Shown here one piece after another: positions 1 through 64,000 of a stretch of 64,000 nt of DNA. Source of the DNA: Candidatus Parcubacteria bacterium (lineage in GTDB: Bacteria; Patescibacteriota; Minisyncoccia; Phycocordibacterales; JAKFXT01); contig JAIOOV010000004.1 in NCBI GenBank assembly GCA_021414235.1, positions 121,091 through 185,090 of the forward strand. Reading direction: 5' to 3'. Every line of letters begins with the position of its first letter. Positions within the stretch are counted from its first letter, which is position 1. The notes under the pieces are model-generated. The model saw only the letters and a program-made list of their open reading frames with translations, was not told the origin of the DNA and searched no databases. A program made the translations under genes and the position numbers.

Positions 1-170
1 CGGAGATCGTCGCTGATCGCGTGCAGTTCGGACCGAAAGGAGGACAGGGTGGCGGAAGCCGCGCTGCAGCGCCTGCTGGCGAGGCTCCTTCTGCAGGGAA
101 GAGCCAGCCGAAGGAGGATGCGATCGAGTACCCCGAGGAAGAGATTAATCCGGAAGACATTCCATTCTAA
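1..170 (+). CDS. ssb: single-stranded DNA-binding protein, C-terminal fragment (5' end outside window)
   Basis: In-frame translation ends ...GGQGGGS...KEDAIEYPEEEINPEDIPF*. A Gly-rich region with an acidic tail ending DIPF is typical of SSB, and the conserved ssb-rpsR adjacency is present. Confidence 0.6.
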   Translation, partial: EIVADRVQFGPKGGQGGGSRAAAPAGEAPSAGKSQPKEDAIEYPEEEINPEDIPF

Positions 171-173
171 AAT

Positions 174-374
174 ATGAAGCAGTGCTACTTTTCTCAGAAC
201 AACATACGCTATATAGACTATAAGGATATGGAACTCCTCAAGAAGTTCCTTAATCCCCATGGCCGCCTCATGTCGGGCAAGCGCACGGGTGTTTCCGCCA
301 AGAACCAGCGCCAGCTCTCAGTCGCGGTGAAGCGTGCTCGCTTCATGGGTCTCCTTCCGTATATCGCTCGGTAG
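174..374 (+). CDS. rpsR: 30S ribosomal protein S18
   Basis: 66 aa; IDYKDMELLKKFLNPHGRLMSGKRTGVSAKNQRQL...RARFMGLLPY matches the S18 signature. Confidence 0.9.
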   Translation: MKQCYFSQNNIRYIDYKDMELLKKFLNPHGRLMSGKRTGVSAKNQRQLSVAVKRARFMGLLPYIAR

Positions 375-383
375 ATCACAAAC

Positions 384-418
384 AAAAAAGCCGCTCCCTC
401 GGGAGCGGCTTTTTTGTT
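384..418. terminator. bidirectional rho-independent terminator
   Basis: aaaaaagccgctccc-tc-gggagcggcttttttg: a perfect GC-rich stem flanked by A-run and T-run, sitting between the convergent rpsR and efp genes. Confidence 0.8.
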
Positions 419-425
419 TGCAAAC

Positions 426-992
426 CTACGCCCGCTCCACGTACTCACCTGTCTCGGTATTCACCCGGATCATGTCGCCTTCATTCACGAAGAGGGGAGC
501 GTTCACGGTAGCGCCGGTCTCGAGGACGACTACCTTGGTGCCGCCCTGGGCGGTGTTGCCGCGGATGCTCGGCGGAGCTTCCGTCACTTTGAGGTCCATC
601 TTGATCGGCATCTTGAGGCCGACGATCTCGTCTTCGAAAGTCTGCAATTCCACGAGGAGGTTCGGCTTCATGAACTGCGCGCGGCTGCCAACGACAGCCA
701 TGTCCAGCTTGAAGCGCTGAGAGGGGTCCTTTTCTTCGCAGAACCAGAATTCACCCTTGGCGGTGTAGAGGTATTTGATGGTGCGGGTCTCGAGTTCTGC
801 CTCTTCGGCTTTCTCGGCGGCATGGAAGGAGTGCTCCACGACGCGTCCGGAGATGAGGTGGCGGAGCTTGGTCTGGTTCACCGGCTTACGCATCTGCTTG
901 CGGAAGACATGGGAGGAGAGGACTTCGTAGGGCTCGCCTTCGAAGACTATGAATTTCTTTCCAGTAATCTCGTTGTATTCAAGTATGGCCAT
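426..992 (-). CDS. efp: elongation factor P
   Basis: 188 aa; reads colinearly with EF-P (KKFIVFEGEPYEVL...TAKGEFWFCEE...GDMIRVNTETGEYVER). Confidence 0.9.
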   Translation of the reverse strand: MAILEYNEITGKKFIVFEGEPYEVLSSHVFRKQMRKPVNQTKLRHLISGRVVEHSFHAAEKAEEAELETRTIKYLYTAKGEFWFCEEKDPSQRFKLDMAVVGSRAQFMKPNLLVELQTFEDEIVGLKMPIKMDLKVTEAPPSIRGNTAQGGTKVVVLETGATVNAPLFVNEGDMIRVNTETGEYVERA

Positions 993-1114
993 ATATTGAG
1001 TGTGATGTCGCAGGCTATCCTAGCGGAGAGAGCCCGCTTTGTCCACGCGGGGAGTGGTGTGGAGAAGCGGTAGTACGGCTCGTCGTCCTTTCCTATATAC
1101 TGAACTCAATCTCT

Positions 1115-2293
1115 ATGCTCAGGCGCTTTCTCAATTTCGTCCAGTACAATAACGCGCTTCCGATCGCCCTCATGGTGATCTTCCTCTCGGTGAGCGGGGC
1201 CATGGCTGCGAGCCCCGATGCACGGGACGCGCTCTACTCGGCCCAATCCGCCGTCCGCTCCGTGGACAACACCTATCTGGCAGCGCTCAATCCCGATACC
1301 CGCGATTTCAAGCTGCGCATCGCCGCTATTACCGACGATGCCGACAAGTACTACATCGAATACTCTTTCAATACGGTAGATGTGAAGGACTATGTCTGGC
1401 AGGAGATACCGGTGACCAAGACCATGACGGTATCCAAGAAGGAACTACTGGGCGGTGACCTCGGTATATTCGTAGCCAAGGAGCTCTCCCAGCTCCTTGA
1501 TTCTCAGAGGTCGTATCTCGCAGGAGCCAAGAAGATCGCCCTCAAGGAAGGAGTGACCCAAAAGGTGGTGACCGTCGAGTATTCTGGCCTTGTCGGCAAG
1601 TTCCTCAATCCTACGGAGGAGACTTTCGCGGGCTACACGCCGACAAAGCCTGATACCGACGATCTGGCGGCGCCCGCAGCACCGACCACTATGCCGCCCT
1701 CTCTTCCGACCGAAGGTGGCTCGACCGTAGCTATCGCACCGAGCGTCTCCTTGCCCACGACTCCTCCGGCGCCGGATGCTGCTGCGGTCCGTGCCATGAT
1801 CGAAGAGGCGGTTCGTGCCGCTTTGGCGCAGAACGCAGCTAGCGTTGCGGCCGCCGCTGGAAGCACGAGCTCTTCTGGTTCTTCGGGCGGAGGCGCGAGC
1901 AGCTCGTCTTCTGTGACCCCCGCGGAAACCCCGACCGAGACGTCTTCTGCTGCTCCTACAGAAACTCCGACTGAGACAGCTTCCACTACTCCTACGGAAA
2001 CCCCGACCGAGACGGCGTCTTCTACACCTGCAGAAACAGAGCCTGCAGCTGCTCCGGACACCACACCGCCCACCATCACCCTTAGCGGTAATAACCCGGC
2101 TACGATACAGGTAGGCTCTTCGTATGTTGATTTGGGGGCCACGGTCACTGACAATGTGGATCAAGGCCTTGGCTTCACTATGACCCCGGATTCCGTGGAT
2201 ACTTCGACCACCAGCGTCCACACCCTCACCTTTACGGCCACGGACTCGGCAGGGAACACTACTTCGGTCACCCGGACGGTCAACGTGGAGTAG
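1115..2293 (+). CDS. secreted/surface protein with Pro/Thr/Ser-rich repeat linker and C-terminal Ig-like (DUF5011-like) domain
   Basis: N-terminal hydrophobic signal/anchor (ALPIALMVIFLSVSGAMAASP). Low-complexity TETPTETxS repeats. C-terminal PPTITLSGNNPATIQVGSSYVDLGATVTDNVD resembles the bacterial Ig-like DUF5011 domain. Confidence 0.55.
   Translation: MLRRFLNFVQYNNALPIALMVIFLSVSGAMAASPDARDALYSAQSAVRSVDNTYLAALNPDTRDFKLRIAAITDDADKYYIEYSFNTVDVKDYVWQEIPVTKTMTVSKKELLGGDLGIFVAKELSQLLDSQRSYLAGAKKIALKEGVTQKVVTVEYSGLVGKFLNPTEETFAGYTPTKPDTDDLAAPAAPTTMPPSLPTEGGSTVAIAPSVSLPTTPPAPDAAAVRAMIEEAVRAALAQNAASVAAAAGSTSSSGSSGGGASSSSSVTPAETPTETSSAAPTETPTETASTTPTETPTETASSTPAETEPAAAPDTTPPTITLSGNNPATIQVGSSYVDLGATVTDNVDQGLGFTMTPDSVDTSTTSVHTLTFTATDSAGNTTSVTRTVNVE
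1915..2045 (+). repeat. imperfect in-frame tandem repeat (~36 nt unit encoding TPTETPTETASS)
   Basis: gaaaccccgaccgagacg... recurs three times inside the 1115..2293 CDS. Confidence 0.6.
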
Positions 2294-2382
2294 CCCTGGA
2301 TTAGCCTCTTGCACGCTCCGGGCTTCCATAGTAGAGTATCCCCGATTCACGAGCGTAAGGCTCGCGTTTTCTTTTCCCTTAA

Positions 2383-2802
2383 ATGTCCACCATAAATCAG
2401 CTCGTGCGCCGCTCCCGGAAGCACAAGATCCGCAAATCTAAGACGGTCGCTCTGACCCGCGGTTTTAACGTTTTGAAGAACCGTCCGACCTTCTACCCCT
2501 CTCCCTTCAAGCGCGGCGTGTGCACCAAGGTGACCACCAAGACGCCGAAGAAGCCGAACTCCGCTATCCGTAAGATCGCTCGTGTGCGCCTCACCAACGG
2601 CCTTGAAGTGACCGCTTACATCCCGGGCGAGGGACACAACCTTCAGGAGCACTCTGTGGTAGTACTCCGCGGCGGCCGCGTGAAGGACATCGGACTTCGC
2701 TACACCATCGTGCGCGGCGTGCTCGACACGCAGGGTATCGACAAGCGTCGCAAGGCTCGCAGCCGTTACGGTACCAAGCTTCCTAAGGCTGCTAAGAAAT
2801 AA
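2383..2802 (+). CDS. rpsL: 30S ribosomal protein S12
   Basis: PTINQLVR-like N-terminus; [47 protein letters not shown]. Confidence 0.95.
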
Positions 2803-2804
2803 TC

Positions 2805-3275
2805 ATGCGTAGGAAAGTAAACAACAGGAATATCGCAGAAGCAGATCTCCGCTACCAGTCGGAGAAGCTCGGCAAATTCATAAACTACTGCATGCAGGCA
2901 GGTCGCAAGGACGCTGCTCGCAAGGTGGTCTATGGCGCGCTCGACATCATCAAGGAGAAGCTCAAGGTAGAGGCTCCGCTTGAGGTCTTCGAGAACGCGC
3001 TTCGCAATGCCGGTCCTACCATGGAGGTGCGCTCCCGCCGCGTCGGCGGCGCCAACTACCAGGTACCCCGCGAGGTGCGCCCAGAGCGCCGTCAGGCACT
3101 CGCGTTCCGCTGGATCATCGATGCTGCGGAAGCTAAGAAGGGAAAGCCCATGGCTGAGAAGCTCGCGGAGGAACTCATTGCTGCCAACAACAACGAGGGC
3201 GAGGCTATCAAGAAGAAGGACAACACCCACAAGATGGCAGAGGCCAACAAGGCCTTCGCTCACTTCGCCTGGTAG
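2805..3275 (+). CDS. rpsG: 30S ribosomal protein S7
   Basis: 156 aa with S7 signature; sits in str-operon position after rpsL. Confidence 0.95.
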
Positions 3276-3356
3276 TTTCGCGTGCGAAACTGCAGAAGCC
3301 TATCCCCGCTGTTTCGACGCTAGTGTAGTAATACAGAATCAAATTTAAATATAACT

Positions 3357-5495
3357 ATGGAACGAGACTATCCGCTGGAGAAAGTACGCAATTTCGGAAT
3401 CATCGCCCACATCGACGCGGGTAAGACGACCACGTCCGAGCGCATCCTCTACTACACGGGTATGACGCATAAGATCGGTGAGGTGCACGACGGCGAGACC
3501 GTGACCGACTGGATGGAACAGGAGCGCGAGCGCGGCATCACCATCACCGCAGCTGCCATCACCTGTTTCTGGAAGCGTACTGACGAAGCCTCCGCGGACA
3601 AGGACAAGATGTTCCGCTTCAACATCATCGATACCCCGGGACACATCGACTTCACCGTGGAAGTGAAGCGCTCCCTCCGCGTGCTCGACGGCGCAGTGGT
3701 GGTCTTCGACGGCGTCGCCGGCGTTGAACCTCAGTCCGAGACCAACTGGCGCTATGCGGACGAAGCCAACGTGCCTCGTATCTGCTTCATCAACAAGCTC
3801 GACCGCACCGGTGCTTCTTTCGAGCGCTCCTACGCAAGTATCCTCGACCGTCTCTCCAAGAACGCCGTACGCGTGCAGATCCCGATAGGGGAGGAAGACG
3901 CTCATGAAGGCGTCATCGACCTTCTGCGCATGAAGGCCTTCTATTTCGAAGGCGAGATGGGCAATAAGATTATAGAGAAGGATATCCCTGAGAATCTCAA
4001 GGCGGATGCAGAGAAGTATCGCTTGGAGCTCGTGGAGCGCATCGCTGCAGAAGATGAGAAGCTCATGGGTGATTACCTCGAAGGCAAGGAGATCCCGCTT
4101 GCAGAACTTAAGCGCGTCCTCCGCGAGGCTACTCTCAAGGTGAAGCTCATCCCGGTCTACACCGGCTCCGCACTCAAGAACAAGGGTGTGCAGCTCGTGC
4201 TCGACGGCGTGGTGGATTACCTTCCGTCTCCTCTCGATATCCCGCCGATCGTCGGTACCGACCCAGTCACCGGAGCGGAAGTCATTCGCCATGCGGACGA
4301 CAAAGAGCCGTTCTCCGCGCTCGCTTTCAAGCTCCAGGCAGACCCGTTCGTGGGTCAGCTCACCTTCTTCCGCGTCTACTCCGGCACCATTGAGGCGGGC
4401 ACCTACATGTACAACTCCACCACTGGCGAGAAGGAGCGTCTCGGCCGCATCGTGCGTCTCCAGGCCAACGAGCGCGAAGAAGTGAAGAAGGTCTTCGCAG
4501 GCGAAATCGCTGCCGCGGTGGGCCTCAAGAACGCCAAGACCTCTCATACGCTCTGTGATGAGAATCAGCCGATCGTGCTCGAGCAGATCAAATTCCCTGA
4601 GCCGGTGGTCTCCCTCCGCATCGAGCCGAAGACTAAGGCTGACCAGGAGAAGATGGGTATGGCCCTCAAGCGCCTCTCGGACGAAGACCCGACGTTCCGT
4701 GTCTCAAGCGATCCTGAGACCATGGAGACGATCATCTCCGGCATGGGTGAGCTTCACCTCGAAATCTTGGTGGACCGCATGAAGCGCGAATTTAGCGTGG
4801 AAGCGAATGTCGGCAAGCCGCAGGTGGCCTACAAGGAGACCATCACCAAGGAGGCTGAGCAGGAAATTAAATACATCAAGCAGACCGGCGGCCGCGGTCA
4901 GTACGGTCACGTGAAGATCCGCATCCGTCCTCTCGGTCCTGAACCGGAAGAGCTTCCTAAGAACACCAAGCGTTCGGAAGGCTTCGAGTTCATCAACAAC
5001 ATCAAGGGCGGTGTTATTCCTCAGGAATACATCCCGGCGGTGGAAAAGGGTCTCAAGGAGGGAATGGAGCGCGGTATACTTGCTCACTTCAAGCTGGTCA
5101 ACGTATCTGTGGAGCTCTACGACGGTTCCTACCACGATGTGGACTCCTCGGAAATCGCCTTCAAGATCGCCGCTTCCCAGGCGCTCCAGGAAGGAGCCCA
5201 GAAGGCCGGTCCGGTCATCCTCGAGCCGATCATGAAGGTGGAGATCGTCACCCCGGAGAAGTTCATGGGAGACGTCACCGGCAACCTCTCTTCCAAGCGC
5301 GCCCAGATCGAGGCTATGGAAGAGCGCGGCATGAATCGCGTGGTGCGTGCCAAGGTGCCGCTCTCTGAGATGTTTGGCTTCACTACCATCCTCCGCTCTC
5401 TCACCGAAGGTCGTGCGACTCCGTCCATGGAGTTCAGCCACTACGATGTTGTCCCTGGTAACGTAGCCAAGACGATCATCGAGTCTCGTCAGTAA
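3357..5495 (+). CDS. fusA: elongation factor G
   Basis: 712 aa; [15 protein letters not shown]...DTPGHIDF G-domain plus EF-G domains II-V. Confidence 0.97.
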
Positions 5496-5507
5496 TTTCT
5501 TACTCGT

Positions 5508-5537
5508 AAATCCCCCGCCCGAAAGGGTGGGGGATTT
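5508..5537 (+). terminator. rho-independent terminator after fusA
   Basis: aaatcccccgccc-gaaa-gggtgggggattt followed by ttttt. Confidence 0.75.
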
Positions 5538-5991
5538 ACATTTTTGTAAGAACGTGTTAGATTGCAAGCATAGCAACGCCACGGGGCGCTGTTTTATTTT
5601 TGCTCTTTATGTGGGGGAATCAGGAATTGTTGTCTTCCAAAGAAATTCGACCCGTTCGAGCCCTGTGGGGCGACAAAAAACGGGAATGGCTCGGGGTGCC
5701 CGAGATCGCCCCGGAAGCTCCGGCTAGCGATGGTTCGGAATCAACCCAGGCCGGAGAGGATGATTAGAAACATCCACTCCGAAATAAGGACCCCGTCTGC
5801 GCTTGCGCATTCGGGGTCTCGTCATACCCGAAGGGAGAGGGGGTCTCAGGGTTGACCGCTCAGGGTGCTTTTGTTACACTCCACCTCACTGCACTTTCCG
5901 TGCTTTTTGCATTTAATTATCAGCTCGGGTCGTTCCTAGGTCTGGCATTTTCGCGAAGCTAGACGTAGGAATAACCTCAACCAAAAAATCT

Positions 5992-7191
<1,200 letters not shown>

Positions 7192-7231
7192 CTCGAATCT
7201 TTAATTCTGTACCTTTAAGAGCCTTCAACTC

Positions 7232-7606
7232 ATGACTGCAAAGACTGCAACTGCTGCTCCTAAGAGAAAGGCTGCTCCTAAGGCTGCGGAGAAGAACGAT
7301 TCTGCTAAGCTCCGTATCCGCGTACGCGCCTACGAGCACAAGATTCTGGACACTTCTGTGCGCCAGATTATGGACACCGCCCTCCGCTATGATGCGGAGG
7401 TAGTAGGCCCGGTACCGCTCCCGACTGAGATCAAGAAGTACACCGTGAACCGCTCCGCCTTCATCTTCAAGGATGCTCGTGAGCAGTTCGAGATGCGCGT
7501 CTACAAGCGCTTGGTGGACATCATCAACCCGAACGCCAAGGTCATCGAAGCTCTTACCAACATCTCTCTCCCGTCTGGCGTGTCCATCGACGTGAAGATG
7601 ATGTAA
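7232..7606 (+). CDS. rpsJ: 30S ribosomal protein S10 (with Lys/Ala-rich N-terminal extension)
   Basis: LRIRVRAYEHKILDTSVRQIMDTA...VNRSAFIFKDAREQFEMRVYKRLVDI core, preceded by ~25 extra N-terminal residues. Confidence 0.9.
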   Translation: MTAKTATAAPKRKAAPKAAEKNDSAKLRIRVRAYEHKILDTSVRQIMDTALRYDAEVVGPVPLPTEIKKYTVNRSAFIFKDAREQFEMRVYKRLVDIINPNAKVIEALTNISLPSGVSIDVKMM

Positions 7607-7716
7607 GGCTGCGAGGCCTTGTGTTTCCAAGGGAGCCGTGTATACTGCCCCTCATTGCGCTACGTACCCCCTAAGGAGGGGAGACCAATGGCCGAGGCCC
7701 TCTTTTGACTAGAGAA

Positions 7717-7748
7717 AGGCCCCGTCCATTGGTGGACGGGGCCTTTCG
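7717..7748 (+). promoter_or_regulatory. strong stem-loop between rpsJ and rplC (14-bp perfect stem, loop TTGG), not followed by a T-run
   Basis: aaaggccccgtcca-ttgg-tggacggggccttt read directly. Also nearby: a smaller cccct-aagg-agggg hairpin and an SD-like aaggagg followed by a 6-codon mini-ORF (MAEALF*). Confidence 0.4.
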
Positions 7749-7758
7749 TTTAACCCAA

Positions 7759-8370
7759 GTGAAATTCATCCTCGGCACAAAGGAATACATGACGCAGGTC
7801 TTCGATGAGAAGGGTCGTGTTCATGCTGGTACGGTCATCTCCGCCGGTCCTTTGACTGTTGTCCAGGTGAAGGGGAAGGACAACGAGGGTTACGAGAGTG
7901 TCCAGGTAGGCCTCGGCGTCCAGAAGGAAAGCCGTCTCTCTAAGGCGGAGGTGGGGCACTCCAAGGATGCCGGCCTCTTTAAGCACCTCCGCGAGTTCCG
8001 TCTCTCTGAGCCGGGTACGCTCGCTAAGGGCGACAAGATAGGTGTGGACACCTTCGCTCCCGGGGATGTGGTGGAGGTGCGCGGTACTTCCAAGGGTAAG
8101 GGCTTCCAGGGCGTGGTTAAGCGCCACGGTTTCTCCGGTGGCCCTCGTTCTCACGGCCAGTCGCACTCCGAGCGTGAGCCGGGTTCGATCGGTGGCGGTC
8201 TCCGCAGCCGCGTGCCGAAGGGGATGCGTATGGCAGGCCGCACGGGAAGCGACACGGTCTTTGTGAAGAATCTCAAGGTTCTCCACATCGATGCTGAGCA
8301 GAACCTCATCGTCATCTCCGGCGCCGTGCCGGGACGCCGCGGCTCGATCGTGGAGATCATCTCCCGATAA
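7759..8370 (+). CDS. rplC: 50S ribosomal protein L3
   Basis: L3 homology begins at VKFILGTKEYMTQVFDEKG (GTG at 7759). The tracked ORF starts at 7705, but its first 18 codons overlap the hairpin and have no L3 counterpart. Confidence 0.85.
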   Translation: MKFILGTKEYMTQVFDEKGRVHAGTVISAGPLTVVQVKGKDNEGYESVQVGLGVQKESRLSKAEVGHSKDAGLFKHLREFRLSEPGTLAKGDKIGVDTFAPGDVVEVRGTSKGKGFQGVVKRHGFSGGPRSHGQSHSEREPGSIGGGLRSRVPKGMRMAGRTGSDTVFVKNLKVLHIDAEQNLIVISGAVPGRRGSIVEIISR

Positions 8371-8378
8371 ATTTCTAT

Positions 8379-9044
8379 ATGGAAGCTATTACATACAACA
8401 ACAAAGGTAAGGAGGCTGGCTCCATCGAGCTCCCGGAGAAGATCTTCGGCGCTAAGTGGAATGCCGACCTCGTGCATCAGGTGGTGACCTCGATGCTCTC
8501 GAGCCGCCGTCAGGGTTCTGCGCACACCAAGGATCGCGGCGAAGTACGCGGTGGCGGTCGTAAGCCGTGGAAGCAGAAGGGTACTGGCCGAGCTCGTCAT
8601 GGTTCCATCCGCTCTCCGTTGTGGCGTGGCGGCGGCACCACCTTCGGCCCTCGCGCGGACAAGAACTATGCCCGCAAGGTCAACCGCAAGATGAGTGCGG
8701 CGGCGCTTGCTTCCGTCCTCTCCCAGAAGCTCCGCGACGGCGAGATCCTCTTCGTCGAGAGCCTCTCTTTGACCACTCCTCGCACCAAGGAAGCTTCTTC
8801 CTTCCTCAAGACCTTTGCTTCCATCAAGGGCTTTGAGAAGATGGGCGCACGCCGGGGTATGAGCGTCGTCTTGGCTCTCCCGAAGCGTGAGGTCTCGCTT
8901 GATCGCGGCTTCCGCAACATCGGCACGGTCACTGTGGAGGAGGCGCGCAACCTGAACGCCGCTGACCTTCTCGCACACCGCTATCTCGCGGTCGTCGATC
9001 CGAAGGGCTTTGTGGAGGCCATCTCCGCCCGTTTCTCTAAATAA
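8379..9044 (+). CDS. rplD: 50S ribosomal protein L4
   Basis: 221 aa; GGGRKPWKQKGTGRARHGSIRSPLWRGGG. Confidence 0.9.
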   Translation: MEAITYNNKGKEAGSIELPEKIFGAKWNADLVHQVVTSMLSSRRQGSAHTKDRGEVRGGGRKPWKQKGTGRARHGSIRSPLWRGGGTTFGPRADKNYARKVNRKMSAAALASVLSQKLRDGEILFVESLSLTTPRTKEASSFLKTFASIKGFEKMGARRGMSVVLALPKREVSLDRGFRNIGTVTVEEARNLNAADLLAHRYLAVVDPKGFVEAISARFSK

Positions 9045-9049
9045 TTACT

Positions 9050-9406
9050 ATGGCTCTCTTCTCACGCACAAAGAAAAAGACTGCAGCTCCGGAGAAAAAG
9101 GCTCCTGTGCTTAAGGAAGCCGCCGTACTTTCTCCGCGCGCTTCCGCTATCGTCAATCTGCGCGTCACCGAGAAGGCCACCAAGGAGAGCGAGCAGAACA
9201 CCTACACTTTCAATGTTCGTTCGAATGCCACCAAGACCGAGATCAAGGAAGCCGTGCGCGGCCTCTACAAGGTGGAGCCGGTCAAGGTGAGCGTTGTGAC
9301 GGTGCGCGGCAAGGTGCTCTTCCAGAAAGGGAAGCGCGGTCACACCTCCGGAGGCAAGAAGGCCTACGTCACCCTGAAGAAGGGCGATCAGATCGAATTC
9401 ATATAA
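9050..9406 (+). CDS. rplW: 50S ribosomal protein L23
   Basis: 118 aa; L23 fold motif FNVRSNATKTEIKEAVRGLYKVEPVKVSV. Confidence 0.9.
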   Translation: MALFSRTKKKTAAPEKKAPVLKEAAVLSPRASAIVNLRVTEKATKESEQNTYTFNVRSNATKTEIKEAVRGLYKVEPVKVSVVTVRGKVLFQKGKRGHTSGGKKAYVTLKKGDQIEFI

Positions 9407-9411
9407 CTATT

Positions 9412-10260
9412 ATGAAAAGCTATACCCCGCATACGCCGTCGCGCCGCAACATGACCACCGTCACTTACCGTGGCGTGCTCTCTAACGTGCGCCCGGAGAA
9501 GACGCTCCTCTCCGGAGGTAAGCGCCGCGCGGGCCGCAACCACGGCGGACGCATCAGCATGCGCCACCAGGGCGGCGGGCATAAGCGCCGCTTCCGCATG
9601 GTGGATTTCCACTTCGTCGACAAGATAGATGTGCCGGCAGTGGTGAAGACTCTTGAGTACGATCCGAGCCGCTCCGGCTTCATCGCCCTCCTGCAGTACA
9701 AGGACGGTGAGAAGCGTTACGCGCTCGCACCGAAGTCTGTCGCTATAGGCTCCACCATCATCACCGCGGAGAAGGCGCCGCTCACCCCAGGCAACCGCCT
9801 CCTCCTCAAGCACATCCCGGTAGGAACCTTCGTCTACAACATCGAAGTGAAGCCTCGCGGCGGCGCTAAGATGGTACGCAGCGCCGGCAACTACGCGGAG
9901 GTGGTGGCGCAGGATGCGGGCTACACCCACATCAAGCTTCCTTCCACCGAAGTGCGCCGTATCCAGGACAATGCCTGGGCGTCCGTGGGCGAGGTGTCCA
10001 ATGACGAGCATCACCTCGAGCACATCGGCAAGGCGGGACGTGCTCGCTGGATGGGTATCCGCCCTACTGTTCGTGGTTCGGCCATGAACCCGGTGGATCA
10101 CCCGTACGGCGGCGGCGAAGGCCGCCAGGGCAGGGGAACCCGCTACCCGAAGACTCTTTGGGGCAAGCACGTCGGCAAGGGCCAGCGTTCTCGCCGTCCC
10201 AAGAAGTACTCGAATCGCTTGGTGGTCAGCCGCCGCCGTGTGGGCAAGAAGCGCGACTAA
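9412..10260 (+). CDS. rplB: 50S ribosomal protein L2
   Basis: 282 aa; GRNHGGRISMRHQGGGHKRRFR...MNPVDHPYGGGEGR. Confidence 0.95.
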   Translation: MKSYTPHTPSRRNMTTVTYRGVLSNVRPEKTLLSGGKRRAGRNHGGRISMRHQGGGHKRRFRMVDFHFVDKIDVPAVVKTLEYDPSRSGFIALLQYKDGEKRYALAPKSVAIGSTIITAEKAPLTPGNRLLLKHIPVGTFVYNIEVKPRGGAKMVRSAGNYAEVVAQDAGYTHIKLPSTEVRRIQDNAWASVGEVSNDEHHLEHIGKAGRARWMGIRPTVRGSAMNPVDHPYGGGEGRQGRGTRYPKTLWGKHVGKGQRSRRPKKYSNRLVVSRRRVGKKRD

Positions 10261-10354
10261 ATCGCACTTCTAGGGCCTCAGTTCTCGTTGACATTGACCC
10301 CCTCAGCAGGTACTATGCGCCCACCGGCTCGTTTCGAGCTTTTTGTTTTATCTC

Positions 10355-10705
10355 ATGACCCGATCACTCTCTAAAGGACCCTATATCGACCCCAAGCTCT
10401 TGAAAAAGATCGTGGGTAAGCGCCCTGTCTCTACAGGCGTCATTAAGACGTGGTCTCGCCGCAGCCAGATCTCTCCGGAGATGGTCGGCTTCACCTTCGG
10501 CGTCTACAACGGCAAGATCCACATCGACGTGCTCGTCTCTGAGGATATGGTGGGACATCGCTTGGGCGAGTTCTCTCCGACCCGCAAGTTCGTGAAGCAC
10601 GGCGGTAAGATGCAGAAGGAAATGGAGCAGAAGAAGAAGGAGGCCGAGATCGCGAGCGCCGCCGCTGCCAAGACCCCTGCCGCCGCAGCCCCCGCTAAGA
10701 AATAA
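10355..10705 (+). CDS. rpsS: 30S ribosomal protein S19 (with Lys/Ala-rich C-terminal extension)
   Basis: [20 protein letters not shown]...[13 protein letters not shown] core plus a ~30-aa [29 protein letters not shown] tail. Confidence 0.9.
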
Positions 10706-10707
10706 GC

Positions 10708-11031
10708 ATGAAAGCCTCTCTTCAGAACTATCGCCAGTCTCCGCGCAAAGTGCGCCTCGTGGCCTCTCTCCTCAAGGGGAAGGGTGTGGATGCTGCGGTA
10801 GTACACCTCAACTTCCTGATGAAGCGCGCTGCGCTCCCCATCAGGAAGCTCATCGAGTCCGCTGTCGCGAACGCAGTAGCGCAGGGGGCTTCCCGCGAGG
10901 CGCTCGTCATAAAGAAGCTCGTCGTCGACAAGGGTCTGGTGCTGCGCCGCTCCATGCCGCGTGCACGTGGATCCGCGAGCCCGATCAAGAAGCGCTCTTC
11001 GCACGTCGTCGTGGAGCTCGGCACCCGTTAA
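10708..11031 (+). CDS. rplV: 50S ribosomal protein L22
   Basis: 107 aa; SPRKVRLVASLLKGKGVDAAVVHLNF. Confidence 0.9.
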   Translation: MKASLQNYRQSPRKVRLVASLLKGKGVDAAVVHLNFLMKRAALPIRKLIESAVANAVAQGASREALVIKKLVVDKGLVLRRSMPRARGSASPIKKRSSHVVVELGTR

Positions 11032-11038
11032 ATTTTAT

Positions 11039-11710
11039 ATGTCACATACCGTACATCCTTACTCGCACCGCCTCGGCATCATCCGTGATTGGAAGAGCCG
11101 TTGGTTCGGCATGGGCGCCCAGTACCGCCGCTTCCTCAAGGCGGACGTCACTCTGCGCACCTACCTGGAGAAGCGTCTCAAGGGCATGTACGTGAGCGAT
11201 ATCGAGATCGAGCGCGGCGAGAAGACCATGCGCCTCATCATCAAGACCTCCCGCCCTGGTATGCTCATCGGCCGCAACGGCGAAGGTTCTGAGAAGCTCC
11301 GCAAGGACCTCATCGCTCTCATTGATAAGCAGAAGCTCGAGAAGCCTAAGGATTTCAAGATCGACATCGAAGAGATTCGCTCCCCGGAATCGAACGCCAA
11401 GATCGTGAGCTACATGATCATCGAGGGCCTGGTGAAGCGCATGCCGTACCGCCGTGTGCTCAAGCAGTCCGTGGAGAAGGTCATGGCCAACCGCGATGTG
11501 CTCGGTGTGCGTATGGTCGTCTCCGGCCGTCTCGGCGGCGCGGACATCGCGCGCACGGAGGAGCTCAAGAAGGGCCGCGTGCCGCTCCAGACCTTCCGCG
11601 CGGATATCGATTACGCAGAAGAGCGCGCCATCATGCCGTACGGCACCATCGGTATCAAGGTGTGGATCTACAAGGGCGACATCTTTGATAAGGATAAGAA
11701 CGTCCGTTAA
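11039..11710 (+). CDS. rpsC: 30S ribosomal protein S3
   Basis: MSHTVHPYSHRLGIIRDWKSRWF... with KH and S3-C domains. The tracked ORF begins upstream at 10961, but that start would overlap rplV. Confidence 0.9.
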   Translation: MSHTVHPYSHRLGIIRDWKSRWFGMGAQYRRFLKADVTLRTYLEKRLKGMYVSDIEIERGEKTMRLIIKTSRPGMLIGRNGEGSEKLRKDLIALIDKQKLEKPKDFKIDIEEIRSPESNAKIVSYMIIEGLVKRMPYRRVLKQSVEKVMANRDVLGVRMVVSGRLGGADIARTEELKKGRVPLQTFRADIDYAEERAIMPYGTIGIKVWIYKGDIFDKDKNVR

Positions 11711-11719
11711 ATATTCTTT

Positions 11720-12139
11720 ATGTTGTTTCCTAAGAAAGTTAAGCATCGCAAGTGGCAGACCTCGCGTCGCAATGACAAGCGCGTCTGGACCGAGACGCGT
11801 GGCACCACCATGGCCTTCGGCTCCTACGGCCTCAAGGCTATCGCTTCTGCCCGCGTGCGTTCCAACCAGCTCGAGGCTTCCCGTAAGGTGATCGCCCGCG
11901 CCATCGGCAAGGTCGGCAAGATGTGGACCCGTGTGTTCCCGGATTTCCCGTACACCGGGAAGCCTGCGGAGGTGGGCATGGGTAAGGGCAAGGGAGATCT
12001 TCAGGGCTACCAGGTCGAGGTGAAGCCGGGCCGCATCCTCTTCGAGGTCGACGGTCTCACCCTGAAGGAGGCGCAGGAGGCGCTTCGTAAGGCCGGAGCC
12101 AAGCTCCCGGTAAAGACCAAGGTGGTCGCTCGCTCCTAG
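11720..12139 (+). CDS. rplP: 50S ribosomal protein L16
   Basis: 139 aa; PKKVKHRKWQTSRRNDK... Confidence 0.9.
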   Translation: MLFPKKVKHRKWQTSRRNDKRVWTETRGTTMAFGSYGLKAIASARVRSNQLEASRKVIARAIGKVGKMWTRVFPDFPYTGKPAEVGMGKGKGDLQGYQVEVKPGRILFEVDGLTLKEAQEALRKAGAKLPVKTKVVARS

Positions 12140-12173
12140 GCACAAGATTGACCCTGGGTCAAAAACAGGTAGT

Positions 12174-12359
12174 ATGCTCGCTATGTCCGAATTCGCTAAG
12201 AAAACCAAAGAGGAGCTCGAGAAGGAACTCGTCAATAAGTACGAGGGCCTTCGCAAGTTCCGCTTCGGCGTCGCTGGGAGCTCCCAGCGCAACGTCCGCG
12301 AGGGTCGCGGACTCCGCAAGGACATCGCCCGCATCCACACCGCGCTGAAGGATAAATAA
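12174..12359 (+). CDS. rpmC: 50S ribosomal protein L29
   Basis: 61 aa; KTKEELEKELVNKYEGLRKFRF. Confidence 0.85.
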   Translation: MLAMSEFAKKTKEELEKELVNKYEGLRKFRFGVAGSSQRNVREGRGLRKDIARIHTALKDK

Positions 12360-12365
12360 GCCTCT

Positions 12366-12620
12366 ATGACACCTGATTCTACAACTAAGAAAGCCGCTAA
12401 GCGCCTCGAAGGCGTGGTGGTTTCGACCAAGATGAAGGACACCGTAGTGGTGGCGGTGGAGCGCTACGTGAAGCATCCGATGTATGGCAAGTACTTCACC
12501 AAGACCAAGCGCTACAAGGCGCATGACGCAGGTAATGTCTCTGTGATGGGGGAGAAGGTCACCATCGAGGAGTGCGCACCTATCTCTAAGGAGAAACATT
12601 TCCGCGTCGTACGCTCCTAG
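12366..12620 (+). CDS. rpsQ: 30S ribosomal protein S17
   Basis: 84 aa; LEGVVVSTKMKDTVVVAVERYVKHPMYGKY. Confidence 0.9.
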   Translation: MTPDSTTKKAAKRLEGVVVSTKMKDTVVVAVERYVKHPMYGKYFTKTKRYKAHDAGNVSVMGEKVTIEECAPISKEKHFRVVRS

Positions 12621-12625
12621 ATTTT

Positions 12626-12997
12626 ATGATACAAGATCGCTCTATAGTCGTAATAGCAGACAACAGCGGCGCCAAGATCGGCCGCATCTTCAAGATCCTC
12701 GGTGGATCAAAGAAGCGCTACGCCACCATCGGTGACGAGGTTATTCTCTCTGTGCAGGTTGCAGAGCCTCGCAAGATGGTTAAGAAGAAAGAAGTTCTTC
12801 AGGCAGTGGTGGTACGCCAGAAGGCGGCCTTCCGCCGTGCTGATGGTTCCTACATTCGCTTCGACGAGAACGCGGTGGTAATCCTGGAGAAGGGTAAGAA
12901 GGAGCCGCGTGCTGGACGTGTCTTCGGTCCTATCCCGCGCGAGATGGCGGAGATGGGCTATCAGAAGATCGCTTCGCTTGCCCCGGAAGTCGTATAA
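12626..12997 (+). CDS. rplN: 50S ribosomal protein L14
   Basis: 123 aa; MIQDRSIVVIADNSGAKIGRIFKILGG. Confidence 0.95.
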   Translation: MIQDRSIVVIADNSGAKIGRIFKILGGSKKRYATIGDEVILSVQVAEPRKMVKKKEVLQAVVVRQKAAFRRADGSYIRFDENAVVILEKGKKEPRAGRVFGPIPREMAEMGYQKIASLAPEVV

Positions 12998-13001
12998 ATA
13001 T

Positions 13002-13310
13002 ATGAATATCAAGAAAGGGGACAAGGTCATAGTGATTGCAGGAAAGGACAAAGGTAAGTCCGGCGAGGTGATTCGCGCCTTCCCTCGCGCAAGCAAGGTG
13101 GTGGTCGCTGGCGTCTCTGTCGCCAAGCGCCACGAGAAGAGCCGTAAGGGTAAGCAGAAGGGTCAGGTGGTAGAGATCCCCATGCCGATTCATGTTTCTA
13201 ACGTGATGATCCTCGACCCTCAGAAGAACACCCGTACCCGTGTGTCTACCAAGCGTGAGAAGGGCACAGCCGTGCGTGTGACTAAGAAGAGCGGCGCAGA
13301 ACTCAAATAA
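13002..13310 (+). CDS. rplX: 50S ribosomal protein L24
   Basis: MNIKKGDKVIVIAGKDKGKSGEVIRAF (KOW motif). The ATG at 13002 was chosen because the upstream part of the tracked ORF overlaps rplN. Confidence 0.85.
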   Translation: MNIKKGDKVIVIAGKDKGKSGEVIRAFPRASKVVVAGVSVAKRHEKSRKGKQKGQVVEIPMPIHVSNVMILDPQKNTRTRVSTKREKGTAVRVTKKSGAELK

Positions 13311-13316
13311 ACCTGT

Positions 13317-13862
13317 ATGAAAAAGACCTCCAACAAGCAGGAAGAGACCTACGCCGCCCTCAAGGAGAAGGCGGGCTATACCAACGTGATGCAGACTCCT
13401 CGCCTCGAGAAGATTGTGGTCTCGGTTGGCGTCGGTTCCTTGAAGGATAAGAAGAAGCTTGAGCTCATCGCTAACCGCCTCTCTACCATCACTGGCCAGA
13501 AGGTCGCTATTCGTGTCGCTAAGAAGTCCATCGCCTCCTTCAAGAGCCGCCAGGGTGAGACCGTGGGTTACCAGGTCACTCTCCGTGGTAAGCGCATGGA
13601 GGGCTTCCTCTCCAAGCTCCTCAATATCAGCCTTCCGCGCACTAAGGACTTCCGCGGAATCTCGGCCTCCATCGTGGATGACATGGGGAATGCGACCCTC
13701 GGGATCAAGGAGAATTCCATCTTCCCGGAGACCGCGGACGAGGACCTCAAGGATGTCTTCGGTATGTCCATCACGGTGGTCACGACCGCCAAGAACAGAC
13801 AGGAGGCGACCGCGTACTTGGAGCACCTCGGATTCCCGTTCCGTAAGGAAACTACGGCTTAA
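13317..13862 (+). CDS. rplE: 50S ribosomal protein L5
   Basis: 181 aa with L5 signature. Confidence 0.95.
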   Translation: MKKTSNKQEETYAALKEKAGYTNVMQTPRLEKIVVSVGVGSLKDKKKLELIANRLSTITGQKVAIRVAKKSIASFKSRQGETVGYQVTLRGKRMEGFLSKLLNISLPRTKDFRGISASIVDDMGNATLGIKENSIFPETADEDLKDVFGMSITVVTTAKNRQEATAYLEHLGFPFRKETTA

Positions 13863-13942
13863 CTACGGCCCAGAGCGGTTTGACACCCCCTCTTCTGCCT
13901 GCTAGTATTCGCCGAAAGCTTCCAAGGGCTTTCGTTTTATTT

Positions 13943-14128
13943 ATGGCCAAAACCTCAGTTACAGTAAGAGCGAGCAGGACGCCGAAGTTCGCTTCGAGGG
14001 TCGTTCGCCGTTGCTTCAAATGTTCTCGTAAGCGCGCCTTCATGCGTGACTTCAATCTCTGCCGTATCTGCTTCCGCGAGCTCGCCAATCAGGGCAAGCT
14101 TCCTGGCGTTAAGAAATCTTCATGGTAG
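13943..14128 (+). CDS. rpsZ: 30S ribosomal protein S14 type Z (zinc-binding)
   Basis: 61 aa; MAKTSVTVRASRTPKF...CFKCSRKRAFMRDFNLCRICFRE carries the two CxxC pairs. Confidence 0.85.
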   Translation: MAKTSVTVRASRTPKFASRVVRRCFKCSRKRAFMRDFNLCRICFRELANQGKLPGVKKSSW

Positions 14129-14514
14129 CCGACCCTATCGCAGACCTCATCAACCGCCTCAAGAACGCCTCCGCTATAAAAAAGGAGTCGGTGTCGGTGC
14201 CGTTTTCCAATCTTAAGTTCGAGATCGCGAGCCTCCTCTCCCGCGAGGGCTTCGTATCCTCCGTCGAGCGCCGCGGCAAGAAGGTCAAGAAGTATATCGA
14301 TGTCGCTTTGAAGTACACCAATGGTGAGCCGGGCCTCCATGGCGCAGAGCGCGTCTCCCGCCTCTCGAAGCGCGTCTACTTCAAGGTCTCCGACATCAAG
14401 CCGGTGAAGCATGGCCATGGCGCCTTGGTGCTCTCGACCCCGAAGGGTCTCATGACCGACAAGGAAGCCCGCAAGGAGAAGGTCGGCGGCGAAGCTCTCT
14501 TCAAAATCTGGTAA
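14122..14514 (+). CDS. rpsH: 30S ribosomal protein S8
   Basis: 130 aa; ADPIADLINRLKNA... Confidence 0.9.
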   Translation: MVADPIADLINRLKNASAIKKESVSVPFSNLKFEIASLLSREGFVSSVERRGKKVKKYIDVALKYTNGEPGLHGAERVSRLSKRVYFKVSDIKPVKHGHGALVLSTPKGLMTDKEARKEKVGGEALFKIW

Positions 14515-14524
14515 TACTCACTAT

Positions 14525-15061
14525 ATGTCACGTGTTGGAAAACAACTGCTTGCGATCCCCAAAGAGACTACTGTGAACGTCTCCGGCTCTACTGTCACGG
14601 TCAAGGGTCCTCAGGGAGAGCTCTCTCGCGTATTCACCCCGGCGGTAAGCATCATCGTGGAGAACGAGCAGGTGCGCTTCCAGCCGAAGAAGGAGGGTGA
14701 CCTTCAGAGCCGCGCGCTCTGGGGTACCTACGCGGCGCATGTTGCCAACATGATTAATGGCGTCAACAAGCCGTTTGAGAAGCAGCTCATTGTCGAGGGT
14801 GTGGGCTTCCGCGCAGAAGTCGCAGGAACCTCTCTCAACATGAGCCTCGGCTTCTCTCATCCGGTGAAGATCGAGATCCCCAAGGGTCTCAAGGTCACCG
14901 CCGAGAAGAACGTCGTCACTGTCTCCGGCATCGATCTCGAGGAGGTAGGGCGCTTCGCTGCCTACGTCCGTGATCAGAAGAAGCCGGAGCCGTACAAGGG
15001 CAAGGGCATCCGTTACAAGACCGAAGTGCTCCGCCGTAAGGAGGGCAAGAAGTCTGCATAA
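14525..15061 (+). CDS. rplF: 50S ribosomal protein L6
   Basis: 178 aa; MSRVGKQLLAIPKETTVNVSGSTVTVKGPQGELS. Confidence 0.9.
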   Translation: MSRVGKQLLAIPKETTVNVSGSTVTVKGPQGELSRVFTPAVSIIVENEQVRFQPKKEGDLQSRALWGTYAAHVANMINGVNKPFEKQLIVEGVGFRAEVAGTSLNMSLGFSHPVKIEIPKGLKVTAEKNVVTVSGIDLEEVGRFAAYVRDQKKPEPYKGKGIRYKTEVLRRKEGKKSA

Positions 15062-15064
15062 TCT

Positions 15065-15427
15065 ATGAAATCTGCACGTCACAATTCGAGCACCAGAGAG
15101 CGCCGCCGCGGTCGTATCCGCGCCAAGGTGGCAGGTACCCCGGAGCGTCCGCGCCTCGCCGTGTTCAAGTCGAACCGCTATCTCTACGCGCAGATCATCG
15201 ATGACTCCAAGGGTGTCACCTTGGCTCATGTCACCTCCGTTCCTAAGAAGGGGGGCAAGAAGAGCGGCACTCCTACTGAAGCGGCGAGCCTCATCGGCAC
15301 CACTATCGCCAAGCAGGCTCTCGAGAAGGGCGTGAAGCAGGTGGTCTTCGACCGCGGCGGCTTCCTCTATACGGGGAAGGTCAAGCTGCTCGCTGATGCC
15401 GCTCGCGCCGGGGGACTCACTTTCTAA
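15065..15427 (+). CDS. rplR: 50S ribosomal protein L18
   Basis: 120 aa; RLAVFKSNRYLYAQIIDDSKGVTLA. Confidence 0.9.
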   Translation: MKSARHNSSTRERRRGRIRAKVAGTPERPRLAVFKSNRYLYAQIIDDSKGVTLAHVTSVPKKGGKKSGTPTEAASLIGTTIAKQALEKGVKQVVFDRGGFLYTGKVKLLADAARAGGLTF

Positions 15428-15432
15428 TATTT

Positions 15433-16008
15433 ATGAACGATACTCCTACACCGACTAACATCCCTCCCGTATCGGAAGCTTCTGCTCCGAAGGAGGCTCC
15501 GCGCGGCGCTATGCGCGACCGCCGTGGTCCTCGCCGTGGTGGTCCTCGCCGCGAAGAGCGCGTGAAGCCGGAGTTCGACCAGAAGATACTCACCATGCGC
15601 CGCGTAACCCGCGTGGTCGCTGGCGGCCGCCGCTTCAGCTTCTCCGTAGCTCTCGTCGCGGGTAACCGCAAGGGCATGGTGGGCGTAGGTCTCGGCAAGG
15701 CAGGGGACACCGCCCTCGCCATCGAGAAGGCTTTCCGTGATGCTAAGAAGAACATGGTCACTCTTCCTTTGACCAAGACTCATTCCATCCCGCACGATGT
15801 GGAGATCAAGTACGCCTCCGCGCGCGTCCTCCTCATGCCCGCTCCGGGCCGCGGTCTCATCGCTGGCGGCGCAGTGCGCGCGGTGCTTGAGTTTGCTGGC
15901 GCCAAGGATGTCGCAGGCAAGATCCTCTCGCGCAGCAAGAACGACCTTAACAACGCACGTGCTGCGGTGTTGGCTCTTTCTTCGCTTCGCCTTCGCCGCG
16001 CTAAATAA
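15433..16008 (+). CDS. rpsE: 30S ribosomal protein S5 (with N-terminal extension)
   Basis: RRVTRVVAGGRRFSFSVALVAGNRKGMVGVGLGKA core, preceded by a ~45-aa Pro/Arg-rich extension. Confidence 0.9.
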   Translation: MNDTPTPTNIPPVSEASAPKEAPRGAMRDRRGPRRGGPRREERVKPEFDQKILTMRRVTRVVAGGRRFSFSVALVAGNRKGMVGVGLGKAGDTALAIEKAFRDAKKNMVTLPLTKTHSIPHDVEIKYASARVLLMPAPGRGLIAGGAVRAVLEFAGAKDVAGKILSRSKNDLNNARAAVLALSSLRLRRAK

Positions 16009-16013
16009 CTTTT

Positions 16014-16454
16014 ATGCAACTTCACTCCCTCAAGCGGACTCATGAGAATAAGAAGAAGCGCTACGTCGGACGCGGCGGTAAGCGTGGTAAGACCTCTGGT
16101 CGTGGTACCAAGGGTCAGCTCGCTCGCTCTGGTCGCAAGCTTCGCCCGGAACTCCGCGACATCATCAAGAAGCTCCCGAAGCTCCGCGGACGCGGCAAGA
16201 ACTCCTTCAAGTCGACCGTCGTGAAGCCGGTGACGGTCACTCTCTCTGCTATCGACAAGCGCTTTGCTGCAGGGGAGGCCGTATCTCCGAAGACTCTCTC
16301 CGAGAAGAAGCTCCTCCTCCGTCTCGGCGGGAAGAATGCCACTGTGAAGGTGGTGGGTGGCACCCTCTCCAAGGCTCTCTCCTTCTCTGGTCTCTCTCTT
16401 TCCGCTTCTGCGCGCAAAGAGGTAGAATCGAAGGGCGGCTCGGTGGCTGCTTAA
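16014..16454 (+). CDS. rplO: 50S ribosomal protein L15
   Basis: 146 aa; RYVGRGGKRGKTSGRGTKGQ. It starts 5 nt after the rpsE stop, so there is no L30 gene between them. Confidence 0.9.
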   Translation: MQLHSLKRTHENKKKRYVGRGGKRGKTSGRGTKGQLARSGRKLRPELRDIIKKLPKLRGRGKNSFKSTVVKPVTVTLSAIDKRFAAGEAVSPKTLSEKKLLLRLGGKNATVKVVGGTLSKALSFSGLSLSASARKEVESKGGSVAA

Positions 16455-16458
16455 GCCT

Positions 16459-17730
16459 ATGGAAACTCTCACAACCAAGTTCCGTCTCTTCCTGAGCGAC
16501 TCCACGCTTCGTGCGAGGGTCCTTTTCGTACTCGGTATCCTCATCGTCTTTCGCGCGCTTGCAGCCATTCCCGTACCGGGAGTGGACGCGCTGCGCCTCG
16601 AGCAGTTCTTCAGCTCAAATCAGATCTTGGGCTTCCTCGATATCTTCTCGGGTGGCGGCCTCTCCTCTCTCTCTATTGTGATGCTCGGTGTGGGCCCCTT
16701 CATCACCGCCTCCATCATCATGCAGCTTGCTACCATGCTCTCCCCGCGCCTCAAGGCGATGTATCAGGAGGATGGGGAAGCGGGCCGCAAGCGCTTCGCT
16801 CAGTACTCCCGTCTTCTCTCTGTGCCGCTCGCGGTCATCCAGGGACTGAGCTTCTTGGTGCTCCTCGAGCGTCAGCAGATTCTCGTTTCCCTTACTCCGT
16901 TTGATTTTGTACTCAACCTCATCATCATCACCGCGGGCTCCCTCCTCCTCATGTGGCTTGGCGAGCTCGTGAGCGAGTATGGCGTAGGTAACGGCGTCTC
17001 CCTCATTATCTTCGCGGGTATCGTCTCGCAGCTCCCGACGACGGCAAGCCAACTTGCCTTCGCCTTCGACCCTTCCCAGATTCCGGTGTATCTCGGCTTC
17101 GCTGCGGTCGCTCTCCTCACTATCGCCGCAGTGGTCTCCATCACCGAAGCAGAGCGTCCTATCCCGGTGACCTACGCTCGTCGCGTGCGCGGAGCCAAGG
17201 TTTACGGTGGCATCTCTACCTACCTCCCGCTCCGTGTGAACCAGGCAGGCGTCATCCCCATCATCTTCGCGCTCTCTATCCTGCTCTTCCCGCAGATGCT
17301 CTCGAACCTGCTCTCGTATGCGGGGAATGCTACGATTAATAAGATTGGTGCTGCGGTGAGCGGTTTCTTCGCCGACCAGTGGGTCTACGGCATCGGCTAT
17401 TTCGTACTCGTCTTCCTCTTCACCTACTTCTACACGGCGGTGACCTTCGACCCTGACTCCATCTCCGGCAACCTCCAGAAGAGCGGCGCCTTCGTCCCCG
17501 GAGTCCGTCCTGGCACTCCTACTTCTGAGTATCTCTCCAAGATCCTCATCCGCATCACCTTCGTCGGTGCGCTCTTCCTCGGTGTGATTGCGGTGCTCCC
17601 GCTCATCATGCAGGGTCTTACCGGCATACAGGCACTCGCCATCGGCGGCACTGCGCTCCTCATCGTCGTCTCCGTGGTCCTCGACCTCATTCGCAAGATT
17701 GACGCTCAAGTATCGATGCGGGAGTATTAG
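16459..17730 (+). CDS. secY: preprotein translocase subunit SecY
   Basis: 423 aa, 10-TM profile, spc-operon position. Confidence 0.95.
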   Translation: METLTTKFRLFLSDSTLRARVLFVLGILIVFRALAAIPVPGVDALRLEQFFSSNQILGFLDIFSGGGLSSLSIVMLGVGPFITASIIMQLATMLSPRLKAMYQEDGEAGRKRFAQYSRLLSVPLAVIQGLSFLVLLERQQILVSLTPFDFVLNLIIITAGSLLLMWLGELVSEYGVGNGVSLIIFAGIVSQLPTTASQLAFAFDPSQIPVYLGFAAVALLTIAAVVSITEAERPIPVTYARRVRGAKVYGGISTYLPLRVNQAGVIPIIFALSILLFPQMLSNLLSYAGNATINKIGAAVSGFFADQWVYGIGYFVLVFLFTYFYTAVTFDPDSISGNLQKSGAFVPGVRPGTPTSEYLSKILIRITFVGALFLGVIAVLPLIMQGLTGIQALAIGGTALLIVVSVVLDLIRKIDAQVSMREY

Positions 17731-17734
17731 GAGC

Positions 17735-18343
17735 ATGACTCCTCAAACTTTCCTCTTCATGGGGCGCTCCGGCTGTGGCAAGGGCACCCAGTCTAAGCTG
17801 CTCTCCGGCTATCTCACCGCGCAAGATGGGCGTTCCGTCTATCATCTCGAAGCGGGTCCCGAGTTCCGCAAATTCTTTGCAGGGGAGGGTTACCCTCACG
17901 CACTCTCTCGAAAGCTCAATGACGTGGGTGAACTCCAGCCGGAATTCCTCTCTGTCTCTATCTGGTCGAAGCTCCTCTTAGAGAATCTCAAGGAGGATCA
18001 GCATCTTATCGTGGACGGCGCCGCGCGCCGCTATCACGAATGCGGCGTGCTCGATTCTGCTTTCGAGTTCTATGGCAGGGAGACGCCCTTCGTCGTGCAT
18101 GTAGACGTATCTCGCGAGTGGTCCCGCGCCCGCATGCTCGGTCGCGCGCGTTCGGACGACACTATGCTTCCTATAGAGCGCAGGCTGGAATGGTTCGAGA
18201 CCGAAGTCGTGCCTGCCATGGAATTCTTCCGTGAGAATCCTAAGTATCGCTTCATCACCGTAAACGGAGAGCAGTCTATCGAAGCCGTCCACGCCGAAAT
18301 CGTCGCAGCGATTGCCCCCCATTTTACTCATGGCGCTCATTAA
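17735..18343 (+). CDS. adk: adenylate kinase-like nucleoside monophosphate kinase
   Basis: Homology starts at MTPQTFLFMGRSGCGKGTQ (P-loop), position after secY. The sequence is divergent and no LID zinc motif was seen. Confidence 0.7.
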   Translation: MTPQTFLFMGRSGCGKGTQSKLLSGYLTAQDGRSVYHLEAGPEFRKFFAGEGYPHALSRKLNDVGELQPEFLSVSIWSKLLLENLKEDQHLIVDGAARRYHECGVLDSAFEFYGRETPFVVHVDVSREWSRARMLGRARSDDTMLPIERRLEWFETEVVPAMEFFRENPKYRFITVNGEQSIEAVHAEIVAAIAPHFTHGAH

Positions 18344-19100
18344 ATCCCCGGAGGAGATAGAGATACTGCGCGAAGCGGGTAAGATCCTCGCCTCCGTGGT
18401 CGAGGAAGTGAAGGGCGCCTGCCGTCCCGGCGTCTCTACGCTCGAACTCGACGCACTCACCGCTCGTCTCATGCGGGAGAGAGGCGGAGAGCCCGCGCTT
18501 GTCGGTTATCAGCCGGAGGGTGCGGATCGTCCGTATCCTGCGACGCTCTGCGTATCTGTGAACAATGAGGTCGTCCACGGAATACCGACCGCACAGCAGA
18601 TTTTGAAAGAAGGGGATATTGTCGGTCTGGATACCGTTCTCAAATACAAAGGGTTGTTTATAGACATGGCGATGACGGTGGGAGTGGGGGATATCTCAGA
18701 ACAGGATCAGAAGCTCATGAGAGTAACGCAAAGCGCGCTCTCTGCTGCGATCGAGGTCTGTCGCGCGGGTAATACCGTGAACGACATCGGCTGCGCCATC
18801 GAGAAGGTGGTCAAGAAGAGCGGCTTCGGCCTGGTAGAAGACCTGGGGGGCCATGGGGTTGGCCACGCTGTGCATGAAGAGCCGTACATACAGAATTACT
18901 GCGTCAAAGGATCAGGGACGAAACTGCGTCCAGGTATGGTGCTCGCGCTCGAGCCGATTGTGAATGCGGGCTCCATGCAGGTGGTTCTTGATAAGAAGGA
19001 TGGCTACACCTACCGCACACGGGACGGCAAGAGAAGCGCCCACTTCGAACACAGTGTTTTGGTAACGGATGGGGATCCGGAGATACTCACGCTAGTTTAA
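18330..19100 (+). CDS. map: methionine aminopeptidase (type I)
   Basis: ALIKSPEEIEILREAGKI..., pita-bread fold with metal ligands (D..D..H..E..E). Start could be 18312 or 18330. Confidence 0.9.
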   Translation: MALIKSPEEIEILREAGKILASVVEEVKGACRPGVSTLELDALTARLMRERGGEPALVGYQPEGADRPYPATLCVSVNNEVVHGIPTAQQILKEGDIVGLDTVLKYKGLFIDMAMTVGVGDISEQDQKLMRVTQSALSAAIEVCRAGNTVNDIGCAIEKVVKKSGFGLVEDLGGHGVGHAVHEEPYIQNYCVKGSGTKLRPGMVLALEPIVNAGSMQVVLDKKDGYTYRTRDGKRSAHFEHSVLVTDGDPEILTLV

Positions 19101-19107
19101 ATTTCTC

Positions 19108-21894
19108 ATGTGGGTAAACCGCGCCTCTTGGGTGCGGTTTACGCGTATAATAGGGCGAATGGAACAAGGTTCTCCGAAATTCTCTTCGCTCGAAGAAGAA
19201 GTGCGTTATCTCCGCGCGCAGGTGGCGGAGAAGGAACGTGTCTCTTCCGGTGAGAGCAAGCCTTCCCGCGAAACACTCATCAAGAACGAGCTCTCCCTCT
19301 ATGGAAAGAGCGCTCCGGAGAGTATGCTCGCTCCCGAGCGCCACATGTCCTCTGGGGAAGCCGAGGCTATCGTGCTCGACCTTGCGCCTAAGGGTACGGA
19401 TGCGCAGATAGAGGAGCTCATCGTCGTCCTTCAAGAGAAGGGTCTTTTGAATGCGCTGAAGATTGTAGAGAAAGCGGGGAATCCGCTCCTTGAAGACGAC
19501 TTCCATCGCTTTCTGGTCCAGTATCTGAAGAAAGGACTGCCGCTCCCAAGCGCCCCTTCCGGGAGCACTCTCTTCCAGGCGCTCCAGATGGTGCTCTACG
19601 AAGTGTCTCTCCCAGAGACGCCGGAGGGTGGGGGGAAGGAGCGACCGCTCAAGGAGCTGCTCTCCTCCATGGAGCAGTTCTATGCGGGAATGTCTGCAGT
19701 GACGAACGGGAAGGACAATAACTGGTTCGCGCTCGAAGTGGCGGTCAGCAATGATTCGAGTGGCATTGTGGTGTATGCAGCGGTACCGAGCGCAAGCGCT
19801 TCTCTCTTCGAGAAGCAGTTCCTCTCCATCTTCCCAGGGGGCAAGCTTCTGGAGCAGCCGAATGATTACAATATCTTCAGCGAACCCTCCACCGTGTCTT
19901 TTGCGGAGGGTTCTTTCGCCAACCCCGGGATACTTCCGCTCAAGATGTACGATCAGTTCGATTATGATCCGCTGAACGTTCTCCTCAACTCCTTCTCCAA
20001 GATCGCTGCTCAAGGGGAGGGGGCGGCGGTGCAGTTCATCATCGGCTCTCCGAAAATCGATTATCTCAAGAAGTATCGGAATGCTCTTCAGGACCTCGGT
20101 AAGGGCAAACCCCTTAAGCAGACTCTTGATATCCGTGAGAGCTTCGCGGGCGAGATCGCCAAGGATGTAGGGCTCAGCTTCAAGGATCTTTTCTCGAGTG
20201 CTAAGAAGAAAGAGGATAAGCCGCTTGAGATAGGGGAAAAGGAGCGCGCGGCCATGGAGGGAATCAAGCGCAAGATGGCGAGCCCTATCGTCTCGGCGAA
20301 TGTCCGCCTAGTGGTCTCTGCGGGCGAGAAGGAGCGCGCAGAGACACTTCTCACCGAGCTCGAGAGCTCCTTCCATCAGTTCGAGGATACTTCTGGCAAC
20401 AAGCTGCGTTTTACGCGTCTCAAGGGAAGCGCGCTCGCGAGCGCGGTGAGGGATTTCTCTTTCCGTACTTTTAGCGACAAAGCAGCTCTGCCAGTCTCTC
20501 TCAAGGAACTCTCCACGCTCTTCCACTTCCCGCCGACGGGGATCAAATCTGCTCCCGACTTGAAGCAATCCCGCACGGCTACTGCTCCTGCTCCTTCTTC
20601 CTTTGCATCCTCTGGCATCCTTCTCGGTATGAATCGACACCGTGCTACTGACACTAAGGTGATACTTGGTAAAGAGGATCGCCTGCGTCATTTCTACGCG
20701 ATAGGTCAGACCGGTACGGGCAAGTCGACCCTTCTCAAGAACATGATCATTCAGGACATCCAGAACGGGGATGGTGTCTGTATGATCGACCCGCACGGAA
20801 GCGACTTGGTGGATATTCTCGCTGCCATCCCTAAAGAGCGTTACGAGGATGTGATCTATTTCGACCCGTCGCATACTGCGCGCCCCATGAGTCTCAATAT
20901 GTTGGAGTACGATGAGCGCTTCCCGGAGCAGAAGACGTTCGTGGTGAACGAGCTCCTGACCATCTTCAATAAGCTTTTTGATATGAAGGTGGCAGGCGGT
21001 CCTGCGTTCGAGCAGTATTTCCGTAACAGCGCCCTTCTCGTCATGGAGCATCCAGAGTCCGGTAGTACCTTGCTTGAGATTGGGCGGGTGCTGGCGGATG
21101 CAGATTTCCGTAAGCTGAAGATGTCGCACTGCCAGAATCCGATCATCAAGCAGTTCTGGGAGAATGCGGAGCGTACCACTGGCGAGCAGTCTCTTGCCAA
21201 CTTCGTACCCTACGTCACCAACAAGTTCGACGTGTTCGTGACCAACGAGATTATGCGCCCGGTCATCGCCCAGCAGCACTCCTCATTCAATTTCCGGGAG
21301 ATCATGGATACTAAGAAGATCTTCCTGGTTAACCTCTCCAAGGGACGCCTGGGCGACATCAACTCCCGCCTCATCGGGCTCATCCTGGTAGGGAAGATGC
21401 TCATGGCAGCGCTCTCGCGCGTGGACTCCTTCGGTCAGGATCTGCCGCCCTTCTATCTCTATATCGACGAGTTCCAGAACATCACTACCGACTCCATTTC
21501 CACCATCCTCAGTGAGGCGCGCAAGTACAAGCTCTCGCTCACCATCGCGCATCAGTATGTGCAGCAGCTCGAGGAGGGGATCAAGAATGCGGTCTTCGGT
21601 AACGTGGGTTCGATGGCGGCTTTCCGCGTGGGTGCGCCGGACGCAGAATTCCTCGAGAAGCAGTTTGCGCCTACATTCGCTGCGCACGATATCGCGAATA
21701 TCGACAATTTTAACGCGTATATAAAGATGCTGGTGAACGGGAAGCCGGAGAAGCCTTTCAATATAGAGATGATGCCGCCGTTCGCGGGAGACAAGAGTAT
21801 CGTGGAGCCGCTCCGCGAGCTCTCTTATCTCAAATACGGCCGTGACCGGGAAGAGGTGGAAGAAGAGATCTTGGCGCGCTATAAGGGGGTTTAA
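19108..21894 (+). CDS. FtsK/HerA/TraG-superfamily P-loop ATPase (type IV secretion VirB4/VirD4-like C-terminal domain) with ~500-aa uncharacterised N-terminal region
   Basis: Walker A (YAIGQTGTGKSTLL), downstream CMIDPHGSD (DPxG[DE]-type), Walker B (LYIDEFQN) and a RKYKLSLTIAHQ arginine-finger-like block, all typical of T4SS coupling/VirB4-type ATPases. No N-terminal TM helices were seen. It starts 8 nt after the map stop. Confidence 0.55.
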   Translation: MWVNRASWVRFTRIIGRMEQGSPKFSSLEEEVRYLRAQVAEKERVSSGESKPSRETLIKNELSLYGKSAPESMLAPERHMSSGEAEAIVLDLAPKGTDAQIEELIVVLQEKGLLNALKIVEKAGNPLLEDDFHRFLVQYLKKGLPLPSAPSGSTLFQALQMVLYEVSLPETPEGGGKERPLKELLSSMEQFYAGMSAVTNGKDNNWFALEVAVSNDSSGIVVYAAVPSASASLFEKQFLSIFPGGKLLEQPNDYNIFSEPSTVSFAEGSFANPGILPLKMYDQFDYDPLNVLLNSFSKIAAQGEGAAVQFIIGSPKIDYLKKYRNALQDLGKGKPLKQTLDIRESFAGEIAKDVGLSFKDLFSSAKKKEDKPLEIGEKERAAMEGIKRKMASPIVSANVRLVVSAGEKERAETLLTELESSFHQFEDTSGNKLRFTRLKGSALASAVRDFSFRTFSDKAALPVSLKELSTLFHFPPTGIKSAPDLKQSRTATAPAPSSFASSGILLGMNRHRATDTKVILGKEDRLRHFYAIGQTGTGKSTLLKNMIIQDIQNGDGVCMIDPHGSDLVDILAAIPKERYEDVIYFDPSHTARPMSLNMLEYDERFPEQKTFVVNELLTIFNKLFDMKVAGGPAFEQYFRNSALLVMEHPESGSTLLEIGRVLADADFRKLKMSHCQNPIIKQFWENAERTTGEQSLANFVPYVTNKFDVFVTNEIMRPVIAQQHSSFNFREIMDTKKIFLVNLSKGRLGDINSRLIGLILVGKMLMAALSRVDSFGQDLPPFYLYIDEFQNITTDSISTILSEARKYKLSLTIAHQYVQQLEEGIKNAVFGNVGSMAAFRVGAPDAEFLEKQFAPTFAAHDIANIDNFNAYIKMLVNGKPEKPFNIEMMPPFAGDKSIVEPLRELSYLKYGRDREEVEEEILARYKGV

Positions 21895-21953
21895 GGACCT
21901 AGATTTGGGCAGAGAAATGGTGTAGGGTAGAGGCCTTAAACTTCTATATTTAT

Positions 21954-22556
21954 ATGGCACATCCCAAGAAGGAGCGCAGTTTCGTGATCATTAAGCCCGA
22001 CGGCGTGCAGCGCGGCTTGATCGGCGAGATTATCAGACGTTTCGAGCGTGCAGGCCTCAAGCTGGTCGGCCTCAAGCTCGCGGTCCCCGACAGCGCACGT
22101 ATCTGGAAGCACTACGATAAGGATGACGCGTGGTTCATCAAGAAGGGGACGAACATCGCCAAGGAACGCGCGGCTGCGGGACTCTCCACGGACAAGGAGC
22201 CGATCGAATACGGTAAGGACATCATCCGCGCGCTCGATCGCTACATGACCTCTGGCCCTGTCATCATGATGGCGTGGGAGGGGAATCAGGCGGTCGCTGT
22301 GGTCACCAAACTTACCGGCGGAACGGAGCCTGCGACCTCTGACGTGGGTACCATTCGCGGCGATTTCACCATCGACTCGTATGCCATCTCGGCGGTGGAC
22401 GACCGTGCTGTGCGCAATCTCATCCATTGTTCCGATACGCCGGAGAATGCTGAGAAAGAAATCGTGCTCTGGTTCTCTCCGCAGGAACTCGTCAGCTACC
22501 GCTTGGTGCAGGATGAGATCCTCTACGACGTGAACCTCGACGGAATCCTAGAGTAA
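21954..22556 (+). CDS. ndk: nucleoside diphosphate kinase (long form, ~50 aa of insertions/extension)
   Basis: ERSFVIIKPDGVQRGLIGEIIRRFE...; 200 aa versus ~140 aa for canonical NDK. Confidence 0.85.
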   Translation: MAHPKKERSFVIIKPDGVQRGLIGEIIRRFERAGLKLVGLKLAVPDSARIWKHYDKDDAWFIKKGTNIAKERAAAGLSTDKEPIEYGKDIIRALDRYMTSGPVIMMAWEGNQAVAVVTKLTGGTEPATSDVGTIRGDFTIDSYAISAVDDRAVRNLIHCSDTPENAEKEIVLWFSPQELVSYRLVQDEILYDVNLDGILE

Positions 22557-22586
22557 AAGGTTGACGCATTCGCGCAATGCTGTCAC

Positions 22587-22620
22587 ACAAAGGCTCGTAG
22601 CTCTGCTACGAGCCTTTGTT
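22587..22620 (+). terminator. rho-independent terminator after ndk
   Basis: ggctcgtag-ctctg-ctacgagcc followed by tttgtt. Confidence 0.7.
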
Positions 22621-22666
22621 ATAGGGATATCCTAGAATTGTGGAAAAGTCAGGGTGACAACTTTGG

Positions 22667-22695
22667 TTGACACTCGAGAGGAGCATCTAGATAAT
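22667..22695 (+). promoter_or_regulatory. consensus sigma70-type promoter (TTGACA-N17-GATAAT)
   Basis: ttgaca ctcgagaggagcatcta gataat read directly; the spacing is exactly 17 nt. About 200 nt of lower-GC untranslated sequence lie between it and the next CDS. Confidence 0.5.
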
Positions 22696-22909
22696 CAGTA
22701 CAGGGTCGTCGTTAGCATATTATCCCTTAACTATTTTTTAGGGAGCCTGACTTCTATTGTCTTTGCGCCTTGGCGCGAGGCTAGGGCACCCACCTGGTTT
22801 ATCCAGGGTAATATGCCGCCGATCCTAATAATCCCGCTCTCATCGTGCGCTTCAGACCTCTGGAGCCCAGGATGAGGGCGGGGTTTTATTTTTACGTACG
22901 CTATACTGA

Positions 22910-24274
22910 TTGCATATGTCATCCTCGGTAACCTGCTGGAGCGGTATCGGTGAAGTGACCGGCTCCAATTTCGAACTCTCTGGAGATTTCGGCCGCATCC
23001 TGGTGGACTGCGGACTCATCCAAGGCTCCCGCTTCTGCGAGAAAGAGAACCTAGAGCCTTTCGCCTATGACCCTAAGGATATTGATGTACTAGTGGTGAC
23101 CCACGCCCATCTCGACCATATTGGGCGTATCCCTAAGCTGGTGCGGGACGGTTTCCGTGGCCCTATCTATTCCACTGTCGAAACGCACAAGCTTGTGGAA
23201 GTCATGTTCGAGGATGCTCTTCAGATACTGACTCAGGAGGCGCAACGAGATGGTCATGCACCGCCGTACGAGAGGAAAGACGTCGTCGAGGCGCTCTCTC
23301 TCTGGAGAGGTCTCTCGTATCACGAGAAGGTGGACCTCCCGAAAAGTCTGTCCTTTCAGCTTCTCGACGCCGGGCATATCCTGGGCTCGGCCATGGTGGA
23401 GTTCTCACGGAGCGGAGTAAAGATGGTCTTCACTGGAGACCTCGGTAATTCTCCGGCGCCACTCCTCCGTTCCACGGAAGAACTCTCGGGTGTGCAGTAT
23501 CTCCTCATGGAGAGCGTCTATGGCGATCGTAATCATGAGCCGCAAGAAGAGCGGGACAGGCGATTCGCGGACGCAGTCCTCTCTACGGTAAAGCGCGGTG
23601 GCACGGTGGTCATCCCGGCGTTCTCCCTGGAGCGTACGCAGAACATCCTCTTTACGCTCCACAACCTCTCTAAAGAAGGCTTGCTTCCAGAAGTGCCGGT
23701 ATTCGTGGATTCCCCTCTGGCGATCAAGGTTACCGAGATATATCGGGAAGGAGGGCAGGGTTTCAGCCCTGAGACGATGCGCCAGATGCAAGAGGGCGAT
23801 ATCTTCTCACTTCCACGCCTCACTCTTGCGCGTACCCAGCAGGATTCCCAGGCGATTGCACGGGTGCATGGGCCGAAGATAATACTCGCGGGTTCCGGCA
23901 TGTCGGCGGGCGGGCGAGTGACCCGTCACGAGAAGGAGTATCTGCCGGACCCCAAGAGCACCATCCTCCTCGTGGGGTATCAGTCGCTCGGCACTCTGGG
24001 CAGGAGCTTGGATTCCGGGGCAAGGGAGGTGGTCATCGGTGGCGAGCGCGTGCCAGTGCGCGCGACACTTCTCAATATCCGCGGATTCTCCTCGCATAAG
24101 GATTCCGAAGGCTTGGTCAGCTTCGTGGGGAAGACCGCTCCCTCACTCAAGCAAGTGTTTGTGGCGATGGGGGAGCCCAAGGCTTCGCTTTTCCTAGTAC
24201 AGCGCCTCCGAGACTACCTCGACGTTCCTGCCATCTACCCCGAGCGTGGAAAAAGCTACGTAGTGGAAATTTAA
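22910..24274 (+). CDS. MBL-fold beta-CASP ribonuclease (RNase J / CPSF-like)
   Basis: HAHLDHIG metal-binding motif, size and downstream beta-CASP motifs; 454 aa. Confidence 0.7.
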   Translation: MHMSSSVTCWSGIGEVTGSNFELSGDFGRILVDCGLIQGSRFCEKENLEPFAYDPKDIDVLVVTHAHLDHIGRIPKLVRDGFRGPIYSTVETHKLVEVMFEDALQILTQEAQRDGHAPPYERKDVVEALSLWRGLSYHEKVDLPKSLSFQLLDAGHILGSAMVEFSRSGVKMVFTGDLGNSPAPLLRSTEELSGVQYLLMESVYGDRNHEPQEERDRRFADAVLSTVKRGGTVVIPAFSLERTQNILFTLHNLSKEGLLPEVPVFVDSPLAIKVTEIYREGGQGFSPETMRQMQEGDIFSLPRLTLARTQQDSQAIARVHGPKIILAGSGMSAGGRVTRHEKEYLPDPKSTILLVGYQSLGTLGRSLDSGAREVVIGGERVPVRATLLNIRGFSSHKDSEGLVSFVGKTAPSLKQVFVAMGEPKASLFLVQRLRDYLDVPAIYPERGKSYVVEI

Positions 24275-24293
24275 ATGTTACAATAGTTTTCAA

Positions 24294-24929
24294 ATGGACC
24301 CTGCTCGTCTCGGACTTTCTCAAACTCGCTACAAGATGTGCGTCTCCGGCGCTGCGGAGACGGGGCATTGCGGACTCGACGCTTTTGATAAGGCTAAGGA
24401 GCTTGGTCGGGAGATCGCCCTTCATGGCGGCATTACCGTAACCGGCGCTACTACCGGCTTTCCGACCTGGGCCGCCATGGGTGCCAAGGAAGTCGGCGGT
24501 ATATCCATAGGCTTCTCTCCTGCTTCTACTGAGAAAGAGCACGTGGACGCATATCGCTTGCCGCTTGAATACCTCGACCTCGTTGTCTACACCGGCTTCG
24601 GCTTCTCCGGTCGCAATCTCATTCTCACTCGCTCCACGGATGCGGTCTTCATCGGCTGCGGCCGTATCGGCACCATCAACGAGTTCACCATTGCCTACGA
24701 AGATCAGAAGCCTATTGGTATTCTCCGTGGCAGCTGGGAGACGGACGAGGTTATCGACGAGATCATGTCCAAGGGGTACCGCCCTAACGAGCGAGTAATC
24801 TTTGATGACGATCCGAAGCGCCTGGTGCAGAAGGTCATTGCCCTTGTGGACAAGGACAGGGGAGTGGCGGATCGTGTCTACCGGAATACGGATGTGGCAG
24901 GGGGAGCTCACGGCAATCTCATTTTGTAG
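24294..24929 (+). CDS. LOG/TIGR00725-family Rossmann-fold nucleotide-binding protein
   Basis: GGITVTGATTGF...GAKEVGG and FIGCGRIGTINEF (PGGxGTxxE-like) motifs. The true start may be the ATG at 24336. Confidence 0.5.
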   Translation: MDPARLGLSQTRYKMCVSGAAETGHCGLDAFDKAKELGREIALHGGITVTGATTGFPTWAAMGAKEVGGISIGFSPASTEKEHVDAYRLPLEYLDLVVYTGFGFSGRNLILTRSTDAVFIGCGRIGTINEFTIAYEDQKPIGILRGSWETDEVIDEIMSKGYRPNERVIFDDDPKRLVQKVIALVDKDRGVADRVYRNTDVAGGAHGNLIL

Positions 24930-24939
24930 CCTTGAATAC

Positions 24940-24975
24940 AAAAACACTCCCGGCTTTTAGCCGGGAGTGTTTTTG
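24940..24975. terminator. bidirectional terminator between convergent genes
   Basis: aaaaacactcccggc-tttta-gccgggagtgttttt. Confidence 0.8.
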
Positions 24976-24984
24976 GTTCCCCGC

Positions 24985-25332
24985 TTACGCGGATACCTTG
25001 TTGATGAGACGGGAGAAGCTCTCCGGGTTCTCGAGGGCGAGGGTGGCGAGGATCTTGCGGTCTACCTCGAAGCCCTTCTTCTTCATCGCGCCGATGAACT
25101 TGCTGTAAGAAATGTTGTGCGGGCGGAGAGCGGAGTTGATGCGTACCGTCCAGAGGCGGCGGAAGTCGTTCTTCTTGTCGCGGCGGTGAGCGAAGGCGTA
25201 GGCGCCGGCGTGCACGAGGGCGTCATAGGCTGCGCGCTCCTTAGTAGAGCGTCCGAAACGGAAGCCCTTCACCTTGCGGAGGACGTTCTTGCGGCCCTTG
25301 AGGGCATTTACTCCTTTTTTGACTCGAGACAT
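24985..25332 (-). CDS. rplT: 50S ribosomal protein L20
   Basis: 115 aa; SRVKKGVNALKGRKNVLRKVKGF. Confidence 0.9.
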   Translation of the reverse strand: MSRVKKGVNALKGRKNVLRKVKGFRFGRSTKERAAYDALVHAGAYAFAHRRDKKNDFRRLWTVRINSALRPHNISYSKFIGAMKKKGFEVDRKILATLALENPESFSRLINKVSA

Positions 25333-25352
25333 AAAAGTTTAGTGAGGTGCTC

Positions 25353-25541
25353 TTAAAGGGAGCCGTTAAGGAAGCGGCTCTGGGACTTCGCCGTCATGAC
25401 GAAGGTAGAGGAGCGCTTCTTGTTGAGCTGCGAGGAGCGGCCCTCCTTGGCGTTGAAGTGGTTCTGGCCAGCCTTCCTGACCACCAACTTGCCGTTCTTG
25501 GTGACCTTGATTCTCTTGAGATATGACTTATTGCTCTTCAT
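25353..25541 (-). CDS. rpmI: 50S ribosomal protein L35
   Basis: 62 aa, basic; upstream of rplT. Confidence 0.85.
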   Translation of the reverse strand: MKSNKSYLKRIKVTKNGKLVVRKAGQNHFNAKEGRSSQLNKKRSSTFVMTAKSQSRFLNGSL

Positions 25542-25542
25542 A

Positions 25543-26055
25543 TTATTTGGATCGTTCGATGACCATGGTCATCCCTTTAGGGCTCTTCTTGGCTTCTTCC
25601 GCGACCTTGTGCGCGGTGCTGATGAGACGGAGGACCCGGTCGATGCGTTCCCTGAGGAACTTAGGGTCGAGATACTTGGAGCGGCCGGGGAGGAAGAGGT
25701 CTACTTTGACCCGGTGGCCTTCGGCAAGCCATTCGGAGGCTTTCTTGGCCTTGAGCTCTAGATCGTGCTCTCCGGTGCCGATTTTAATCTGAATCTGCTT
25801 CACTTCTACCTCGTGCGCCTTGGCCTTTCCGGTACGCTCCTTCTTGTTCTGTTCGTACTGGAACTTACCATAATCGGCTATTTTTGCAACGGGCGGGACC
25901 GCCATGGGGGAGATCTCGATGAGGTCCAATCCGGAGGCTTCCGCCTCCTTGAGGGCCTGGGAGAGGGAGACTACTCCGCGGTTCTCTCCCTCCGCCCCGA
26001 TGAGGCGCACTTCCGCTGAGCGGATCTGGTGGTTTATACGTGTTCTATCTTTCAA
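25543..26055 (-). CDS. infC: translation initiation factor IF-3 (TTG start)
   Basis: IRSAEVRLIGAEGENRGVV...; the start codon read on the minus strand is TTG, consistent with the unusual infC starts used for autoregulation. Confidence 0.9.
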   Translation of the reverse strand: MKDRTRINHQIRSAEVRLIGAEGENRGVVSLSQALKEAEASGLDLIEISPMAVPPVAKIADYGKFQYEQNKKERTGKAKAHEVEVKQIQIKIGTGEHDLELKAKKASEWLAEGHRVKVDLFLPGRSKYLDPKFLRERIDRVLRLISTAHKVAEEAKKSPKGMTMVIERSK

Positions 26056-26165
26056 AAGGGGTCGTGTGGGTTACGCGTCTAAACGGCGAAACGTTGCGTG
26101 AGAATAGCACTAAAACAGGGGTCGGTCAACGCTTGTGCTCGCACTGCGCAGCCTTAGCGAAGCGG

Positions 26166-26236
26166 TGGACTTATCGGGAATCGGACCCGAGACTCGGCAA
26201 TGCGAATGCCGCGTAATGCCACTTTACTATAAGCCC
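26166..26236 (-). tRNA. tRNA-Ala (anticodon CGC)
   Basis: Manual cloverleaf: GGGCTTA/TAAGTCC acceptor with G3:U70, D stem GTAA/TTAC, anticodon loop TTCGCAT, T arm TCGGG-TCCGATT-CCCGA. Confidence 0.6.
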
Positions 26237-26283
26237 TTTTATTACTTCGTGGTCACGAATTTTACTGCATTCTTCGCGACGTG

Positions 26284-26357
26284 TGCACTCTACAAGATTC
26301 GAACTTGTGGCCTCTCCCGTGTGAAGGGAACGCTCTAACCAACTGAGCTAAGAGTGC
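26284..26357 (-). tRNA. tRNA-Val (anticodon CAC)
   Basis: GCACTCTTAGCTCAGTTGGTTAGAGC...TTCACAC...GTTCGAATCTTGTAGAGTGCA. Confidence 0.75.
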
Positions 26358-26456
26358 TGATTTCGGTAGTATAAAGAAAAGGGGGGATTAGTAAAACGAA
26401 GAGGCTCTACCAGAAGGAAGCGGAGAGCCTCTCGTTCTAGTAGAGCCTTGTGCGGG

Positions 26457-26864
26457 TTAGATCATTCCGCGCTTTTGGTCACCGAGGGTGACGTGGGTCG
26501 GCTTGAAGGCGTCCCGGAAGATTTGGATCGCCTTGTGCGGCTTGGCGTCGCCGCACATGAACAGGTCGAGAGCGGCATAGCCCCGCTCGGGCCAGGTATG
26601 GATCGAGATGTGGGACTCCGCCAGCACAGCCACCCCGGAGATCCCGCCTGAGGGCAGGAACCGATGGAGATGGATGTGAAGCAGTGTCGCCCCCGAGACC
26701 TCGATGGCCTTGCGAAAGGCCTGGTCGATCAGCGGCTCGTCGTCGAGGCCAGTGCAGCCCCACAGGTCAAGGATGAGATGGGTGCCCGCGAAGGTCAGCC
26801 CATCCTTTGTCACGAAGTGGTCGGGTTGATCTTCGACCTTAGCCAAGGCAAGCGGTTTACCCAT
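26457..26864 (-). CDS. speH: S-adenosylmethionine decarboxylase proenzyme (class 1B)
   Basis: 135 aa; THLILDLWGC...ESHISIHTWPE, the self-processing serine context. Confidence 0.8.
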   Translation of the reverse strand: MGKPLALAKVEDQPDHFVTKDGLTFAGTHLILDLWGCTGLDDEPLIDQAFRKAIEVSGATLLHIHLHRFLPSGGISGVAVLAESHISIHTWPERGYAALDLFMCGDAKPHKAIQIFRDAFKPTHVTLGDQKRGMI

Positions 26865-27005
26865 CTCATCTTTCCCCCTTGTTGTGCGCAGAGTGCGCGG
26901 AACTTGCTGAAAGGCAGTATATGTGTTCTGGAGAGGAATGCAAGTTTTTAGCTAGTGGGGATAACACAAAACCGCCATTAAGGGCGGTTTTGTGAGGGAA
27001 CTTTT

Positions 27006-27412
27006 TGGTGGAGATGGGCGGAATTGAACCGCCGTGCAGATGGACCGGTAGCCTGACTCTACAACGCATAGCATCCTTTCTACGGCCGGAGCCGATTTAA
27101 GTGAATGCCTTGAAAGGGGCAAAATAACATTCACCGAGCTTCTTTATGTCGAGAGGGGCTGAAGCTTCTCCTCTCCGAGACTCACGTTATAACACCCTGA
27201 CTCTAGCACAGAGACCTCGCTAGAGAGGACGTCGCTTAGGCTTTCGCGTAAGCGAACGCAAAGTTGTCAGCCGTGAAGTACGGCGAAACGACAGCATTTG
27301 CGCGCGCAACTATTGAGTTTGCACGTATTGGTTTCCAGACAATCAGGAGCGTTCCTGGAATTCTCCGCGTTGCACAGGGGAGCGGCGACACCTGTCGATG
27401 CCTAGCATCCCC
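27006..27412 (-). ncRNA. ssrA: tmRNA (ssrA), ~407 nt
   Basis: 5' end GGGGAUGCUAGGCAUCGACAGG matches the tmRNA consensus GGGGnnG...GGaUUCGACnGG. 3' tRNA-like end GGCGGTTCAATTCCGCCCATCTCCACCA pairs with the 5' acceptor strand. Internal ORF ...GCU GAC AAC UUU GCG UUC GCU UAC GCG AAA GCC UAA gives a tag ending ADNFAFAYAKA*. Confidence 0.8.
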
Positions 27413-27425
27413 GTACGAAAATAAT

Positions 27426-27869
27426 CTATTCTCCTTTCAACGTTCTCTGCATCTCGCGATCCGTATCGCGTTTCTTGAGATCCTCGCGCTTGTCGAATTT
27501 CTTCTTGCCGCGCGCGATGGCGATCGCCATCTTGATCTTCCTCCCTTTATTATACATCGAAATTGGCACAATTGTCAATCCTTTACGGGATTCTGCGCCG
27601 AGGAGCTCTGCCAGCTCCTTCTTGTGGAGGAGGAGTCTACGCGGATGCTCTGGATCGTACTCTTTGGCGGTGTTCGCCGGTTGATATGGAGGGATGGTGG
27701 CACCCACGAGATATGCTTCGCCGCCGCGCACCACTACGTGTGCGCCTTCAAGCGAGCCCTGTTGTGCGCGTACCGACTTCACTTCAGTGCCGGAGAGCTC
27801 GATACCAGCCTCGAATTGTTCGAGGATCTCGTAATTGAGATGCGCTTTTTTGTGACGGAGGAGATCCAT
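27426..27869 (-). CDS. smpB: SsrA-binding protein SmpB
   Basis: LNYEILEQFEAGIELSGTEVKSVR...LLLHKKELAELLG...GLTIVPISMY...IAIARGKK; sits directly beside ssrA. Confidence 0.85.
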   Translation of the reverse strand: MDLLRHKKAHLNYEILEQFEAGIELSGTEVKSVRAQQGSLEGAHVVVRGGEAYLVGATIPPYQPANTAKEYDPEHPRRLLLHKKELAELLGAESRKGLTIVPISMYNKGRKIKMAIAIARGKKKFDKREDLKKRDTDREMQRTLKGE

Positions 27870-27912
27870 TTTCTTTCGTGGTTTTCTGGCTTTTTGGGGA
27901 CGCGTAGATATA

Positions 27913-29901
27913 ATGGCCTTACAGCAGCATACTAGTACACTCATGCCTCTTTTTAAAGGAAATCAGGATCAAAACGACAAGAAAGAGGGGGGACCCAAGA
28001 TTCCTTCCGTGCTTCCTCCTCGCGGCGGCTTCTGGGGCAGCTTCGTCACTACTGTCCTCATCTTCTTGGCGATGCTCACCGCCTACTCCTACTTCAGTGA
28101 AAATCGCACGGCCAAGGTAGAGATTCCGCTCTCGGAAGTGGCGCGCGATATCCGGGATGGCAAGATCACCGGTATCGTGGTGCGTGGAGACACCCTCACC
28201 GCTACCTATACCGACAAGACTGAGAAGACTTCCAAGAAAGAGGCGGAGTCCGGGCTCACCGATACTCTCAAGAACTATGGCGTGCCCCAGGAGCGCCTCG
28301 ACACGATCTCCATCGACGTGAAGAACCAGAGCGGCTTCAGCTTCTGGTTCCTGACTCTCACGCCCTTCCTCCTCCCGATTATCTTCATACTCTTCTTCGT
28401 CTGGTTCCTCTCGCGTCAGGTGAAGGGTGCAGGCATGCAGGCGTTCACTTTTGGCCAGTCCAAGGCGCGCATCATCGATCCTAATGACAAGAGCCAGAAG
28501 ATCACCTTTAAGGATGTCGCCGGTGTGAAGGAGGCCAAGGAGGAGCTCGCAGAGATCGTGGATTTCCTGCGCAATCCTAAGAAGTTCTTGGATATCGGCG
28601 CGCGTATTCCGAAAGGAATACTTCTCATGGGTGCTCCGGGCACAGGCAAGACGCTTCTCGCGCGTGCGGTCGCGGGTGAGGCGGGCGTACCCTTCTTCTC
28701 CATCTCCGGTTCCGAGTTCGTAGAGATGTTCGTAGGTGTGGGTGCGTCTCGTGTACGCGACCTCTTCACCATGGCTAAGCGCGCAGCACCCGCTATCATC
28801 TTCGTGGATGAGATCGACGCCGTGGGCCGCGTGCGCGGCACGGGAGTGGGTGGCGGCAACGATGAGCGCGAACAGACTCTCAATCAGATCCTGGTGGAGA
28901 TGGACGGCTTCGAGCCGACCGAGAAGGTTATCGTCATGGCGGCCACCAATCGTCCCGATGTGCTCGATCCGGCGCTCCTTCGTCCGGGCCGCTTCGACCG
29001 CCGGGTGATGCTTGATCTGCCGGATAGGGAAGGACGTTTAGAAATACTCAAGATTCATTCCAAGACCAAGCCATTTGCAGAAGATGTGAACCTTACCGTC
29101 ATTGCAGAGCGTACGCCTGGTTTCTCTGGTGCCGATCTCTATTCCTTGATGAACGAAGGCGCTATTCTTGCTGCTCGCGAGAATCGCAAGAAGGTTTCTC
29201 AATACGACCTCATCCGCTCCATCGAGAAGGTCATGCTTGGTCCGGAACGCAAGAGCCATCTGCTCTCAATAAAGGAGAAAGAGATTACCGCCTACCACGA
29301 AGCAGGTCACGCACTCATCGCCTCGGTGCTCGCATACTCTGATCCGGTGCACAAGATTTCCATCATCTCCCGTGGTAGGGCAGCGGGCTACACGCTCAAG
29401 CTCCCGCTCGAGGATCGTAAGATGCAGTCCAAAAAAGAATTCCTCGATGACATCGCCGTCTCTCTCGGCGGGTATCTCGCGGAGCGCATGGTCTTTGGTG
29501 ATCTCACCACTGGCCCCAGCAACGATCTCCAGGTACTCACTGCGCTCGCACGTGACATGGTCACTAAGTACGGCATGTCCGACAAGCTAGGGCCGGTAGC
29601 GCTCGAAGGTGAAGGCGGTCGCGTACTCTTCGGACGCGGAGTAGGGGAGAAAGATTACTCTGAGAAAGTAGCATCTGAAGTGGACGCGGAAGTTTCCAAG
29701 ATAATCGACGAGGCGTATCGTCGCGGTGAAGAGATATTGAAGAAGCACAAGGGTGCGCTCGATGCGATCGCTAAGAGGCTGGTGGAAGTAGAAACCATCG
29801 AACGCGAGGACTTCGAGGATCTCCTCATTGCAAACGGCATCATGCCCAAGAAGAAGGATCCGAGGATAGATATAACGGAGGAACTTGTGGTTAGAGACTA
29901 A
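27913..29901 (+). CDS. ftsH: ATP-dependent zinc metalloprotease FtsH
   Basis: AAA module ([11 protein letters not shown]), SRH, HEAGH zinc motif, N-terminal TM helices; 662 aa. Confidence 0.95.
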
Positions 29902-29920
29902 AGCCGGGGATTTTAAAAAG

Positions 29921-29963
29921 AACAACGCCCCGCCGGGTTTCTCCGGCGGGGCGTTGTGTTTGT
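29921..29963. terminator. rho-independent terminator (ftsH; possibly bidirectional)
   Basis: aacaacgccccgccgg-gtttct-ccggcggggcgttgtgttt. Confidence 0.8.
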
Positions 29964-30036
29964 GCGCGTGCTTGGACTCGAACCAAGGACCGGTCGTGTA
30001 TAAGACGACTGCTCTAACCAACTGAGCTACACGCGC
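29963..30036 (-). tRNA. tRNA with anticodon UAU (AUA-decoding tRNA-Ile)
   Basis: GCGCGTG-TA-GCTC-AGTTGGTTA-GAGC-A-GTCGT-CTTATAC-ACGAC-CGGTC-CTTGG-TTCGAGT-CCAAG-CACGCGC-A; the anticodon loop CTTATAC puts TAT at positions 34-36. Confidence 0.7.
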
Positions 30037-30057
30037 GTGACCAAATACTACTTTTTC

Positions 30058-32214
30058 CTATTCGAAGTGCAATATCTCCCGATACGCTTTCGCTCGCTCC
30101 CTTAGGAGGGGATAGCGGCTAAGCTCCGGATCCTTAGCCACGAGAGCTGCGGCTTCCGTGCGTGCCGCCTCCACCATCTTCAGGTTTTTGATCGCTTCCA
30201 TCCCGATATCGGAAACACCCCACTGCTTGCGGCCATAGAGTTCGCCCGCGCCTCGAAGCTTCAAGTCGAGCTCTGCGAGCTCGAACCCGCTTGAAGCCGT
30301 AGCGAGCGCTTTCAGTCTCTCTTTGGTTTTCTCACTGTTGCCCTCTGCGAAGAGATAACAGTAGGCCTGATGGCTGCTGCGCATCACTCGACCTCTTAAC
30401 TGGTGGAGCTGGGCGAGTCCGAAGCGCTCAGACCCTTCGATGATGATGACCGTAGCATTCGGCACGTTCACACCAACTTCCACCACCGAGGTAGCTACTA
30501 GGATATCAATCTCTTTATCCTTCAGCGCCTGCATGACCTCGTCTTTTTCCTCCGGTTTCGACTTTCCAGTAAGCGTGCCGATGTTCCATTCGGGGAAGAC
30601 GTCGCGTTTCAGGCGGGCGGCTTCTGCTTTCACTGACTTGGCTTCGACCGCAGTCTCTTTCTCCGGATCAGGCTCATCTATGCGCGGGCAGATGACGTAG
30701 GCTTGCCTCCCAGCCTTTAGTTCCGCGCGCACTTTCTCATAGATCCCTTCCCGCTTATTCGGCGGCACAATCTCCGTAACGATAGGCTTCCTACCTTTGG
30801 GCAATTCATCGAGAAGAGAGAGATCCAGGTCGCCGTAGATGGTGAGAGCAAGTGTGCGCGGAATCGGAGTGGCGGTCATGGAGAGGAGGTGAGGTAGCAC
30901 ATCTTCTTTGCGAGCGAGCTTCTGTCTTTGTGCTGTGCCGAAGCGATGCTGCTCGTCGATGATGATGTAGGCGAGGTTCTTGAAACGCACCGTCTTCTGG
31001 ATGAGTGCGTGCGTGCCTACGAGGACGGCGATCTCGCCATTCGCTACCCATTTCAACAACTGAGTGCGGGAGATATCAGTCCACGATCCAGGTTTTGATT
31101 TGGAAGGGAACTTACGACAACCGCTACCGGTGATGAGGGCGATGGAGACCGGCATGTGCCGGAAGAACTCGATGAAGGATTCGAAGAGCTGTGTGGCCAG
31201 GATTTCGGTGGGTGCCATGTAGGCCACCTGGAGTGTGCCGAAGTCTTGCCCTTGGGGACGCGTGGTCACTGCGGCATAGGCGGTGGTCGCGGCGACGGCG
31301 GTCTTTCCAGAGCCCACATCGCCCTCGAGAAGTCGCGACATAGGGCGACCGCTTTTGAAGTCAGCAAGGACGGTGGCTACGGCACGCTCCTGTGCGCCAG
31401 TTGCCTTGAAAGGGAAGCGTGCGAGGAAGGCTTCGATGTCTTTTTTCGAGGGGGCGATGGGGAAGCCGCGTTTCGAAGCATACGTATGCCGTTCCTGCTG
31501 CTTGAGCAATTGGATGCAGAAGACTTCTTCAAAGGCGAAGCGTTTACGTGCTACCAGGCTGTGGCTCTCTTCCTGTGGAGAGTGTATCCAGATGAGCGCG
31601 GTCGAGAGTGTGGGGAGGTGATATCGTGCAAGTATGTCCTGCGGTATTGGATCGCTCATGGTCTCGAGCACACCGCTCTTCAGTGCTTTCTCTACTGCGT
31701 GGAAGAACCAGTTTGAAGTGATACCTCTGCTCTCGGGGTAGGTGGGGTAGGCGAAGATGTCATCCGTCTTCTCCCCGAAGAGGGAGTCCTTGGCTTTGAG
31801 TGGAAGCTCGGGGATGCGTTCGATCTCCGGATTGAGAAGTGCGGGTGTGCCGTTCTTGGCAGACACTTTGCCACTGACGCGTACCAGCGTTCCTTCTGGG
31901 AACATCTTGGCGAGGTAGGGCTGATGGAACCAGATAGCCTTCACTACTGCGGTGCCGTCATCTATCTGCGCTTCTGCAAGTGCTACCTTGGAGCGGAAGG
32001 ATTTACGTAGCTCGATGGAGCGGATGCTGCCATAGACGGTAGCCTCCTCTCCTTCAGTGAGTCCGCGCACGGAAGTAGCTTCTGCGAGGCGGTTGTATTT
32101 GGCGGGGAAGTGATAGAGGAGATCGCGTACGGTCGCGAGGCGAAGAGTGCGAAGCGCGCGCTTCTGTTCCGCGGTCAGTCGGAAGGCTGATTCGAGCGGA
32201 GTACTGCTATGCAT
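30058..32214 (-). CDS. recG: ATP-dependent DNA helicase RecG
   Basis: 718 aa; wedge domain plus SF2 helicase motifs (DVGSGKT, DEQHRFG). Confidence 0.9.
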   Translation of the reverse strand: MHSSTPLESAFRLTAEQKRALRTLRLATVRDLLYHFPAKYNRLAEATSVRGLTEGEEATVYGSIRSIELRKSFRSKVALAEAQIDDGTAVVKAIWFHQPYLAKMFPEGTLVRVSGKVSAKNGTPALLNPEIERIPELPLKAKDSLFGEKTDDIFAYPTYPESRGITSNWFFHAVEKALKSGVLETMSDPIPQDILARYHLPTLSTALIWIHSPQEESHSLVARKRFAFEEVFCIQLLKQQERHTYASKRGFPIAPSKKDIEAFLARFPFKATGAQERAVATVLADFKSGRPMSRLLEGDVGSGKTAVAATTAYAAVTTRPQGQDFGTLQVAYMAPTEILATQLFESFIEFFRHMPVSIALITGSGCRKFPSKSKPGSWTDISRTQLLKWVANGEIAVLVGTHALIQKTVRFKNLAYIIIDEQHRFGTAQRQKLARKEDVLPHLLSMTATPIPRTLALTIYGDLDLSLLDELPKGRKPIVTEIVPPNKREGIYEKVRAELKAGRQAYVICPRIDEPDPEKETAVEAKSVKAEAARLKRDVFPEWNIGTLTGKSKPEEKDEVMQALKDKEIDILVATSVVEVGVNVPNATVIIIEGSERFGLAQLHQLRGRVMRSSHQAYCYLFAEGNSEKTKERLKALATASSGFELAELDLKLRGAGELYGRKQWGVSDIGMEAIKNLKMVEAARTEAAALVAKDPELSRYPLLRERAKAYREILHFE

Positions 32215-32243
32215 CTCTTAAGTGTACTCGAAGAGAGAACCAC

Positions 32244-32834
32244 TTACTGTATGACGGTGACGATACCGAAGTGCTGAGGGGCGCTCTGGTTGGTGAAGCT
32301 CCAAGAACCTGCTTTGGAGAAGTTGAAGTCATAGTAGCCACCCTGACCTACGGAGCGGACCTGGTCGAACTCAGGATATATGGGGGCGCCGTTCTGGACG
32401 ACGGAGGAGACGCGTAGGCTGAGACCGCTCCTATTAATGAAGCGTACCGAGGTGCCCGCCTTTACGAAGAATTCAGCAGGACGGAAGCCGGTGCTGTCGT
32501 AGTAGACGATCATGCTTGCGGTCTGCTCTGCTTTCTTGATGAGGTCGCTCGTGAGGGTGACTGAAGAGGAACGAGGTATGGATCTCTTTACGGAGTTGCC
32601 GGAAGCGCTGGTGCCACCAGAGGCTGCTTTGTCGATGTCTTCCTGGTAGATGCCCTGCTGGCTGCTGTCCTGAGTATCAGAGGCTACTTCGGTATCCGCG
32701 TCGGGGCGGGAGAAGTAGAGGATGCCTGCCAGGATAAGGGCTAGGACCAAGGTTATGGTAACGATGCGCTTGAGGAATACGGTTGGGTCGTCTTGCATAT
32801 GGCTATACCCTATTCTTTTCCCTGAAACTTTCAA
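32244..32834 (-). CDS. hypothetical membrane-anchored protein
   Basis: N-terminal TM helix (IVTITLVLALILAGILYF) followed by a Ser-rich extracytoplasmic region; no recognised domain. Confidence 0.4.
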   Translation of the reverse strand: MKVSGKRIGYSHMQDDPTVFLKRIVTITLVLALILAGILYFSRPDADTEVASDTQDSSQQGIYQEDIDKAASGGTSASGNSVKRSIPRSSSVTLTSDLIKKAEQTASMIVYYDSTGFRPAEFFVKAGTSVRFINRSGLSLRVSSVVQNGAPIYPEFDQVRSVGQGGYYDFNFSKAGSWSFTNQSAPQHFGIVTVIQ

Positions 32835-33210
32835 GTGCTAGGGCTAGGGCGATACCAAGAATGGAGATATCCCTAAAGAGGACATCCATCTGGCCTGTGT
32901 TGAATATGACGATGCCCGCGAGGAGAACTGACGCGGCTACGCTCGGATAAAAGAGGTTCTTGCCCCACAAGAGCCAACCACCGATGACAATCTCTACGAC
33001 ACCGAAGAGGTGGAGGAGCAGGAGATCGGAGACGATGCCGCGAGTGAAGTCGGGGAAGTAGCCGATCCAGCTGTAGGGATCAAAGAAGGCGGCAATCGGC
33101 GGATAAAGGAATGCGAAGGCGAGTGAGAGACGGAGGATGAGGGAGGTAGTCATGCTACCTATGGTAGCAAATACAGAAATATCTATCTCTCGATTCTCAT
33201 CCGTAACCAC
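32803..33210 (-). CDS. small multi-pass membrane protein (DoxX-like)
   Basis: 3-4 predicted TM helices; overlaps its neighbours, suggesting co-translation. Confidence 0.35.
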   Translation of the reverse strand: MVTDENREIDISVFATIGSMTTSLILRLSLAFAFLYPPIAAFFDPYSWIGYFPDFTRGIVSDLLLLHLFGVVEIVIGGWLLWGKNLFYPSVAASVLLAGIVIFNTGQMDVLFRDISILGIALALALESFREKNRV

Positions 33211-33926
33211 TCGTTTTCCTCCGAGATCTTGCGGACGCCAAAGGCGCGGATGACACCGTTCTCTTCTGTCCCGGCGATCAAGACGGTATCACCGACCTTG
33301 AGAGCGGTAGTGGTAGCGCGCGGGTTATTGCTCGGGAGAAGCACGACGAGGGTGGTAGTGCCGCTACGGGTGTCTTCCACGGTGAGTTGACTTCCGTCGA
33401 TGGCGAGGATGGTACAGCGGCAGAGTCCTCCGCCAGGCGGTGGCGGACGTCGAGCTCCTTCATAAAAGTGCCCGAGGCCGGGAGGCAGATGGCGGGAGCC
33501 TTCGAGCATACGGTCGTTGAAGTAGGTGCCGCGATCCACTGCAAATCCTGCGAGGAGCGTGCCCACGAAGAGGCCAGCGAGCAGATAGAGTACGGGGACC
33601 TTGTAGCCGAACTTGAAACGGCGGAGGAGGTATTCGAGGAGTACCACCAGAGCTACATCGAGGAGTAGGAGGAACCAGGGGAATACGCGAAGGAAGGTGA
33701 AAAGGCCTCTTGAGCCGAACCCGAGGAGTTCCTGGTGATGGTTGATGCGGAGACCGAAGAGGATGAAGTTGAATATGAATACAGAGAGGATGAGTACGGC
33801 CGTGGCTACTGAGGCAAGAGCTACGATCTTTAGTAGAAAGAAATACCGCGGGCGCATGGCTACCTCACCGGAGCGGATATCCTTGAGCAGTTGGTCTTTT
33901 AGATTGGAGGGGTGATGTTCGTTCAT
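33183..33926 (-). CDS. putative anti-sigma factor / membrane protein
   Basis: Overlaps the stop of the upstream ECF sigma gene by 4 nt; cytoplasmic N-terminus, TM helices, C-terminal extracytoplasmic domain. Confidence 0.45.
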   Translation of the reverse strand: MNEHHPSNLKDQLLKDIRSGEVAMRPRYFFLLKIVALASVATAVLILSVFIFNFILFGLRINHHQELLGFGSRGLFTFLRVFPWFLLLLDVALVVLLEYLLRRFKFGYKVPVLYLLAGLFVGTLLAGFAVDRGTYFNDRMLEGSRHLPPGLGHFYEGARRPPPPGGGLCRCTILAIDGSQLTVEDTRSGTTTLVVLLPSNNPRATTTALKVGDTVLIAGTEENGVIRAFGVRKISEENEWLRMRIER

Positions 33927-34510
33927 GTCTTTTTGGCGATTTCCTTCTTAAGCATCTCCTTGGCGCGTTTCAATCTGATGCCTACGGTGCCCGTCGGCAC
34001 CTCTAGGATTTCAGCGATGTCCTTGTAGGCCATATCTTCGAAATAGTGGAGCACGAGGACTTCGCGGTATTTGGGGGAGAGCTTCTCTAATCCGCGATCT
34101 ATCAGTCCTCTCATCTCTTCCTGCTCACGCTCCGACTCTGTAGGGTCTTCATAGGCAGGATGCGGTATGAAGGTATCGAAATCTACTAAGAGAGGAGAGC
34201 GTTCGTTCTTGCGAAGCGCGTTCACGAAGGCGTTGTGGGCTACTCGGTAGATCCAAGGGTTGAAGCGCTGCGTGCTGTCATAGCTCTGGATGTTCTGATA
34301 CACACTCACGAAGACGTCCTGCACGATATCCTGGATATCTTCTTTGCGGGAGAGGAACCTCCTCCCGTAGCGGGTGAGCTTCTGCTCGAAGCGATCCACC
34401 AGGATACCGAACGCTTCCCGGTCTCCTTGTTGGACCATTTCGGCGATTTTCTCATCAGTGAAAGCTTCCACCTTCATATAGTACAGGTTCGGTAGCACAA
34501 AACCCCTCAA
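33923..34510 (-). CDS. ECF-type RNA polymerase sigma-70 factor
   Basis: Region 2 (FGILVDRFEQKL...YRVAHNAFVNALRK) and region 4 HTH (YKDIAEILEVPTGTVGIRLKRAKEML). Confidence 0.85.
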   Translation of the reverse strand: MRGFVLPNLYYMKVEAFTDEKIAEMVQQGDREAFGILVDRFEQKLTRYGRRFLSRKEDIQDIVQDVFVSVYQNIQSYDSTQRFNPWIYRVAHNAFVNALRKNERSPLLVDFDTFIPHPAYEDPTESEREQEEMRGLIDRGLEKLSPKYREVLVLHYFEDMAYKDIAEILEVPTGTVGIRLKRAKEMLKKEIAKKT

Positions 34511-34542
34511 GGGGGCTTGTGTGCATACAGATGTTGTATTGC

Positions 34543-35205
34543 TTACTGTCTGGCGGGAGGAAGAGGGAGATCGTCCATGATCTCTTTAGCGGTAACAGTG
34601 TTGCCGGAAACAGTACCCTGAACTCCGATCGTATCTCCCACGACTACGTCGGAGAGGGAACCAGTGACCATGCGGTGGATGGTGGCGCTACCGGCATTCA
34701 CCGTGTAGCTCTTTCCATCTGGGCCTGCGACCGTGATGGTCGAGCCGTTCACTGCGGTCACTTTGCCCATGACGCCGTGGCCCATGCCGGGTCCGCCGCG
34801 CATCCCAGGCTTTCCAGGACCGAAGCCTTTGCCGCTCATGATCGAGGTGGCAGCGACAGAGCTGCCGTTTACTGTGCCGAGCGCCATCACCTTATCCCCG
34901 ACAGCGAGTCCGGCGAGCGTGGAGGCTGCGCCATCTTTAGTGACCGTCGCGTTCGCGGCATTGATGGTGTATGTGGTGTCACCGGTCTTTGTCTTTGCAG
35001 TGACCGTGAGGGTCGAGCCACTGATCGCGGTGATGGTGCCGCCGACGTGCGGCGCGCGTCCGAGCATGGCTGCTTTCGAATCGACGACTGCCGTAGGGGT
35101 CGCCGTCTGTGCTCCCGCGAGACTGGTATATCCTGCGATCGCTCCGCCGCCTAAGAAGAGGAGAGCGGCGAGAGGTATCGCGGTTGCTTTTGATATTGTG
35201 GGCAT
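34543..35205 (-). CDS. secreted DUF5666-repeat protein
   Basis: Signal peptide; three repeats of the G(T/K)(I/V)TA(I/V)(S/N)GST(L/I)TV...DGxxxTVN type typical of DUF5666; Gly/Met-rich linker. Confidence 0.55.
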   Translation of the reverse strand: MPTISKATAIPLAALLFLGGGAIAGYTSLAGAQTATPTAVVDSKAAMLGRAPHVGGTITAISGSTLTVTAKTKTGDTTYTINAANATVTKDGAASTLAGLAVGDKVMALGTVNGSSVAATSIMSGKGFGPGKPGMRGGPGMGHGVMGKVTAVNGSTITVAGPDGKSYTVNAGSATIHRMVTGSLSDVVVGDTIGVQGTVSGNTVTAKEIMDDLPLPPARQ

Positions 35206-35361
35206 TAGATAAATTGGTTGGCTGGTAAAGCTTCTCTATTGCTGAAGCGAAGGCTTAAAACCCGCGCTCTAATGGTTACTACACGGAGGAGGGAAGATTA
35301 TTTCATTCTGTCTATAACTTTGGAAAAACACGCTTTCTATTGTAAGTTAGTGGCACACCAC

Positions 35362-35448
35362 GGAGGGGTGGCTGAGTGGTCGAAAGCGCCTCACTGCTAA
35401 CGAGGTAGGGTCTTAAAGCCCTCGCGGGTTCGAATCCCGCCCCTTCCG
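35362..35448 (+). tRNA. tRNA-Ser (anticodon GCU), class II with long variable arm
   Basis: GGAGGGG...CTGCTAA...long variable arm...GCGGGTTCGAATCCCGC-CCCTTCC-G. Confidence 0.7.
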
Positions 35449-35451
35449 CAT

Positions 35452-36267
35452 TTGAAAATCCGCATGATCGCTGACGGAAAAGCTGTAGCTAAAATCCTAG
35501 AGCAAGAGCTCCAGGCTAAGTTGGCGGATCTTCCCCAGAGGAAGGTGTGTTTCATCCTATTTGGTAACGACGCGGAGAGCCGTCAGTTCATCACTATGAA
35601 ATCGAACGTGGCAGAGCGTCTCGGTATAACCGTCGATGTCCTCCATTATTCGGAAAGTGTCTCCATGGACGAGGCGGTAGAGATAGTGCAGAAGGCGGCA
35701 GAGAAGGATTATTCCGGAATCGTAGTACAGCTGCCGCTGCCTGCGGGGCTTGATAGGGAGAGGATCTTAAACAGCGTTCCTCCAAGGCTTGATATCGATG
35801 TGCTGAGCGAGGAGGGTAAACGTGACTACGCAGCAGGGAATTCTTCCAAGGTTCCTCCAGTAGCGCGGGCGGTCCACGAGATTTTGAATTTTTATCATGT
35901 CGAACTAGCTGGGAAAGAGATCCTCATCCTAGGGAAAGGAAAACTGGTCGGCGAGCCAGTCTCGGCGATGCTCTCTCTCAAGAATATTCCTTTCAAGATG
36001 GCTGATGGGAACACTCCCGAAGAAGAGAAGGCTGCTTTGATAAAATCGGCAGACATCATCATCTCTGGCGTGGGCTCTCCGCATTTTCTAAAGCCCGATA
36101 TGATCAAGGAGGGAGTTGTCCTCATTGATGCTGGTACGAGCGAACAGGCAGGCAAGCTGGTCGGGGATATCGATCCTGCCTGTAGCGAGAGGGCTGCCCT
36201 TATAACTCCTGTGCCTGGTGGGGTAGGTCCTGTGACGGTAGTCAGCTTGTTTCTCAATATCCGATAG
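35452..36267 (+). CDS. folD: bifunctional methylenetetrahydrofolate dehydrogenase/cyclohydrolase
   Basis: 271 aa; ITPVPGGVGPVTV and NAD(P)-binding GKGKLVG motifs. Confidence 0.85.
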   Translation: MKIRMIADGKAVAKILEQELQAKLADLPQRKVCFILFGNDAESRQFITMKSNVAERLGITVDVLHYSESVSMDEAVEIVQKAAEKDYSGIVVQLPLPAGLDRERILNSVPPRLDIDVLSEEGKRDYAAGNSSKVPPVARAVHEILNFYHVELAGKEILILGKGKLVGEPVSAMLSLKNIPFKMADGNTPEEEKAALIKSADIIISGVGSPHFLKPDMIKEGVVLIDAGTSEQAGKLVGDIDPACSERAALITPVPGGVGPVTVVSLFLNIR

Positions 36268-36293
36268 AATCGAATTCGGACCTTCCTCGTTTC

Positions 36294-36932
36294 CTAATGC
36301 GCCACCGCGAGCGCCAGTACCTCTCTTGCTCCCGCTTTCTCTAGAACCTTCCTCGCCTCTTCCAGCGTCGCTCCTGTGGTGGTGACGTCGTCGATAAGGA
36401 TGATTCGTGCTCCTTTTATCTTCACGCCTTCCTTTACTGCAAAACTGTTCCTCAAATTCGCCAGACGCTCACTCCTACTTTTTGTTCCGCTCTGGGGAGA
36501 GGTCTCTCGGCTTTTCGTGAGGAGGGCTGAGAGGGCGAATGGACCATCTGCTCCCTGGAGCTTGATGAGTTGCTCCGCGATGCGCTCCGTCTGACTGTAG
36601 CCGCGCTCCCTTAGGCGGGTGCGGCTCGTCGGTATCGGTACTAGGAGATAGCGCTCGCCCGGGAGTCTCTCTCCAAGAAGAGAGGGGAGCTCGTGCCAGA
36701 GGATCTCCGCACAGAGACCTGCGGCTCTCTGGCTGTTTTTGTATTTCAAAAGATTGATCAGCGTATGTACGAGCGGATGGCGGTAGGCGAGTGCGGCGTG
36801 CTGCCACGGAGGTAGTTGTTCGATGAGTTGTGCTCGACGGATTATCTCCGGAGCAGAGAGGGAGAGAGTGAGACGCTCCTCGGGCGAATGGGGGAAGATG
36901 GTGTCCAAGAGGTTCTCCCAGAGATTTGACAT
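36294..36932 (-). CDS. comFC: ComF-family phosphoribosyltransferase-domain competence protein
   Basis: C-terminal PRTase motif (ARIILIDDVTTTGATLEEA). Lacks the N-terminal Cys zinc-ribbon. Divergent from pilM. Confidence 0.65.
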   Translation of the reverse strand: MSNLWENLLDTIFPHSPEERLTLSLSAPEIIRRAQLIEQLPPWQHAALAYRHPLVHTLINLLKYKNSQRAAGLCAEILWHELPSLLGERLPGERYLLVPIPTSRTRLRERGYSQTERIAEQLIKLQGADGPFALSALLTKSRETSPQSGTKSRSERLANLRNSFAVKEGVKIKGARIILIDDVTTTGATLEEARKVLEKAGAREVLALAVAH

Positions 36933-36989
36933 AAACGGAGCTAAATCAAGGTATGTTACAATTGTAGCCTACAACCCCTCTCTTTATTT

Positions 36990-38117
36990 ATGGCCGGTAT
37001 CCTTCAAAAGCTAGAGAAGTTCTTCCCCGCTGGGGTTTTTTCTAGTGCCACGGGCAGCGTCATCGGCATCGATATCGGCTCTTCCGCTATCAAAGTAGTG
37101 CAGCTCAAGAAGAAGGGCGGCAAGGTGGTGCTCGAGACCTACGGCTCCCTCTCCCTCGGTCCGTATGCCGGTACGGAAGCCGGTCGCGGTACTAATCTCC
37201 CAGCAGACAAGCTCGCTGTAGCCGTGGAAGATCTCCTGCGCGAAGCTAACGTGACTACGCGGGATGGCGCTATCGCTATGCCGCTCTCCTCGAGCCTCAT
37301 CTCTCTCGTCTCCATGCCTGCGCTCGATGAGAGCAAGATGGCGGAGATGGTCCCGCTTGAGGCGCGCCGTTACATTCCGGTACCGATGACCGAAGTGACG
37401 CTCGACTGGTGGGTCATCCCTCAGGAAGAGTCCGTGCTTTTGAATACCTCGGAAGACAAGGGTGGGCACGTGGATGTGCTCCTTGTGGCCATCCTCAACG
37501 AAGCGCTACAGAAATATCAGAATGTCACCCATGCGCTGAAGCTGGAGAAAGCCTTCCTAGAAATCGAGCTTTTCAGCTCCGTGCGCGCTGCGCTCGACCA
37601 GGGGATACAGCCGGTTATGTTGATCGACTTTGGTGCTTCGAGCGCCAAGATCTATCTGGTAGAGCACGGCATCGTGCGTGATTCTCATAGCATCAACAAG
37701 GGCTCTCAGGACATCACCCTCTCCATCTCTCGGGGTATGAACGTTACTCCGGTGCGCGCAGAAGAGCTCAAGCGGGGAAGCGGCATCCCGGCGACTCCCG
37801 AAGAAGTCCTGCGAGTGAAGGAGGCTTCGGCGCTCGTGCTCGATGCAATATTCGCGGAGGCCCGCCGCATCATGCTCCTCTTCGAGAAGCGCTCTAATAA
37901 GACGGTAAGTAAGATCGTGGTTTCTGGCGGCGGCTCCGCACTTACGGGCTTCGGGGACATGCTCAAGGTGCGTTTTCCAGATACGGAAATTCTTTGGGCC
38001 GATCCTTTTGCAAAGACTGTGGCGCCAGCATTCCTCGAGAAGACTCTGAAGGAACTCGGTCCTGAATTTACGGTTGCGGTGGGTCTTGCACTCCGAAAAC
38101 TCAATCAATTCGCATAA
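36990..38117 (+). CDS. pilM: type IV pilus assembly ATPase-like protein PilM
   Basis: Actin-like fold signature (IGIDIGSSAIKVVQL). Confidence 0.85.
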   Translation: MAGILQKLEKFFPAGVFSSATGSVIGIDIGSSAIKVVQLKKKGGKVVLETYGSLSLGPYAGTEAGRGTNLPADKLAVAVEDLLREANVTTRDGAIAMPLSSSLISLVSMPALDESKMAEMVPLEARRYIPVPMTEVTLDWWVIPQEESVLLNTSEDKGGHVDVLLVAILNEALQKYQNVTHALKLEKAFLEIELFSSVRAALDQGIQPVMLIDFGASSAKIYLVEHGIVRDSHSINKGSQDITLSISRGMNVTPVRAEELKRGSGIPATPEEVLRVKEASALVLDAIFAEARRIMLLFEKRSNKTVSKIVVSGGGSALTGFGDMLKVRFPDTEILWADPFAKTVAPAFLEKTLKELGPEFTVAVGLALRKLNQFA

Positions 38118-38143
38118 CTGTGCATATCGGATGACGTGCGCTG

Positions 38144-38806
38144 TTGTATACTTACTACCAAATGGATGTAGTTTCTCAGACGTCGTTCATCCCCAAGAAG
38201 CCGATCATGCAAGCGCCGCAGGCGCAGGCTTCTCGCGGGACGAGTCTATTCCTTCTTGTTTCCGTATTCCTCTTTGTGGGTTCTTTGCTTTTGGCCGCCG
38301 GCGTCTATGTATGGAAAGGAACGCTTCAGCGCGGGATCGAGAGCCAGAAGGAGAGCCTCGCACGCAACCGCGACGCTTTCGAACCGGCTTCCATCATCAA
38401 GCTCCAGCGCCTCTCCCGCCGCTTGGAGATCTCTAAGACTATCCTCGCTAACCACCTGGCGCCCTCCCAGCTTTTTGCGGTACTAGAAGAGTCTACTCTC
38501 CAGAACGTGCGCTTCTCCTCTATGGATTTCGCGCTTGATCAGACCAAGGGAACCGCGGCCCTTACCATGAAGGGTCAGGCTCGGAGCTATGGAGCGGTCG
38601 CGCGGCAATCTGACGTCTTCGCCAAGGCGTCTGGTATAAAGAATCCGGTCTTCTCGGAGCTGAATCTGGATCAGAGAGGGAACGTGGTCTTCTCTTTCAC
38701 CGCCGCGGTGGACCCTTCTTCTCTCCGCTACTCTTCGCTTCTTAATTCTCGGGTGACGGCGCCCGCGCAAACCGAAGTCTCCCCGACTTCTGAGAATAAT
38801 TTATGA
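38144..38806 (+). CDS. pilN: type IV pilus assembly protein PilN-like
   Basis: Single N-terminal TM helix plus a periplasmic coiled-coil/ferredoxin-like region; sits after pilM. Confidence 0.6.
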   Translation: MYTYYQMDVVSQTSFIPKKPIMQAPQAQASRGTSLFLLVSVFLFVGSLLLAAGVYVWKGTLQRGIESQKESLARNRDAFEPASIIKLQRLSRRLEISKTILANHLAPSQLFAVLEESTLQNVRFSSMDFALDQTKGTAALTMKGQARSYGAVARQSDVFAKASGIKNPVFSELNLDQRGNVVFSFTAAVDPSSLRYSSLLNSRVTAPAQTEVSPTSENNL

Positions 38807-39339
38807 CCCGCTTCTTATTCCCCAGCATCTTGCTCGCCATCACCGCCCTTCTCTTCTGGGCGTATATCGATCCACAGTACCAGATCGTGAAGGGGCTTCG
38901 TGCGGAATCCCAGAGCTATGAAGAGGCGCTCGCGAGCTTCCGGGAAATACAGAGCGTGCGCGATGAGCTCACCAGCCGCTACAACACCTTTAGTACCGAT
39001 GACGTGACGCGTCTCGAGCGCCTCCTCCCGGATACGGTGGATAACGTACGCCTGGTGCTCGATATCAATAACATCGCCGGTCGTTACGGCTTGGTCATCA
39101 AGGACGTGCGTCTCTCAAGTCTCGCTAAGGATCCCAACAAGCTTGGTCCCGAGAATCAGGAATACGGCACGCTGGTGCTGCAGTTCTCGGTGACTGCGGG
39201 CTACTCCAATTTTGTCGCCTTCATGAAGGACCTGGAGGATAGTCTGCGGGTGGTGGATGTCTCAGGTATCTCCTTTAAGACTGCGGAGAGCCAGCTTGCG
39301 GACTATGACGTAGCTGTCCAGACCTATTGGCTCAAATAA
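38803..39339 (+). CDS. pilO: type IV pilus assembly protein PilO-like
   Basis: Overlaps the pilN stop by 4 nt; N-terminal TM helix and coiled coil. Confidence 0.6.
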   Translation: MTRFLFPSILLAITALLFWAYIDPQYQIVKGLRAESQSYEEALASFREIQSVRDELTSRYNTFSTDDVTRLERLLPDTVDNVRLVLDINNIAGRYGLVIKDVRLSSLAKDPNKLGPENQEYGTLVLQFSVTAGYSNFVAFMKDLEDSLRVVDVSGISFKTAESQLADYDVAVQTYWLK

Positions 39340-39340
39340 T

Positions 39341-39682
39341 ATGGATTTTCTTAAACAATACGGCGGGTACATGGCGATAGGGCTCCTGGTAGCGTCCATA
39401 GTTTATGGCGGCTACTCCTATCTCGGGGGAGGATCCGAGCCTGCTGCGCCGCTTGTCTCGCGTACGGGAGGTACGGTAGCGCCGGCGGTGGGTGGTGACC
39501 TCCTCACTACGCTTCTTAGTCTGCACTCGCTCTCGCTTGATCCGACGGTCTTCGGTGATCCAGTGTTCCGCAATCTCAAGGACTTCGGCATCCCCATACC
39601 GGCAGAGGCCGTAGGCCGCAGTAATCCGTTCGCACCGCTCGGCGAGAACGCCCGCGCCGCCTCTACTCCCTCCACTCCGTAA
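39341..39682 (+). CDS. small membrane-anchored protein (PilP-like position)
   Basis: Single TM helix (YMAIGLLVASIVYGGY) plus a Gly/Pro-rich tail; sits between pilO and pilB. Confidence 0.35.
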   Translation: MDFLKQYGGYMAIGLLVASIVYGGYSYLGGGSEPAAPLVSRTGGTVAPAVGGDLLTTLLSLHSLSLDPTVFGDPVFRNLKDFGIPIPAEAVGRSNPFAPLGENARAASTPSTP

Positions 39683-39700
39683 TTTCGGATAGTTCAAAAA

Positions 39701-41443
39701 ATGAATCCCCTCAACTTTCTCGTAGAAAAAAAACTGGTGAGAGAGGAAGACCTCCCGTCCATCGAAGCCGAGATCAAGGCCTCCGGTGGTAATGTAGAGA
39801 AGGTTCTCCTTGCTCGCGGTGTCGATCGTGCGGATATCCTCGCGGCGCGCGGTGCCTACCTGAACATCCCTTCTCGAACAGTGGATGTGAACGCGGTGCC
39901 CTACGAGATACTCAAGTACATCCCGGAGGAATCCGCGGCTCACTACCGCTTCGTGCCTATCGGGCTTGAGGAGGGCGTACTTGAGGTGGGTATCGTGGAC
40001 CCGGATAACATAGAAGCTCGTGATGCGCTCAATTTCATATCTTCCAAGATAAACCTGCCATTCAAGCTCTTCCTCATCTCGGAAGAGGATTACGACAAGG
40101 TCATCGGCTCTTATAAGGGACTCTCCGGTGAGGTGGGGCAGGCGCTCTCCGAGCTCGATACGGAGCTTGCCAAGAAGAAGGGAGACGACGACAGCGACAG
40201 CGACTTCGGCAAAGCCGAAGAACTCACTCCTACCAAGAAGGACGCGACAGGAGCCAAGATTATCGAAGATGCCCCGGTCACCAAGATCGTGGCGACCACG
40301 CTCCGCTATGCCATCGAGGGCAATGCCTCCGATATCCACATCGAGCCGACCGCTGACAAGCTGCGGGTGCGCTTCCGCGTGGATGGCGACCTTAATACCA
40401 GCCTGGTACTGCCGATCTCCGTGCATCGCTCGGTGATCGCGCGTATCAAGATTCTCTCCAACATGAAGCTCGACGAGAAGCGTAAGCCCCAGGATGGCCG
40501 CTTCTCCGCGCGTATCGAGGGCCGTGAAGTGGACTTCCGTGTCTCCACCTTCCCGACCTATTACGGAGAGAAGCTGGTGATGCGTATCTTGGACAAGGAC
40601 AAGGGTATCCATGCGCTCGACCAGCTCGGCTTGCGTGAGCCTGATCTCGCCATGATCCGCAAGGCCATCAAGAAGCCTTACGGCATGATCCTCATCTCTG
40701 GTCCCACCGGCAGCGGCAAATCCACCACTCTCTACTCCATGCTCTCGGAGGTGGATCGCGCGCAGAAGAACGTGCTCTCGCTCGAGGACCCGGTGGAGTT
40801 CAACATCGAGGGTGTGAGCCAGTCGCAGATACGCCCGGAGATCGATTACACCTTTGCCACCGGATTGCGCACTACGCTCCGCCAGGACCCGGACATCATC
40901 ATGGTAGGTGAGATCCGCGACAAGGAGACCGCGCAGCTCGCGGTGCAGGCGGCGCTCACCGGTCACTTGGTGCTCTCTACCATACATACCAACAACGCCA
41001 TTGGCGTCATCCCGCGCCTCATCGACATGGGCGTCGATCCTTTCCTTATCGCGCCGACCCTCGTGCTCACCATCGCACAGCGCCTGGTCCGTACGCTCTG
41101 TCCTAATGGCGGCAAGGAGATGCCCATTGAGGGTTCCATCAAGGCGTTTATCGACGAGACGTTCGATGACCTCCCGGCAGAGGCTAAGAAACTGAAGCCT
41201 ACGGGTAATCTCTATGGGGCAGCGCAGACGCCGGACTGTCCCAATGGTACCCGCGGGCGCATGGCGGTGTTCGAGATGTTCGAGATGGACAAGGAGCTCG
41301 AGGGGGTGATCCTCAAGGATCCGACAGATGTCTCCGTAGAGAAGGCAGTGCGCTCCAAAGGCATGCTCACTCTTCAGGAGGACGCCCTCATCAAGTGTGC
41401 GCAGCGCCTAGTACCTTTCGAAGAAGTGAACACCCTGGTCTGA
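39701..41443 (+). CDS. pilB: type IV pilus assembly ATPase PilB (GspE family)
   Basis: GSPII_E N-terminal domain, Walker A ISGPTGSGKSTTL, Asp box, His box, tetracysteine-like CxxC...CPNG. Confidence 0.9.
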   Translation: MNPLNFLVEKKLVREEDLPSIEAEIKASGGNVEKVLLARGVDRADILAARGAYLNIPSRTVDVNAVPYEILKYIPEESAAHYRFVPIGLEEGVLEVGIVDPDNIEARDALNFISSKINLPFKLFLISEEDYDKVIGSYKGLSGEVGQALSELDTELAKKKGDDDSDSDFGKAEELTPTKKDATGAKIIEDAPVTKIVATTLRYAIEGNASDIHIEPTADKLRVRFRVDGDLNTSLVLPISVHRSVIARIKILSNMKLDEKRKPQDGRFSARIEGREVDFRVSTFPTYYGEKLVMRILDKDKGIHALDQLGLREPDLAMIRKAIKKPYGMILISGPTGSGKSTTLYSMLSEVDRAQKNVLSLEDPVEFNIEGVSQSQIRPEIDYTFATGLRTTLRQDPDIIMVGEIRDKETAQLAVQAALTGHLVLSTIHTNNAIGVIPRLIDMGVDPFLIAPTLVLTIAQRLVRTLCPNGGKEMPIEGSIKAFIDETFDDLPAEAKKLKPTGNLYGAAQTPDCPNGTRGRMAVFEMFEMDKELEGVILKDPTDVSVEKAVRSKGMLTLQEDALIKCAQRLVPFEEVNTLV

Positions 41444-41511
41444 CGTACGCACCCGCCTTTGCTATACTTAGATATATATCGCGTTCTCGCTAATCTTTTT
41501 AAAATAAATTT

Positions 41512-41898
41512 ATGAGCAAGAAAAAAATCCTCCTCATCGACGACGATAAGTTCCTCATCGACATGTATTCGCTGAAGTTCTCCCAGGCAGACTTCGAGGT
41601 GAGTGCCGCGCTCGGCGCGGAAGATGCGTTAAAGAAGCTCCGCGAAGGTTTTCAGCCTGATGCCATCCTCCTCGACGTGGTCATGCCGGGCATGAGTGGA
41701 ATCGAGCTGCTGCGTACGATCCGCGAAGAGAAGCTCGATCGTGGAGCTACCGTGGTGGTCCTTTCGAATCAGGGCCAGCAGAATGATATAGACGAGGCTA
41801 AGGCGGTGGGTATCGACGGCTACATCGTGAAGGCGAGCACTATTCCCTCGGAAGTGCTCGAGCAGGTGCGGGAGATCATGGAGCATAAGAACCGATGA
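41512..41898 (+). CDS. single-domain response regulator (CheY-like receiver)
   Basis: LLIDDD...DAILLDVVMPGMSGIELL...K; phospho-acceptor Asp context, 128 aa. Its stop overlaps the pilT start. Confidence 0.8.
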   Translation: MSKKKILLIDDDKFLIDMYSLKFSQADFEVSAALGAEDALKKLREGFQPDAILLDVVMPGMSGIELLRTIREEKLDRGATVVVLSNQGQQNDIDEAKAVGIDGYIVKASTIPSEVLEQVREIMEHKNR

Positions 41899-42956
41899 AT
41901 TACGAACAGTCCCTCTTTGCGCTCATAGATACGGTCATCGGAGAAGGAGGTTCCGACCTCCATCTCTCTGAGGGCAGGCGTCCTACTATCCGTGTCGCGG
42001 GGGCGCTCACGCCGCTTCTTACCAAAGAGCCGCTTACCAAGGAGGATACTAGGGGATTTGTAGAAGTGCTGCTTGGCGCGGAAGCTGCCAAACGCTTCTT
42101 CGAGACCAAAGAGGTGGATTTCTCTTATTCATACAAGGACAAGGCGCGTTTCCGCGGCAACGCCTATTTCCAGCAGGGGGCAGTCGGCATCGCTCTCCGT
42201 CTCATCCCTCGTTCTGTCCGCACGCTCGCAGAACTCTCGCTTCCGCCCATCCTCGAGACCTTCGCCCGTCGTCCCCAAGGCTTCTTCCTGGTGGTGGGCC
42301 CGGTAGGGCAGGGCAAGACCACTACGCTCGCCGCACTCATCGACCTCATCAACACGGAGCGTGCGGAACACATCATCACCATCGAGGATCCGATCGAATA
42401 CCTCTTCGAGCAGAAGAAATCCATCATTGATCAGCGAGAGGTGCGCATCGATACTGCAGATTTCCCCACGGCGCTCCGAGCAATGTTTCGCGAGGATGTG
42501 AATGTGGCCATGATCGGAGAGATGCGCGGGCAGGATACTATCGCTACGGCGGTCACTGCTGCGGAGACCGGCCACCTCATCTTCTCTACTCTTCATACCA
42601 ACAATGCGGCACAGACCATCGACCGCATCATTGATACCTTCCCCGGGAATCAGCAGGATCAGATCCGGGTGCAGCTTGCGGCATCCCTCTCCGGCATCTT
42701 CTCCCAGCGTCTCATCCCGAGGGTCTCTGGAGGCCTCATCCCGGCTTACGAGCTTTTGGTGAATAATGCGGCGGTCGGGAACCTTATCCGCGAGCGCCGC
42801 ACACATGAGATCAACACCGTCATCGAGACAGGGAGCGACCAGGGGATGATCGATCTCAATCGCTCCTTGGCCGACTTGGTGCGTCGGGGCGAGATCACTC
42901 AGGAGAGCGCCTACCGCTACTCGCTCAATCCTAAGAGCTTGGAGCGTCTCATTTAA
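41895..42956 (+). CDS. pilT: twitching-motility retraction ATPase PilT
   Basis: 353 aa; Walker A VVGPVGQGKTTTLAAL and the PilT-type AIRNLIRE motif (AVGNLIRERR). Confidence 0.9.
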   Translation: MNYEQSLFALIDTVIGEGGSDLHLSEGRRPTIRVAGALTPLLTKEPLTKEDTRGFVEVLLGAEAAKRFFETKEVDFSYSYKDKARFRGNAYFQQGAVGIALRLIPRSVRTLAELSLPPILETFARRPQGFFLVVGPVGQGKTTTLAALIDLINTERAEHIITIEDPIEYLFEQKKSIIDQREVRIDTADFPTALRAMFREDVNVAMIGEMRGQDTIATAVTAAETGHLIFSTLHTNNAAQTIDRIIDTFPGNQQDQIRVQLAASLSGIFSQRLIPRVSGGLIPAYELLVNNAAVGNLIRERRTHEINTVIETGSDQGMIDLNRSLADLVRRGEITQESAYRYSLNPKSLERLI

Positions 42957-42965
42957 TTTCTTACT

Positions 42966-44171
42966 ATGCTGTTTCTCTACAAAGCCATCGAGCAGAGCGG
43001 AGCCGCGACCGAGGGTTCCATCGACGCCCTCAATCAGGAGGTGGCGGTGGCTTCGCTCCAACGTCGCGGACTCGTGGTGACCTCGGTGGAGCCTGCGGAC
43101 AAGCCTTCTTTCTTCGGGAAGGATATCTTCCTGTTCAATCCGATTTCGAATAAAGACATCGTGGTGCTCTCCCGTCAGGTGGCCACGCTCTTTACGGCGC
43201 AGGTTTCCGCGCTCCGCATCTTCCAGCTCCTCTCCGCAGAGACCCCCAACAAGGTCCTCGGTACGCACCTCATCGAAGTAGCCAACGACATCCAGGGAGG
43301 AAGTTCCATCTCCAAGGCGATGGACAAGCACCCAGGAGTCTTCTCCTCCTTCTATGTGAACATGGTGCGCGCGGGAGAGGAGAGCGGTAAGCTGGACGAG
43401 ACTTTCCTCTATCTCGCCGATTATCTCGATCGCAACTACGAGATCACCGCCAAGGCTAAGAACGCGCTCATCTACCCGGCGTTCGTCATCTTCACGTTCG
43501 TGGTGGTGATGGCGCTCATGCTGACCTTCGTCATCCCGAAGATTAGCTCCATCCTCACCGATTCCGGACAGGACATCCCGCTCTATACAAGGCTCGTTAT
43601 CGGTATGAGTAATGCGCTCACCGACTATGGCGTGTTCTTCCTGATCGCGCTCGTGGTCGCAGGGTTCTTCGCCTTTCGCTTCGGCAAGACCGAGAAGGGG
43701 ATGCTCTCGATCGCGCGCATCAAGATATCTACGCCCTATGTCGGCGAGCTTTATCGCAAGCTCTACCTCTCGCGCATCTCGGACAACCTCTCGACTATGA
43801 TCCAGAGCGGCATCCCTATCGTGCGCGCCATGGAGATCACTGCTTCCGTGGTGGACAATGCGGTTTATGAGAATATTTTGCTCTCGGCCGCAGAGAAGGT
43901 TCGCGGCGGCGCTCCTCTGTCTGAAGCCATCAACGGGAACCCGGAGATGCCGAACATCCTCATTCAGATGGTGCGGGTGGGAGAGGAGAGCGGCGAGATG
44001 TCGGAGATATTGAAGACGCTCGCCAAGTTCTACAATCGCGAGGTATCTACGGCGGTGGATACGCTCGTCGATCTCATCGAGCCGGCCATGATCGTACTTC
44101 TTGCTACCGGCGTCGGCTTTCTCTTGGCCTCCGTTCTCGTGCCAATCTACAATCTTACTCAGGCGTTTTAG
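42966..44171 (+). CDS. pilC: type IV pilus inner-membrane platform protein PilC (GspF family)
   Basis: Two T2SSF repeats, 3 TM helices; 401 aa. Confidence 0.9.
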   Translation: MLFLYKAIEQSGAATEGSIDALNQEVAVASLQRRGLVVTSVEPADKPSFFGKDIFLFNPISNKDIVVLSRQVATLFTAQVSALRIFQLLSAETPNKVLGTHLIEVANDIQGGSSISKAMDKHPGVFSSFYVNMVRAGEESGKLDETFLYLADYLDRNYEITAKAKNALIYPAFVIFTFVVVMALMLTFVIPKISSILTDSGQDIPLYTRLVIGMSNALTDYGVFFLIALVVAGFFAFRFGKTEKGMLSIARIKISTPYVGELYRKLYLSRISDNLSTMIQSGIPIVRAMEITASVVDNAVYENILLSAAEKVRGGAPLSEAINGNPEMPNILIQMVRVGEESGEMSEILKTLAKFYNREVSTAVDTLVDLIEPAMIVLLATGVGFLLASVLVPIYNLTQAF

Positions 44172-44249
44172 CCTCGGCACTATCCACAGAGGAGCTTCCA
44201 AAGGGGAGGGGAGAGTATATAATTACCATCACGGCAGTTAATCAATCAT

Positions 44250-44669
44250 ATGTTCAAAACGAATAAAGGTTTTACGCTCATCGAATTACTGGTGGTCATT
44301 GCCATCATCGGCCTCCTCTCGTCGGTGGTCCTGGCGTCTCTTAATAGCGCGCGAAGCAAGGCGCGCGATGCTCGCCGCGTCGCTGATATTCAGCAGCTCC
44401 GGACCGCCTTGGAGTTGTACTATGACTCCAATCGAACCTATCCGGTCGTCTCTGCGGCAGCTGTAGGCAGCAACCTGGATGCGCTTAAGACGGGCGCCTT
44501 TATCCCTGCAATCCCCACTGATCCTACCGGTACCGTTTCTTATTGGTATGCAGGCAGCGCTACCACCTACTGTCTAGGAGTGACCCTTGAAAATACCGGT
44601 AATCTTCCGGCTTCCGGCAACGGCTCGCTTTGTACCGGCGTGACGGGTAATTACAAGGTTTCTCCGTAA
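44250..44669 (+). CDS. pilA: type IV pilin (major pilin candidate)
   Basis: Class III signal peptide KGFTLIELLVVIAIIGLL; C-terminal Cys pair; followed by a strong terminator. Confidence 0.8.
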   Translation: MFKTNKGFTLIELLVVIAIIGLLSSVVLASLNSARSKARDARRVADIQQLRTALELYYDSNRTYPVVSAAAVGSNLDALKTGAFIPAIPTDPTGTVSYWYAGSATTYCLGVTLENTGNLPASGNGSLCTGVTGNYKVSP

Positions 44670-44680
44670 TCTGGTTTCTC

Positions 44681-44721
44681 AAGACAAAACCCCGGACTTT
44701 GCGTCCGGGGTTTTGTCTTTT
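44681..44721 (+). terminator. rho-independent terminator after pilin gene
   Basis: aaaaccccggac-tttgc-gtccggggtttt in T-rich context. Confidence 0.8.
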
Positions 44722-44740
44722 CGCGGTATAATCATCGTTA

Positions 44741-45562
44741 ATGGATCAGAGCTTCCTTGTCCTTCTTTCCGTCGGTCTCTTCTCCTTCGGCCTGATCATC
44801 GGGAGCTTTCTTAATGTACTCGTTCTCCGTTACCGTACGGGGCGAACGCTCGGAGGCCGCTCTGGCTGCTTCTCCTGTAATGCCTCTCTCTCTGCTCTAG
44901 AGCTCGTGCCGGTATTGAGCTGGCTCTTTCTCCGTGGTCGCTGCCGCAGCTGCCGCAGCGCTATCTCCGTGCAGTATCCGCTAGTAGAGTTCGCTACCGG
45001 ACTTCTCTTCCTCGCAAGCCTGCTCATCTTTGATTTCTCCTCCCTGTCCTGGTTTCTCCTTGGCGGGCTATTTTCATACTTCGTCGCGGTCTCCTCCCTT
45101 GTCACACTTGTCACTTACGATGTCCGTCATCAGATCATCCCGGACTCGTTCGTGCTGACCTTTGTCCTTGCCGCGCTCTTCTTCAATCTCTTCCGTGGAG
45201 AGGCGGCGACTCCGCATCTTCTCGCGGGCGTACTACTCAGTGTCCCGTTCGCAGCTATCTGGTATTTCTCCGAAGGGAGATATATGGGGCTAGGGGACGG
45301 GAAGCTCGCCTTCGGCATCGGAGTGCTCCTCGGCTCCTTGGGAGGCCTTACTGCAATTATCTTAGGATTCTGGTCGGGTGCGCTCTTCGGGCTCCTGCTC
45401 CTTTTCCTGCAGAGAGTCGGAATGCGTTTGAGTTTGGGTCGGGTTCCTCTTACAATGAAGAGCGAAGTTCCGTTCGCGCCCTTCCTTGTCGCGGGGACCC
45501 TCTATGTTCTCTTCACTCACTTCTCGCTTTTCGACCAGAACCTCGTCGCTTCGCTTTTCTAA
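44741..45562 (+). CDS. pilD: prepilin peptidase (A24 family)
   Basis: N-terminal CxxC...CxxC zinc motif; 8 TM helices; catalytic Asp contexts. Confidence 0.85.
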   Translation: MDQSFLVLLSVGLFSFGLIIGSFLNVLVLRYRTGRTLGGRSGCFSCNASLSALELVPVLSWLFLRGRCRSCRSAISVQYPLVEFATGLLFLASLLIFDFSSLSWFLLGGLFSYFVAVSSLVTLVTYDVRHQIIPDSFVLTFVLAALFFNLFRGEAATPHLLAGVLLSVPFAAIWYFSEGRYMGLGDGKLAFGIGVLLGSLGGLTAIILGFWSGALFGLLLLFLQRVGMRLSLGRVPLTMKSEVPFAPFLVAGTLYVLFTHFSLFDQNLVASLF

Positions 45563-45564
45563 AC

Positions 45565-46233
45565 ATGCGTTCCTTTTTTAAACACAGCGAGAAGAACCTG
45601 TCTGCGCAAGCAGGGTTCACTCTCATTGAACTCCTGGTGGTCATTGCTATCTTCGGCTTGCTCACCACGGTAATCTTCGCTCGTCAGAGCCAGTTTAGTG
45701 GCTCCACTCTCCTCACTAATGTGGCATATCAGATTGCGCTCACGCTCCGCCAAGCCCAGGTATACGGGCTTTCCGTCCGTGAGTTCTCTTCTGATAAGTT
45801 TAACTACCCGTACGGGGTACATTTTGACAAGGCTTCTGGCTCGAATACTTCCATAGTGTTCTTCGTGGATTCCGAGGCGGAGTTCCCCGTCTCTTCTGAC
45901 TATGATCCTCAGATGCCTGATGCGGCTATCTCGGGGACGTGCGGAGCGAGCGGAAATCCTTGTCTCGACTTGCTCACCATCACTCGGGGGAACTACGTGT
46001 ATGACGTCTGTGCGGTATCCACAGGCGGTTCCACCTGCGAGTCTGCGGACAAGCTCGATATCTCTTTCGTGCGCCCGGATCCTGAAGCGCGCATCGTGAG
46101 TGTCCGTGGCGGTGCTCCGACAGGGGACAACATCCGCGGGTGCGTGACACTCGGTTCCATCCAGGGCGCCTTCCGCTACGTCATTGTGACTAATACGGGA
46201 CAGATATCCGTCTCCGCTTCTTCTTGCATATGA
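45565..46233 (+). CDS. minor pilin / pseudopilin
   Basis: Prepilin leader AGFTLIELLVVIAIFGLL. Confidence 0.7.
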   Translation: MRSFFKHSEKNLSAQAGFTLIELLVVIAIFGLLTTVIFARQSQFSGSTLLTNVAYQIALTLRQAQVYGLSVREFSSDKFNYPYGVHFDKASGSNTSIVFFVDSEAEFPVSSDYDPQMPDAAISGTCGASGNPCLDLLTITRGNYVYDVCAVSTGGSTCESADKLDISFVRPDPEARIVSVRGGAPTGDNIRGCVTLGSIQGAFRYVIVTNTGQISVSASSCI

Positions 46234-46838
46234 ACCCTCGCTTTAAAAAGGAAGCTGGCTTCACGCTCATCGAGATTATTGTAGCGACGGGCCTCTTTGC
46301 AGCGGTGATGCTCATTGCCGTGGGTTCGCTGATGTCCATTATCGATGCCAACCGCAAAGCGCAGTCGCAGCAGATAGTGATGAATAACCTGAGCGCTGCC
46401 GTGGAGAGTATTTCGCGCACCATCCGTGTCGGCGCGCTCTACCATTGCGGCTCGAGCGGCTCTCTCACTAATCCCCAGGATTGCACATCTGGCGGGAGCT
46501 ATCTTGCCTTTAAGCCGCGGGAAGCCATCGCTGACACCGGTCAATCTACGCTTCGGTATGTCTACAGACGCAACAGCGATAGCTCTGGAGGATTCATCGA
46601 GATGTCGCGTGACGGTGGCAGCACGTTCTCTCGGCTCACTGCGCCGGAGATCAACGTGGAAGGGTTCACCTTCTACGTGACTGGTTCGTGTCCTAAGAAC
46701 GGGAGCTTCGGGTGCACGGCGGACAATCTCCAGCCTCGTGCTCTCATCACTGTGTACGGCTCCGCGCAGATCTCCGAGAAGACGCGTACGACCTTCAATG
46801 TGCAGACGTCCGTGACTCAGCGTCTCTTCGATATCTAA
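46224..46838 (+). CDS. minor pilin / pseudopilin
   Basis: Prepilin leader AGFTLIEIIVATGLF. Confidence 0.7.
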   Translation: MHMNPRFKKEAGFTLIEIIVATGLFAAVMLIAVGSLMSIIDANRKAQSQQIVMNNLSAAVESISRTIRVGALYHCGSSGSLTNPQDCTSGGSYLAFKPREAIADTGQSTLRYVYRRNSDSSGGFIEMSRDGGSTFSRLTAPEINVEGFTFYVTGSCPKNGSFGCTADNLQPRALITVYGSAQISEKTRTTFNVQTSVTQRLFDI

Positions 46839-46839
46839 T

Positions 46840-47388
46840 ATGAAAAACATTCCTTCACGGCGCGGCTTCACTCTTGTCGAGACCTTGGTCGCAATCAGCG
46901 TCCTACTCACCGCTCTGGTGGGTCCTATGACCATCGCCGCGCGCGGCGTTTTCACCGCAGGTGTGGCGCGTGACCAGGTTACTGCGTACTTCCTAGCGCA
47001 GGAAGCTATGGAATATGTGCGTGCGGTGCGCGACGGCAACGGCTTGGCGTCTCTCAATACGGACCCGCAGAGCCCGTCTTGGCTCACCGGTCTCGCGACG
47101 TACTGCGAGAGTACCTATTGCTATGTGGATGCCAAGAATAACTCGGTGGCTTCCTGTAGCTCGACTCACGCGAGCTGTCCTGCTCTCAAGCTCGACACCT
47201 CGGTCGCGGCTAATCCTTTCTATGTGCACGGTGGCTCATATTCCGACTCTCCCTTCAAGCGTTCTGTCCGCCTGGAGCAGGTCTCTGCGGACGAAGAGAA
47301 GGTGACGGTCACGGTCACGTGGATGACAGGAGGCCTTTCTAAGACGGTGACCCTGGTCGATCAGCTTAATAACTGGCAGACGTTCTGA
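46840..47388 (+). CDS. minor pilin / pseudopilin
   Basis: Prepilin leader RGFTLVETLVAISVLL. Confidence 0.7.
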   Translation: MKNIPSRRGFTLVETLVAISVLLTALVGPMTIAARGVFTAGVARDQVTAYFLAQEAMEYVRAVRDGNGLASLNTDPQSPSWLTGLATYCESTYCYVDAKNNSVASCSSTHASCPALKLDTSVAANPFYVHGGSYSDSPFKRSVRLEQVSADEEKVTVTVTWMTGGLSKTVTLVDQLNNWQTF

Positions 47389-47390
47389 GT

Positions 47391-47903
47391 ATGAAAACCT
47401 ACTCTCTATCCTTCAAGAAAAGCGCACAGGCAGGCTTCGCCCTGCTCATGGCCTCCCTCGTGGCGAGCGTGGTGCTCGCCATCGGCACGGTGATCGCGGA
47501 TCTCGCCATCAAGCAGATCGTGCTCTCCGGTACGGCGCGAGAATCACTGAACGCGCTCTACGCTGCAGACACCGGCACGGAGTGCGCCCTGTTCCTTGAT
47601 TTTAGGTATAACGATTCTACGGAGCCCTCTTTCAATCCGACTTCGCAGGTTTGCAATGGCCAGACGCTCGTGTTCACTACTCCGGATGAGCCCGGGACGC
47701 TCTCTGGAGAAGTCTGGCAGCAATTCAAGCTCAATCTTGTCACGGGCGATGACACGGGTGCCTGCGCCTACGTGTCGGTAGGGAAGAGCCAGCCGGCAGA
47801 GGGACAGATTAAGACGCGCATCCGCTCCCGCGGGTACAACGTCTGTCCTGAGGGTCCGAGCAGTGCCCGTCGCGTGGAACGCGCGCTCCAGGTGGAATAT
47901 TAA
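47391..47903 (+). CDS. PilX-like minor pilin
   Basis: Leader QAGFALLMASLVASVVLAIG (PilX N-terminal-like). Confidence 0.55.
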   Translation: MKTYSLSFKKSAQAGFALLMASLVASVVLAIGTVIADLAIKQIVLSGTARESLNALYAADTGTECALFLDFRYNDSTEPSFNPTSQVCNGQTLVFTTPDEPGTLSGEVWQQFKLNLVTGDDTGACAYVSVGKSQPAEGQIKTRIRSRGYNVCPEGPSSARRVERALQVEY

Positions 47904-47960
47904 TCTTCGGAAGAACGTAAAAAGCTAGCCTTAAAGCGCTCTTTTTTATAAGATAGCTGA

Positions 47961-49973
<2,013 letters not shown>

Positions 49974-49982
49974 GATAGCCCT

Positions 49983-50270
49983 ATGTCAGCCCTCCAAGAG
50001 TCCGATATTGATAAGCTTGCTGCACTCGCCCGCCTCAGCGTTGCGCCTTCGGAGCGTGCAGGGCTTGCCAAGGATATCGACGCTATCCTCGGCTATGTCT
50101 CTGAGCTCGAGTCCGTAAAGCTCGAGGGAGACGCCCGTGGGAAGGAGGATCTGCGTAATATCACCCGTCCGGATGCGGTTGCCCACGAGAGCGGAGCGCA
50201 TACGGCGGCCCTCTTGGCCTCCGCACCTCGCGCGGAGGGGGAGTATTTCGTAGTAAAGAAGGTTCTCTAA
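49983..50270 (+). CDS. gatC: Asp-tRNA(Asn)/Glu-tRNA(Gln) amidotransferase subunit C
   Basis: 95 aa; LARLSV...ILGYVSEL. Confidence 0.85.
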   Translation: MSALQESDIDKLAALARLSVAPSERAGLAKDIDAILGYVSELESVKLEGDARGKEDLRNITRPDAVAHESGAHTAALLASAPRAEGEYFVVKKVL

Positions 50271-50275
50271 TTTTT

Positions 50276-51709
50276 ATGCTCGATCGCTCGTACCTCACTA
50301 CTCTCAGTATCTCGCAGGCTTCCCGTGATTTGGCTTCTGGGAAGTATTCGGCGGTGGATCTCGCAGAAGCGTATCTTGCCGTCATCAAGGAGCGGGACGG
50401 AGAGGTGCATGCCTATCTCGAAGTATTCGCTGATGTGCTGGAGCAGGCGCGGGTTGCGGATGAGCGACTCTCGAGCGGGAAGGGTACGCCGCTTACTGGC
50501 ATTCCTTTTGCGGTGAAGGACAACATCCTTATCGAGGGTCGTAGAGCTCAGGGTGCTTCCAAAGTGCTCGAGGGGCATCGCGCGACGTATGACGCGACCG
50601 TCATCCGCAAGTTGAAGGAGGCGGGGGCGGTCTTTCTCGGACGCGCCAATATGGATGAATTCGCTATGGGCGGTTCGACCGAGAACTCAGCCTATGGCGT
50701 CACTCGCAACCCGCACGATGCTGCTCGCGTACCAGGTGGCTCTTCTGGTGGATCTGCGGCAGCGGTCGCTATGCATGGCGCACTCGCCGCGCTTGGTTCC
50801 GATACTGGTGGCTCCATCCGTCAGCCGGCGAGCTTCTGCGGCGTGGTGGGATTGAAGCCTACCTATGGCGCAGTCTCTCGCTCGGGTCTCATGGCTATGG
50901 GCTCTTCGCTCGATCAGATCGGCCCGCTCACGCGTACGGTGGCGGATGCCGAACTCATTTTTAATACCATTGCCGGGAATGATCCGCTGGATAGCACTAC
51001 TCGGCCGCCCCCGGAATTTGAAAAGAAAGAGATACCTGCGAAGCTTCGCATTGGCGTACCGCGCCACTTCCTGGAGAAAGGAGTGGACGCTGCGGTGCTC
51101 GCGAATTTCGAAGAATCTCTCGAGAAGCTCCGTGCCGTGGGATATGAGGTGAAGGATATCGAGCTTCCGAACATCGCCCACTCGCTCGCGGTCTACTACG
51201 TGCTCATGCCGGCGGAAGTCTCAGCCAACCTTGCTCGCTACGACGGCGTGCGCTATGGAGCGCGCCACGAAGGGGAGACGCTGCTTGAGGACTATGCGAA
51301 AAGCCGGGGAGAAGGCTTTGGTCCCGAAGTGCGCCGCCGCATCCTGCTCGGCACCTACATACTCTCCGCTGGCTACTATGACGCGTACTACGCAAAGGCT
51401 CTCCGCGTACGCGACTATATCAAGGAGGATTTCCACAAAGCATTCGCCTCTGTCGATCTCATTGCACTTCCCACGGCTCCGACGCCGGCGTTTAGGATAG
51501 GTGAGAAGAAGGATCCTTTGTCCATGTATCTTGAAGATATCTTCACTACCCCCGCGAACATCGCCGGTCTTCCGGGTATCTCGCTTCCTTCCGGCTTCAC
51601 GAATGTCGAAGGTAAGGATCTTCCGCTCGGGCTCGAGCTCATGGCGGCACCTATGCGTGAGGATATCCTCTTCCGCGCTGGCAAAGAGTTCCTCGGTGAG
51701 GGAGAATAG
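50276..51709 (+). CDS. gatA: Asp-tRNA(Asn)/Glu-tRNA(Gln) amidotransferase subunit A
   Basis: 477 aa; amidase signature GGSSGGSAAAVA. Confidence 0.95.
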   Translation: MLDRSYLTTLSISQASRDLASGKYSAVDLAEAYLAVIKERDGEVHAYLEVFADVLEQARVADERLSSGKGTPLTGIPFAVKDNILIEGRRAQGASKVLEGHRATYDATVIRKLKEAGAVFLGRANMDEFAMGGSTENSAYGVTRNPHDAARVPGGSSGGSAAAVAMHGALAALGSDTGGSIRQPASFCGVVGLKPTYGAVSRSGLMAMGSSLDQIGPLTRTVADAELIFNTIAGNDPLDSTTRPPPEFEKKEIPAKLRIGVPRHFLEKGVDAAVLANFEESLEKLRAVGYEVKDIELPNIAHSLAVYYVLMPAEVSANLARYDGVRYGARHEGETLLEDYAKSRGEGFGPEVRRRILLGTYILSAGYYDAYYAKALRVRDYIKEDFHKAFASVDLIALPTAPTPAFRIGEKKDPLSMYLEDIFTTPANIAGLPGISLPSGFTNVEGKDLPLGLELMAAPMREDILFRAGKEFLGEGE

Positions 51710-51714
51710 GGGAC

Positions 51715-52347
51715 ATGCAGACTGTTCCCCCGATCGACCCGACCTCGGGACTCGAATTTATCTTCTGGGTTCTGATAGATATCCCTCGCCTCATCTATCT
51801 CGAGTGGAGGGCCGGGACGCTATTCTCTCCGGAGAGCCCGGCGGTCTTCTTTGTTGATTTCTATCGCTCTCTCGTTTTCTTCTCCACCATCATTACGCTC
51901 CTGTTTCTGTATGGCTGTATCTACTGTTACGTAAAGCTCTGGAAGTTGGAGGCGGAGAAGGTTTATAAGCTCAAGCATCCAGAGAGCCATGCTGCGCTTG
52001 AAGTGGCTACTCCTCATGAGGAGATCAAAGTGGGTGGTCTTAAGTGGCAGGTGGTAGAGAAGCATATCAACTCCGCTAACCCTGGAGACTGGCGGCTCGC
52101 GGTGCTTGAGGCGGATATACTGCTCGACGACATGGTGCGCGGCTTCGGCTATCCGGGGATAAACCTAGGTGAGAGATTGAAGTCGGCGAGCAAGGCATCC
52201 TTCGCGACGCTCGATCAGGCCTGGGAGGCGCACAAGATCAGAAATGCGATTGCGCATGAGGGCGCAGGCTTTGAGCTCGGGGAGAGGGAAGCGCGTCGTG
52301 TTATCAATCTCTACCGCGCCGTCTTCGAGGAGTTTAATTACATTTAA
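51715..52347 (+). CDS. membrane-anchored protein with C-terminal HEPN-like (Rx4H) domain
   Basis: Two N-terminal TM helices; C-terminal WEAHKIRNAIAHEG matches the HEPN Rx4-6H motif (DUF4145/Swt1-like). Confidence 0.45.
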   Translation: MQTVPPIDPTSGLEFIFWVLIDIPRLIYLEWRAGTLFSPESPAVFFVDFYRSLVFFSTIITLLFLYGCIYCYVKLWKLEAEKVYKLKHPESHAALEVATPHEEIKVGGLKWQVVEKHINSANPGDWRLAVLEADILLDDMVRGFGYPGINLGERLKSASKASFATLDQAWEAHKIRNAIAHEGAGFELGEREARRVINLYRAVFEEFNYI

Positions 52348-52356
52348 ATTAACTAA

Positions 52357-52390
52357 AAGAAAAAGCCCCCAAACGGGGGCTTTTTCTTTA
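52357..52390. terminator. rho-independent terminator
   Basis: aagaaaaagccccc-aaac-gggggctttttcttt. Confidence 0.8.
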
Positions 52391-52394
52391 CTTG

Positions 52395-52420
52395 TTGCGG
52401 GGGTCGGATTTGAACCGACG
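52395..52420 (-). other. tRNA 3'-half-like fragment (T arm plus acceptor 3' strand) without a matching 5' half
   Basis: Minus strand reads ...GTCGG-TTCAAAT-CCGAC-CCCCGCA-A. No complementary 5' acceptor strand, D arm or anticodon arm could be folded from the adjacent ~90 nt. Confidence 0.35.
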
Positions 52421-52793
52421 ACCTCAAGGTTATGCATACCACTACAGTTTTCACTGCGACCCTCGTCTTTGTGGTCTGGACTATACCTTCTTCTCCGGAT
52501 GAGAAGCTTGTCATCTAGTCTCTACACCTTCCTAAGGCTTTTAAGGGCGTTAGGCTTGGCTCGGTATTACCATGTTGCAACGCAACGAAGGCTTCACCGA
52601 ATTTGGCAAGTTTCCACATACCATCGCTGATATGCGAGCCCATACTTGAGCCTTGCGAGCTACCGGGCTGCTCCACCCCGCTGAGGCAGAATAGCATATG
52701 TTATTTCGTTCGCAACCTGTGCACTATTGAATGGTCGATATGTGTTAATATACCTATATAGCTAAACCGCAAGAAAAATCAAAAGCTCTGGAT

Positions 52794-53438
52794 TTGCGCC
52801 GTAAGGGTGTGAGCATAAAGTCGATTGCCAAGTCTCTCAATGTTTCGGTGGGGTCTGTAAGTCTATGGTGCCAGTCCATAAAACTTACGGGCATCCAGAG
52901 AGAAAAATTATACAAATCTCAGGTTGCGGCCGGGCATAGGGGGAGAATGTTGGGTGCAGAGGTAAACCGCCAGAAAAGACTTAAGGCTATCAGTGAGTCT
53001 GATGTGCGGGGAAAGGAAGAAATCGGTAGACTCTCGAAGAGAGATAAGCATTTGCTCGGTATCGGTCTTTATTGGGGCGAAGGAGCTAAATCACGAACTG
53101 ATCCAGCTACCATCAGTAATTCCGATCCAACCCTTGTGCTTTTTGCCATGCGCTGGATGCGTGAGTGTCTCGACGTCGGTATAGAAGAATTCAGACCCTA
53201 CATATACATCTCGCATATCCATAGACATAGAGAGAAAAGAATCCTAAGTTTTTGGTCTGAACTCCTGGGGATTGATATAGAAGTGTTCCATGCAGTATTT
53301 CTCAAGGGGAGGCCTAAGAGGTTTTATGAAAACCACGATTCATATTATGGCGTATGTGCTCTGCGCGTTAGAAGGGGGACAAGGCTTAAGTATCGGATTC
53401 TAGGTCTTATTGGAGCATGTAAAGACGCGATGGAGTAA
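52794..53438 (+). CDS. HTH-containing protein with LAGLIDADG-like motif (possible free-standing homing-endonuclease relic); TTG start
   Basis: In-frame HTH ...ALDLRRKGVSIKSIAKSLNVSVGSVSLW. IGLYWGEG matches the xGLhxG[DE]G LAGLIDADG pattern. Lies in a low-GC patch. Only a TTG is available as start, and the frame is open upstream to 52749 with no ATG. Confidence 0.4.
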   Translation: MRRKGVSIKSIAKSLNVSVGSVSLWCQSIKLTGIQREKLYKSQVAAGHRGRMLGAEVNRQKRLKAISESDVRGKEEIGRLSKRDKHLLGIGLYWGEGAKSRTDPATISNSDPTLVLFAMRWMRECLDVGIEEFRPYIYISHIHRHREKRILSFWSELLGIDIEVFHAVFLKGRPKRFYENHDSYYGVCALRVRRGTRLKYRILGLIGACKDAME

Positions 53439-53595
53439 CTCGCTCTTAAGGTAGTGGACCTGCAACTGAAATCATTATGGGCTCAAGAACACTAGCTTTC
53501 CGGGAGTTGTATGGTTAAATGTGTTTACTCTCATGAAGCACTGCGCATAAGCCCTTATCAGCTTAACTCGAGGCGGAATACGCCTCGCTACGTGC

Positions 53596-55194
53596 ATGCC
53601 CATACTCCTCGCCGCCAAAGAATTAGTAGTAGAACTGCAGCATAAGACCCTGTTTAAAGAGCTGTCGGTTTCGATCGCTCGTGGGGATCGCATTGGTCTC
53701 GTGGGTAAGAATGGAGAAGGTAAATCGACACTCCTCAAGATACTCGCCGGAGAACTAGAGCCGACTTCTGGTCGCGTTGTCTCTTCGGCTCGCGTTCATT
53801 ATCTTCCTCAGCTCGATCTCACTCTCTTTGAGCGCGCTGATACTGTGGCGGATCTTGTTGCAAGTCGGAACGCCGAATTATCTTTAGTGCAAGCGGCGCT
53901 CCGCAGGCTCTTCTATCTGAGCATATCTCCGGAAAGGGAAGTAAGAACTCTCTCTGGCGGTGAGCTCGCCAAGCTTCTCATCGCAATAGGCGATGCTGAT
54001 AATCCGGACTTGCTGCTTCTGGATGAGCCGACTAATCACCTCGATGTGGAGGGTCTTGAAGTGCTTAAGCGGTACCTCCTCAAGTTCCAAGGAGCGTTTG
54101 TTGTGGTTTCGCATGATCCGTTTTTCCTCGACCACGCCATCGCCTCTCTCTGGGAGATTGAAGATGGATGCTTGACCCGCTATGGAGGGAACTACTCCTA
54201 CTATCAGGAGCAGAGGCGGCTTGCAGATGAAGCTCGTGGGCGTGACCTTGAGGCTGCGACTAAAAGCTTGAATAAGGCGCGCCGCGCTATCGAGGTGCGG
54301 GAGACTCGCGTCGCTCGAGCAACACGCGCAAGTAGAAGAGCGAAAAGCGAGCCGAGTCGGGATAAATTCGCTGAAGGGTTTTTCCAAGGAAAAGCGGAAG
54401 AGGGTGCGGGTCGACTGAAAAAGCGTCAGGAAAAAGCACTTGCAGAGAAGCAGGAGAAAATCTCCAATCTCACAAAAAAGAAGGTTAGGAAGGTGCACCT
54501 CGATCTTGAGACGGAATCTGACCTGTCAAAACGCATGCTGGTGAACGTTTCCGGTGGGGTATTGAGCGTTGCTGATACACCACTCCTTCAGGACATATCT
54601 CTGCGTATTGAGTTCGGCGATCGCGTCGTGTTCACGGGGGGAAACGGGGTGGGTAAAAGCTCTCTGGCGAAGACGCTCGCTCTTATTCCAGGCCCCGCTT
54701 CTTTATTGGGGACTCTTCGGAGAGGGGAGCGCTTCCAAGCTGTCTACATGGATCAGAAGTATCAATCTGTGAGACCGAAGCTATCGGTCCTCCAGAACAT
54801 CCTGGAAGAGAATTCAGCCTGGACGGAAGAGGACGCTCGTAATCATCTCGGCAGGTTTCTCTTCCGAGAAGAAGCAGTGATGAAGAAGGCAGAGGTTTTG
54901 AGCGGGGGCGAGACGGCTCGCCTTGCGCTCGCGCTTGTTACCTCCCGCCCCCTTGATCTCCTGGTGCTTGATGAGCCGACTAATAATCTCGATATCGAAA
55001 CGCTTGAGATCATTGCCGCGGCTCTCCAGGATTTTCGAGGGGCTCTGATCGTGATTTCGCACAACGTACGCTTCCTGGCGCAGCTTGGCATTGGTCGTGC
55101 TTATAAGCTCGCGGATGGACGGCTAAGACTCATGAAGCACCTGCCGCAAGAGGAGGAGGAGTTTTACGCCGAATTGGCGGGGGAGGTGCGGTAA
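53596..55194 (+). CDS. ABC-F family ATPase (tandem ABC domains, EttA/Uup-like)
   Basis: Two Walker A boxes (GKNGEGKST; GGNGVGKSS), two LSGGE signatures, a charged linker between them; no TMD. Confidence 0.9.
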   Translation: MPILLAAKELVVELQHKTLFKELSVSIARGDRIGLVGKNGEGKSTLLKILAGELEPTSGRVVSSARVHYLPQLDLTLFERADTVADLVASRNAELSLVQAALRRLFYLSISPEREVRTLSGGELAKLLIAIGDADNPDLLLLDEPTNHLDVEGLEVLKRYLLKFQGAFVVVSHDPFFLDHAIASLWEIEDGCLTRYGGNYSYYQEQRRLADEARGRDLEAATKSLNKARRAIEVRETRVARATRASRRAKSEPSRDKFAEGFFQGKAEEGAGRLKKRQEKALAEKQEKISNLTKKKVRKVHLDLETESDLSKRMLVNVSGGVLSVADTPLLQDISLRIEFGDRVVFTGGNGVGKSSLAKTLALIPGPASLLGTLRRGERFQAVYMDQKYQSVRPKLSVLQNILEENSAWTEEDARNHLGRFLFREEAVMKKAEVLSGGETARLALALVTSRPLDLLVLDEPTNNLDIETLEIIAAALQDFRGALIVISHNVRFLAQLGIGRAYKLADGRLRLMKHLPQEEEEFYAELAGEVR

Positions 55195-55254
55195 GAGAGA
55201 ATTTGTAGCTCTGGGCTTTTGTTTTCAGCTTCTTTTTGCTAGTTTAAGGACGCC

Positions 55255-55326
55255 GCCGGTGTAGTTCAACGGTTAGAACGAGGGACTCATAAGCCCTAAA
55301 CAGTGGTTCGACTCCACTCTCCGGCA
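55255..55326 (+). tRNA. tRNA-Met/Ile2 (anticodon CAU)
   Basis: GCCGGTG-TA-GTTC-AACGGTTA-GAAC-G-AGGGA-CTCATAA-GCCCT-AAACA-GTGGT-TCGACTC-CACTC-TCCGGC-A; acceptor pair 6:67 is a T:T mismatch. Confidence 0.6.
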
Positions 55327-55369
55327 CTCGTTGAAAAAAAGACCTGTTTAGGGTAAGTTAATTGGCGTT

Positions 55370-55647
55370 GCGGTCGTAGCTCAACTGGTTAGAGCACTCG
55401 CCTGTAGACGTGCAGCTTTCTGTCGAAATGGCAGATTGAAACTCTCTGGGATAACGGTGAAGGCTAAGTCTTGGTTAGCAAGATATGCGAATACCGTGGG
55501 AACCCCACACTGGGTGGGGGCGCCGTAGAGACTAGATACCGGAGCACCTAAACGTGAAAACGCACGGTGAAGATATAGTCCATGCCATTATGAAAATAGT
55601 GGGTTAGTGCACGCGAGAGGTTGCCGGTTCAAGTCCGGTCGACCGCG
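55370..55647 (+). tRNA. tRNA-Asp (anticodon GUC) interrupted by a group I intron in the anticodon loop (exons 55370..55405 and 55610..55647)
   Basis: Exon 1: GCGGTCG-TA-GCTC-AACTGGTTA-GAGC-A-CTCGC-CTGT. Exon 2: CAC-GCGAG-AGGTT-GCCGG-TTCAAGT-CCGGT-CGACCGC-G. Spliced loop is CTGTCAC (the E. coli tRNA-Asp loop). Confidence 0.7.
55406..55609 (+). ncRNA. group I intron (204 nt) in tRNA-Asp anticodon loop
   Basis: Conserved group I core elements R (GTAGAGACTAGA) and S (AAGATATAGTCC) are present. P1 pairs exon CUGU with intron GCAG with U·G at the 5' splice site. P10 pairs 3' exon CACG with intron CGUG. The intron ends in G; its length matches the Azoarcus-type tRNA introns. Confidence 0.7.
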
Positions 55648-55654
55648 CATCAAG

Positions 55655-55688
55655 AAAAAAGAGTCTGGGCATTCCAGACTCTTTTTTC
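55655..55688 (+). terminator. rho-independent terminator after tRNA cluster
   Basis: aaaaaagagtctgg-gcattc-ccagactctttttt. A second hairpin at 55697..55726 (gccgaccgcg-ggat-gcgcggtcggc) likely terminates the convergent minus-strand gene. Confidence 0.8.
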
Positions 55689-55737
55689 TGTAAAAGAAAA
55701 GCCGACCGCGGGATGCGCGGTCGGCAGCTGAGCTCGG

Positions 55738-56436
55738 CTATCGAATAGAGTTCTTGATCTCGTCTGCGATCTTCTGGAGTGCGGCGAGATTGAGGTCCTT
55801 GACCTTCTCGTGAGCATAGAACCGCTTGAGGCGGCTCGTTTCTGAGAGGGGGATGGTGACCCCCTTCTCGGTTACGTGTGCCTCGAGCTTAAAGTTCTTC
55901 TCGGAAGATTCCAGCGTGAAGGTCACGCCGTTTTCACCCTCAAGTTTGCACTTGCCCTCGGTGGGGTCTAGAAGCTTTCCTGTGAGGAGGGTTGAAATTC
56001 CGTCAGAATTGTATTTCCTTTGGAATTCCTTGAGGGAATTTCCAACACTCGCAGCTGAGCCGTCCCACGAATAGCCGCGCTTCGGAGAACCTGAGTCCTC
56101 TTTCGGCGCGAGATCCTCTGGCCTGGCTATCGTGGTTGTTGCCGGTGATTCGGCGATCTTGTCCGCCACGTTCTTCACTGGCTTTTTCTGAGCCGGAGGA
56201 GTGGGAGGAAGCGATGCCGCTGGAAGGTCGCGCGTCGAAGGCGAGGTTTCAAGTTCCAGCTCTTCATCGTCGTTCTCACCGAAGGCGAGAGATAGTACGA
56301 GGAAGGTCAGGATAGCGACGATGACGGCGATGCACATCCATATCGCAGCATGTGCCGAACCCCCAGGCCAGGGACTTAGAAAGTACCCCACGGCTCCGAT
56401 CAGGAATCCGAAGAGTAGAAAGAGCACATAGATCAT
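55738..56436 (-). CDS. hypothetical membrane-anchored protein
   Basis: Two N-terminal TM helices, an acidic/Pro-rich linker, C-terminal globular domain; no recognised family. Confidence 0.4.
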   Translation of the reverse strand: MIYVLFLLFGFLIGAVGYFLSPWPGGSAHAAIWMCIAVIVAILTFLVLSLAFGENDDEELELETSPSTRDLPAASLPPTPPAQKKPVKNVADKIAESPATTTIARPEDLAPKEDSGSPKRGYSWDGSAASVGNSLKEFQRKYNSDGISTLLTGKLLDPTEGKCKLEGENGVTFTLESSEKNFKLEAHVTEKGVTIPLSETSRLKRFYAHEKVKDLNLAALQKIADEIKNSIR

Positions 56437-56578
56437 TACGTTGTCCTTGGGGACGTTGTTGAACCTGCTATAATTATATCACTTTTATACATAAAGTCAA
56501 ATATTGGATACTACGAAAAAGACCCTTCTCTAGCCATTACAGGCATATTTTGCTATTCTCACGACGTTCAGAAGCAGT

Positions 56579-56651
56579 GCCGAGATAGCTCAGTCGGTAG
56601 AGCACATCCATGGTAAGGATGAGGTCCCCGGTTCGATCCCGGGTCTCGGCT
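56579..56651 (+). tRNA. tRNA-Thr (anticodon GGU)
   Basis: GCCGAGA-TA-GCTC-AGTCGGTA-GAGC-A-CATCC-ATGGTAA-GGATG-AGGTC-CCCGG-TTCGATC-CCGGG-TCTCGGC-T. Confidence 0.75.
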
Positions 56652-56793
56652 CAGAAAGTTAAGCACTGGTGTTTGGTTGACGAACGGCTGGGGAGAGGAA
56701 TAGGATAAAAAAGGAGAGAAGTCCGGTCTGAATAATCAGCCTGATGCTCTTTACTATCGTACTCCGCACTATGCACCTCAAAGGGGGCTCGTT

Positions 56794-57132
56794 ATGGGAG
56801 ACTTGTTAGAAGGTAGGATTCCTGAAGTCGGCACAGGTGGTCTGGTCAAGGTGCCGAATCTCAAGGGTCTCGTCGACGTGAGGCGTCCAGCGGCCAGGCC
56901 GCCCAAGCCCGCCAATGAGGAGCAAGCCCGTCTTGCTCATCGCTGGTGGAAGAATCAAGAAGCTCTGCCTGAAGAAAAAAGGGCCAAGGGCGTGACCAAG
57001 GTCGAGATCGATGACGCCATCGATCTGCTTGAGTCGGACTACCCGAAACTTGCTCCGCCGCAAGTGCTTCCGGTGGCTACGTCGCCGCGTCTCCCTGAGA
57101 AGAGGCGGCCTCGCTCGAAACGAAAGAAGTAA
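56794..57132 (+). CDS. hypothetical protein (basic C-terminus)
   Basis: ORF only; no recognisable motif. Confidence 0.25.
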   Translation: MGDLLEGRIPEVGTGGLVKVPNLKGLVDVRRPAARPPKPANEEQARLAHRWWKNQEALPEEKRAKGVTKVEIDDAIDLLESDYPKLAPPQVLPVATSPRLPEKRRPRSKRKK

Positions 57133-57234
57133 GCCTTCTTCCGCTTCGTGTTGAAAGAGCAATAATAATTTGTATCCTTACGACCCCTGCGTACTCTAAC
57201 GCGGGGGCCGTCTCATTTTTCATTTGACTCTTGG

Positions 57235-57522
57235 GTGGGGCTTGCTAGCCTTATAGACAGAGGGTTCCAGGGTGCCGTTCTGGTATCCGCTCTTCCTTGG
57301 GAGAAGGCTATGGACGCTATCAGCGCTGCCTCCCGATGGGGGCAAAAAGCATTTCCTGGGGTTGTCCTAGGAGTGGAGTTCCCGCGCAAACTGACTCAGC
57401 AAGTCGCGCAGTCTCACGAGGTGATCGTGACTGCAGCTGAGACGTTGAGGCGGCTCGATCGAGGGTTCCTCGTTGGTTCGATGGAGATCCGACGGGGATT
57501 CCATCTCGATACGAAGGTATGA
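57235..57522 (+). CDS. hypothetical protein
   Basis: ORF only; followed by a GC-rich hairpin at 57525..57553. Confidence 0.25.
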   Translation: MGLASLIDRGFQGAVLVSALPWEKAMDAISAASRWGQKAFPGVVLGVEFPRKLTQQVAQSHEVIVTAAETLRRLDRGFLVGSMEIRRGFHLDTKV

Positions 57523-57614
57523 GGGGCGCCGCGGACTGGATTCCGCGGCGCCATTATGATTCTCGGTGGCAAGAAAGATCTTTTTGTAATATCATCCGCA
57601 CGTAAGTTTAGTAA

Positions 57615-57690
57615 GCCGAGGTAGCTCAGTTGGTAGAGCGGCGGTATCGTAAACCGCAGGTCGCCGGTTCAATCCCGGCCCTCGGCTCCA
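57615..57690 (+). tRNA. tRNA-Thr (anticodon CGU), CCA encoded
   Basis: GCCGAGG-TA-GCTC-AGTTGGTA-GAGC-G-GCGGT-ATCGTAA-ACCGC-AGGTC-GCCGG-TTCAATC-CCGGC-CCTCGGC-T-CCA. Confidence 0.75.
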
Positions 57691-57724
57691 ATATAAGGAT
57701 TTTCCGGTTTGGTATACTGACCGA

Positions 57725-58600
57725 ATGTCAGTCGAAGAGAAGAAGGCCCGCATAGAAGAACTCGAAGCCGCCATGCAGGGGGCGGATTTCTGGGCGGACA
57801 AGAATAAGGCGCAGGCTGCCATCAAGGAGCTGCAGACCCTCAAGGCGGAGGCTGAAGGCGGCAGTGCATATGATAAAGGCGGAGCAGTGATGACTATATT
57901 TGCGGGTGCAGGCGGGGATGATGCGGAGGACTTCGCCCGCATGCTTCTTGCCATGTATCAGGCCTACATTGAGAAGCGTGGCTGGGGCGTGCGCACGCTC
58001 TCCTCGAGCGAGAACGATCACGGCGGCTACCGCAGTATCACCATCGAGATCGACGGCAAGAATATCTACGGCACGCTCAAGAACGAATCCGGTGTGCATC
58101 GCTTAGTGCGCCTTTCTCCGTTCGGCGCTAAAGCTCTCCGCCAGACTTCTTTCGCTATGGTTGAGGTGATCCCGCAGTTTGATAAGGCGGATAAGGAAGC
58201 GCTCAAGGAGGATGAGATCACCATCGACTTCACCCGCTCGGGTGGCCCTGGGGGACAGAACGTGAACAAGAGGGAAACGGCGGTGCGTATCGTGCATCTC
58301 CCTACTAAACTAGCGGTGCACGTGGATTCGGAGCGCTCTCAGGCGCAGAACAAGGAGAAGGGCTTGGTACTTCTCTCCGCCAAGCTCTACAAACTACGTG
58401 AGGAAGAACGCAAGAGCGCGGAATCCGGCCTCTACGTGAGCAAGACCACGCAGGCGGAGTGGGGGAATCAGATCCGCTCCTACGTTCTCCACCCCTACAA
58501 ACTGGTAAAAGACCATCGTACAGGCGTAGAAGCGCATGACGCGGAGAAAATTCTCGATGGAGACCTTGACGCATTCCTCGATGCAGAACACAATCTATAG
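57725..58600 (+). CDS. prfB: peptide chain release factor 2 (short form, no programmed frameshift)
   Basis: SPF tripeptide (RLSPFGAK) and GGQ (SGGPGGQNVNK). Only 34 nt separate the upstream tRNA from the ATG, so there is no room for an RF2 frameshift window. Confidence 0.85.
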   Translation: MSVEEKKARIEELEAAMQGADFWADKNKAQAAIKELQTLKAEAEGGSAYDKGGAVMTIFAGAGGDDAEDFARMLLAMYQAYIEKRGWGVRTLSSSENDHGGYRSITIEIDGKNIYGTLKNESGVHRLVRLSPFGAKALRQTSFAMVEVIPQFDKADKEALKEDEITIDFTRSGGPGGQNVNKRETAVRIVHLPTKLAVHVDSERSQAQNKEKGLVLLSAKLYKLREEERKSAESGLYVSKTTQAEWGNQIRSYVLHPYKLVKDHRTGVEAHDAEKILDGDLDAFLDAEHNL

Positions 58601-58605
58601 ATTGC

Positions 58606-59286
58606 ATGATTTACTTTGAAGGAGTCTCAAAGGAATATCCGACGAGCGGCCGGGTGGTCGACAACGTCACGCTCTCCATCGAGCCTAAAGAGTTCGTTTC
58701 TATAGTCGGGCAGTCGGGCGCGGGTAAGACTACGCTCCTCAAGATGCTCCTTGCGGAGGTGAAGCCTTCCGAAGGATCCGTCTTCTTTGAGTCCACCGAC
58801 ATCCATACGCTCCGAAGGAGCGAGATCAACAATCTCCGCCGCCGCATCGGCACGGTCTTCCAGGATTTTAGGCTTCTGCCGAACCTGACTGCTTACGAGA
58901 ACATCGCTTTCGCCATGGAGGCAGCGGGCCGCACGGACGAGGAGATCGCTACCGACGTCCCGCACGTGCTCGACCTGGTGGACCTCGGCAACAAGATGTG
59001 GAATTTCCCGCATGAGCTCTCTGGCGGGGAGAAGCAGAGGGTGGCGATCGCGCGTGCTATCATCAATCAGCCGGATGTCATCATCGCGGATGAGCCCACG
59101 GGGAACCTCGACCCGGTGAACACGCACGACGTAGTGCAGATCCTCAAGAAGATTAATGACCTTGGTACCACTGTCATTCTGACCACCCACAACAAGGGGG
59201 TGATCGATTCGCTAGGGAAGCGAGTCATCGTCCTTGATAACGGTAAGCTGGTGCGGGACGACAAGCACGGCAAGTACACGATGTAG
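58606..59286 (+). CDS. ftsE: cell-division ABC transporter ATP-binding protein FtsE
   Basis: Walker A GQSGAGKTT, LSGGEKQR signature, Walker B; sits before ftsX. Confidence 0.9.
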   Translation: MIYFEGVSKEYPTSGRVVDNVTLSIEPKEFVSIVGQSGAGKTTLLKMLLAEVKPSEGSVFFESTDIHTLRRSEINNLRRRIGTVFQDFRLLPNLTAYENIAFAMEAAGRTDEEIATDVPHVLDLVDLGNKMWNFPHELSGGEKQRVAIARAIINQPDVIIADEPTGNLDPVNTHDVVQILKKINDLGTTVILTTHNKGVIDSLGKRVIVLDNGKLVRDDKHGKYTM

Positions 59287-59306
59287 CTTTTTGAACTGAT
59301 TCCGCT

Positions 59307-60233
59307 ATGTTTTTCACCAAACTAAAACGCGTTTCTCGGGCAGGTTTCGTCAATTTCTGGCGCAATAGCTATGTCTCCGTAGCTTCGGTCCTGGTGATGA
59401 CCATCACTCTTTTTGTCATCGGCCTCTTACTCTTCGTCGGCGTGGTCCTGAATGCGTCCTTGGCTGAGCTCAAGGACAAGGTGGATATCAACGTCTACTT
59501 CCTGCGTTCTGCCGCAGAGACGGACATCCTGGCGGTGAAGAGCGGGGTAGAGGCCTTGCCTGAGGTGGAGAAGACCGAATACATCTCCCGCGAGCAGGCA
59601 TTGGCAGAATTCCGTGAGCGCCACAAGGATGACCAGCTGACCATTCAGGCACTTGATGAATTGGGCGAGAACCCTCTTGGGGCAGTGATCAACATCAAGG
59701 CGAGGGAGGTTTCCCAGTACGAGGGTATCGCCAAGTTCCTGGAGAGCAAGAATGCACTCTCTCCTGGAGGAACCCAGATAGTAGATAGGATCAACTACGC
59801 TCAGAACAAGCTGGCCATCGAGCGCCTGACTCGTATCATCGATGCTGCTCGTACCCTCGGGCTCACAGTGATCATCATCTTCGGCCTCATTTCCATACTC
59901 ATCACCTTCAATACCATTAGGCTCATCGTGTTCATGTCCCGGGAAGAGATCTCGGTCATGCGCCTGGTGGGAGCCTCCTCCATGTATATCCGCGGTCCTT
60001 TCGTGGTGGAGGGCTTCATGTACGGCGTCATCTCCGGTATCGTCACTCTGCTCATCTTCTGGCCGCTCACGAGCTGGTTGGGGCCCGTCACTGAGAACTT
60101 CTTCAGTGGAGTGAATGTGGCTTCCTACTACTGGCACAACTTCTTCCAGATCCTGCTCATAATCATGGGTTCGGGCATCGGCTTAGGGGTGGTGTCAAGC
60201 TATCTCGCGGTCCGTCGGTACCTTAAAATATAG
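59307..60233 (+). CDS. ftsX: cell-division permease-like protein FtsX
   Basis: N-terminal TM helix, periplasmic domain, 3 C-terminal TM helices; 308 aa. Confidence 0.85.
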   Translation: MFFTKLKRVSRAGFVNFWRNSYVSVASVLVMTITLFVIGLLLFVGVVLNASLAELKDKVDINVYFLRSAAETDILAVKSGVEALPEVEKTEYISREQALAEFRERHKDDQLTIQALDELGENPLGAVINIKAREVSQYEGIAKFLESKNALSPGGTQIVDRINYAQNKLAIERLTRIIDAARTLGLTVIIIFGLISILITFNTIRLIVFMSREEISVMRLVGASSMYIRGPFVVEGFMYGVISGIVTLLIFWPLTSWLGPVTENFFSGVNVASYYWHNFFQILLIIMGSGIGLGVVSSYLAVRRYLKI

Positions 60234-60239
60234 GTACGC

Positions 60240-61961
60240 ATGCGGAAGAAGCATCATAAGTATATTTTCGTAATCGGTGGCGTCATGTCCGGAGTGGGCA
60301 AGGGTATCGCCACCTCTTCCATCGGCAAGATTCTCCAGGCAAAGGGCTTCAATGTGAATCCCATCAAAGTCGACCCGTATTTAAACGTCGACGCAGGCAC
60401 CATGAACCCCACCGAGCACGGTGAGGTTTTTGTTTTGAAGAGCGGGCTTGAGACCGACCAGGACATGGGTAACTACGAGCGCTTCATGGGTCTCTCGCTT
60501 CGCGAGGAGGACTACATCACGAGCGGTATGGTCTATCGCGCAGTGATTGAGCGGGAGCGGAACTTAGGCTATCGCGGCAAGTGCGTGGAGGCGATACCCC
60601 ACATCACCGACGAGATCACTCGTCGTATCGAGAAGGCTGCGGACATGAATGGCTCTAACGTGTCCCTCATCGAAGTGGGTGGTACGGTGGGTGACTATCA
60701 GAACGCGCTCTTCATGGAAGCGGCGCGTGTCTTAAAGGTACGCAATCCCGACGATGTGCTCTTTGTCCTGGTGAGCTATCTCCCTATCCCCAACAAGGTG
60801 GGGGAGATGAAAACCAAGCCCACCCAGAACGCGGTGCGCATGCTCAACTCCTACGGCATCCAGCCGGACTTCATCGTCGCGCGTAGCGAAGTGGCGCTCG
60901 ACAAGAAGCGAAAGGAGAAGATCGCCATCTGGTGCAACGTGCCGGTAGACCGCATCGTCTCGGCTCCCGATGTCGAGAGTATCTATGATGTCCCGCTCAA
61001 CTTTGAGCGCGACAATCTGGGCGATACCATCCTCAAGGCGCTCAAGATCAAGAAATCCGGTCGTAAGCAGAGCGACCTCGTAGAGTGGCAGAAGTTTGTT
61101 ACCAAGATCAAGACGGTGGAGAGCGAGGTGAAGATAGCTATTGTGGGCAAATACTTCGACACGGGTGATTTCGTTCTCTCGGATGCCTATCTCTCGGTGA
61201 TCGAGGCCATCAAATTCTCTGCTTGGCACTTGGGCAAGAAGCCTGTTATTACCTGGCTCAATGCCAAGGATTTTGAGAAAGGGAAGGATCTCTCTGTGCT
61301 CAAGGAGTATGACGGTGTCATCGTGCCGGGCGGTTTCGGCGAAACGGGCATTGAAGGGAAGCTAAACGCCATCCGCTACGTGCGTGAGAACAAGATTCCG
61401 TTCTTTGGGCTCTGCTACGGCATGCAGCTCGCGGTGGTAGAGACTGCCCGCAATATCCTCGGCCTCAAGGATGCGCACACGGTGGAGATAAATCCCAAGA
61501 CCAAGCATCCGGTCATCGACGTGATGCCGGATCAGAAGCAGAAGATTGCGGACAAGAACTATGGCGGCACCATGCGCCTCGGCTCATATCTCGCGGTTCT
61601 CAAGAAGGGCACCATCGCGCACGAAGCCTATGGCAAGGAATTGGTGGAGGAGCGGCATCGCCATCGCTATGAAGTGAACCCTGCCTACGTTGAAAAAATC
61701 GCTTCTTCTGGTATGGTGTTCTCCGGTGTCTCGCCCGACGGAAGACTGATGGAAATCGCGGAATTGCCGCGCGAGATCCACCCCTTCTTCCTTGGTACGC
61801 AGGCGCATCCCGAGCTCCAGGCGCAGCCCTTGAATCCTCACCCACTCTTCACTGAGTTCATCAAGGCATCGATTGCGCACGGGAAGGGGAAAACTGGGAG
61901 CAAGACAGCCAAGGAGAGTGTTAAGGTGGACGTAGTGCAGAAAGAGAAGGTCTACATCTAA
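60240..61961 (+). CDS. pyrG: CTP synthase
   Basis: 573 aa; synthetase domain (YIFVIGGVMSGVGKG) plus GATase (GLCYGMQ). Confidence 0.95.
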   Translation: MRKKHHKYIFVIGGVMSGVGKGIATSSIGKILQAKGFNVNPIKVDPYLNVDAGTMNPTEHGEVFVLKSGLETDQDMGNYERFMGLSLREEDYITSGMVYRAVIERERNLGYRGKCVEAIPHITDEITRRIEKAADMNGSNVSLIEVGGTVGDYQNALFMEAARVLKVRNPDDVLFVLVSYLPIPNKVGEMKTKPTQNAVRMLNSYGIQPDFIVARSEVALDKKRKEKIAIWCNVPVDRIVSAPDVESIYDVPLNFERDNLGDTILKALKIKKSGRKQSDLVEWQKFVTKIKTVESEVKIAIVGKYFDTGDFVLSDAYLSVIEAIKFSAWHLGKKPVITWLNAKDFEKGKDLSVLKEYDGVIVPGGFGETGIEGKLNAIRYVRENKIPFFGLCYGMQLAVVETARNILGLKDAHTVEINPKTKHPVIDVMPDQKQKIADKNYGGTMRLGSYLAVLKKGTIAHEAYGKELVEERHRHRYEVNPAYVEKIASSGMVFSGVSPDGRLMEIAELPREIHPFFLGTQAHPELQAQPLNPHPLFTEFIKASIAHGKGKTGSKTAKESVKVDVVQKEKVYI

Positions 61962-61965
61962 ATAT

Positions 61966-62039
61966 TGGGAGATCGTCTAATGGTAGGACAACGGACTCTG
62001 AATCCGTTAATCTTGGTTCGAGTCCAAGTCTCCCAGCCA
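61966..62039 (+). tRNA. tRNA-Gln (anticodon CUG), CCA encoded
   Basis: TGGGAGA-TC-GTCT-AATGGTA-GGAC-A-ACGGA-CTCTGAA-TCCGT-TAAT-CTTGG-TTCGAGT-CCAAG-TCTCCCA-G-CCA with a U1:A72 pair. Confidence 0.7.
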
Positions 62040-62056
62040 AGGCAGAAGAAGGGAAC

Positions 62057-62791
62057 ATGAAGATAGTTTCTCTAAATACATGGGCAGGAGTGGTAATCGA
62101 TCCTCTCTTGGATTTCTTTCAGAAATACAGAGAGATAGATATCTTCTGTTTACAGGAAATATATAGCAAGGCAGAAGGCAAAGCTGAGCCTCATCCAGAG
62201 CTCGACATGAAGTTGGATTTATTCGAGCGTATTGAGGAACTCTTGAGGGACACCCATTTCGGCTATTTTCGCCCTGCGCACAGGGATTACTATGGTCAGG
62301 CTATTTTCATAAGGAAAAATCTTCTGGTTGAGGAAGAGGGCGATATATTCATTTATGAAAATAAGGACCCAGAGAAACGTGGTGGGCATAGCAGGAATCT
62401 GCAATACATACGTATCGTGCGGGATGACGTACCTGTCGTTGTTGCAAATTTACACGGTCTTTGGAATGGTATGGGCAAGTCTGATACCGAAGATCGGTTA
62501 GAACAGGGTAGGCGTATACGTGATTTTATCGGTCGTTGTTCGGACCAGGTTATCGTTGTGGGCGACTTTAATCTAAATCCCGATACTCAGAGTCTGGCCA
62601 TTGCAGAAGAAGGTATGCGAAACCTTGTTAAGGAGTATGGTATCAGCTCTACTCGCACGAGTTTCTACAAGAAGGAAGGAAAATTCGCAGACTACGCCTT
62701 AGTGTCTCCCAATATTAAGGTCACTGATTTTAGGGTGCTCCCAGAAGAAGTCTCGGATCATGCGGCGCTATATCTAGAGATAGAAGGATAG
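62057..62791 (+). CDS. endonuclease/exonuclease/phosphatase (EEP) family protein
   Basis: EEP motifs (LNTW...CLQE; VVGDFNLNPDT; SDHAALYLE). The region has visibly lower GC than its neighbours. Confidence 0.7.
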   Translation: MKIVSLNTWAGVVIDPLLDFFQKYREIDIFCLQEIYSKAEGKAEPHPELDMKLDLFERIEELLRDTHFGYFRPAHRDYYGQAIFIRKNLLVEEEGDIFIYENKDPEKRGGHSRNLQYIRIVRDDVPVVVANLHGLWNGMGKSDTEDRLEQGRRIRDFIGRCSDQVIVVGDFNLNPDTQSLAIAEEGMRNLVKEYGISSTRTSFYKKEGKFADYALVSPNIKVTDFRVLPEEVSDHAALYLEIEG

Positions 62792-62817
62792 TTAAGAAAG
62801 AAAAAGATTAGATTTTT

Positions 62818-63423
62818 ATGAATGCGCCTCAAGAGATACTGGAAGAGGTAGAAAGGGAATATGAGGAGACTCTAGTGATTCCTGCTGCTAAGCCGTCTCC
62901 TCAGTGGATGCTTATGCCGGTCGGAGTGATAGGGGTCGGGAAGACGACGGTGGTGAAGCCTATCGCGGAGCGTATGGGGTTGGTGCGGGTATCGACGGAC
63001 GATATACGCGAAAGACTTAAGGCCCATGGCTATAGCTACGAAGGAGCTCGGGATATCGCACACAGGATCACTAAGAAGTACCTGAGCCTGGGGTATAGCG
63101 TTGCTATCGATGGCAATACAGGAAGTACCAACGGACTCGAATACAACAAGAAGACCCTGGAAGCGTTTCCGCAGGTGCGGCAGCTATTCATTCATATCAA
63201 TCCTCCTGATGAGTTTGTGGTTAAAAAGCTTAAGAACTATAACCACACGTGGCTTTTTAGAGACGGGGATCATGCAGTCGAGGCTTTTCTCACCAATAAG
63301 AAGAATTTCGTCCTTCCGGATCTTCCTTTCGTCTATACCTTTGATACTTCAAAAGATCTATCTGGTCAGCTTGATGCTGGCATCGAAGTTATCAATACGG
63401 CTCTCAAGTCTCCGGCCATCTGA
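62818..63423 (+). CDS. P-loop kinase (AAA_33/zeta-toxin/polynucleotide-kinase-like)
   Basis: Walker A VGVIGVGKTT and an Asp-containing Walker B-like block; 201 aa; co-oriented with the EEP gene. Confidence 0.55.
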   Translation: MNAPQEILEEVEREYEETLVIPAAKPSPQWMLMPVGVIGVGKTTVVKPIAERMGLVRVSTDDIRERLKAHGYSYEGARDIAHRITKKYLSLGYSVAIDGNTGSTNGLEYNKKTLEAFPQVRQLFIHINPPDEFVVKKLKNYNHTWLFRDGDHAVEAFLTNKKNFVLPDLPFVYTFDTSKDLSGQLDAGIEVINTALKSPAI

Positions 63424-63487
63424 TGCGGGGTTGTCCTCATCTGAGCGTTTGCTACGGGCAACTCTCCGATATAATTAGGGCAAAGCT

Positions 63488-64000
63488 ATGAACAAGCATA
63501 TTGCTGCAGTACTCTGCTGTGCGATCATCTTTTCCATCATTCCGGGTGTCGTAGGCGCTCAGGCTACAGAGAAGACTCCTAGGAAATACGACAAGCTCCT
63601 TACTGCGGTAGAGAGCTTTGCCAGACTCAACGCGCAGATTGAAATCCGTGAGCGTGAGTTCAAGATACTGGCCCCTTTCGTGAACGAGGTCATCATCTAT
63701 GCGGATCAGCTGAAAGGAGTGTGCGATCCTAAATGCCTCAAGTCCGTCAATAACTATCGTCCCAAGCTCTACAAATCCCTGGAAGCCCTCTCGGAGTCGA
63801 ATCGCCGGTATCGGGCGCTCGTGCCGAACATCACCGAGCGGAACGCATTTCTTATGGCCGAGATAAAAGGGGTTGGGTACCGCTCGACGGAGCAAGAGAA
63901 AGAGAAGGCGATAATCTCCCTCAACCGACTGGATCTCGAAAGCCTGTATCACTACCGGGCCTACGCGAGTACGTACAAAAGCGCGGATAAGGCGATGCTT
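63488..64000 (+). CDS. secreted hypothetical protein (3' end outside window)
   Basis: Open frame from the ATG at 63488 to the window edge; N-terminal signal peptide MNKHIAAVLCCAIIFSIIPGVVGAQA. Not in the supplied ORF track, probably because no stop is reached. Confidence 0.4.
   Translation, partial: MNKHIAAVLCCAIIFSIIPGVVGAQATEKTPRKYDKLLTAVESFARLNAQIEIREREFKILAPFVNEVIIYADQLKGVCDPKCLKSVNNYRPKLYKSLEALSESNRRYRALVPNITERNAFLMAEIKGVGYRSTEQEKEKAIISLNRLDLESLYHYRAYASTYKSADKAML

Follow-up and report, generated by a model that had tools for sequence, protein, structure and literature searches.

What does a stand-alone receiver gene contribute to a type IV pilus when it is situated between the genes of the extension ATPase and the retraction ATPase? 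This question is raised by positions 36294-47903 of the window, by which we mean the whole 64-kb stretch of DNA analysed here; it comes from an ultra-small bacterium of the Patescibacteria, represented by a Parcubacteria/Paceibacteria MAG. A comFC-like gene on the minus strand is followed there, all on the plus strand, by pilM, a pilN-like gene, pilO, a gene for a small transmembrane (TM) protein, pilB, the receiver gene (REC), pilT, pilC, pilA, pilD, and four pilin-like genes. This layout with its embedded receiver had been predicted from the letters of the sequence and was borne out by HMM annotation of the ORFs, the coordinates of which were all confirmed. The arrangement is far beyond chance, with recurrence in ~150 independent loci. 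That the cluster is compact and lacks pilQ has been published before as a general trait of CPR bacteria (Méheust 2019, PMC6744442); the embedded receiver is a new part of the cluster, mentioned neither in Méheust 2019 nor elsewhere in the searchable literature. The published CPR pilus/competence clusters, including locus 1 of the Saccharibacteria TM7x, share co-localised PilB, PilT, PilC, PilM, PilN, PilO, PilD, and pilins and the lack of PilQ with the window (PMC6744442; PMC11623550), and ComFC is widespread in the CPR, whose genomes lack PilQ (PMC6744442). In contrast, no response regulator, kinase or small GRxNPF protein is mentioned in these descriptions: the terms “response regulator”, “two-component”, and “kinase” have zero occurrences in PMC6744442, and TM7x locus 1 is described without a response regulator in PMC11623550.

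The type IVa pilus set was recognised, with PilB- and PilT-type ATPases, PilC, PilM/N/O, PilD, and prepilins of the G|F...E5 type, PilN weakly and via its orthologues. Assignments were obtained for pilM (36990..38117; TIGR01175, 164 bits, cutoff 133; PF11104, 114 bits), pilO (38803..39339; PF04350, 28 bits, cutoff 22), pilB with an MshEN-type N-terminal domain (39701..41443; PF00437 (T2SSE), 400 bits; PF05157, 41 bits; TIGR02538, E 6e-146), pilT (41895..42956; TIGR01420, 422 bits, cutoff 319), and the platform gene pilC (42966..44171; PF00482 (T2SSF), 196 bits in two stretches, and GspF/PilC models). The major pilin candidate pilA (44250..44669; N_methyl, 35 bits; G|FTLIE), which occurs in 1-5 copies across related loci, precedes the prepilin peptidase gene pilD (44741..45562; PF06750 (A24_N_bact), 97 bits; PF01478 (Peptidase_A24), 40 bits). 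Downstream, at 45565..47388, lie three minor pilin genes (45565-46233, 46224-46838, and 46840-47388), each with an N_methyl match and a G|F...E+5 site. A fourth prepilin-leader protein had been proposed at 47391..47903 as well. Its product retains the G|F site, but it has no N_methyl match and carries Met instead of Glu at +5, a position that is hydrophobic in 48 of 54 orthologues. Due to the hydrophobic +5 residue and the missing N_methyl match, we regard it as GspK/PilX-like.

Two further labels were retained with reservations. In case of the pilN-like gene (38144..38806, +; start perhaps ATG at 38162), the window copy has no HMM match of its own, but PF05137 is the sole family recurring among its orthologues, weakly and in 4 out of 10 (best E 0.016). 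In the N-terminal part of the protein, an invariant TSFIPK motif precedes a single TM helix, and the divergence of the protein co-varies with that of PilO (partial r 0.62), so that it is designated a probable divergent PilN. The comFC-like gene (36294..36932, -), divergent from pilM and syntenic across most related loci, indeed encodes a ComF/GntX-family phosphoribosyltransferase (PF00156, 30 bits), but its TIGR00201 score of 75 bits (E 6e-21) is below the cutoff of 234, and the N-terminal Cys cluster is missing: no Cys occurs in the first 60 residues of the window copy, compared to at least three in 40 of 56 orthologues.

The small membrane protein at 39341..39682 (+; locus tag K8Q93_01715, annotated as “hypothetical protein”) occupies the position of PilP and was expected to have no obvious homology. 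This holds for Pfam, of which no family recurs at E<=5 in a set of 28 members, and for the PDB, where no match was obtained, but the protein is not confined to this genome. Its family is conserved and present in most syntenic loci, and the members consist of a TM helix, a variable linker, a short helical module, and a GRxNPFxP motif. A single fusion to PilO was observed (P0446). The AF2 model (pLDDT 72, pTM 0.24) has helices at residues 3-28, 51-62, and 68-77, an extended tail, and no beta-sandwich. An identity as PilP was rejected, as none of the 28 orthologues matches PilP (PF04351) at E<=5 and the model is helical. While diderm type IVa machineries have both the PilQ secretin and PilP, neither was found here by the Secretin scan of the window and the PF04351 scan of the orthologues of the small protein.

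The receiver gene itself (41512..41898, +) encodes a protein of 128 aa that matches PF00072 over residues 6-110 (74.1 bits, E 1.3e-20, cutoff 30.2) and can be aligned over its full length with the PDB structures of the receivers of CheY, RR468, and PhoB, in agreement with the stand-alone receiver of the original prediction. It is identical to P0001, “response regulator [Candidatus Parcubacteria bacterium]”, and its nearest non-orthologous relatives in a library of 1.8 billion proteins are tandem-REC proteins of ~270 aa. The phospho-acceptor D55, the acidic pocket D10-D12, S85, K107, and the switch residue Y104 were recognised as landmarks. The catalytic residues were invariant in a first set of 68 orthologues, and D11, D12, D55, and K107 are so in 144 of 144 unique orthologues, although in the metagenome half of this set D11 and D12, unlike D55, belonged to the fishing pattern. 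Position 85 is S or T in all 144, and Y104 and D10 are each kept in 142. Mean identity among these orthologues is only ~55 %, and the protein is under strong purifying selection. The Asp/Lys/Thr(Ser) phospho-relay residues were thus found intact on the alignment, and since they are invariant, the degenerate receiver that would have spoken against the proposal was not encountered. The gene product is a canonical single-domain response regulator that is predicted to be phosphorylation-competent.

A tight coupling of REC to pilT was apparent in the window and beyond it. The stop codon of REC overlaps the start codon of pilT as ATGA at 41895..41898 (+), as read directly from ...AAG AAC CGA TGA / ATG AAT TAC. 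Among 67 orthologous loci, 49 likewise show an overlap of the two genes or a spacer of at most 17 nt. Gene adjacency by itself may reflect shared regulation without direct contact. The AT-rich spacer between pilB and REC (41444..41511, +) contains a promoter-like site, CTGACG-17-TATACT with a TG-extended -10 (41440-41468), which is a match to the consensus and no more; overall, 6 such sites were found versus 5.4 expected in shuffles, i.e., no enrichment. REC is predicted to be co-transcribed and co-produced with pilT and, in this genome, to be translationally coupled to it via the ATGA overlap.

Comparative synteny of Patescibacteria type IV pilus loci revealed the same REC-pilT order in most relatives. 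Among 79 species-level loci, selected via PilT and not via REC, the receiver gene is located directly upstream of pilT in 68. In the 80 metagenome loci fished with REC alone, pilT is the next gene downstream in 76 of the 76 with room for it, and pilB directly precedes REC in 71 of 75. REC keeps to pilT in those loci in which pilB has moved away or other genes have come to lie between it and REC (L024, L054, L071, L072, L098, L101, and L131). REC is a lineage-wide, position-locked component and not peculiar to this genome. In the remaining 11 of the 79 species loci REC is missing and the cluster is otherwise intact. At least 4-5 lineages lost the gene cleanly. These losses left no interface signature, as no relaxed positions were found in PilB, PilT, PilC, and PilM of the REC-less lineages, and a short N-terminal variant of PilB is not correlated with the presence or absence of REC.

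The expectation that neither pilQ nor histidine kinase or Chp genes occur in the vicinity proved correct for the 64-kb window. Every sizeable ORF was scanned against Pfam, and HK motifs and tblastn matches were looked for in addition; none of this revealed a histidine kinase, a Chp gene or a secretin in it; CheA, CheW, and MCP were not found in it either, nor was any Secretin-family ORF. In the flanks of 80 species loci no kinase was detected in 76, the exceptions being four unrelated classical kinases. We infer phosphorylation from residue conservation alone, since no kinase was found in the window and none is syntenic in these 76 loci. Relatives carry a highly conserved short soluble kinase (sHK) of ~251 aa paired with a single-domain receiver of 124 aa (REC2), and this pair directly adjoins the pilus cluster in L038 and L078. 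REC2 and the pilus REC are 34 % identical, and the alpha1 residues that would be expected to determine the specificity for a kinase read F-L-L-D-M-Y..K-F in the pilus REC versus F-L-Q-G-L-E..K-L in REC2. Both sHK and REC2 are absent from the window, though recG is present. The sHK family is not linked to the pilus REC.

Considering these observations, we favour, with a probability of about 0.55, the reading that REC would be a dedicated phospho-switch with the pilus motor module, and probably PilT, as its direct target. The co-variation of REC divergence with that of PilB, PilT, and PilC (~0.3 each, controlled for phylogeny; see below) speaks for this reading, and EmvR and DrdR provide experimental precedents for output-less receivers with direct binding to type IV pilus ATPases (PMC11973254; PMC13507683). 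Phosphorylation at Asp55 would switch the alpha4-beta5-alpha5 face via S85 and Y104, and the phosphorylated protein would bind a cytoplasmic motor component directly, with PilT as the likeliest partner and PilB or the PilC platform as the next candidates. Binding may alter the ATPase activity of the motor or how readily it reaches the platform, thereby biasing the pilus towards extension or retraction. The phosphodonor is presumably encoded elsewhere, as a histidine kinase common to another regulator (“one-to-two” wiring), or may be a small molecule such as acetyl phosphate. Due to the fact that several lineages lost the gene cleanly, REC is presumed to be a modulator and not a structural part of the pilus machine.

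Several characterised receivers invite comparison. PilG and PilH of the Pseudomonas Pil-Chp system are, like REC, single-domain CheY-like receivers tied to type IV pili, and they bias extension and retraction as well as motor localisation (PMC11656802; in part PMC10519157); a direct interaction of PilG/H with PilB is not reported in the review PMC11656802. Unlike the gene of REC, those of PilG and PilH do not lie between pilB and pilT, and the two receivers are encoded with the MCP PilJ, the CheA-type kinase ChpA, the CheW protein PilI, and methylation enzymes, none of which occurs in the window or in related loci. The top NCBIfam matches of REC, to PhoB, MtrA, NarL, and CheY-type models, stay far under the respective cutoffs, and among the 25 matches listed none is to a PilG/PilH model. 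Given the missing Chp context and these generic best profiles, orthology to PilG/PilH does not appear to be supported. EmvR of Xanthomonas oryzae is an orphan, output-less single REC with a functional Asp. It inhibits the ATPase of PilB, to which it binds, and receives its phosphoryl group from a kinase that is encoded elsewhere and belongs to another pair (PMC11973254), one of the two wirings proposed here. EmvR differs in its PilB target, its location outside a pilus motor operon, and its proteobacterial host with secretin and Pil-Chp; the homology considered here is that of the REC fold. DrdR of Xanthomonas campestris, a tandem-REC orphan likewise without an output domain, stimulates the ATPase activity of both PilB and PilT, to which it binds (PMC13507683), but one of its two REC domains is degenerate, and it has no operon link to pilT. 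The PATAN-REC proteins PixG/PixH (TaxP/TaxY) of Synechocystis contact the pilus extension motor and steer pilus activity (10.1101/2021.06.11.447907; PMC11181946); they differ from REC by the extra PATAN domain, by binding PilB1, and by their chemotaxis-like operons, which include a photoreceptor and a CheA-type kinase.

As most characterised receiver-motor contacts involve PilB (PMC11973254; 10.1101/2021.06.11.447907), REC might act in an EmvR- or PATAN-REC-like manner on PilB or the PilC/PilM platform and not on PilT, its adjacency to pilT being operon history. The frequent position of pilB directly upstream agrees with such a target, and so does the phylogeny-controlled co-variation of divergence across 29 loci, which is equal for PilT (0.33), PilC (0.33), and PilB (0.30), compared to ~0-0.1 for PilM, PilN, PilO, PilD, ComFC, and LigA and to 0.5-0.6 for known partner pairs used as positive controls. 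A preference for PilT was present with 49 loci and was gone with 29 loci and more controls; the co-variation discriminates none of PilT, PilB, and PilC from each other. Since the unbroken adjacency is that to pilT, REC stays with pilT when pilB is separated, and the short PilB variant does not track REC, we consider this target unlikely, if well conceivable. Decidedly less probable is a role as phosphate sink or relay branch of a two-component pathway, with sHK-REC2 as the candidate, in which REC would compete for phosphoryl groups without motor contact and tune the pathway in step with pilus expression. A comparable role has been proposed for PilH, described as a possible phosphate sink (PMC11656802), and the conservation of the sHK-REC2 pair, the similarity of REC2 to REC, and the place of the pair beside two pilus clusters fit such a role. 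Against it stand the divergent alpha1 positions, the window with recG but without sHK or REC2, and the co-variation of REC with motor proteins, and the strict adjacency to pilT would not obviously be needed.

That REC is never phosphorylated in vivo and serves, pseudo-receiver-like, as a constitutive adaptor within the motor complex or as one of its subunits would suit the lack of a nearby kinase in the window and in most loci, and it has precedents in pilus biology with the FimX REC, which lacks its Asp (PMC11656802), and the degenerate N-terminal REC of DrdR (PMC13507683). Such proteins characteristically lose phosphotransfer residues, however, whereas all of them are invariant here despite the low mean identity, and repeated clean loss is unexpected for a structural subunit; we judge this very improbable. 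Scarcely credible is a mere operon passenger without pilus function: the 11 intact clusters without REC would be in good agreement with it, but not the 76 out of 76 adjacency to pilT in REC-fished loci, the purifying selection or the co-variation with motor genes only.

A phospho-switch acting on the motor module is thus retained as the main reading. REC would then add a further variant to the PilG/PilH-, EmvR-, and DrdR-type control of pili, and its position, conserved in most related species, suggests that the pilus motors receive a signal input not described before.

In the cluster at 36294-47903, a stand-alone receiver of 128 aa (41512-41898, +; PF00072, 74 bits; REC) is encoded between the genes of the two pilus motor ATPases, with an AT-rich spacer (41444-41511) between pilB and REC. 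All ORFs of the original prediction were recovered at unchanged coordinates, and most of them were identified by Pfam and NCBIfam profiles: pilM (36990-38117; TIGR01175, 164 bits), pilO (38803-39339; PF04350, 28 bits, slightly over the cutoff), pilB (39701-41443; T2SSE, 400 bits, with an MshEN N-domain), pilT (41895-42956; TIGR01420, 422 bits), pilC (42966-44171; T2SSF), pilA (44250-44669; N_methyl), pilD (44741-45562; A24_N_bact and Peptidase_A24), and three minor pilin genes (45565-47388; N_methyl). The overlap of the REC stop with the pilT start is present as an ATGA at 41895-41898.

The ORF proposed as pilN has no profile match of its own, but PilN is the sole family recurring, weakly, among its orthologues (4 out of 10, best E 0.016), and its topology is PilN-like, one TM helix coming after an invariant TSFIPK motif at the N-terminus. 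In case of the fourth pilin-like ORF (47391-47903, +), the prepilin cleavage site between G and F was confirmed, but Glu+5 is replaced by a hydrophobic residue, as in 48 of 54 orthologues; this sequence pattern resembles that of tip-associated GspK/PilX-type minor pilins. The comFC-like gene (36294-36932, -) encodes a protein of the ComF/GntX phosphoribosyltransferase family which does not reach the ComF cutoff and lacks Cys within residues 1-60, whereas 40 out of 56 syntenic orthologues retain an N-terminal Cys cluster (zinc finger). Between 33 and 49 kb of the window, Rfam and tRNA scans revealed no riboswitch and, apart from sub-threshold noise, only a tRNA-Ser(GCT) at 35362-35449 (+), just 5' of the cluster between a DUF5666 gene and folD. 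Promoter matches in a promoter and terminator scan did not exceed the level of shuffled sequences.

The small TM protein encoded between pilO and pilB (39341-39682, +) was predicted to lack obvious homology and to occupy the PilP position. It belongs to a conserved family present in most syntenic loci, the database relatives of which are indeed unnamed except for one PilO-domain fusion, and the likeness to PilP does not extend beyond position. An N-terminal TM helix is followed by a low-complexity, variable linker and then by some 50 residues forming a module with a near-invariant GRxNPFxP at its end. No family recurred, PilP included, in a Pfam search of 28 orthologues at E<=5, and no PDB match was found. 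The AlphaFold model from 54 sequences (pLDDT 72, pTM 0.24) predicts the TM helix, three short helices, an extended tail and no beta-sandwich; an identity as PilP is rejected on the basis of sequence and model. In P0446, a 248-aa database protein (JGI), a PilO domain is fused to the GRxNPF module, a hint that PilO and the small protein act together. It represents an uncharacterised pilus-associated family, probably working with PilO.

As a precaution against bias, related loci were fetched via PilT rather than REC from 80 species-representative genomes (64-76 % PilT identity), all of the Parcubacteria type (Vogel-, Nomura-, Kaiser- and Giovannonibacteria, Paceibacterota). The syntenic array reads comFC on the minus strand, then pilM, pilN, pilO, the small protein gene, pilB, REC, pilT, pilC, pilA, pilD and four minor pilin genes, followed by ligA, with one to five tandem pilA-like copies between pilC and pilD across otherwise syntenic loci. 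REC is situated immediately 5' of pilT in 68 out of 79 loci with room; in the 11 loci without REC, pilB adjoins pilT, the two being -23 to 229 nt apart. On the PilT tree, loci without REC fall into one clade of seven and four scattered singletons, and REC is therefore most simply regarded as ancestral and lost at least four to five times. Many of the species-representative MAGs (among L002-L074) are titled "uncultured Candidatus Saccharibacteria bacterium" and carry the Parcubacteria-type cluster with 64-73 % PilT identity; the title is apparently a generic placeholder rather than a true assignment to Saccharimonadia.

Reciprocally, 80 metagenome loci were fished with the REC alignment out of at least 577 matching stretches. 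pilT lies directly 3' of REC in all 76 loci with room, and pilB directly 5' in 71 out of 75. Insertions always occur between pilB and REC and never part REC from pilT, from which it is separated by at most 17 nt, or which it overlaps, in 49 out of 67 orthologous loci. The inserts are heterogeneous and comprise an EamA-like membrane protein, a DUF559-like ORF, an extra pilin, a PGAM-type phosphatase and unrelated DNA. The EamA-like protein, with 10 TM segments, was observed in two loci (L024:7613-8533 and L072:7528-8451). The gene of the PGAM-type histidine phosphatase (L131:577-1137) is located directly 5' of REC-pilT-pilC, with pilB not adjacent and murA further upstream.

The REC protein sequence is that of an NCBI entry annotated as "response regulator [Candidatus Parcubacteria bacterium]", its close relatives are all from Patescibacteria, and it aligns over its full length to the solved receivers of CheY, RR468 and PhoB. 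Conservation was assessed on 68 orthologues from species-representative genomes and, after adding metagenome loci, on 144 unique sequences. In both sets D11, D12, D55 and K107 are invariant, position 85 is S or T without exception, and Y104, equivalent to CheY Y106, is kept (66 out of 68 and 142 out of 144); positions 11-19 belonged to the metagenome fishing pattern and their invariance in that set is therefore partly circular, whereas D55, S/T85, K107, Y104, P112 and E114 did not. The phospho-relay residues, on which the original prediction had made itself depend, are intact, and the phosphorylation chemistry is conserved along with the linkage to pilT. Residues F14, L15, M18, Y19, K22 and F23 of helix alpha1 are conserved to the same extent as the active site. 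Since other receivers dock onto their kinase through alpha1, this suggests that the phosphodonor of REC is conserved too. An Asn at T+1 was discarded as a hallmark of the family, the S/T-N pair being the commonest (155 out of about 300) in the REC domains of the nearest longer relatives as well. Multi-REC proteins dominate the ranking when REC is searched against a representative library of 1.8 billion proteins; the nearest non-orthologous relatives therein (P0121-P0270) are about 270 aa long, with REC domains in tandem and 35-40 % identity per domain. The embedded receiver is real, canonical, strongly selected and position-locked to pilT in most Parcubacteria.

As predicted, no histidine kinase, Chp gene or secretin occurs near the cluster, nor among the sizeable ORFs of the 64-kb window. 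A profile scan assigned the sizeable ORFs outside the cluster to ribosomal and translation genes, SecY, a VirD4/TraG-like ATPase, an RNase-J-like protein, FtsH, RecG, an ECF sigma factor, FolD, LigA, GatCA, ABC-F, RF2, FtsEX, PyrG, NDK and SpeD, except for a few small ORFs without any family match. Neither a six-frame motif scan of the window for H-box, N, G1 and G2 nor tblastn with a Paceibacteria kinase gave a match. The VirD4/TraG-like coupling ATPase (928 aa, 19108-21894, +; DUF87, T4SS-DNA_transf, TraG-D_C) is surrounded by housekeeping genes, and no further conjugation genes were seen nearby. The slot upstream of recG (32244-34510, -) holds the ECF sigma factor gene (33923-34510) and three small ORFs without family match (33183-33926, 32803-33210 and 32244-32834), possibly an anti-sigma module.

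Related loci do encode kinases. A classical histidine kinase with an OmpR-type regulator (L021) and a multi-TM kinase (L080) are each encoded beside a pilus cluster; an EamA-like homologue (L080:1980-2912, -) adjoins the latter. None of the inserts between pilB and REC is a kinase. In L038 and L078, a pair is located directly upstream of comFC which consists of a very conserved, short soluble histidine kinase (sHK; about 251-252 aa, HisKA and HATPase_c, no TM segment) and REC2, a single-domain receiver of 124 aa sharing 34 % identity with the pilus REC. Regions containing sHK are L038:1169-2341 (-), L078:460-1642 (-), L162:6001-7168, L163:6001-7183 and L164:3166-4348. A database search gave 2,940 sHK matches at E<=1e-10, the best 120 of which are all about 250 aa long with at least 60 % identity. 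sHK is always followed by REC2 and usually then by recG; in Nomurabacteria the pair occupies the same slot upstream of recG that holds the ECF sigma factor gene in the window.

sHK is a lead as phosphodonor of the pilus REC, in an arrangement of one kinase and two receivers comparable to ColS with ColR and EmvR, or ChpA with PilG and PilH. sHK (L163) and a REC-containing pilus locus (L046) reside on one 128-kb contig. Against a shared kinase, the alpha1 residues differ between REC and REC2, and the window carries recG without sHK or REC2. None of the best 120 of the 2,940 sHK matches lies on the 544,218-bp source contig. It is tempting to speculate about a minimal, chemoreceptor-free pilus switch in which sHK, a sensor-less kinase, would phosphorylate both REC2, beside recG, and the pilT-wired REC, and phosphorylated REC would dock on the PilT hexamer so as to set off or prevent retraction when a host is contacted or DNA is captured, but this full scheme is improbable.

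Concerning the partner of REC, columns at least 93 % conserved in REC-containing loci show no consistent change in PilM, PilB, PilT and PilC of REC-less loci, and hence no interface signal. PilB of REC-less loci is about 50 aa shorter, and its N-terminus was rejected as partner: because the short form is common to many REC-containing loci and two REC-less loci keep the full-length N-terminus, the association is a clade trait, i.e., phylogenetic confounding. The clade in which PilB misses its first ~55 residues comprises L013, L017, L036, L043, L048, L057, L059 and L060 in addition to the REC-less clade. The missing residues form the first half of an N-domain of MshEN type, the region that binds c-di-GMP in ATPases of the MshE type, and their loss is independent of the presence of REC.

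A mirror-tree analysis with partial correlation, in which pairs are non-independent and proteins of similar rate may correlate, gave 0.62 for PilN-PilO, 0.58 for PilT-PilC, 0.51 for PilB-PilC and 0.49 for PilM-PilB, known partners taken as positive controls. In a first run with 49 loci, REC correlated with PilT (0.47), PilC (0.31) and PilB (0.27), and at about 0 with PilM, PilN and PilO. This preference for PilT was gone in a second run with ten genes, 29 loci and resampling, where REC reached about 0.3 with PilB, PilT and PilC alike, which were indistinguishable, and about 0-0.1 with PilM, PilN, PilO, PilD, ComFC and LigA. Co-variation, as weak evidence, groups REC with the cytoplasmic module of motors and platform; it is gene order that points specifically to PilT.

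Both the cluster and the lack of a secretin are usual in CPR bacteria and have been published before: PilB, PilT, PilC, PilM, PilN, PilO and PilD co-localise, PilQ is absent and ComFC is widespread (Méheust et al. 2019, PMC6744442), a paper in which response regulators, two-component systems and kinases do not occur. Locus 1 in a study of Saccharibacteria TM7x pili is likewise given without a regulator (PMC11623550). Within the accessible literature searched, no paper ties a receiver to CPR pilus motors, and no earlier description of the embedded receiver was found. The PilG/PilH-like manner of control suggested in the original prediction does not amount to demonstrated orthology, since the defining Chp context was looked for and is absent. 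PilG/PilH, which are Chp-dependent and for which direct PilB contact is not reported (PMC11656802), are among the nearest functional counterparts, as are PATAN-REC regulators, which bind PilB1 in Synechocystis. Two Xanthomonas orphans also belong here: EmvR, a single REC, binds PilB and represses the ATPase, with phosphorylation by a kinase that belongs to another pair (PMC11973254), and DrdR, a tandem REC, binds and stimulates both PilB and PilT (PMC13507683). By analogy, the pilus REC may work most like EmvR or DrdR, from which it differs in being fixed in the motor operon beside pilT, in a secretin-less machine and across a whole class of reduced genomes.

We infer that REC is phosphorylated and influences, in one direction or the other, a partner in the pilus machinery. 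Most likely, at a probability of roughly 55 %, is a phospho-switch acting directly on the motor module, probably on PilT, with its kinase encoded elsewhere. In case REC is a generic response regulator with an ordinary distant kinase, the outcome amounts to no more than a helpful annotation of a conserved component of the CPR pilus.

To our knowledge, the choice between the extension and retraction motors of type IV pili is unresolved, model organisms included, whose regulators PilG/PilH, FimX, PilZ and MglA are embedded in large networks. In the present case, hundreds of reduced genomes in which signalling proteins are very few have a canonical phospho-switch tied to pilT, and a short circuit is therefore to be expected. 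If the scheme with sHK were true, it would be the simplest known circuit deciding between extension and retraction and a lineage-specific invention of ultra-small episymbionts. Since REC, PilT and PilB are small and soluble, heterologous expression is feasible in spite of the lack of cultures. CPR bacteria presumably attach to hosts and take up DNA by means of pili, and a signal acting on the motors would offer a first regulatory access to these processes.

Follow-up and report, generated by a model that had tools for sequence, protein, structure and literature searches.

Group I introns of bacterial tRNA genes are classically found in four settings, tRNA-Leu at 34/35, tRNA-fMet at 33/34, tRNA-Ile2 at 36/37 and tRNA-Arg at 36/37, and the intron in tRNA-Ile(CAU) of Azoarcus sp. 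BH72 is the archetypal small ribozyme of subgroup IC3. The tFind survey, which reports no experiments, raised the number of intron and tRNA combinations from the four classical ones to 21 (Williams 2020, 10.1101/2020.01.27.920355); among them, as quoted in PMC13011429, are 'Ug' types at position 4 (35/36), for instance Asn.4Ug. The closest described systems are the group I introns inserted at 35/36 of tRNA-Asp(GUC) and tRNA-Asn(GUU) in Patescibacteria (Nakagawa, Amikura, Omae, Suzuki; bioRxiv 2025, 10.1101/2025.07.03.662931; mSystems 2026, PMC13011429). In that work, the tRNA-Asp precursor from GCA_001029755.1 (Microgenomatia) self-spliced precisely in vitro in a GTP-dependent manner, a mutant with the terminal G changed to C served as the control, and the sequence of the ligated product placed the site at 35/36 (PMC13011429). 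Three tRNA-Asp cases were found in complete genomes, and covariance-model typing assigned 25 of 28 introns at 35/36 to subgroup IA and none in Patescibacteria to IC (PMC13011429).

Here we describe a further copy, located at 55370-55647 in a 64,000-nt stretch of DNA (the window). We estimate at roughly 92% the probability that the locus is a 204-nt self-splicing group I intron between U35 and C36 of tRNA-Asp(GUC) on a Patescibacteria (Paceibacteria-like) chromosome, where catalysis by the window copy is extrapolated from its homologs. The initial annotation knew of no group I intron in tRNA-Asp; that novelty falls away with the tRNA-Asp and tRNA-Asn introns at 35/36 described, together with their splicing, in PMC13011429. 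Its central proposal, that a small, ORF-less group I intron interrupts tRNA-Asp(GUC), held in every test that was run.

Results

An intron inside the anticodon of tRNA-Asp(GUC)

The 5' exon, comprising tRNA positions 1-35, lies at 55370..55405 on the plus strand and ends in C32 U33 G34 U35. The intron follows at 55406..55609 (+), is 204 nt long, has no ORF and is supported by RF00028, ARAGORN with introns allowed (-i) and covariation. The 3' exon (55610..55647, +) runs from C36 to discriminator G73, with CCA unencoded. When 55370-55405 is joined to 55610-55647, ARAGORN folds the ligated exons into a canonical tRNA-Asp(GUC) cloverleaf with the anticodon loop CUGUCAC, and the product carries the Asp identity marks G73, C38, G10 and G3-C70. 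With default settings, ARAGORN reports nine tRNA and tmRNA genes in the whole window and none at 55370-55647; with -i, it returns tRNA-Asp(gtc), i(37,204), with the intron at exactly 55406-55609. The 204-nt removal that had been proposed as leaving a clean cloverleaf is thus exact to the nucleotide.

The ligated exons have natural counterparts. A metagenome scan yielded two uninterrupted genes (L169 and L239) identical to them at 74 of 74 positions, and five further uninterrupted tRNA genes that are 1 nt off. The exon end CCUGU is common to all 72 family members from which the intron was extracted, one of which, L001, duplicates the window.

A tRNA-Met(CAT) gene (55255..55327, +) precedes it by 42 nt in the same orientation and probably shares a transcript with tRNA-Asp. 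Just 3' of the tRNA-Asp gene, a hairpin followed by a T-run can be read from the sequence (55653..55689, +) and is probably a terminator; a simple terminator scan does not report it because the A/T ends lengthen the stem. It stands back-to-back with another hairpin at 55701-55725, with A/T runs alongside, in the space that separates the tRNA-Asp gene from the ORF 55738-56436, which converges on it, and the two hairpins look like terminators of two converging transcription units.

The intron has a complete group I fold

A plain MAFFT alignment (A1) of 71 sequences served to draw helices P1 to P9, including the P3/P7 pseudoknot; all coordinates below are on the plus strand. In P1 (55402..55415), exon bases CUGU (C55402-U55405) pair with GCAG (55412-55415), and the helix is extended by A55406-U55411. 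The wobble U55405·G55412 marks the 5' splice site, as the initial annotation had it, and U·G is found there in 71/71 aligned sequences, with the extension pair varying between A-U (59), C-G (10) and G-C (1). P2 is a hairpin (55420..55434; 55420-55424 with 55430-55434) that appears in the MFE fold and shows compensatory changes at all five pairs; its loop is GAAAU in the window vs a GAAA tetraloop in most relatives. The 5' strand of P3 (CUCUGG, 55444..55449) pairs with 55539-55544, with compensatory changes at 5/6 pairs and 99.8% of cells paired.

The P4-P5 arm (55454..55497) is supported by covariation and the MFE fold. P4 (55454-55458 with 55493-55497) has a closing pair that is U-A in 48 and A-U in 23 sequences. 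P5 contains a motif of the 11-nt GAAA-tetraloop receptor type, GCUAAG (55463-55468) with UAUGC (55484-55488), read from the sequence, and a distal stem predicted by the MFE fold (55468-55473 with 55479-55484); a P5 pair changes from G-C to C-G in 2 sequences. P6 (55499-55500 with 55523-55524) and P6a (55503-55508 with 55514-55519), which together span 55499..55524, are found in the MFE fold, and P6a shows compensatory changes at 4/6 pairs.

The catalytic core begins with J6/7, the 5' strand of P7 (GACUA, 55530-55534), J7/3 and the 3' strand of P3 (CCGGAG, 55539-55544), all within 55525..55544 and identified from the sequence, RF00028 and, for P3, covariation. The R element, GTAGAGACTAGA, occupies 55525-55536, and the S element, AAGATATAGTCC, consisting of J8/7 and the 3' strand of P7 (UAGUC, 55576-55580), occupies 55570..55581; both were recognized from the sequence and RF00028, which bears out the earlier identification of R and S. 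Between them, P8 (55545..55569; 55545-55548 with 55566-55569) has a receptor-like CCUAA / ACGG internal loop and is capped by P8a (55552-55555 with 55560-55563), whose loop is GAAA and whose stem contains a single A·C mismatch; two pairs of P8 and three of P8a show compensatory changes. At the 3' end (55582..55609), A55582 and U55583 form P9.0 with G55607 and U55608, which holds the terminal G55609 in place, in line with the claim that the intron ends in G. The P9 hairpin (55585-55591 with 55596-55602, GAAA loop 55592-55595) has compensatory changes at 5/7 pairs.

The MFE fold of the window RNA independently gives P1, P2, P3, P4, P5, P6, P8 and P9 together with the anticodon stem of the exons, and 51 of the 52 modelled pairs are standard in the window copy, the exception being the A·C in P8a. 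A complete small group I fold can therefore be drawn, with the P3-P7-P8 and P4-P6 stacks and strong covariation; lack of a foldable P3-P7 core had been named in advance as an observation that would speak against a group I intron. P5abc is absent, as are P7.1 and P7.2, since the 3' strand of P3 abuts P8. The one structural claim that did not hold is P10: the pairing with the 3' exon is marginal, amounting at best to three non-contiguous base pairs (A55611-G55613 with C55409-U55411), and it lies outside the covariation evidence, as the 3' exon was fixed by the search pattern.

Covariation and similarity to Rfam RF00028

Across A1, 94.7% of 3671 pair cells hold standard pairs, compared with 36-44% in a control in which the partners were slid by 1-3 columns. 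Changes on both sides occur at 27/52 pairs, and none of 500 shuffles matched the observed values. The covarying helices are P2, P3, P6a, P8, P8a and P9; P7 and the first bases of the 3' exon are invariant because the search pattern demanded them, so that no support was counted from these positions. Taken with the recurrence of the arrangement in at least 70 other species (see below), this strong covariation implies that the intron is more than a chance assembly of motifs.

The covariance-model search proposed in the initial annotation gave a mixed answer. RF00028 matches 55394-55602 over the full model with E = 1.7e-7 in a focused 421-nt search, a significant group I match; its score, 35.3 bits, falls under the gathering score of 50, which is why a default whole-window Rfam scan is without RF00028 at the locus. 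When the model was run on the loci of 12 relatives (E <= 0.001), it reported nine of the Asp introns, at 29.9-54.6 bits, and passed over three. The gathering threshold cuts through the tRNA-Asp intron family, and the window copy, at 35.3 bits, lies within the range of its relatives; because the scores straddle the cut-off, tRNA-Asp introns at 35/36 escape annotation pipelines.

The splice site is at 35/36

A splice two bases further 5', with the intron at 55404-55607 between positions 33 and 34, would turn the gene into tRNA-Ala(UGC). The U55403 / G55607 splice also produces a cloverleaf, named tRNA-Ala(tgc) by ARAGORN, and this choice too has a U at position -1 and a G at the intron end. For some homologs, ARAGORN and tFind both name the gene Ala(UGC) with an intron at 33/34 (PMC13011429 Table 1). 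The geometry of the intron argues for the other register. In P1, U55403 forms a Watson-Crick pair with A55414, and it is U55405 that makes the invariant wobble. In 18 of the 72 extracted introns (L001 included), a splice at 33/34 is impossible because the base two before the intron end, the would-be terminal G, is an A. That base is instead the partner in P9.0, covarying with J7/9: across 71 sequences the pair is C-G in 47, U-A in 15 and U·G in 6. The tRNA itself points the same way. A G3·U70 pair defines tRNA-Ala, and the acceptor stem here has G3-C70, with the Asp discriminator G73 in place of A73; the uninterrupted genes L169 and L239 are identical to the Asp-type ligation product. The sequenced spliced product of the homolog likewise corresponds to 35/36 (PMC13011429). 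We regard the tRNA-Ala reading as extremely improbable, and it was rejected on the acceptor pair, the discriminator, the P1 wobble, the P9.0 covariation and the uninterrupted Asp genes. Insertion inside the anticodon, between positions 35 and 36, as originally suggested, is the placement on which ARAGORN -i, the uninterrupted genes and P9.0 agree.

Proposed splicing mechanism

By analogy with characterized group I introns, splicing of the tRNA-Asp precursor would proceed in two steps. The precursor probably shares a transcript with the tRNA-Met gene ahead of it, and the intron would fold into P1-P9. Exogenous guanosine would then attack after U55405, at the site that the P1 wobble U55405·G55412 sets. 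Next, P9.0 would place the terminal G55609 so that it enters the G-site of P7, and U35, with its 3'-OH now free, would attack after G55609, ligating the exons and forming the GUC anticodon. The GAAA-type loops L2 and L9 probably dock in the receptor motifs of P8 and P5, respectively, as in the Azoarcus ribozyme.

Natural group I introns in many cases require protein help, and the window intron could be a real intron that splices inefficiently on its own, depends on a protein or chaperone in vivo, and may gate the supply of tRNA-Asp. The weak P10 and the frequency of protein help among natural group I introns would fit this reading. A regulatory role for the introns has been raised as a speculation (PMC13011429). 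The homolog, in comparison, self-splices in vitro with GTP alone (PMC13011429), and the window copy has a compact, complete fold with two loop-receptor candidates. The intron itself has no ORF and the ORFs at 52794-53438, 51715-52347 and 55738-56436 have no Pfam match, so these neighbours provide no candidate maturase or homing endonuclease. We consider protein dependence or gating improbable, at about one chance in twenty or so, and retain autonomous self-splicing as the preferred reading.

Distribution among relatives

Species-representative genomes were scanned with core and 3'-exon motifs, which gave at least 120 loci, and these were tested by brute-force splicing and ARAGORN. A tRNA-Asp(GUC) gene with an intron of 194-250 nt at 35/36 was found in at least 70 other species (70 among the 120 loci listed), so the comparison with related tRNA-Asp loci suggested in the initial annotation recovers the same split gene. 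Most of the matches listed are Patescibacteria MAGs, alongside several that lack a classification and one under the name Azotimanducaceae, the labels being those of the records. Groups represented among the matches listed include Kaiser-, Nomura-, Zambryski-, Taylor-, Vogel-, Adler- and Doudnabacteria, Paceibacterota and Saccharibacteria. One Patescibacteria contig that bears a tRNA-Asp intron also contains a strong group I intron match of 73 bits (L012:959-1176, +).

The window is syntenic with a contig labelled Candidatus Paceibacterota bacterium (L004) at ~76% nucleotide identity. At the orthologous locus, the L004 intron is 91-92% identical to that of the window (L004:888-1113 vs window 55396-55619), compared with ~76% for the flanking genes, which indicates purifying selection on the intron.

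This conservation bears on the question of whether the locus is a decayed relic, that is, an inactive intron disrupting a pseudo-tRNA, with Asp codons decoded by a gene outside the window. The sub-gathering Rfam score (35.3 vs 50) and the A·C mismatch in P8a could be taken as signs of decay, and other tRNA-Asp genes elsewhere in the genome are conceivable, as the evidence spans the 64-kb window. Against decay, all but one of the 52 modelled pairs are standard and the core agrees with the family at every position, although the invariant columns of A1 match the window by construction, the window being one of its rows. The RF00028 score is inside the family range of 29.9-54.6 bits, and the intron of L004 has remained far closer to that of the window than have the genes around it. 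Furthermore, intron-bearing and intron-less copies for one anticodon are seldom found together (PMC13011429). A relic is therefore very improbable, and we continue to treat the locus as a probably functional intron in a probably functional tRNA-Asp gene.

A second group I intron and other RNA genes of the window

Another group I intron of the window, at 52435-52648 (minus), is 214 nt long and matches RF00028 at 63.6 bits, above gathering. It splits an initiator-like tRNA-Met(CAT) gene (52394-52682, minus), 2.7 kb upstream of tRNA-Asp, between positions 33 and 34. The spliced tRNA has an A1xA72 mismatch; the gene is missed by default ARAGORN and miscalled Leu(caa) with -i. L004, which contains the Asp intron, has the same tRNA-fMet intron (69.8 bits). 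Over aligned columns, the Asp and fMet introns of the window share 76% identity. The classical, cyanobacterial-type intron at 33/34 of tRNA-fMet(CAU) resembles the Asp intron in its anticodon-loop site, its length of ~210 nt and its core segments, and differs from it in the tRNA and the site; the fMet copy of the window, unlike the Asp copy, passes Rfam gathering.

The intron-bearing tRNA-fMet gene adjoins an ORF of 214 aa with a helix-turn-helix-like N-terminus (52794-53438, +). This ORF has no Pfam match and thus nothing pointing to a homing endonuclease; at the same position in L001, a Logan copy, a shorter gene of 163 aa is called. The contig of the window is also present in Logan SRR15633504. 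Elsewhere in the window, a one-piece tmRNA at 27006-27412 (minus) encodes a long, 28-residue tag, ANSIVARANAVVSPYFTADNFAFAYAKA, and a tRNA-Ile with the anticodon TAT, uncommon in bacteria, is found at 29962-30036 (minus).

Intron and exon histories

In L004, the intron has changed less than its host tRNA: with the introns 91-92% identical, the tRNA-Asp exons differ from those of the window by 12 substitutions and 2 indels, i.e. at 14 of 74 positions. Across 71 species, intron identity is 0.75 within exon types and 0.74 between them. Introns and exons may thus have separate histories, with introns moving between tRNA-Asp genes or the intron staying in place while the exons around it are exchanged or remodelled, a proposal that we put forward tentatively and consider unlikely.

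A non-canonical T-loop, GUCAGCA, is present in 14 of 71 intron-bearing tRNA-Asp genes (L004, L006, L008, L012, L030, L047, L055, L063, L068, L073, L102, L118, L120 and L121). It has neither U54 nor A58, with G-U-C in place of T-Psi-C, and the D-loop is also shortened. ARAGORN still names these genes tRNA-Asp.

Discussion

Relation to the published tRNA-Asp introns

The window intron shares with those of Nakagawa et al. the host tRNA, the insertion site, U(-1), the terminal G, the lack of a homing endonuclease, the phylum and even the Ala(UGC) 33/34 mis-call by annotation tools; what sets it apart is that it comes from another genome. Over aligned columns, it is 89% identical to the tRNA-Asp 35/36 intron of GCA_023898525.1 (Paceibacteria; Table S3), 82% to the tRNA-Asn intron of GCA_030583765.1 (Paceibacteria) and 68% to the validated tRNA-Asp intron of GCA_001029755.1 (Microgenomatia). 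The difference from the GCA_023898525.1 intron lies mainly in the P6 and P8 loops, which are smaller in the window copy and make it shorter than the published one (204 vs 256 nt). Like the window, GCA_001029755.1 combines an Asp intron at 35/36 with a Met(CAU) intron at 33/34. The window intron is one more member of a family already published and validated by experiment. Its exons, fold, covariation, splice-site choice and homology to published members identify it as such, and the in vitro activity of the 68%-identical homolog from another genome suggests that it would be catalytically active as well.

Likeness to the Azoarcus ribozyme

The architecture of the window intron looks Azoarcus/IC3-like, whereas the published typing of Patescibacteria introns is IA. 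Direct reading and the fold give IC3-style helices and motifs, with P2 present and P5abc, P7.1 and P7.2 missing. The Azoarcus intron is alike in its size of ~200 nt, in having P2 and no P5abc, in a 3' strand of P3 that abuts P8 without P7.1 or P7.2, in GAAA-type L2 and L9 loops and in 11-nt-type receptor motifs in P5 and P8. These parallels suggest L9-P5 and L2-P8 docking of the kind seen in the Azoarcus ribozyme. The segment GUAGAGACUAGA is presumably near-identical in the two introns, which we take as a lead. The two differ in host and site, Ile(CAU) 36/37 in Azoarcus vs Asp(GUC) 35/36 here, and in phylum, and tRNA-Asp at 35/36 is none of the four classical settings. By covariance-model typing, the Patescibacteria introns belong to IA and not IC (PMC13011429). 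The subgroup IC3 named in the initial annotation is accordingly not established, for all the Azoarcus-like architecture.

Implications for Patescibacteria

What is new here is the breadth of the family: at least 70 species with the tRNA-Asp 35/36 intron, compared with three cases in complete genomes (PMC13011429). As a small and well-covarying ribozyme, the window intron may be a convenient model RNA, yet it represents no new class. If introns and exons did have separate histories, the movement of introns without homing endonucleases between tRNA-Asp genes would run contrary to the published view of limited transfer. The main importance of the finding is for annotation. Default ARAGORN and the Rfam gathering threshold miss or mis-name the gene, and genomes therefore seem to be without tRNA-Asp or to have an extra tRNA-Ala, an apparent loss or gain that skews completeness estimates for Patescibacteria.
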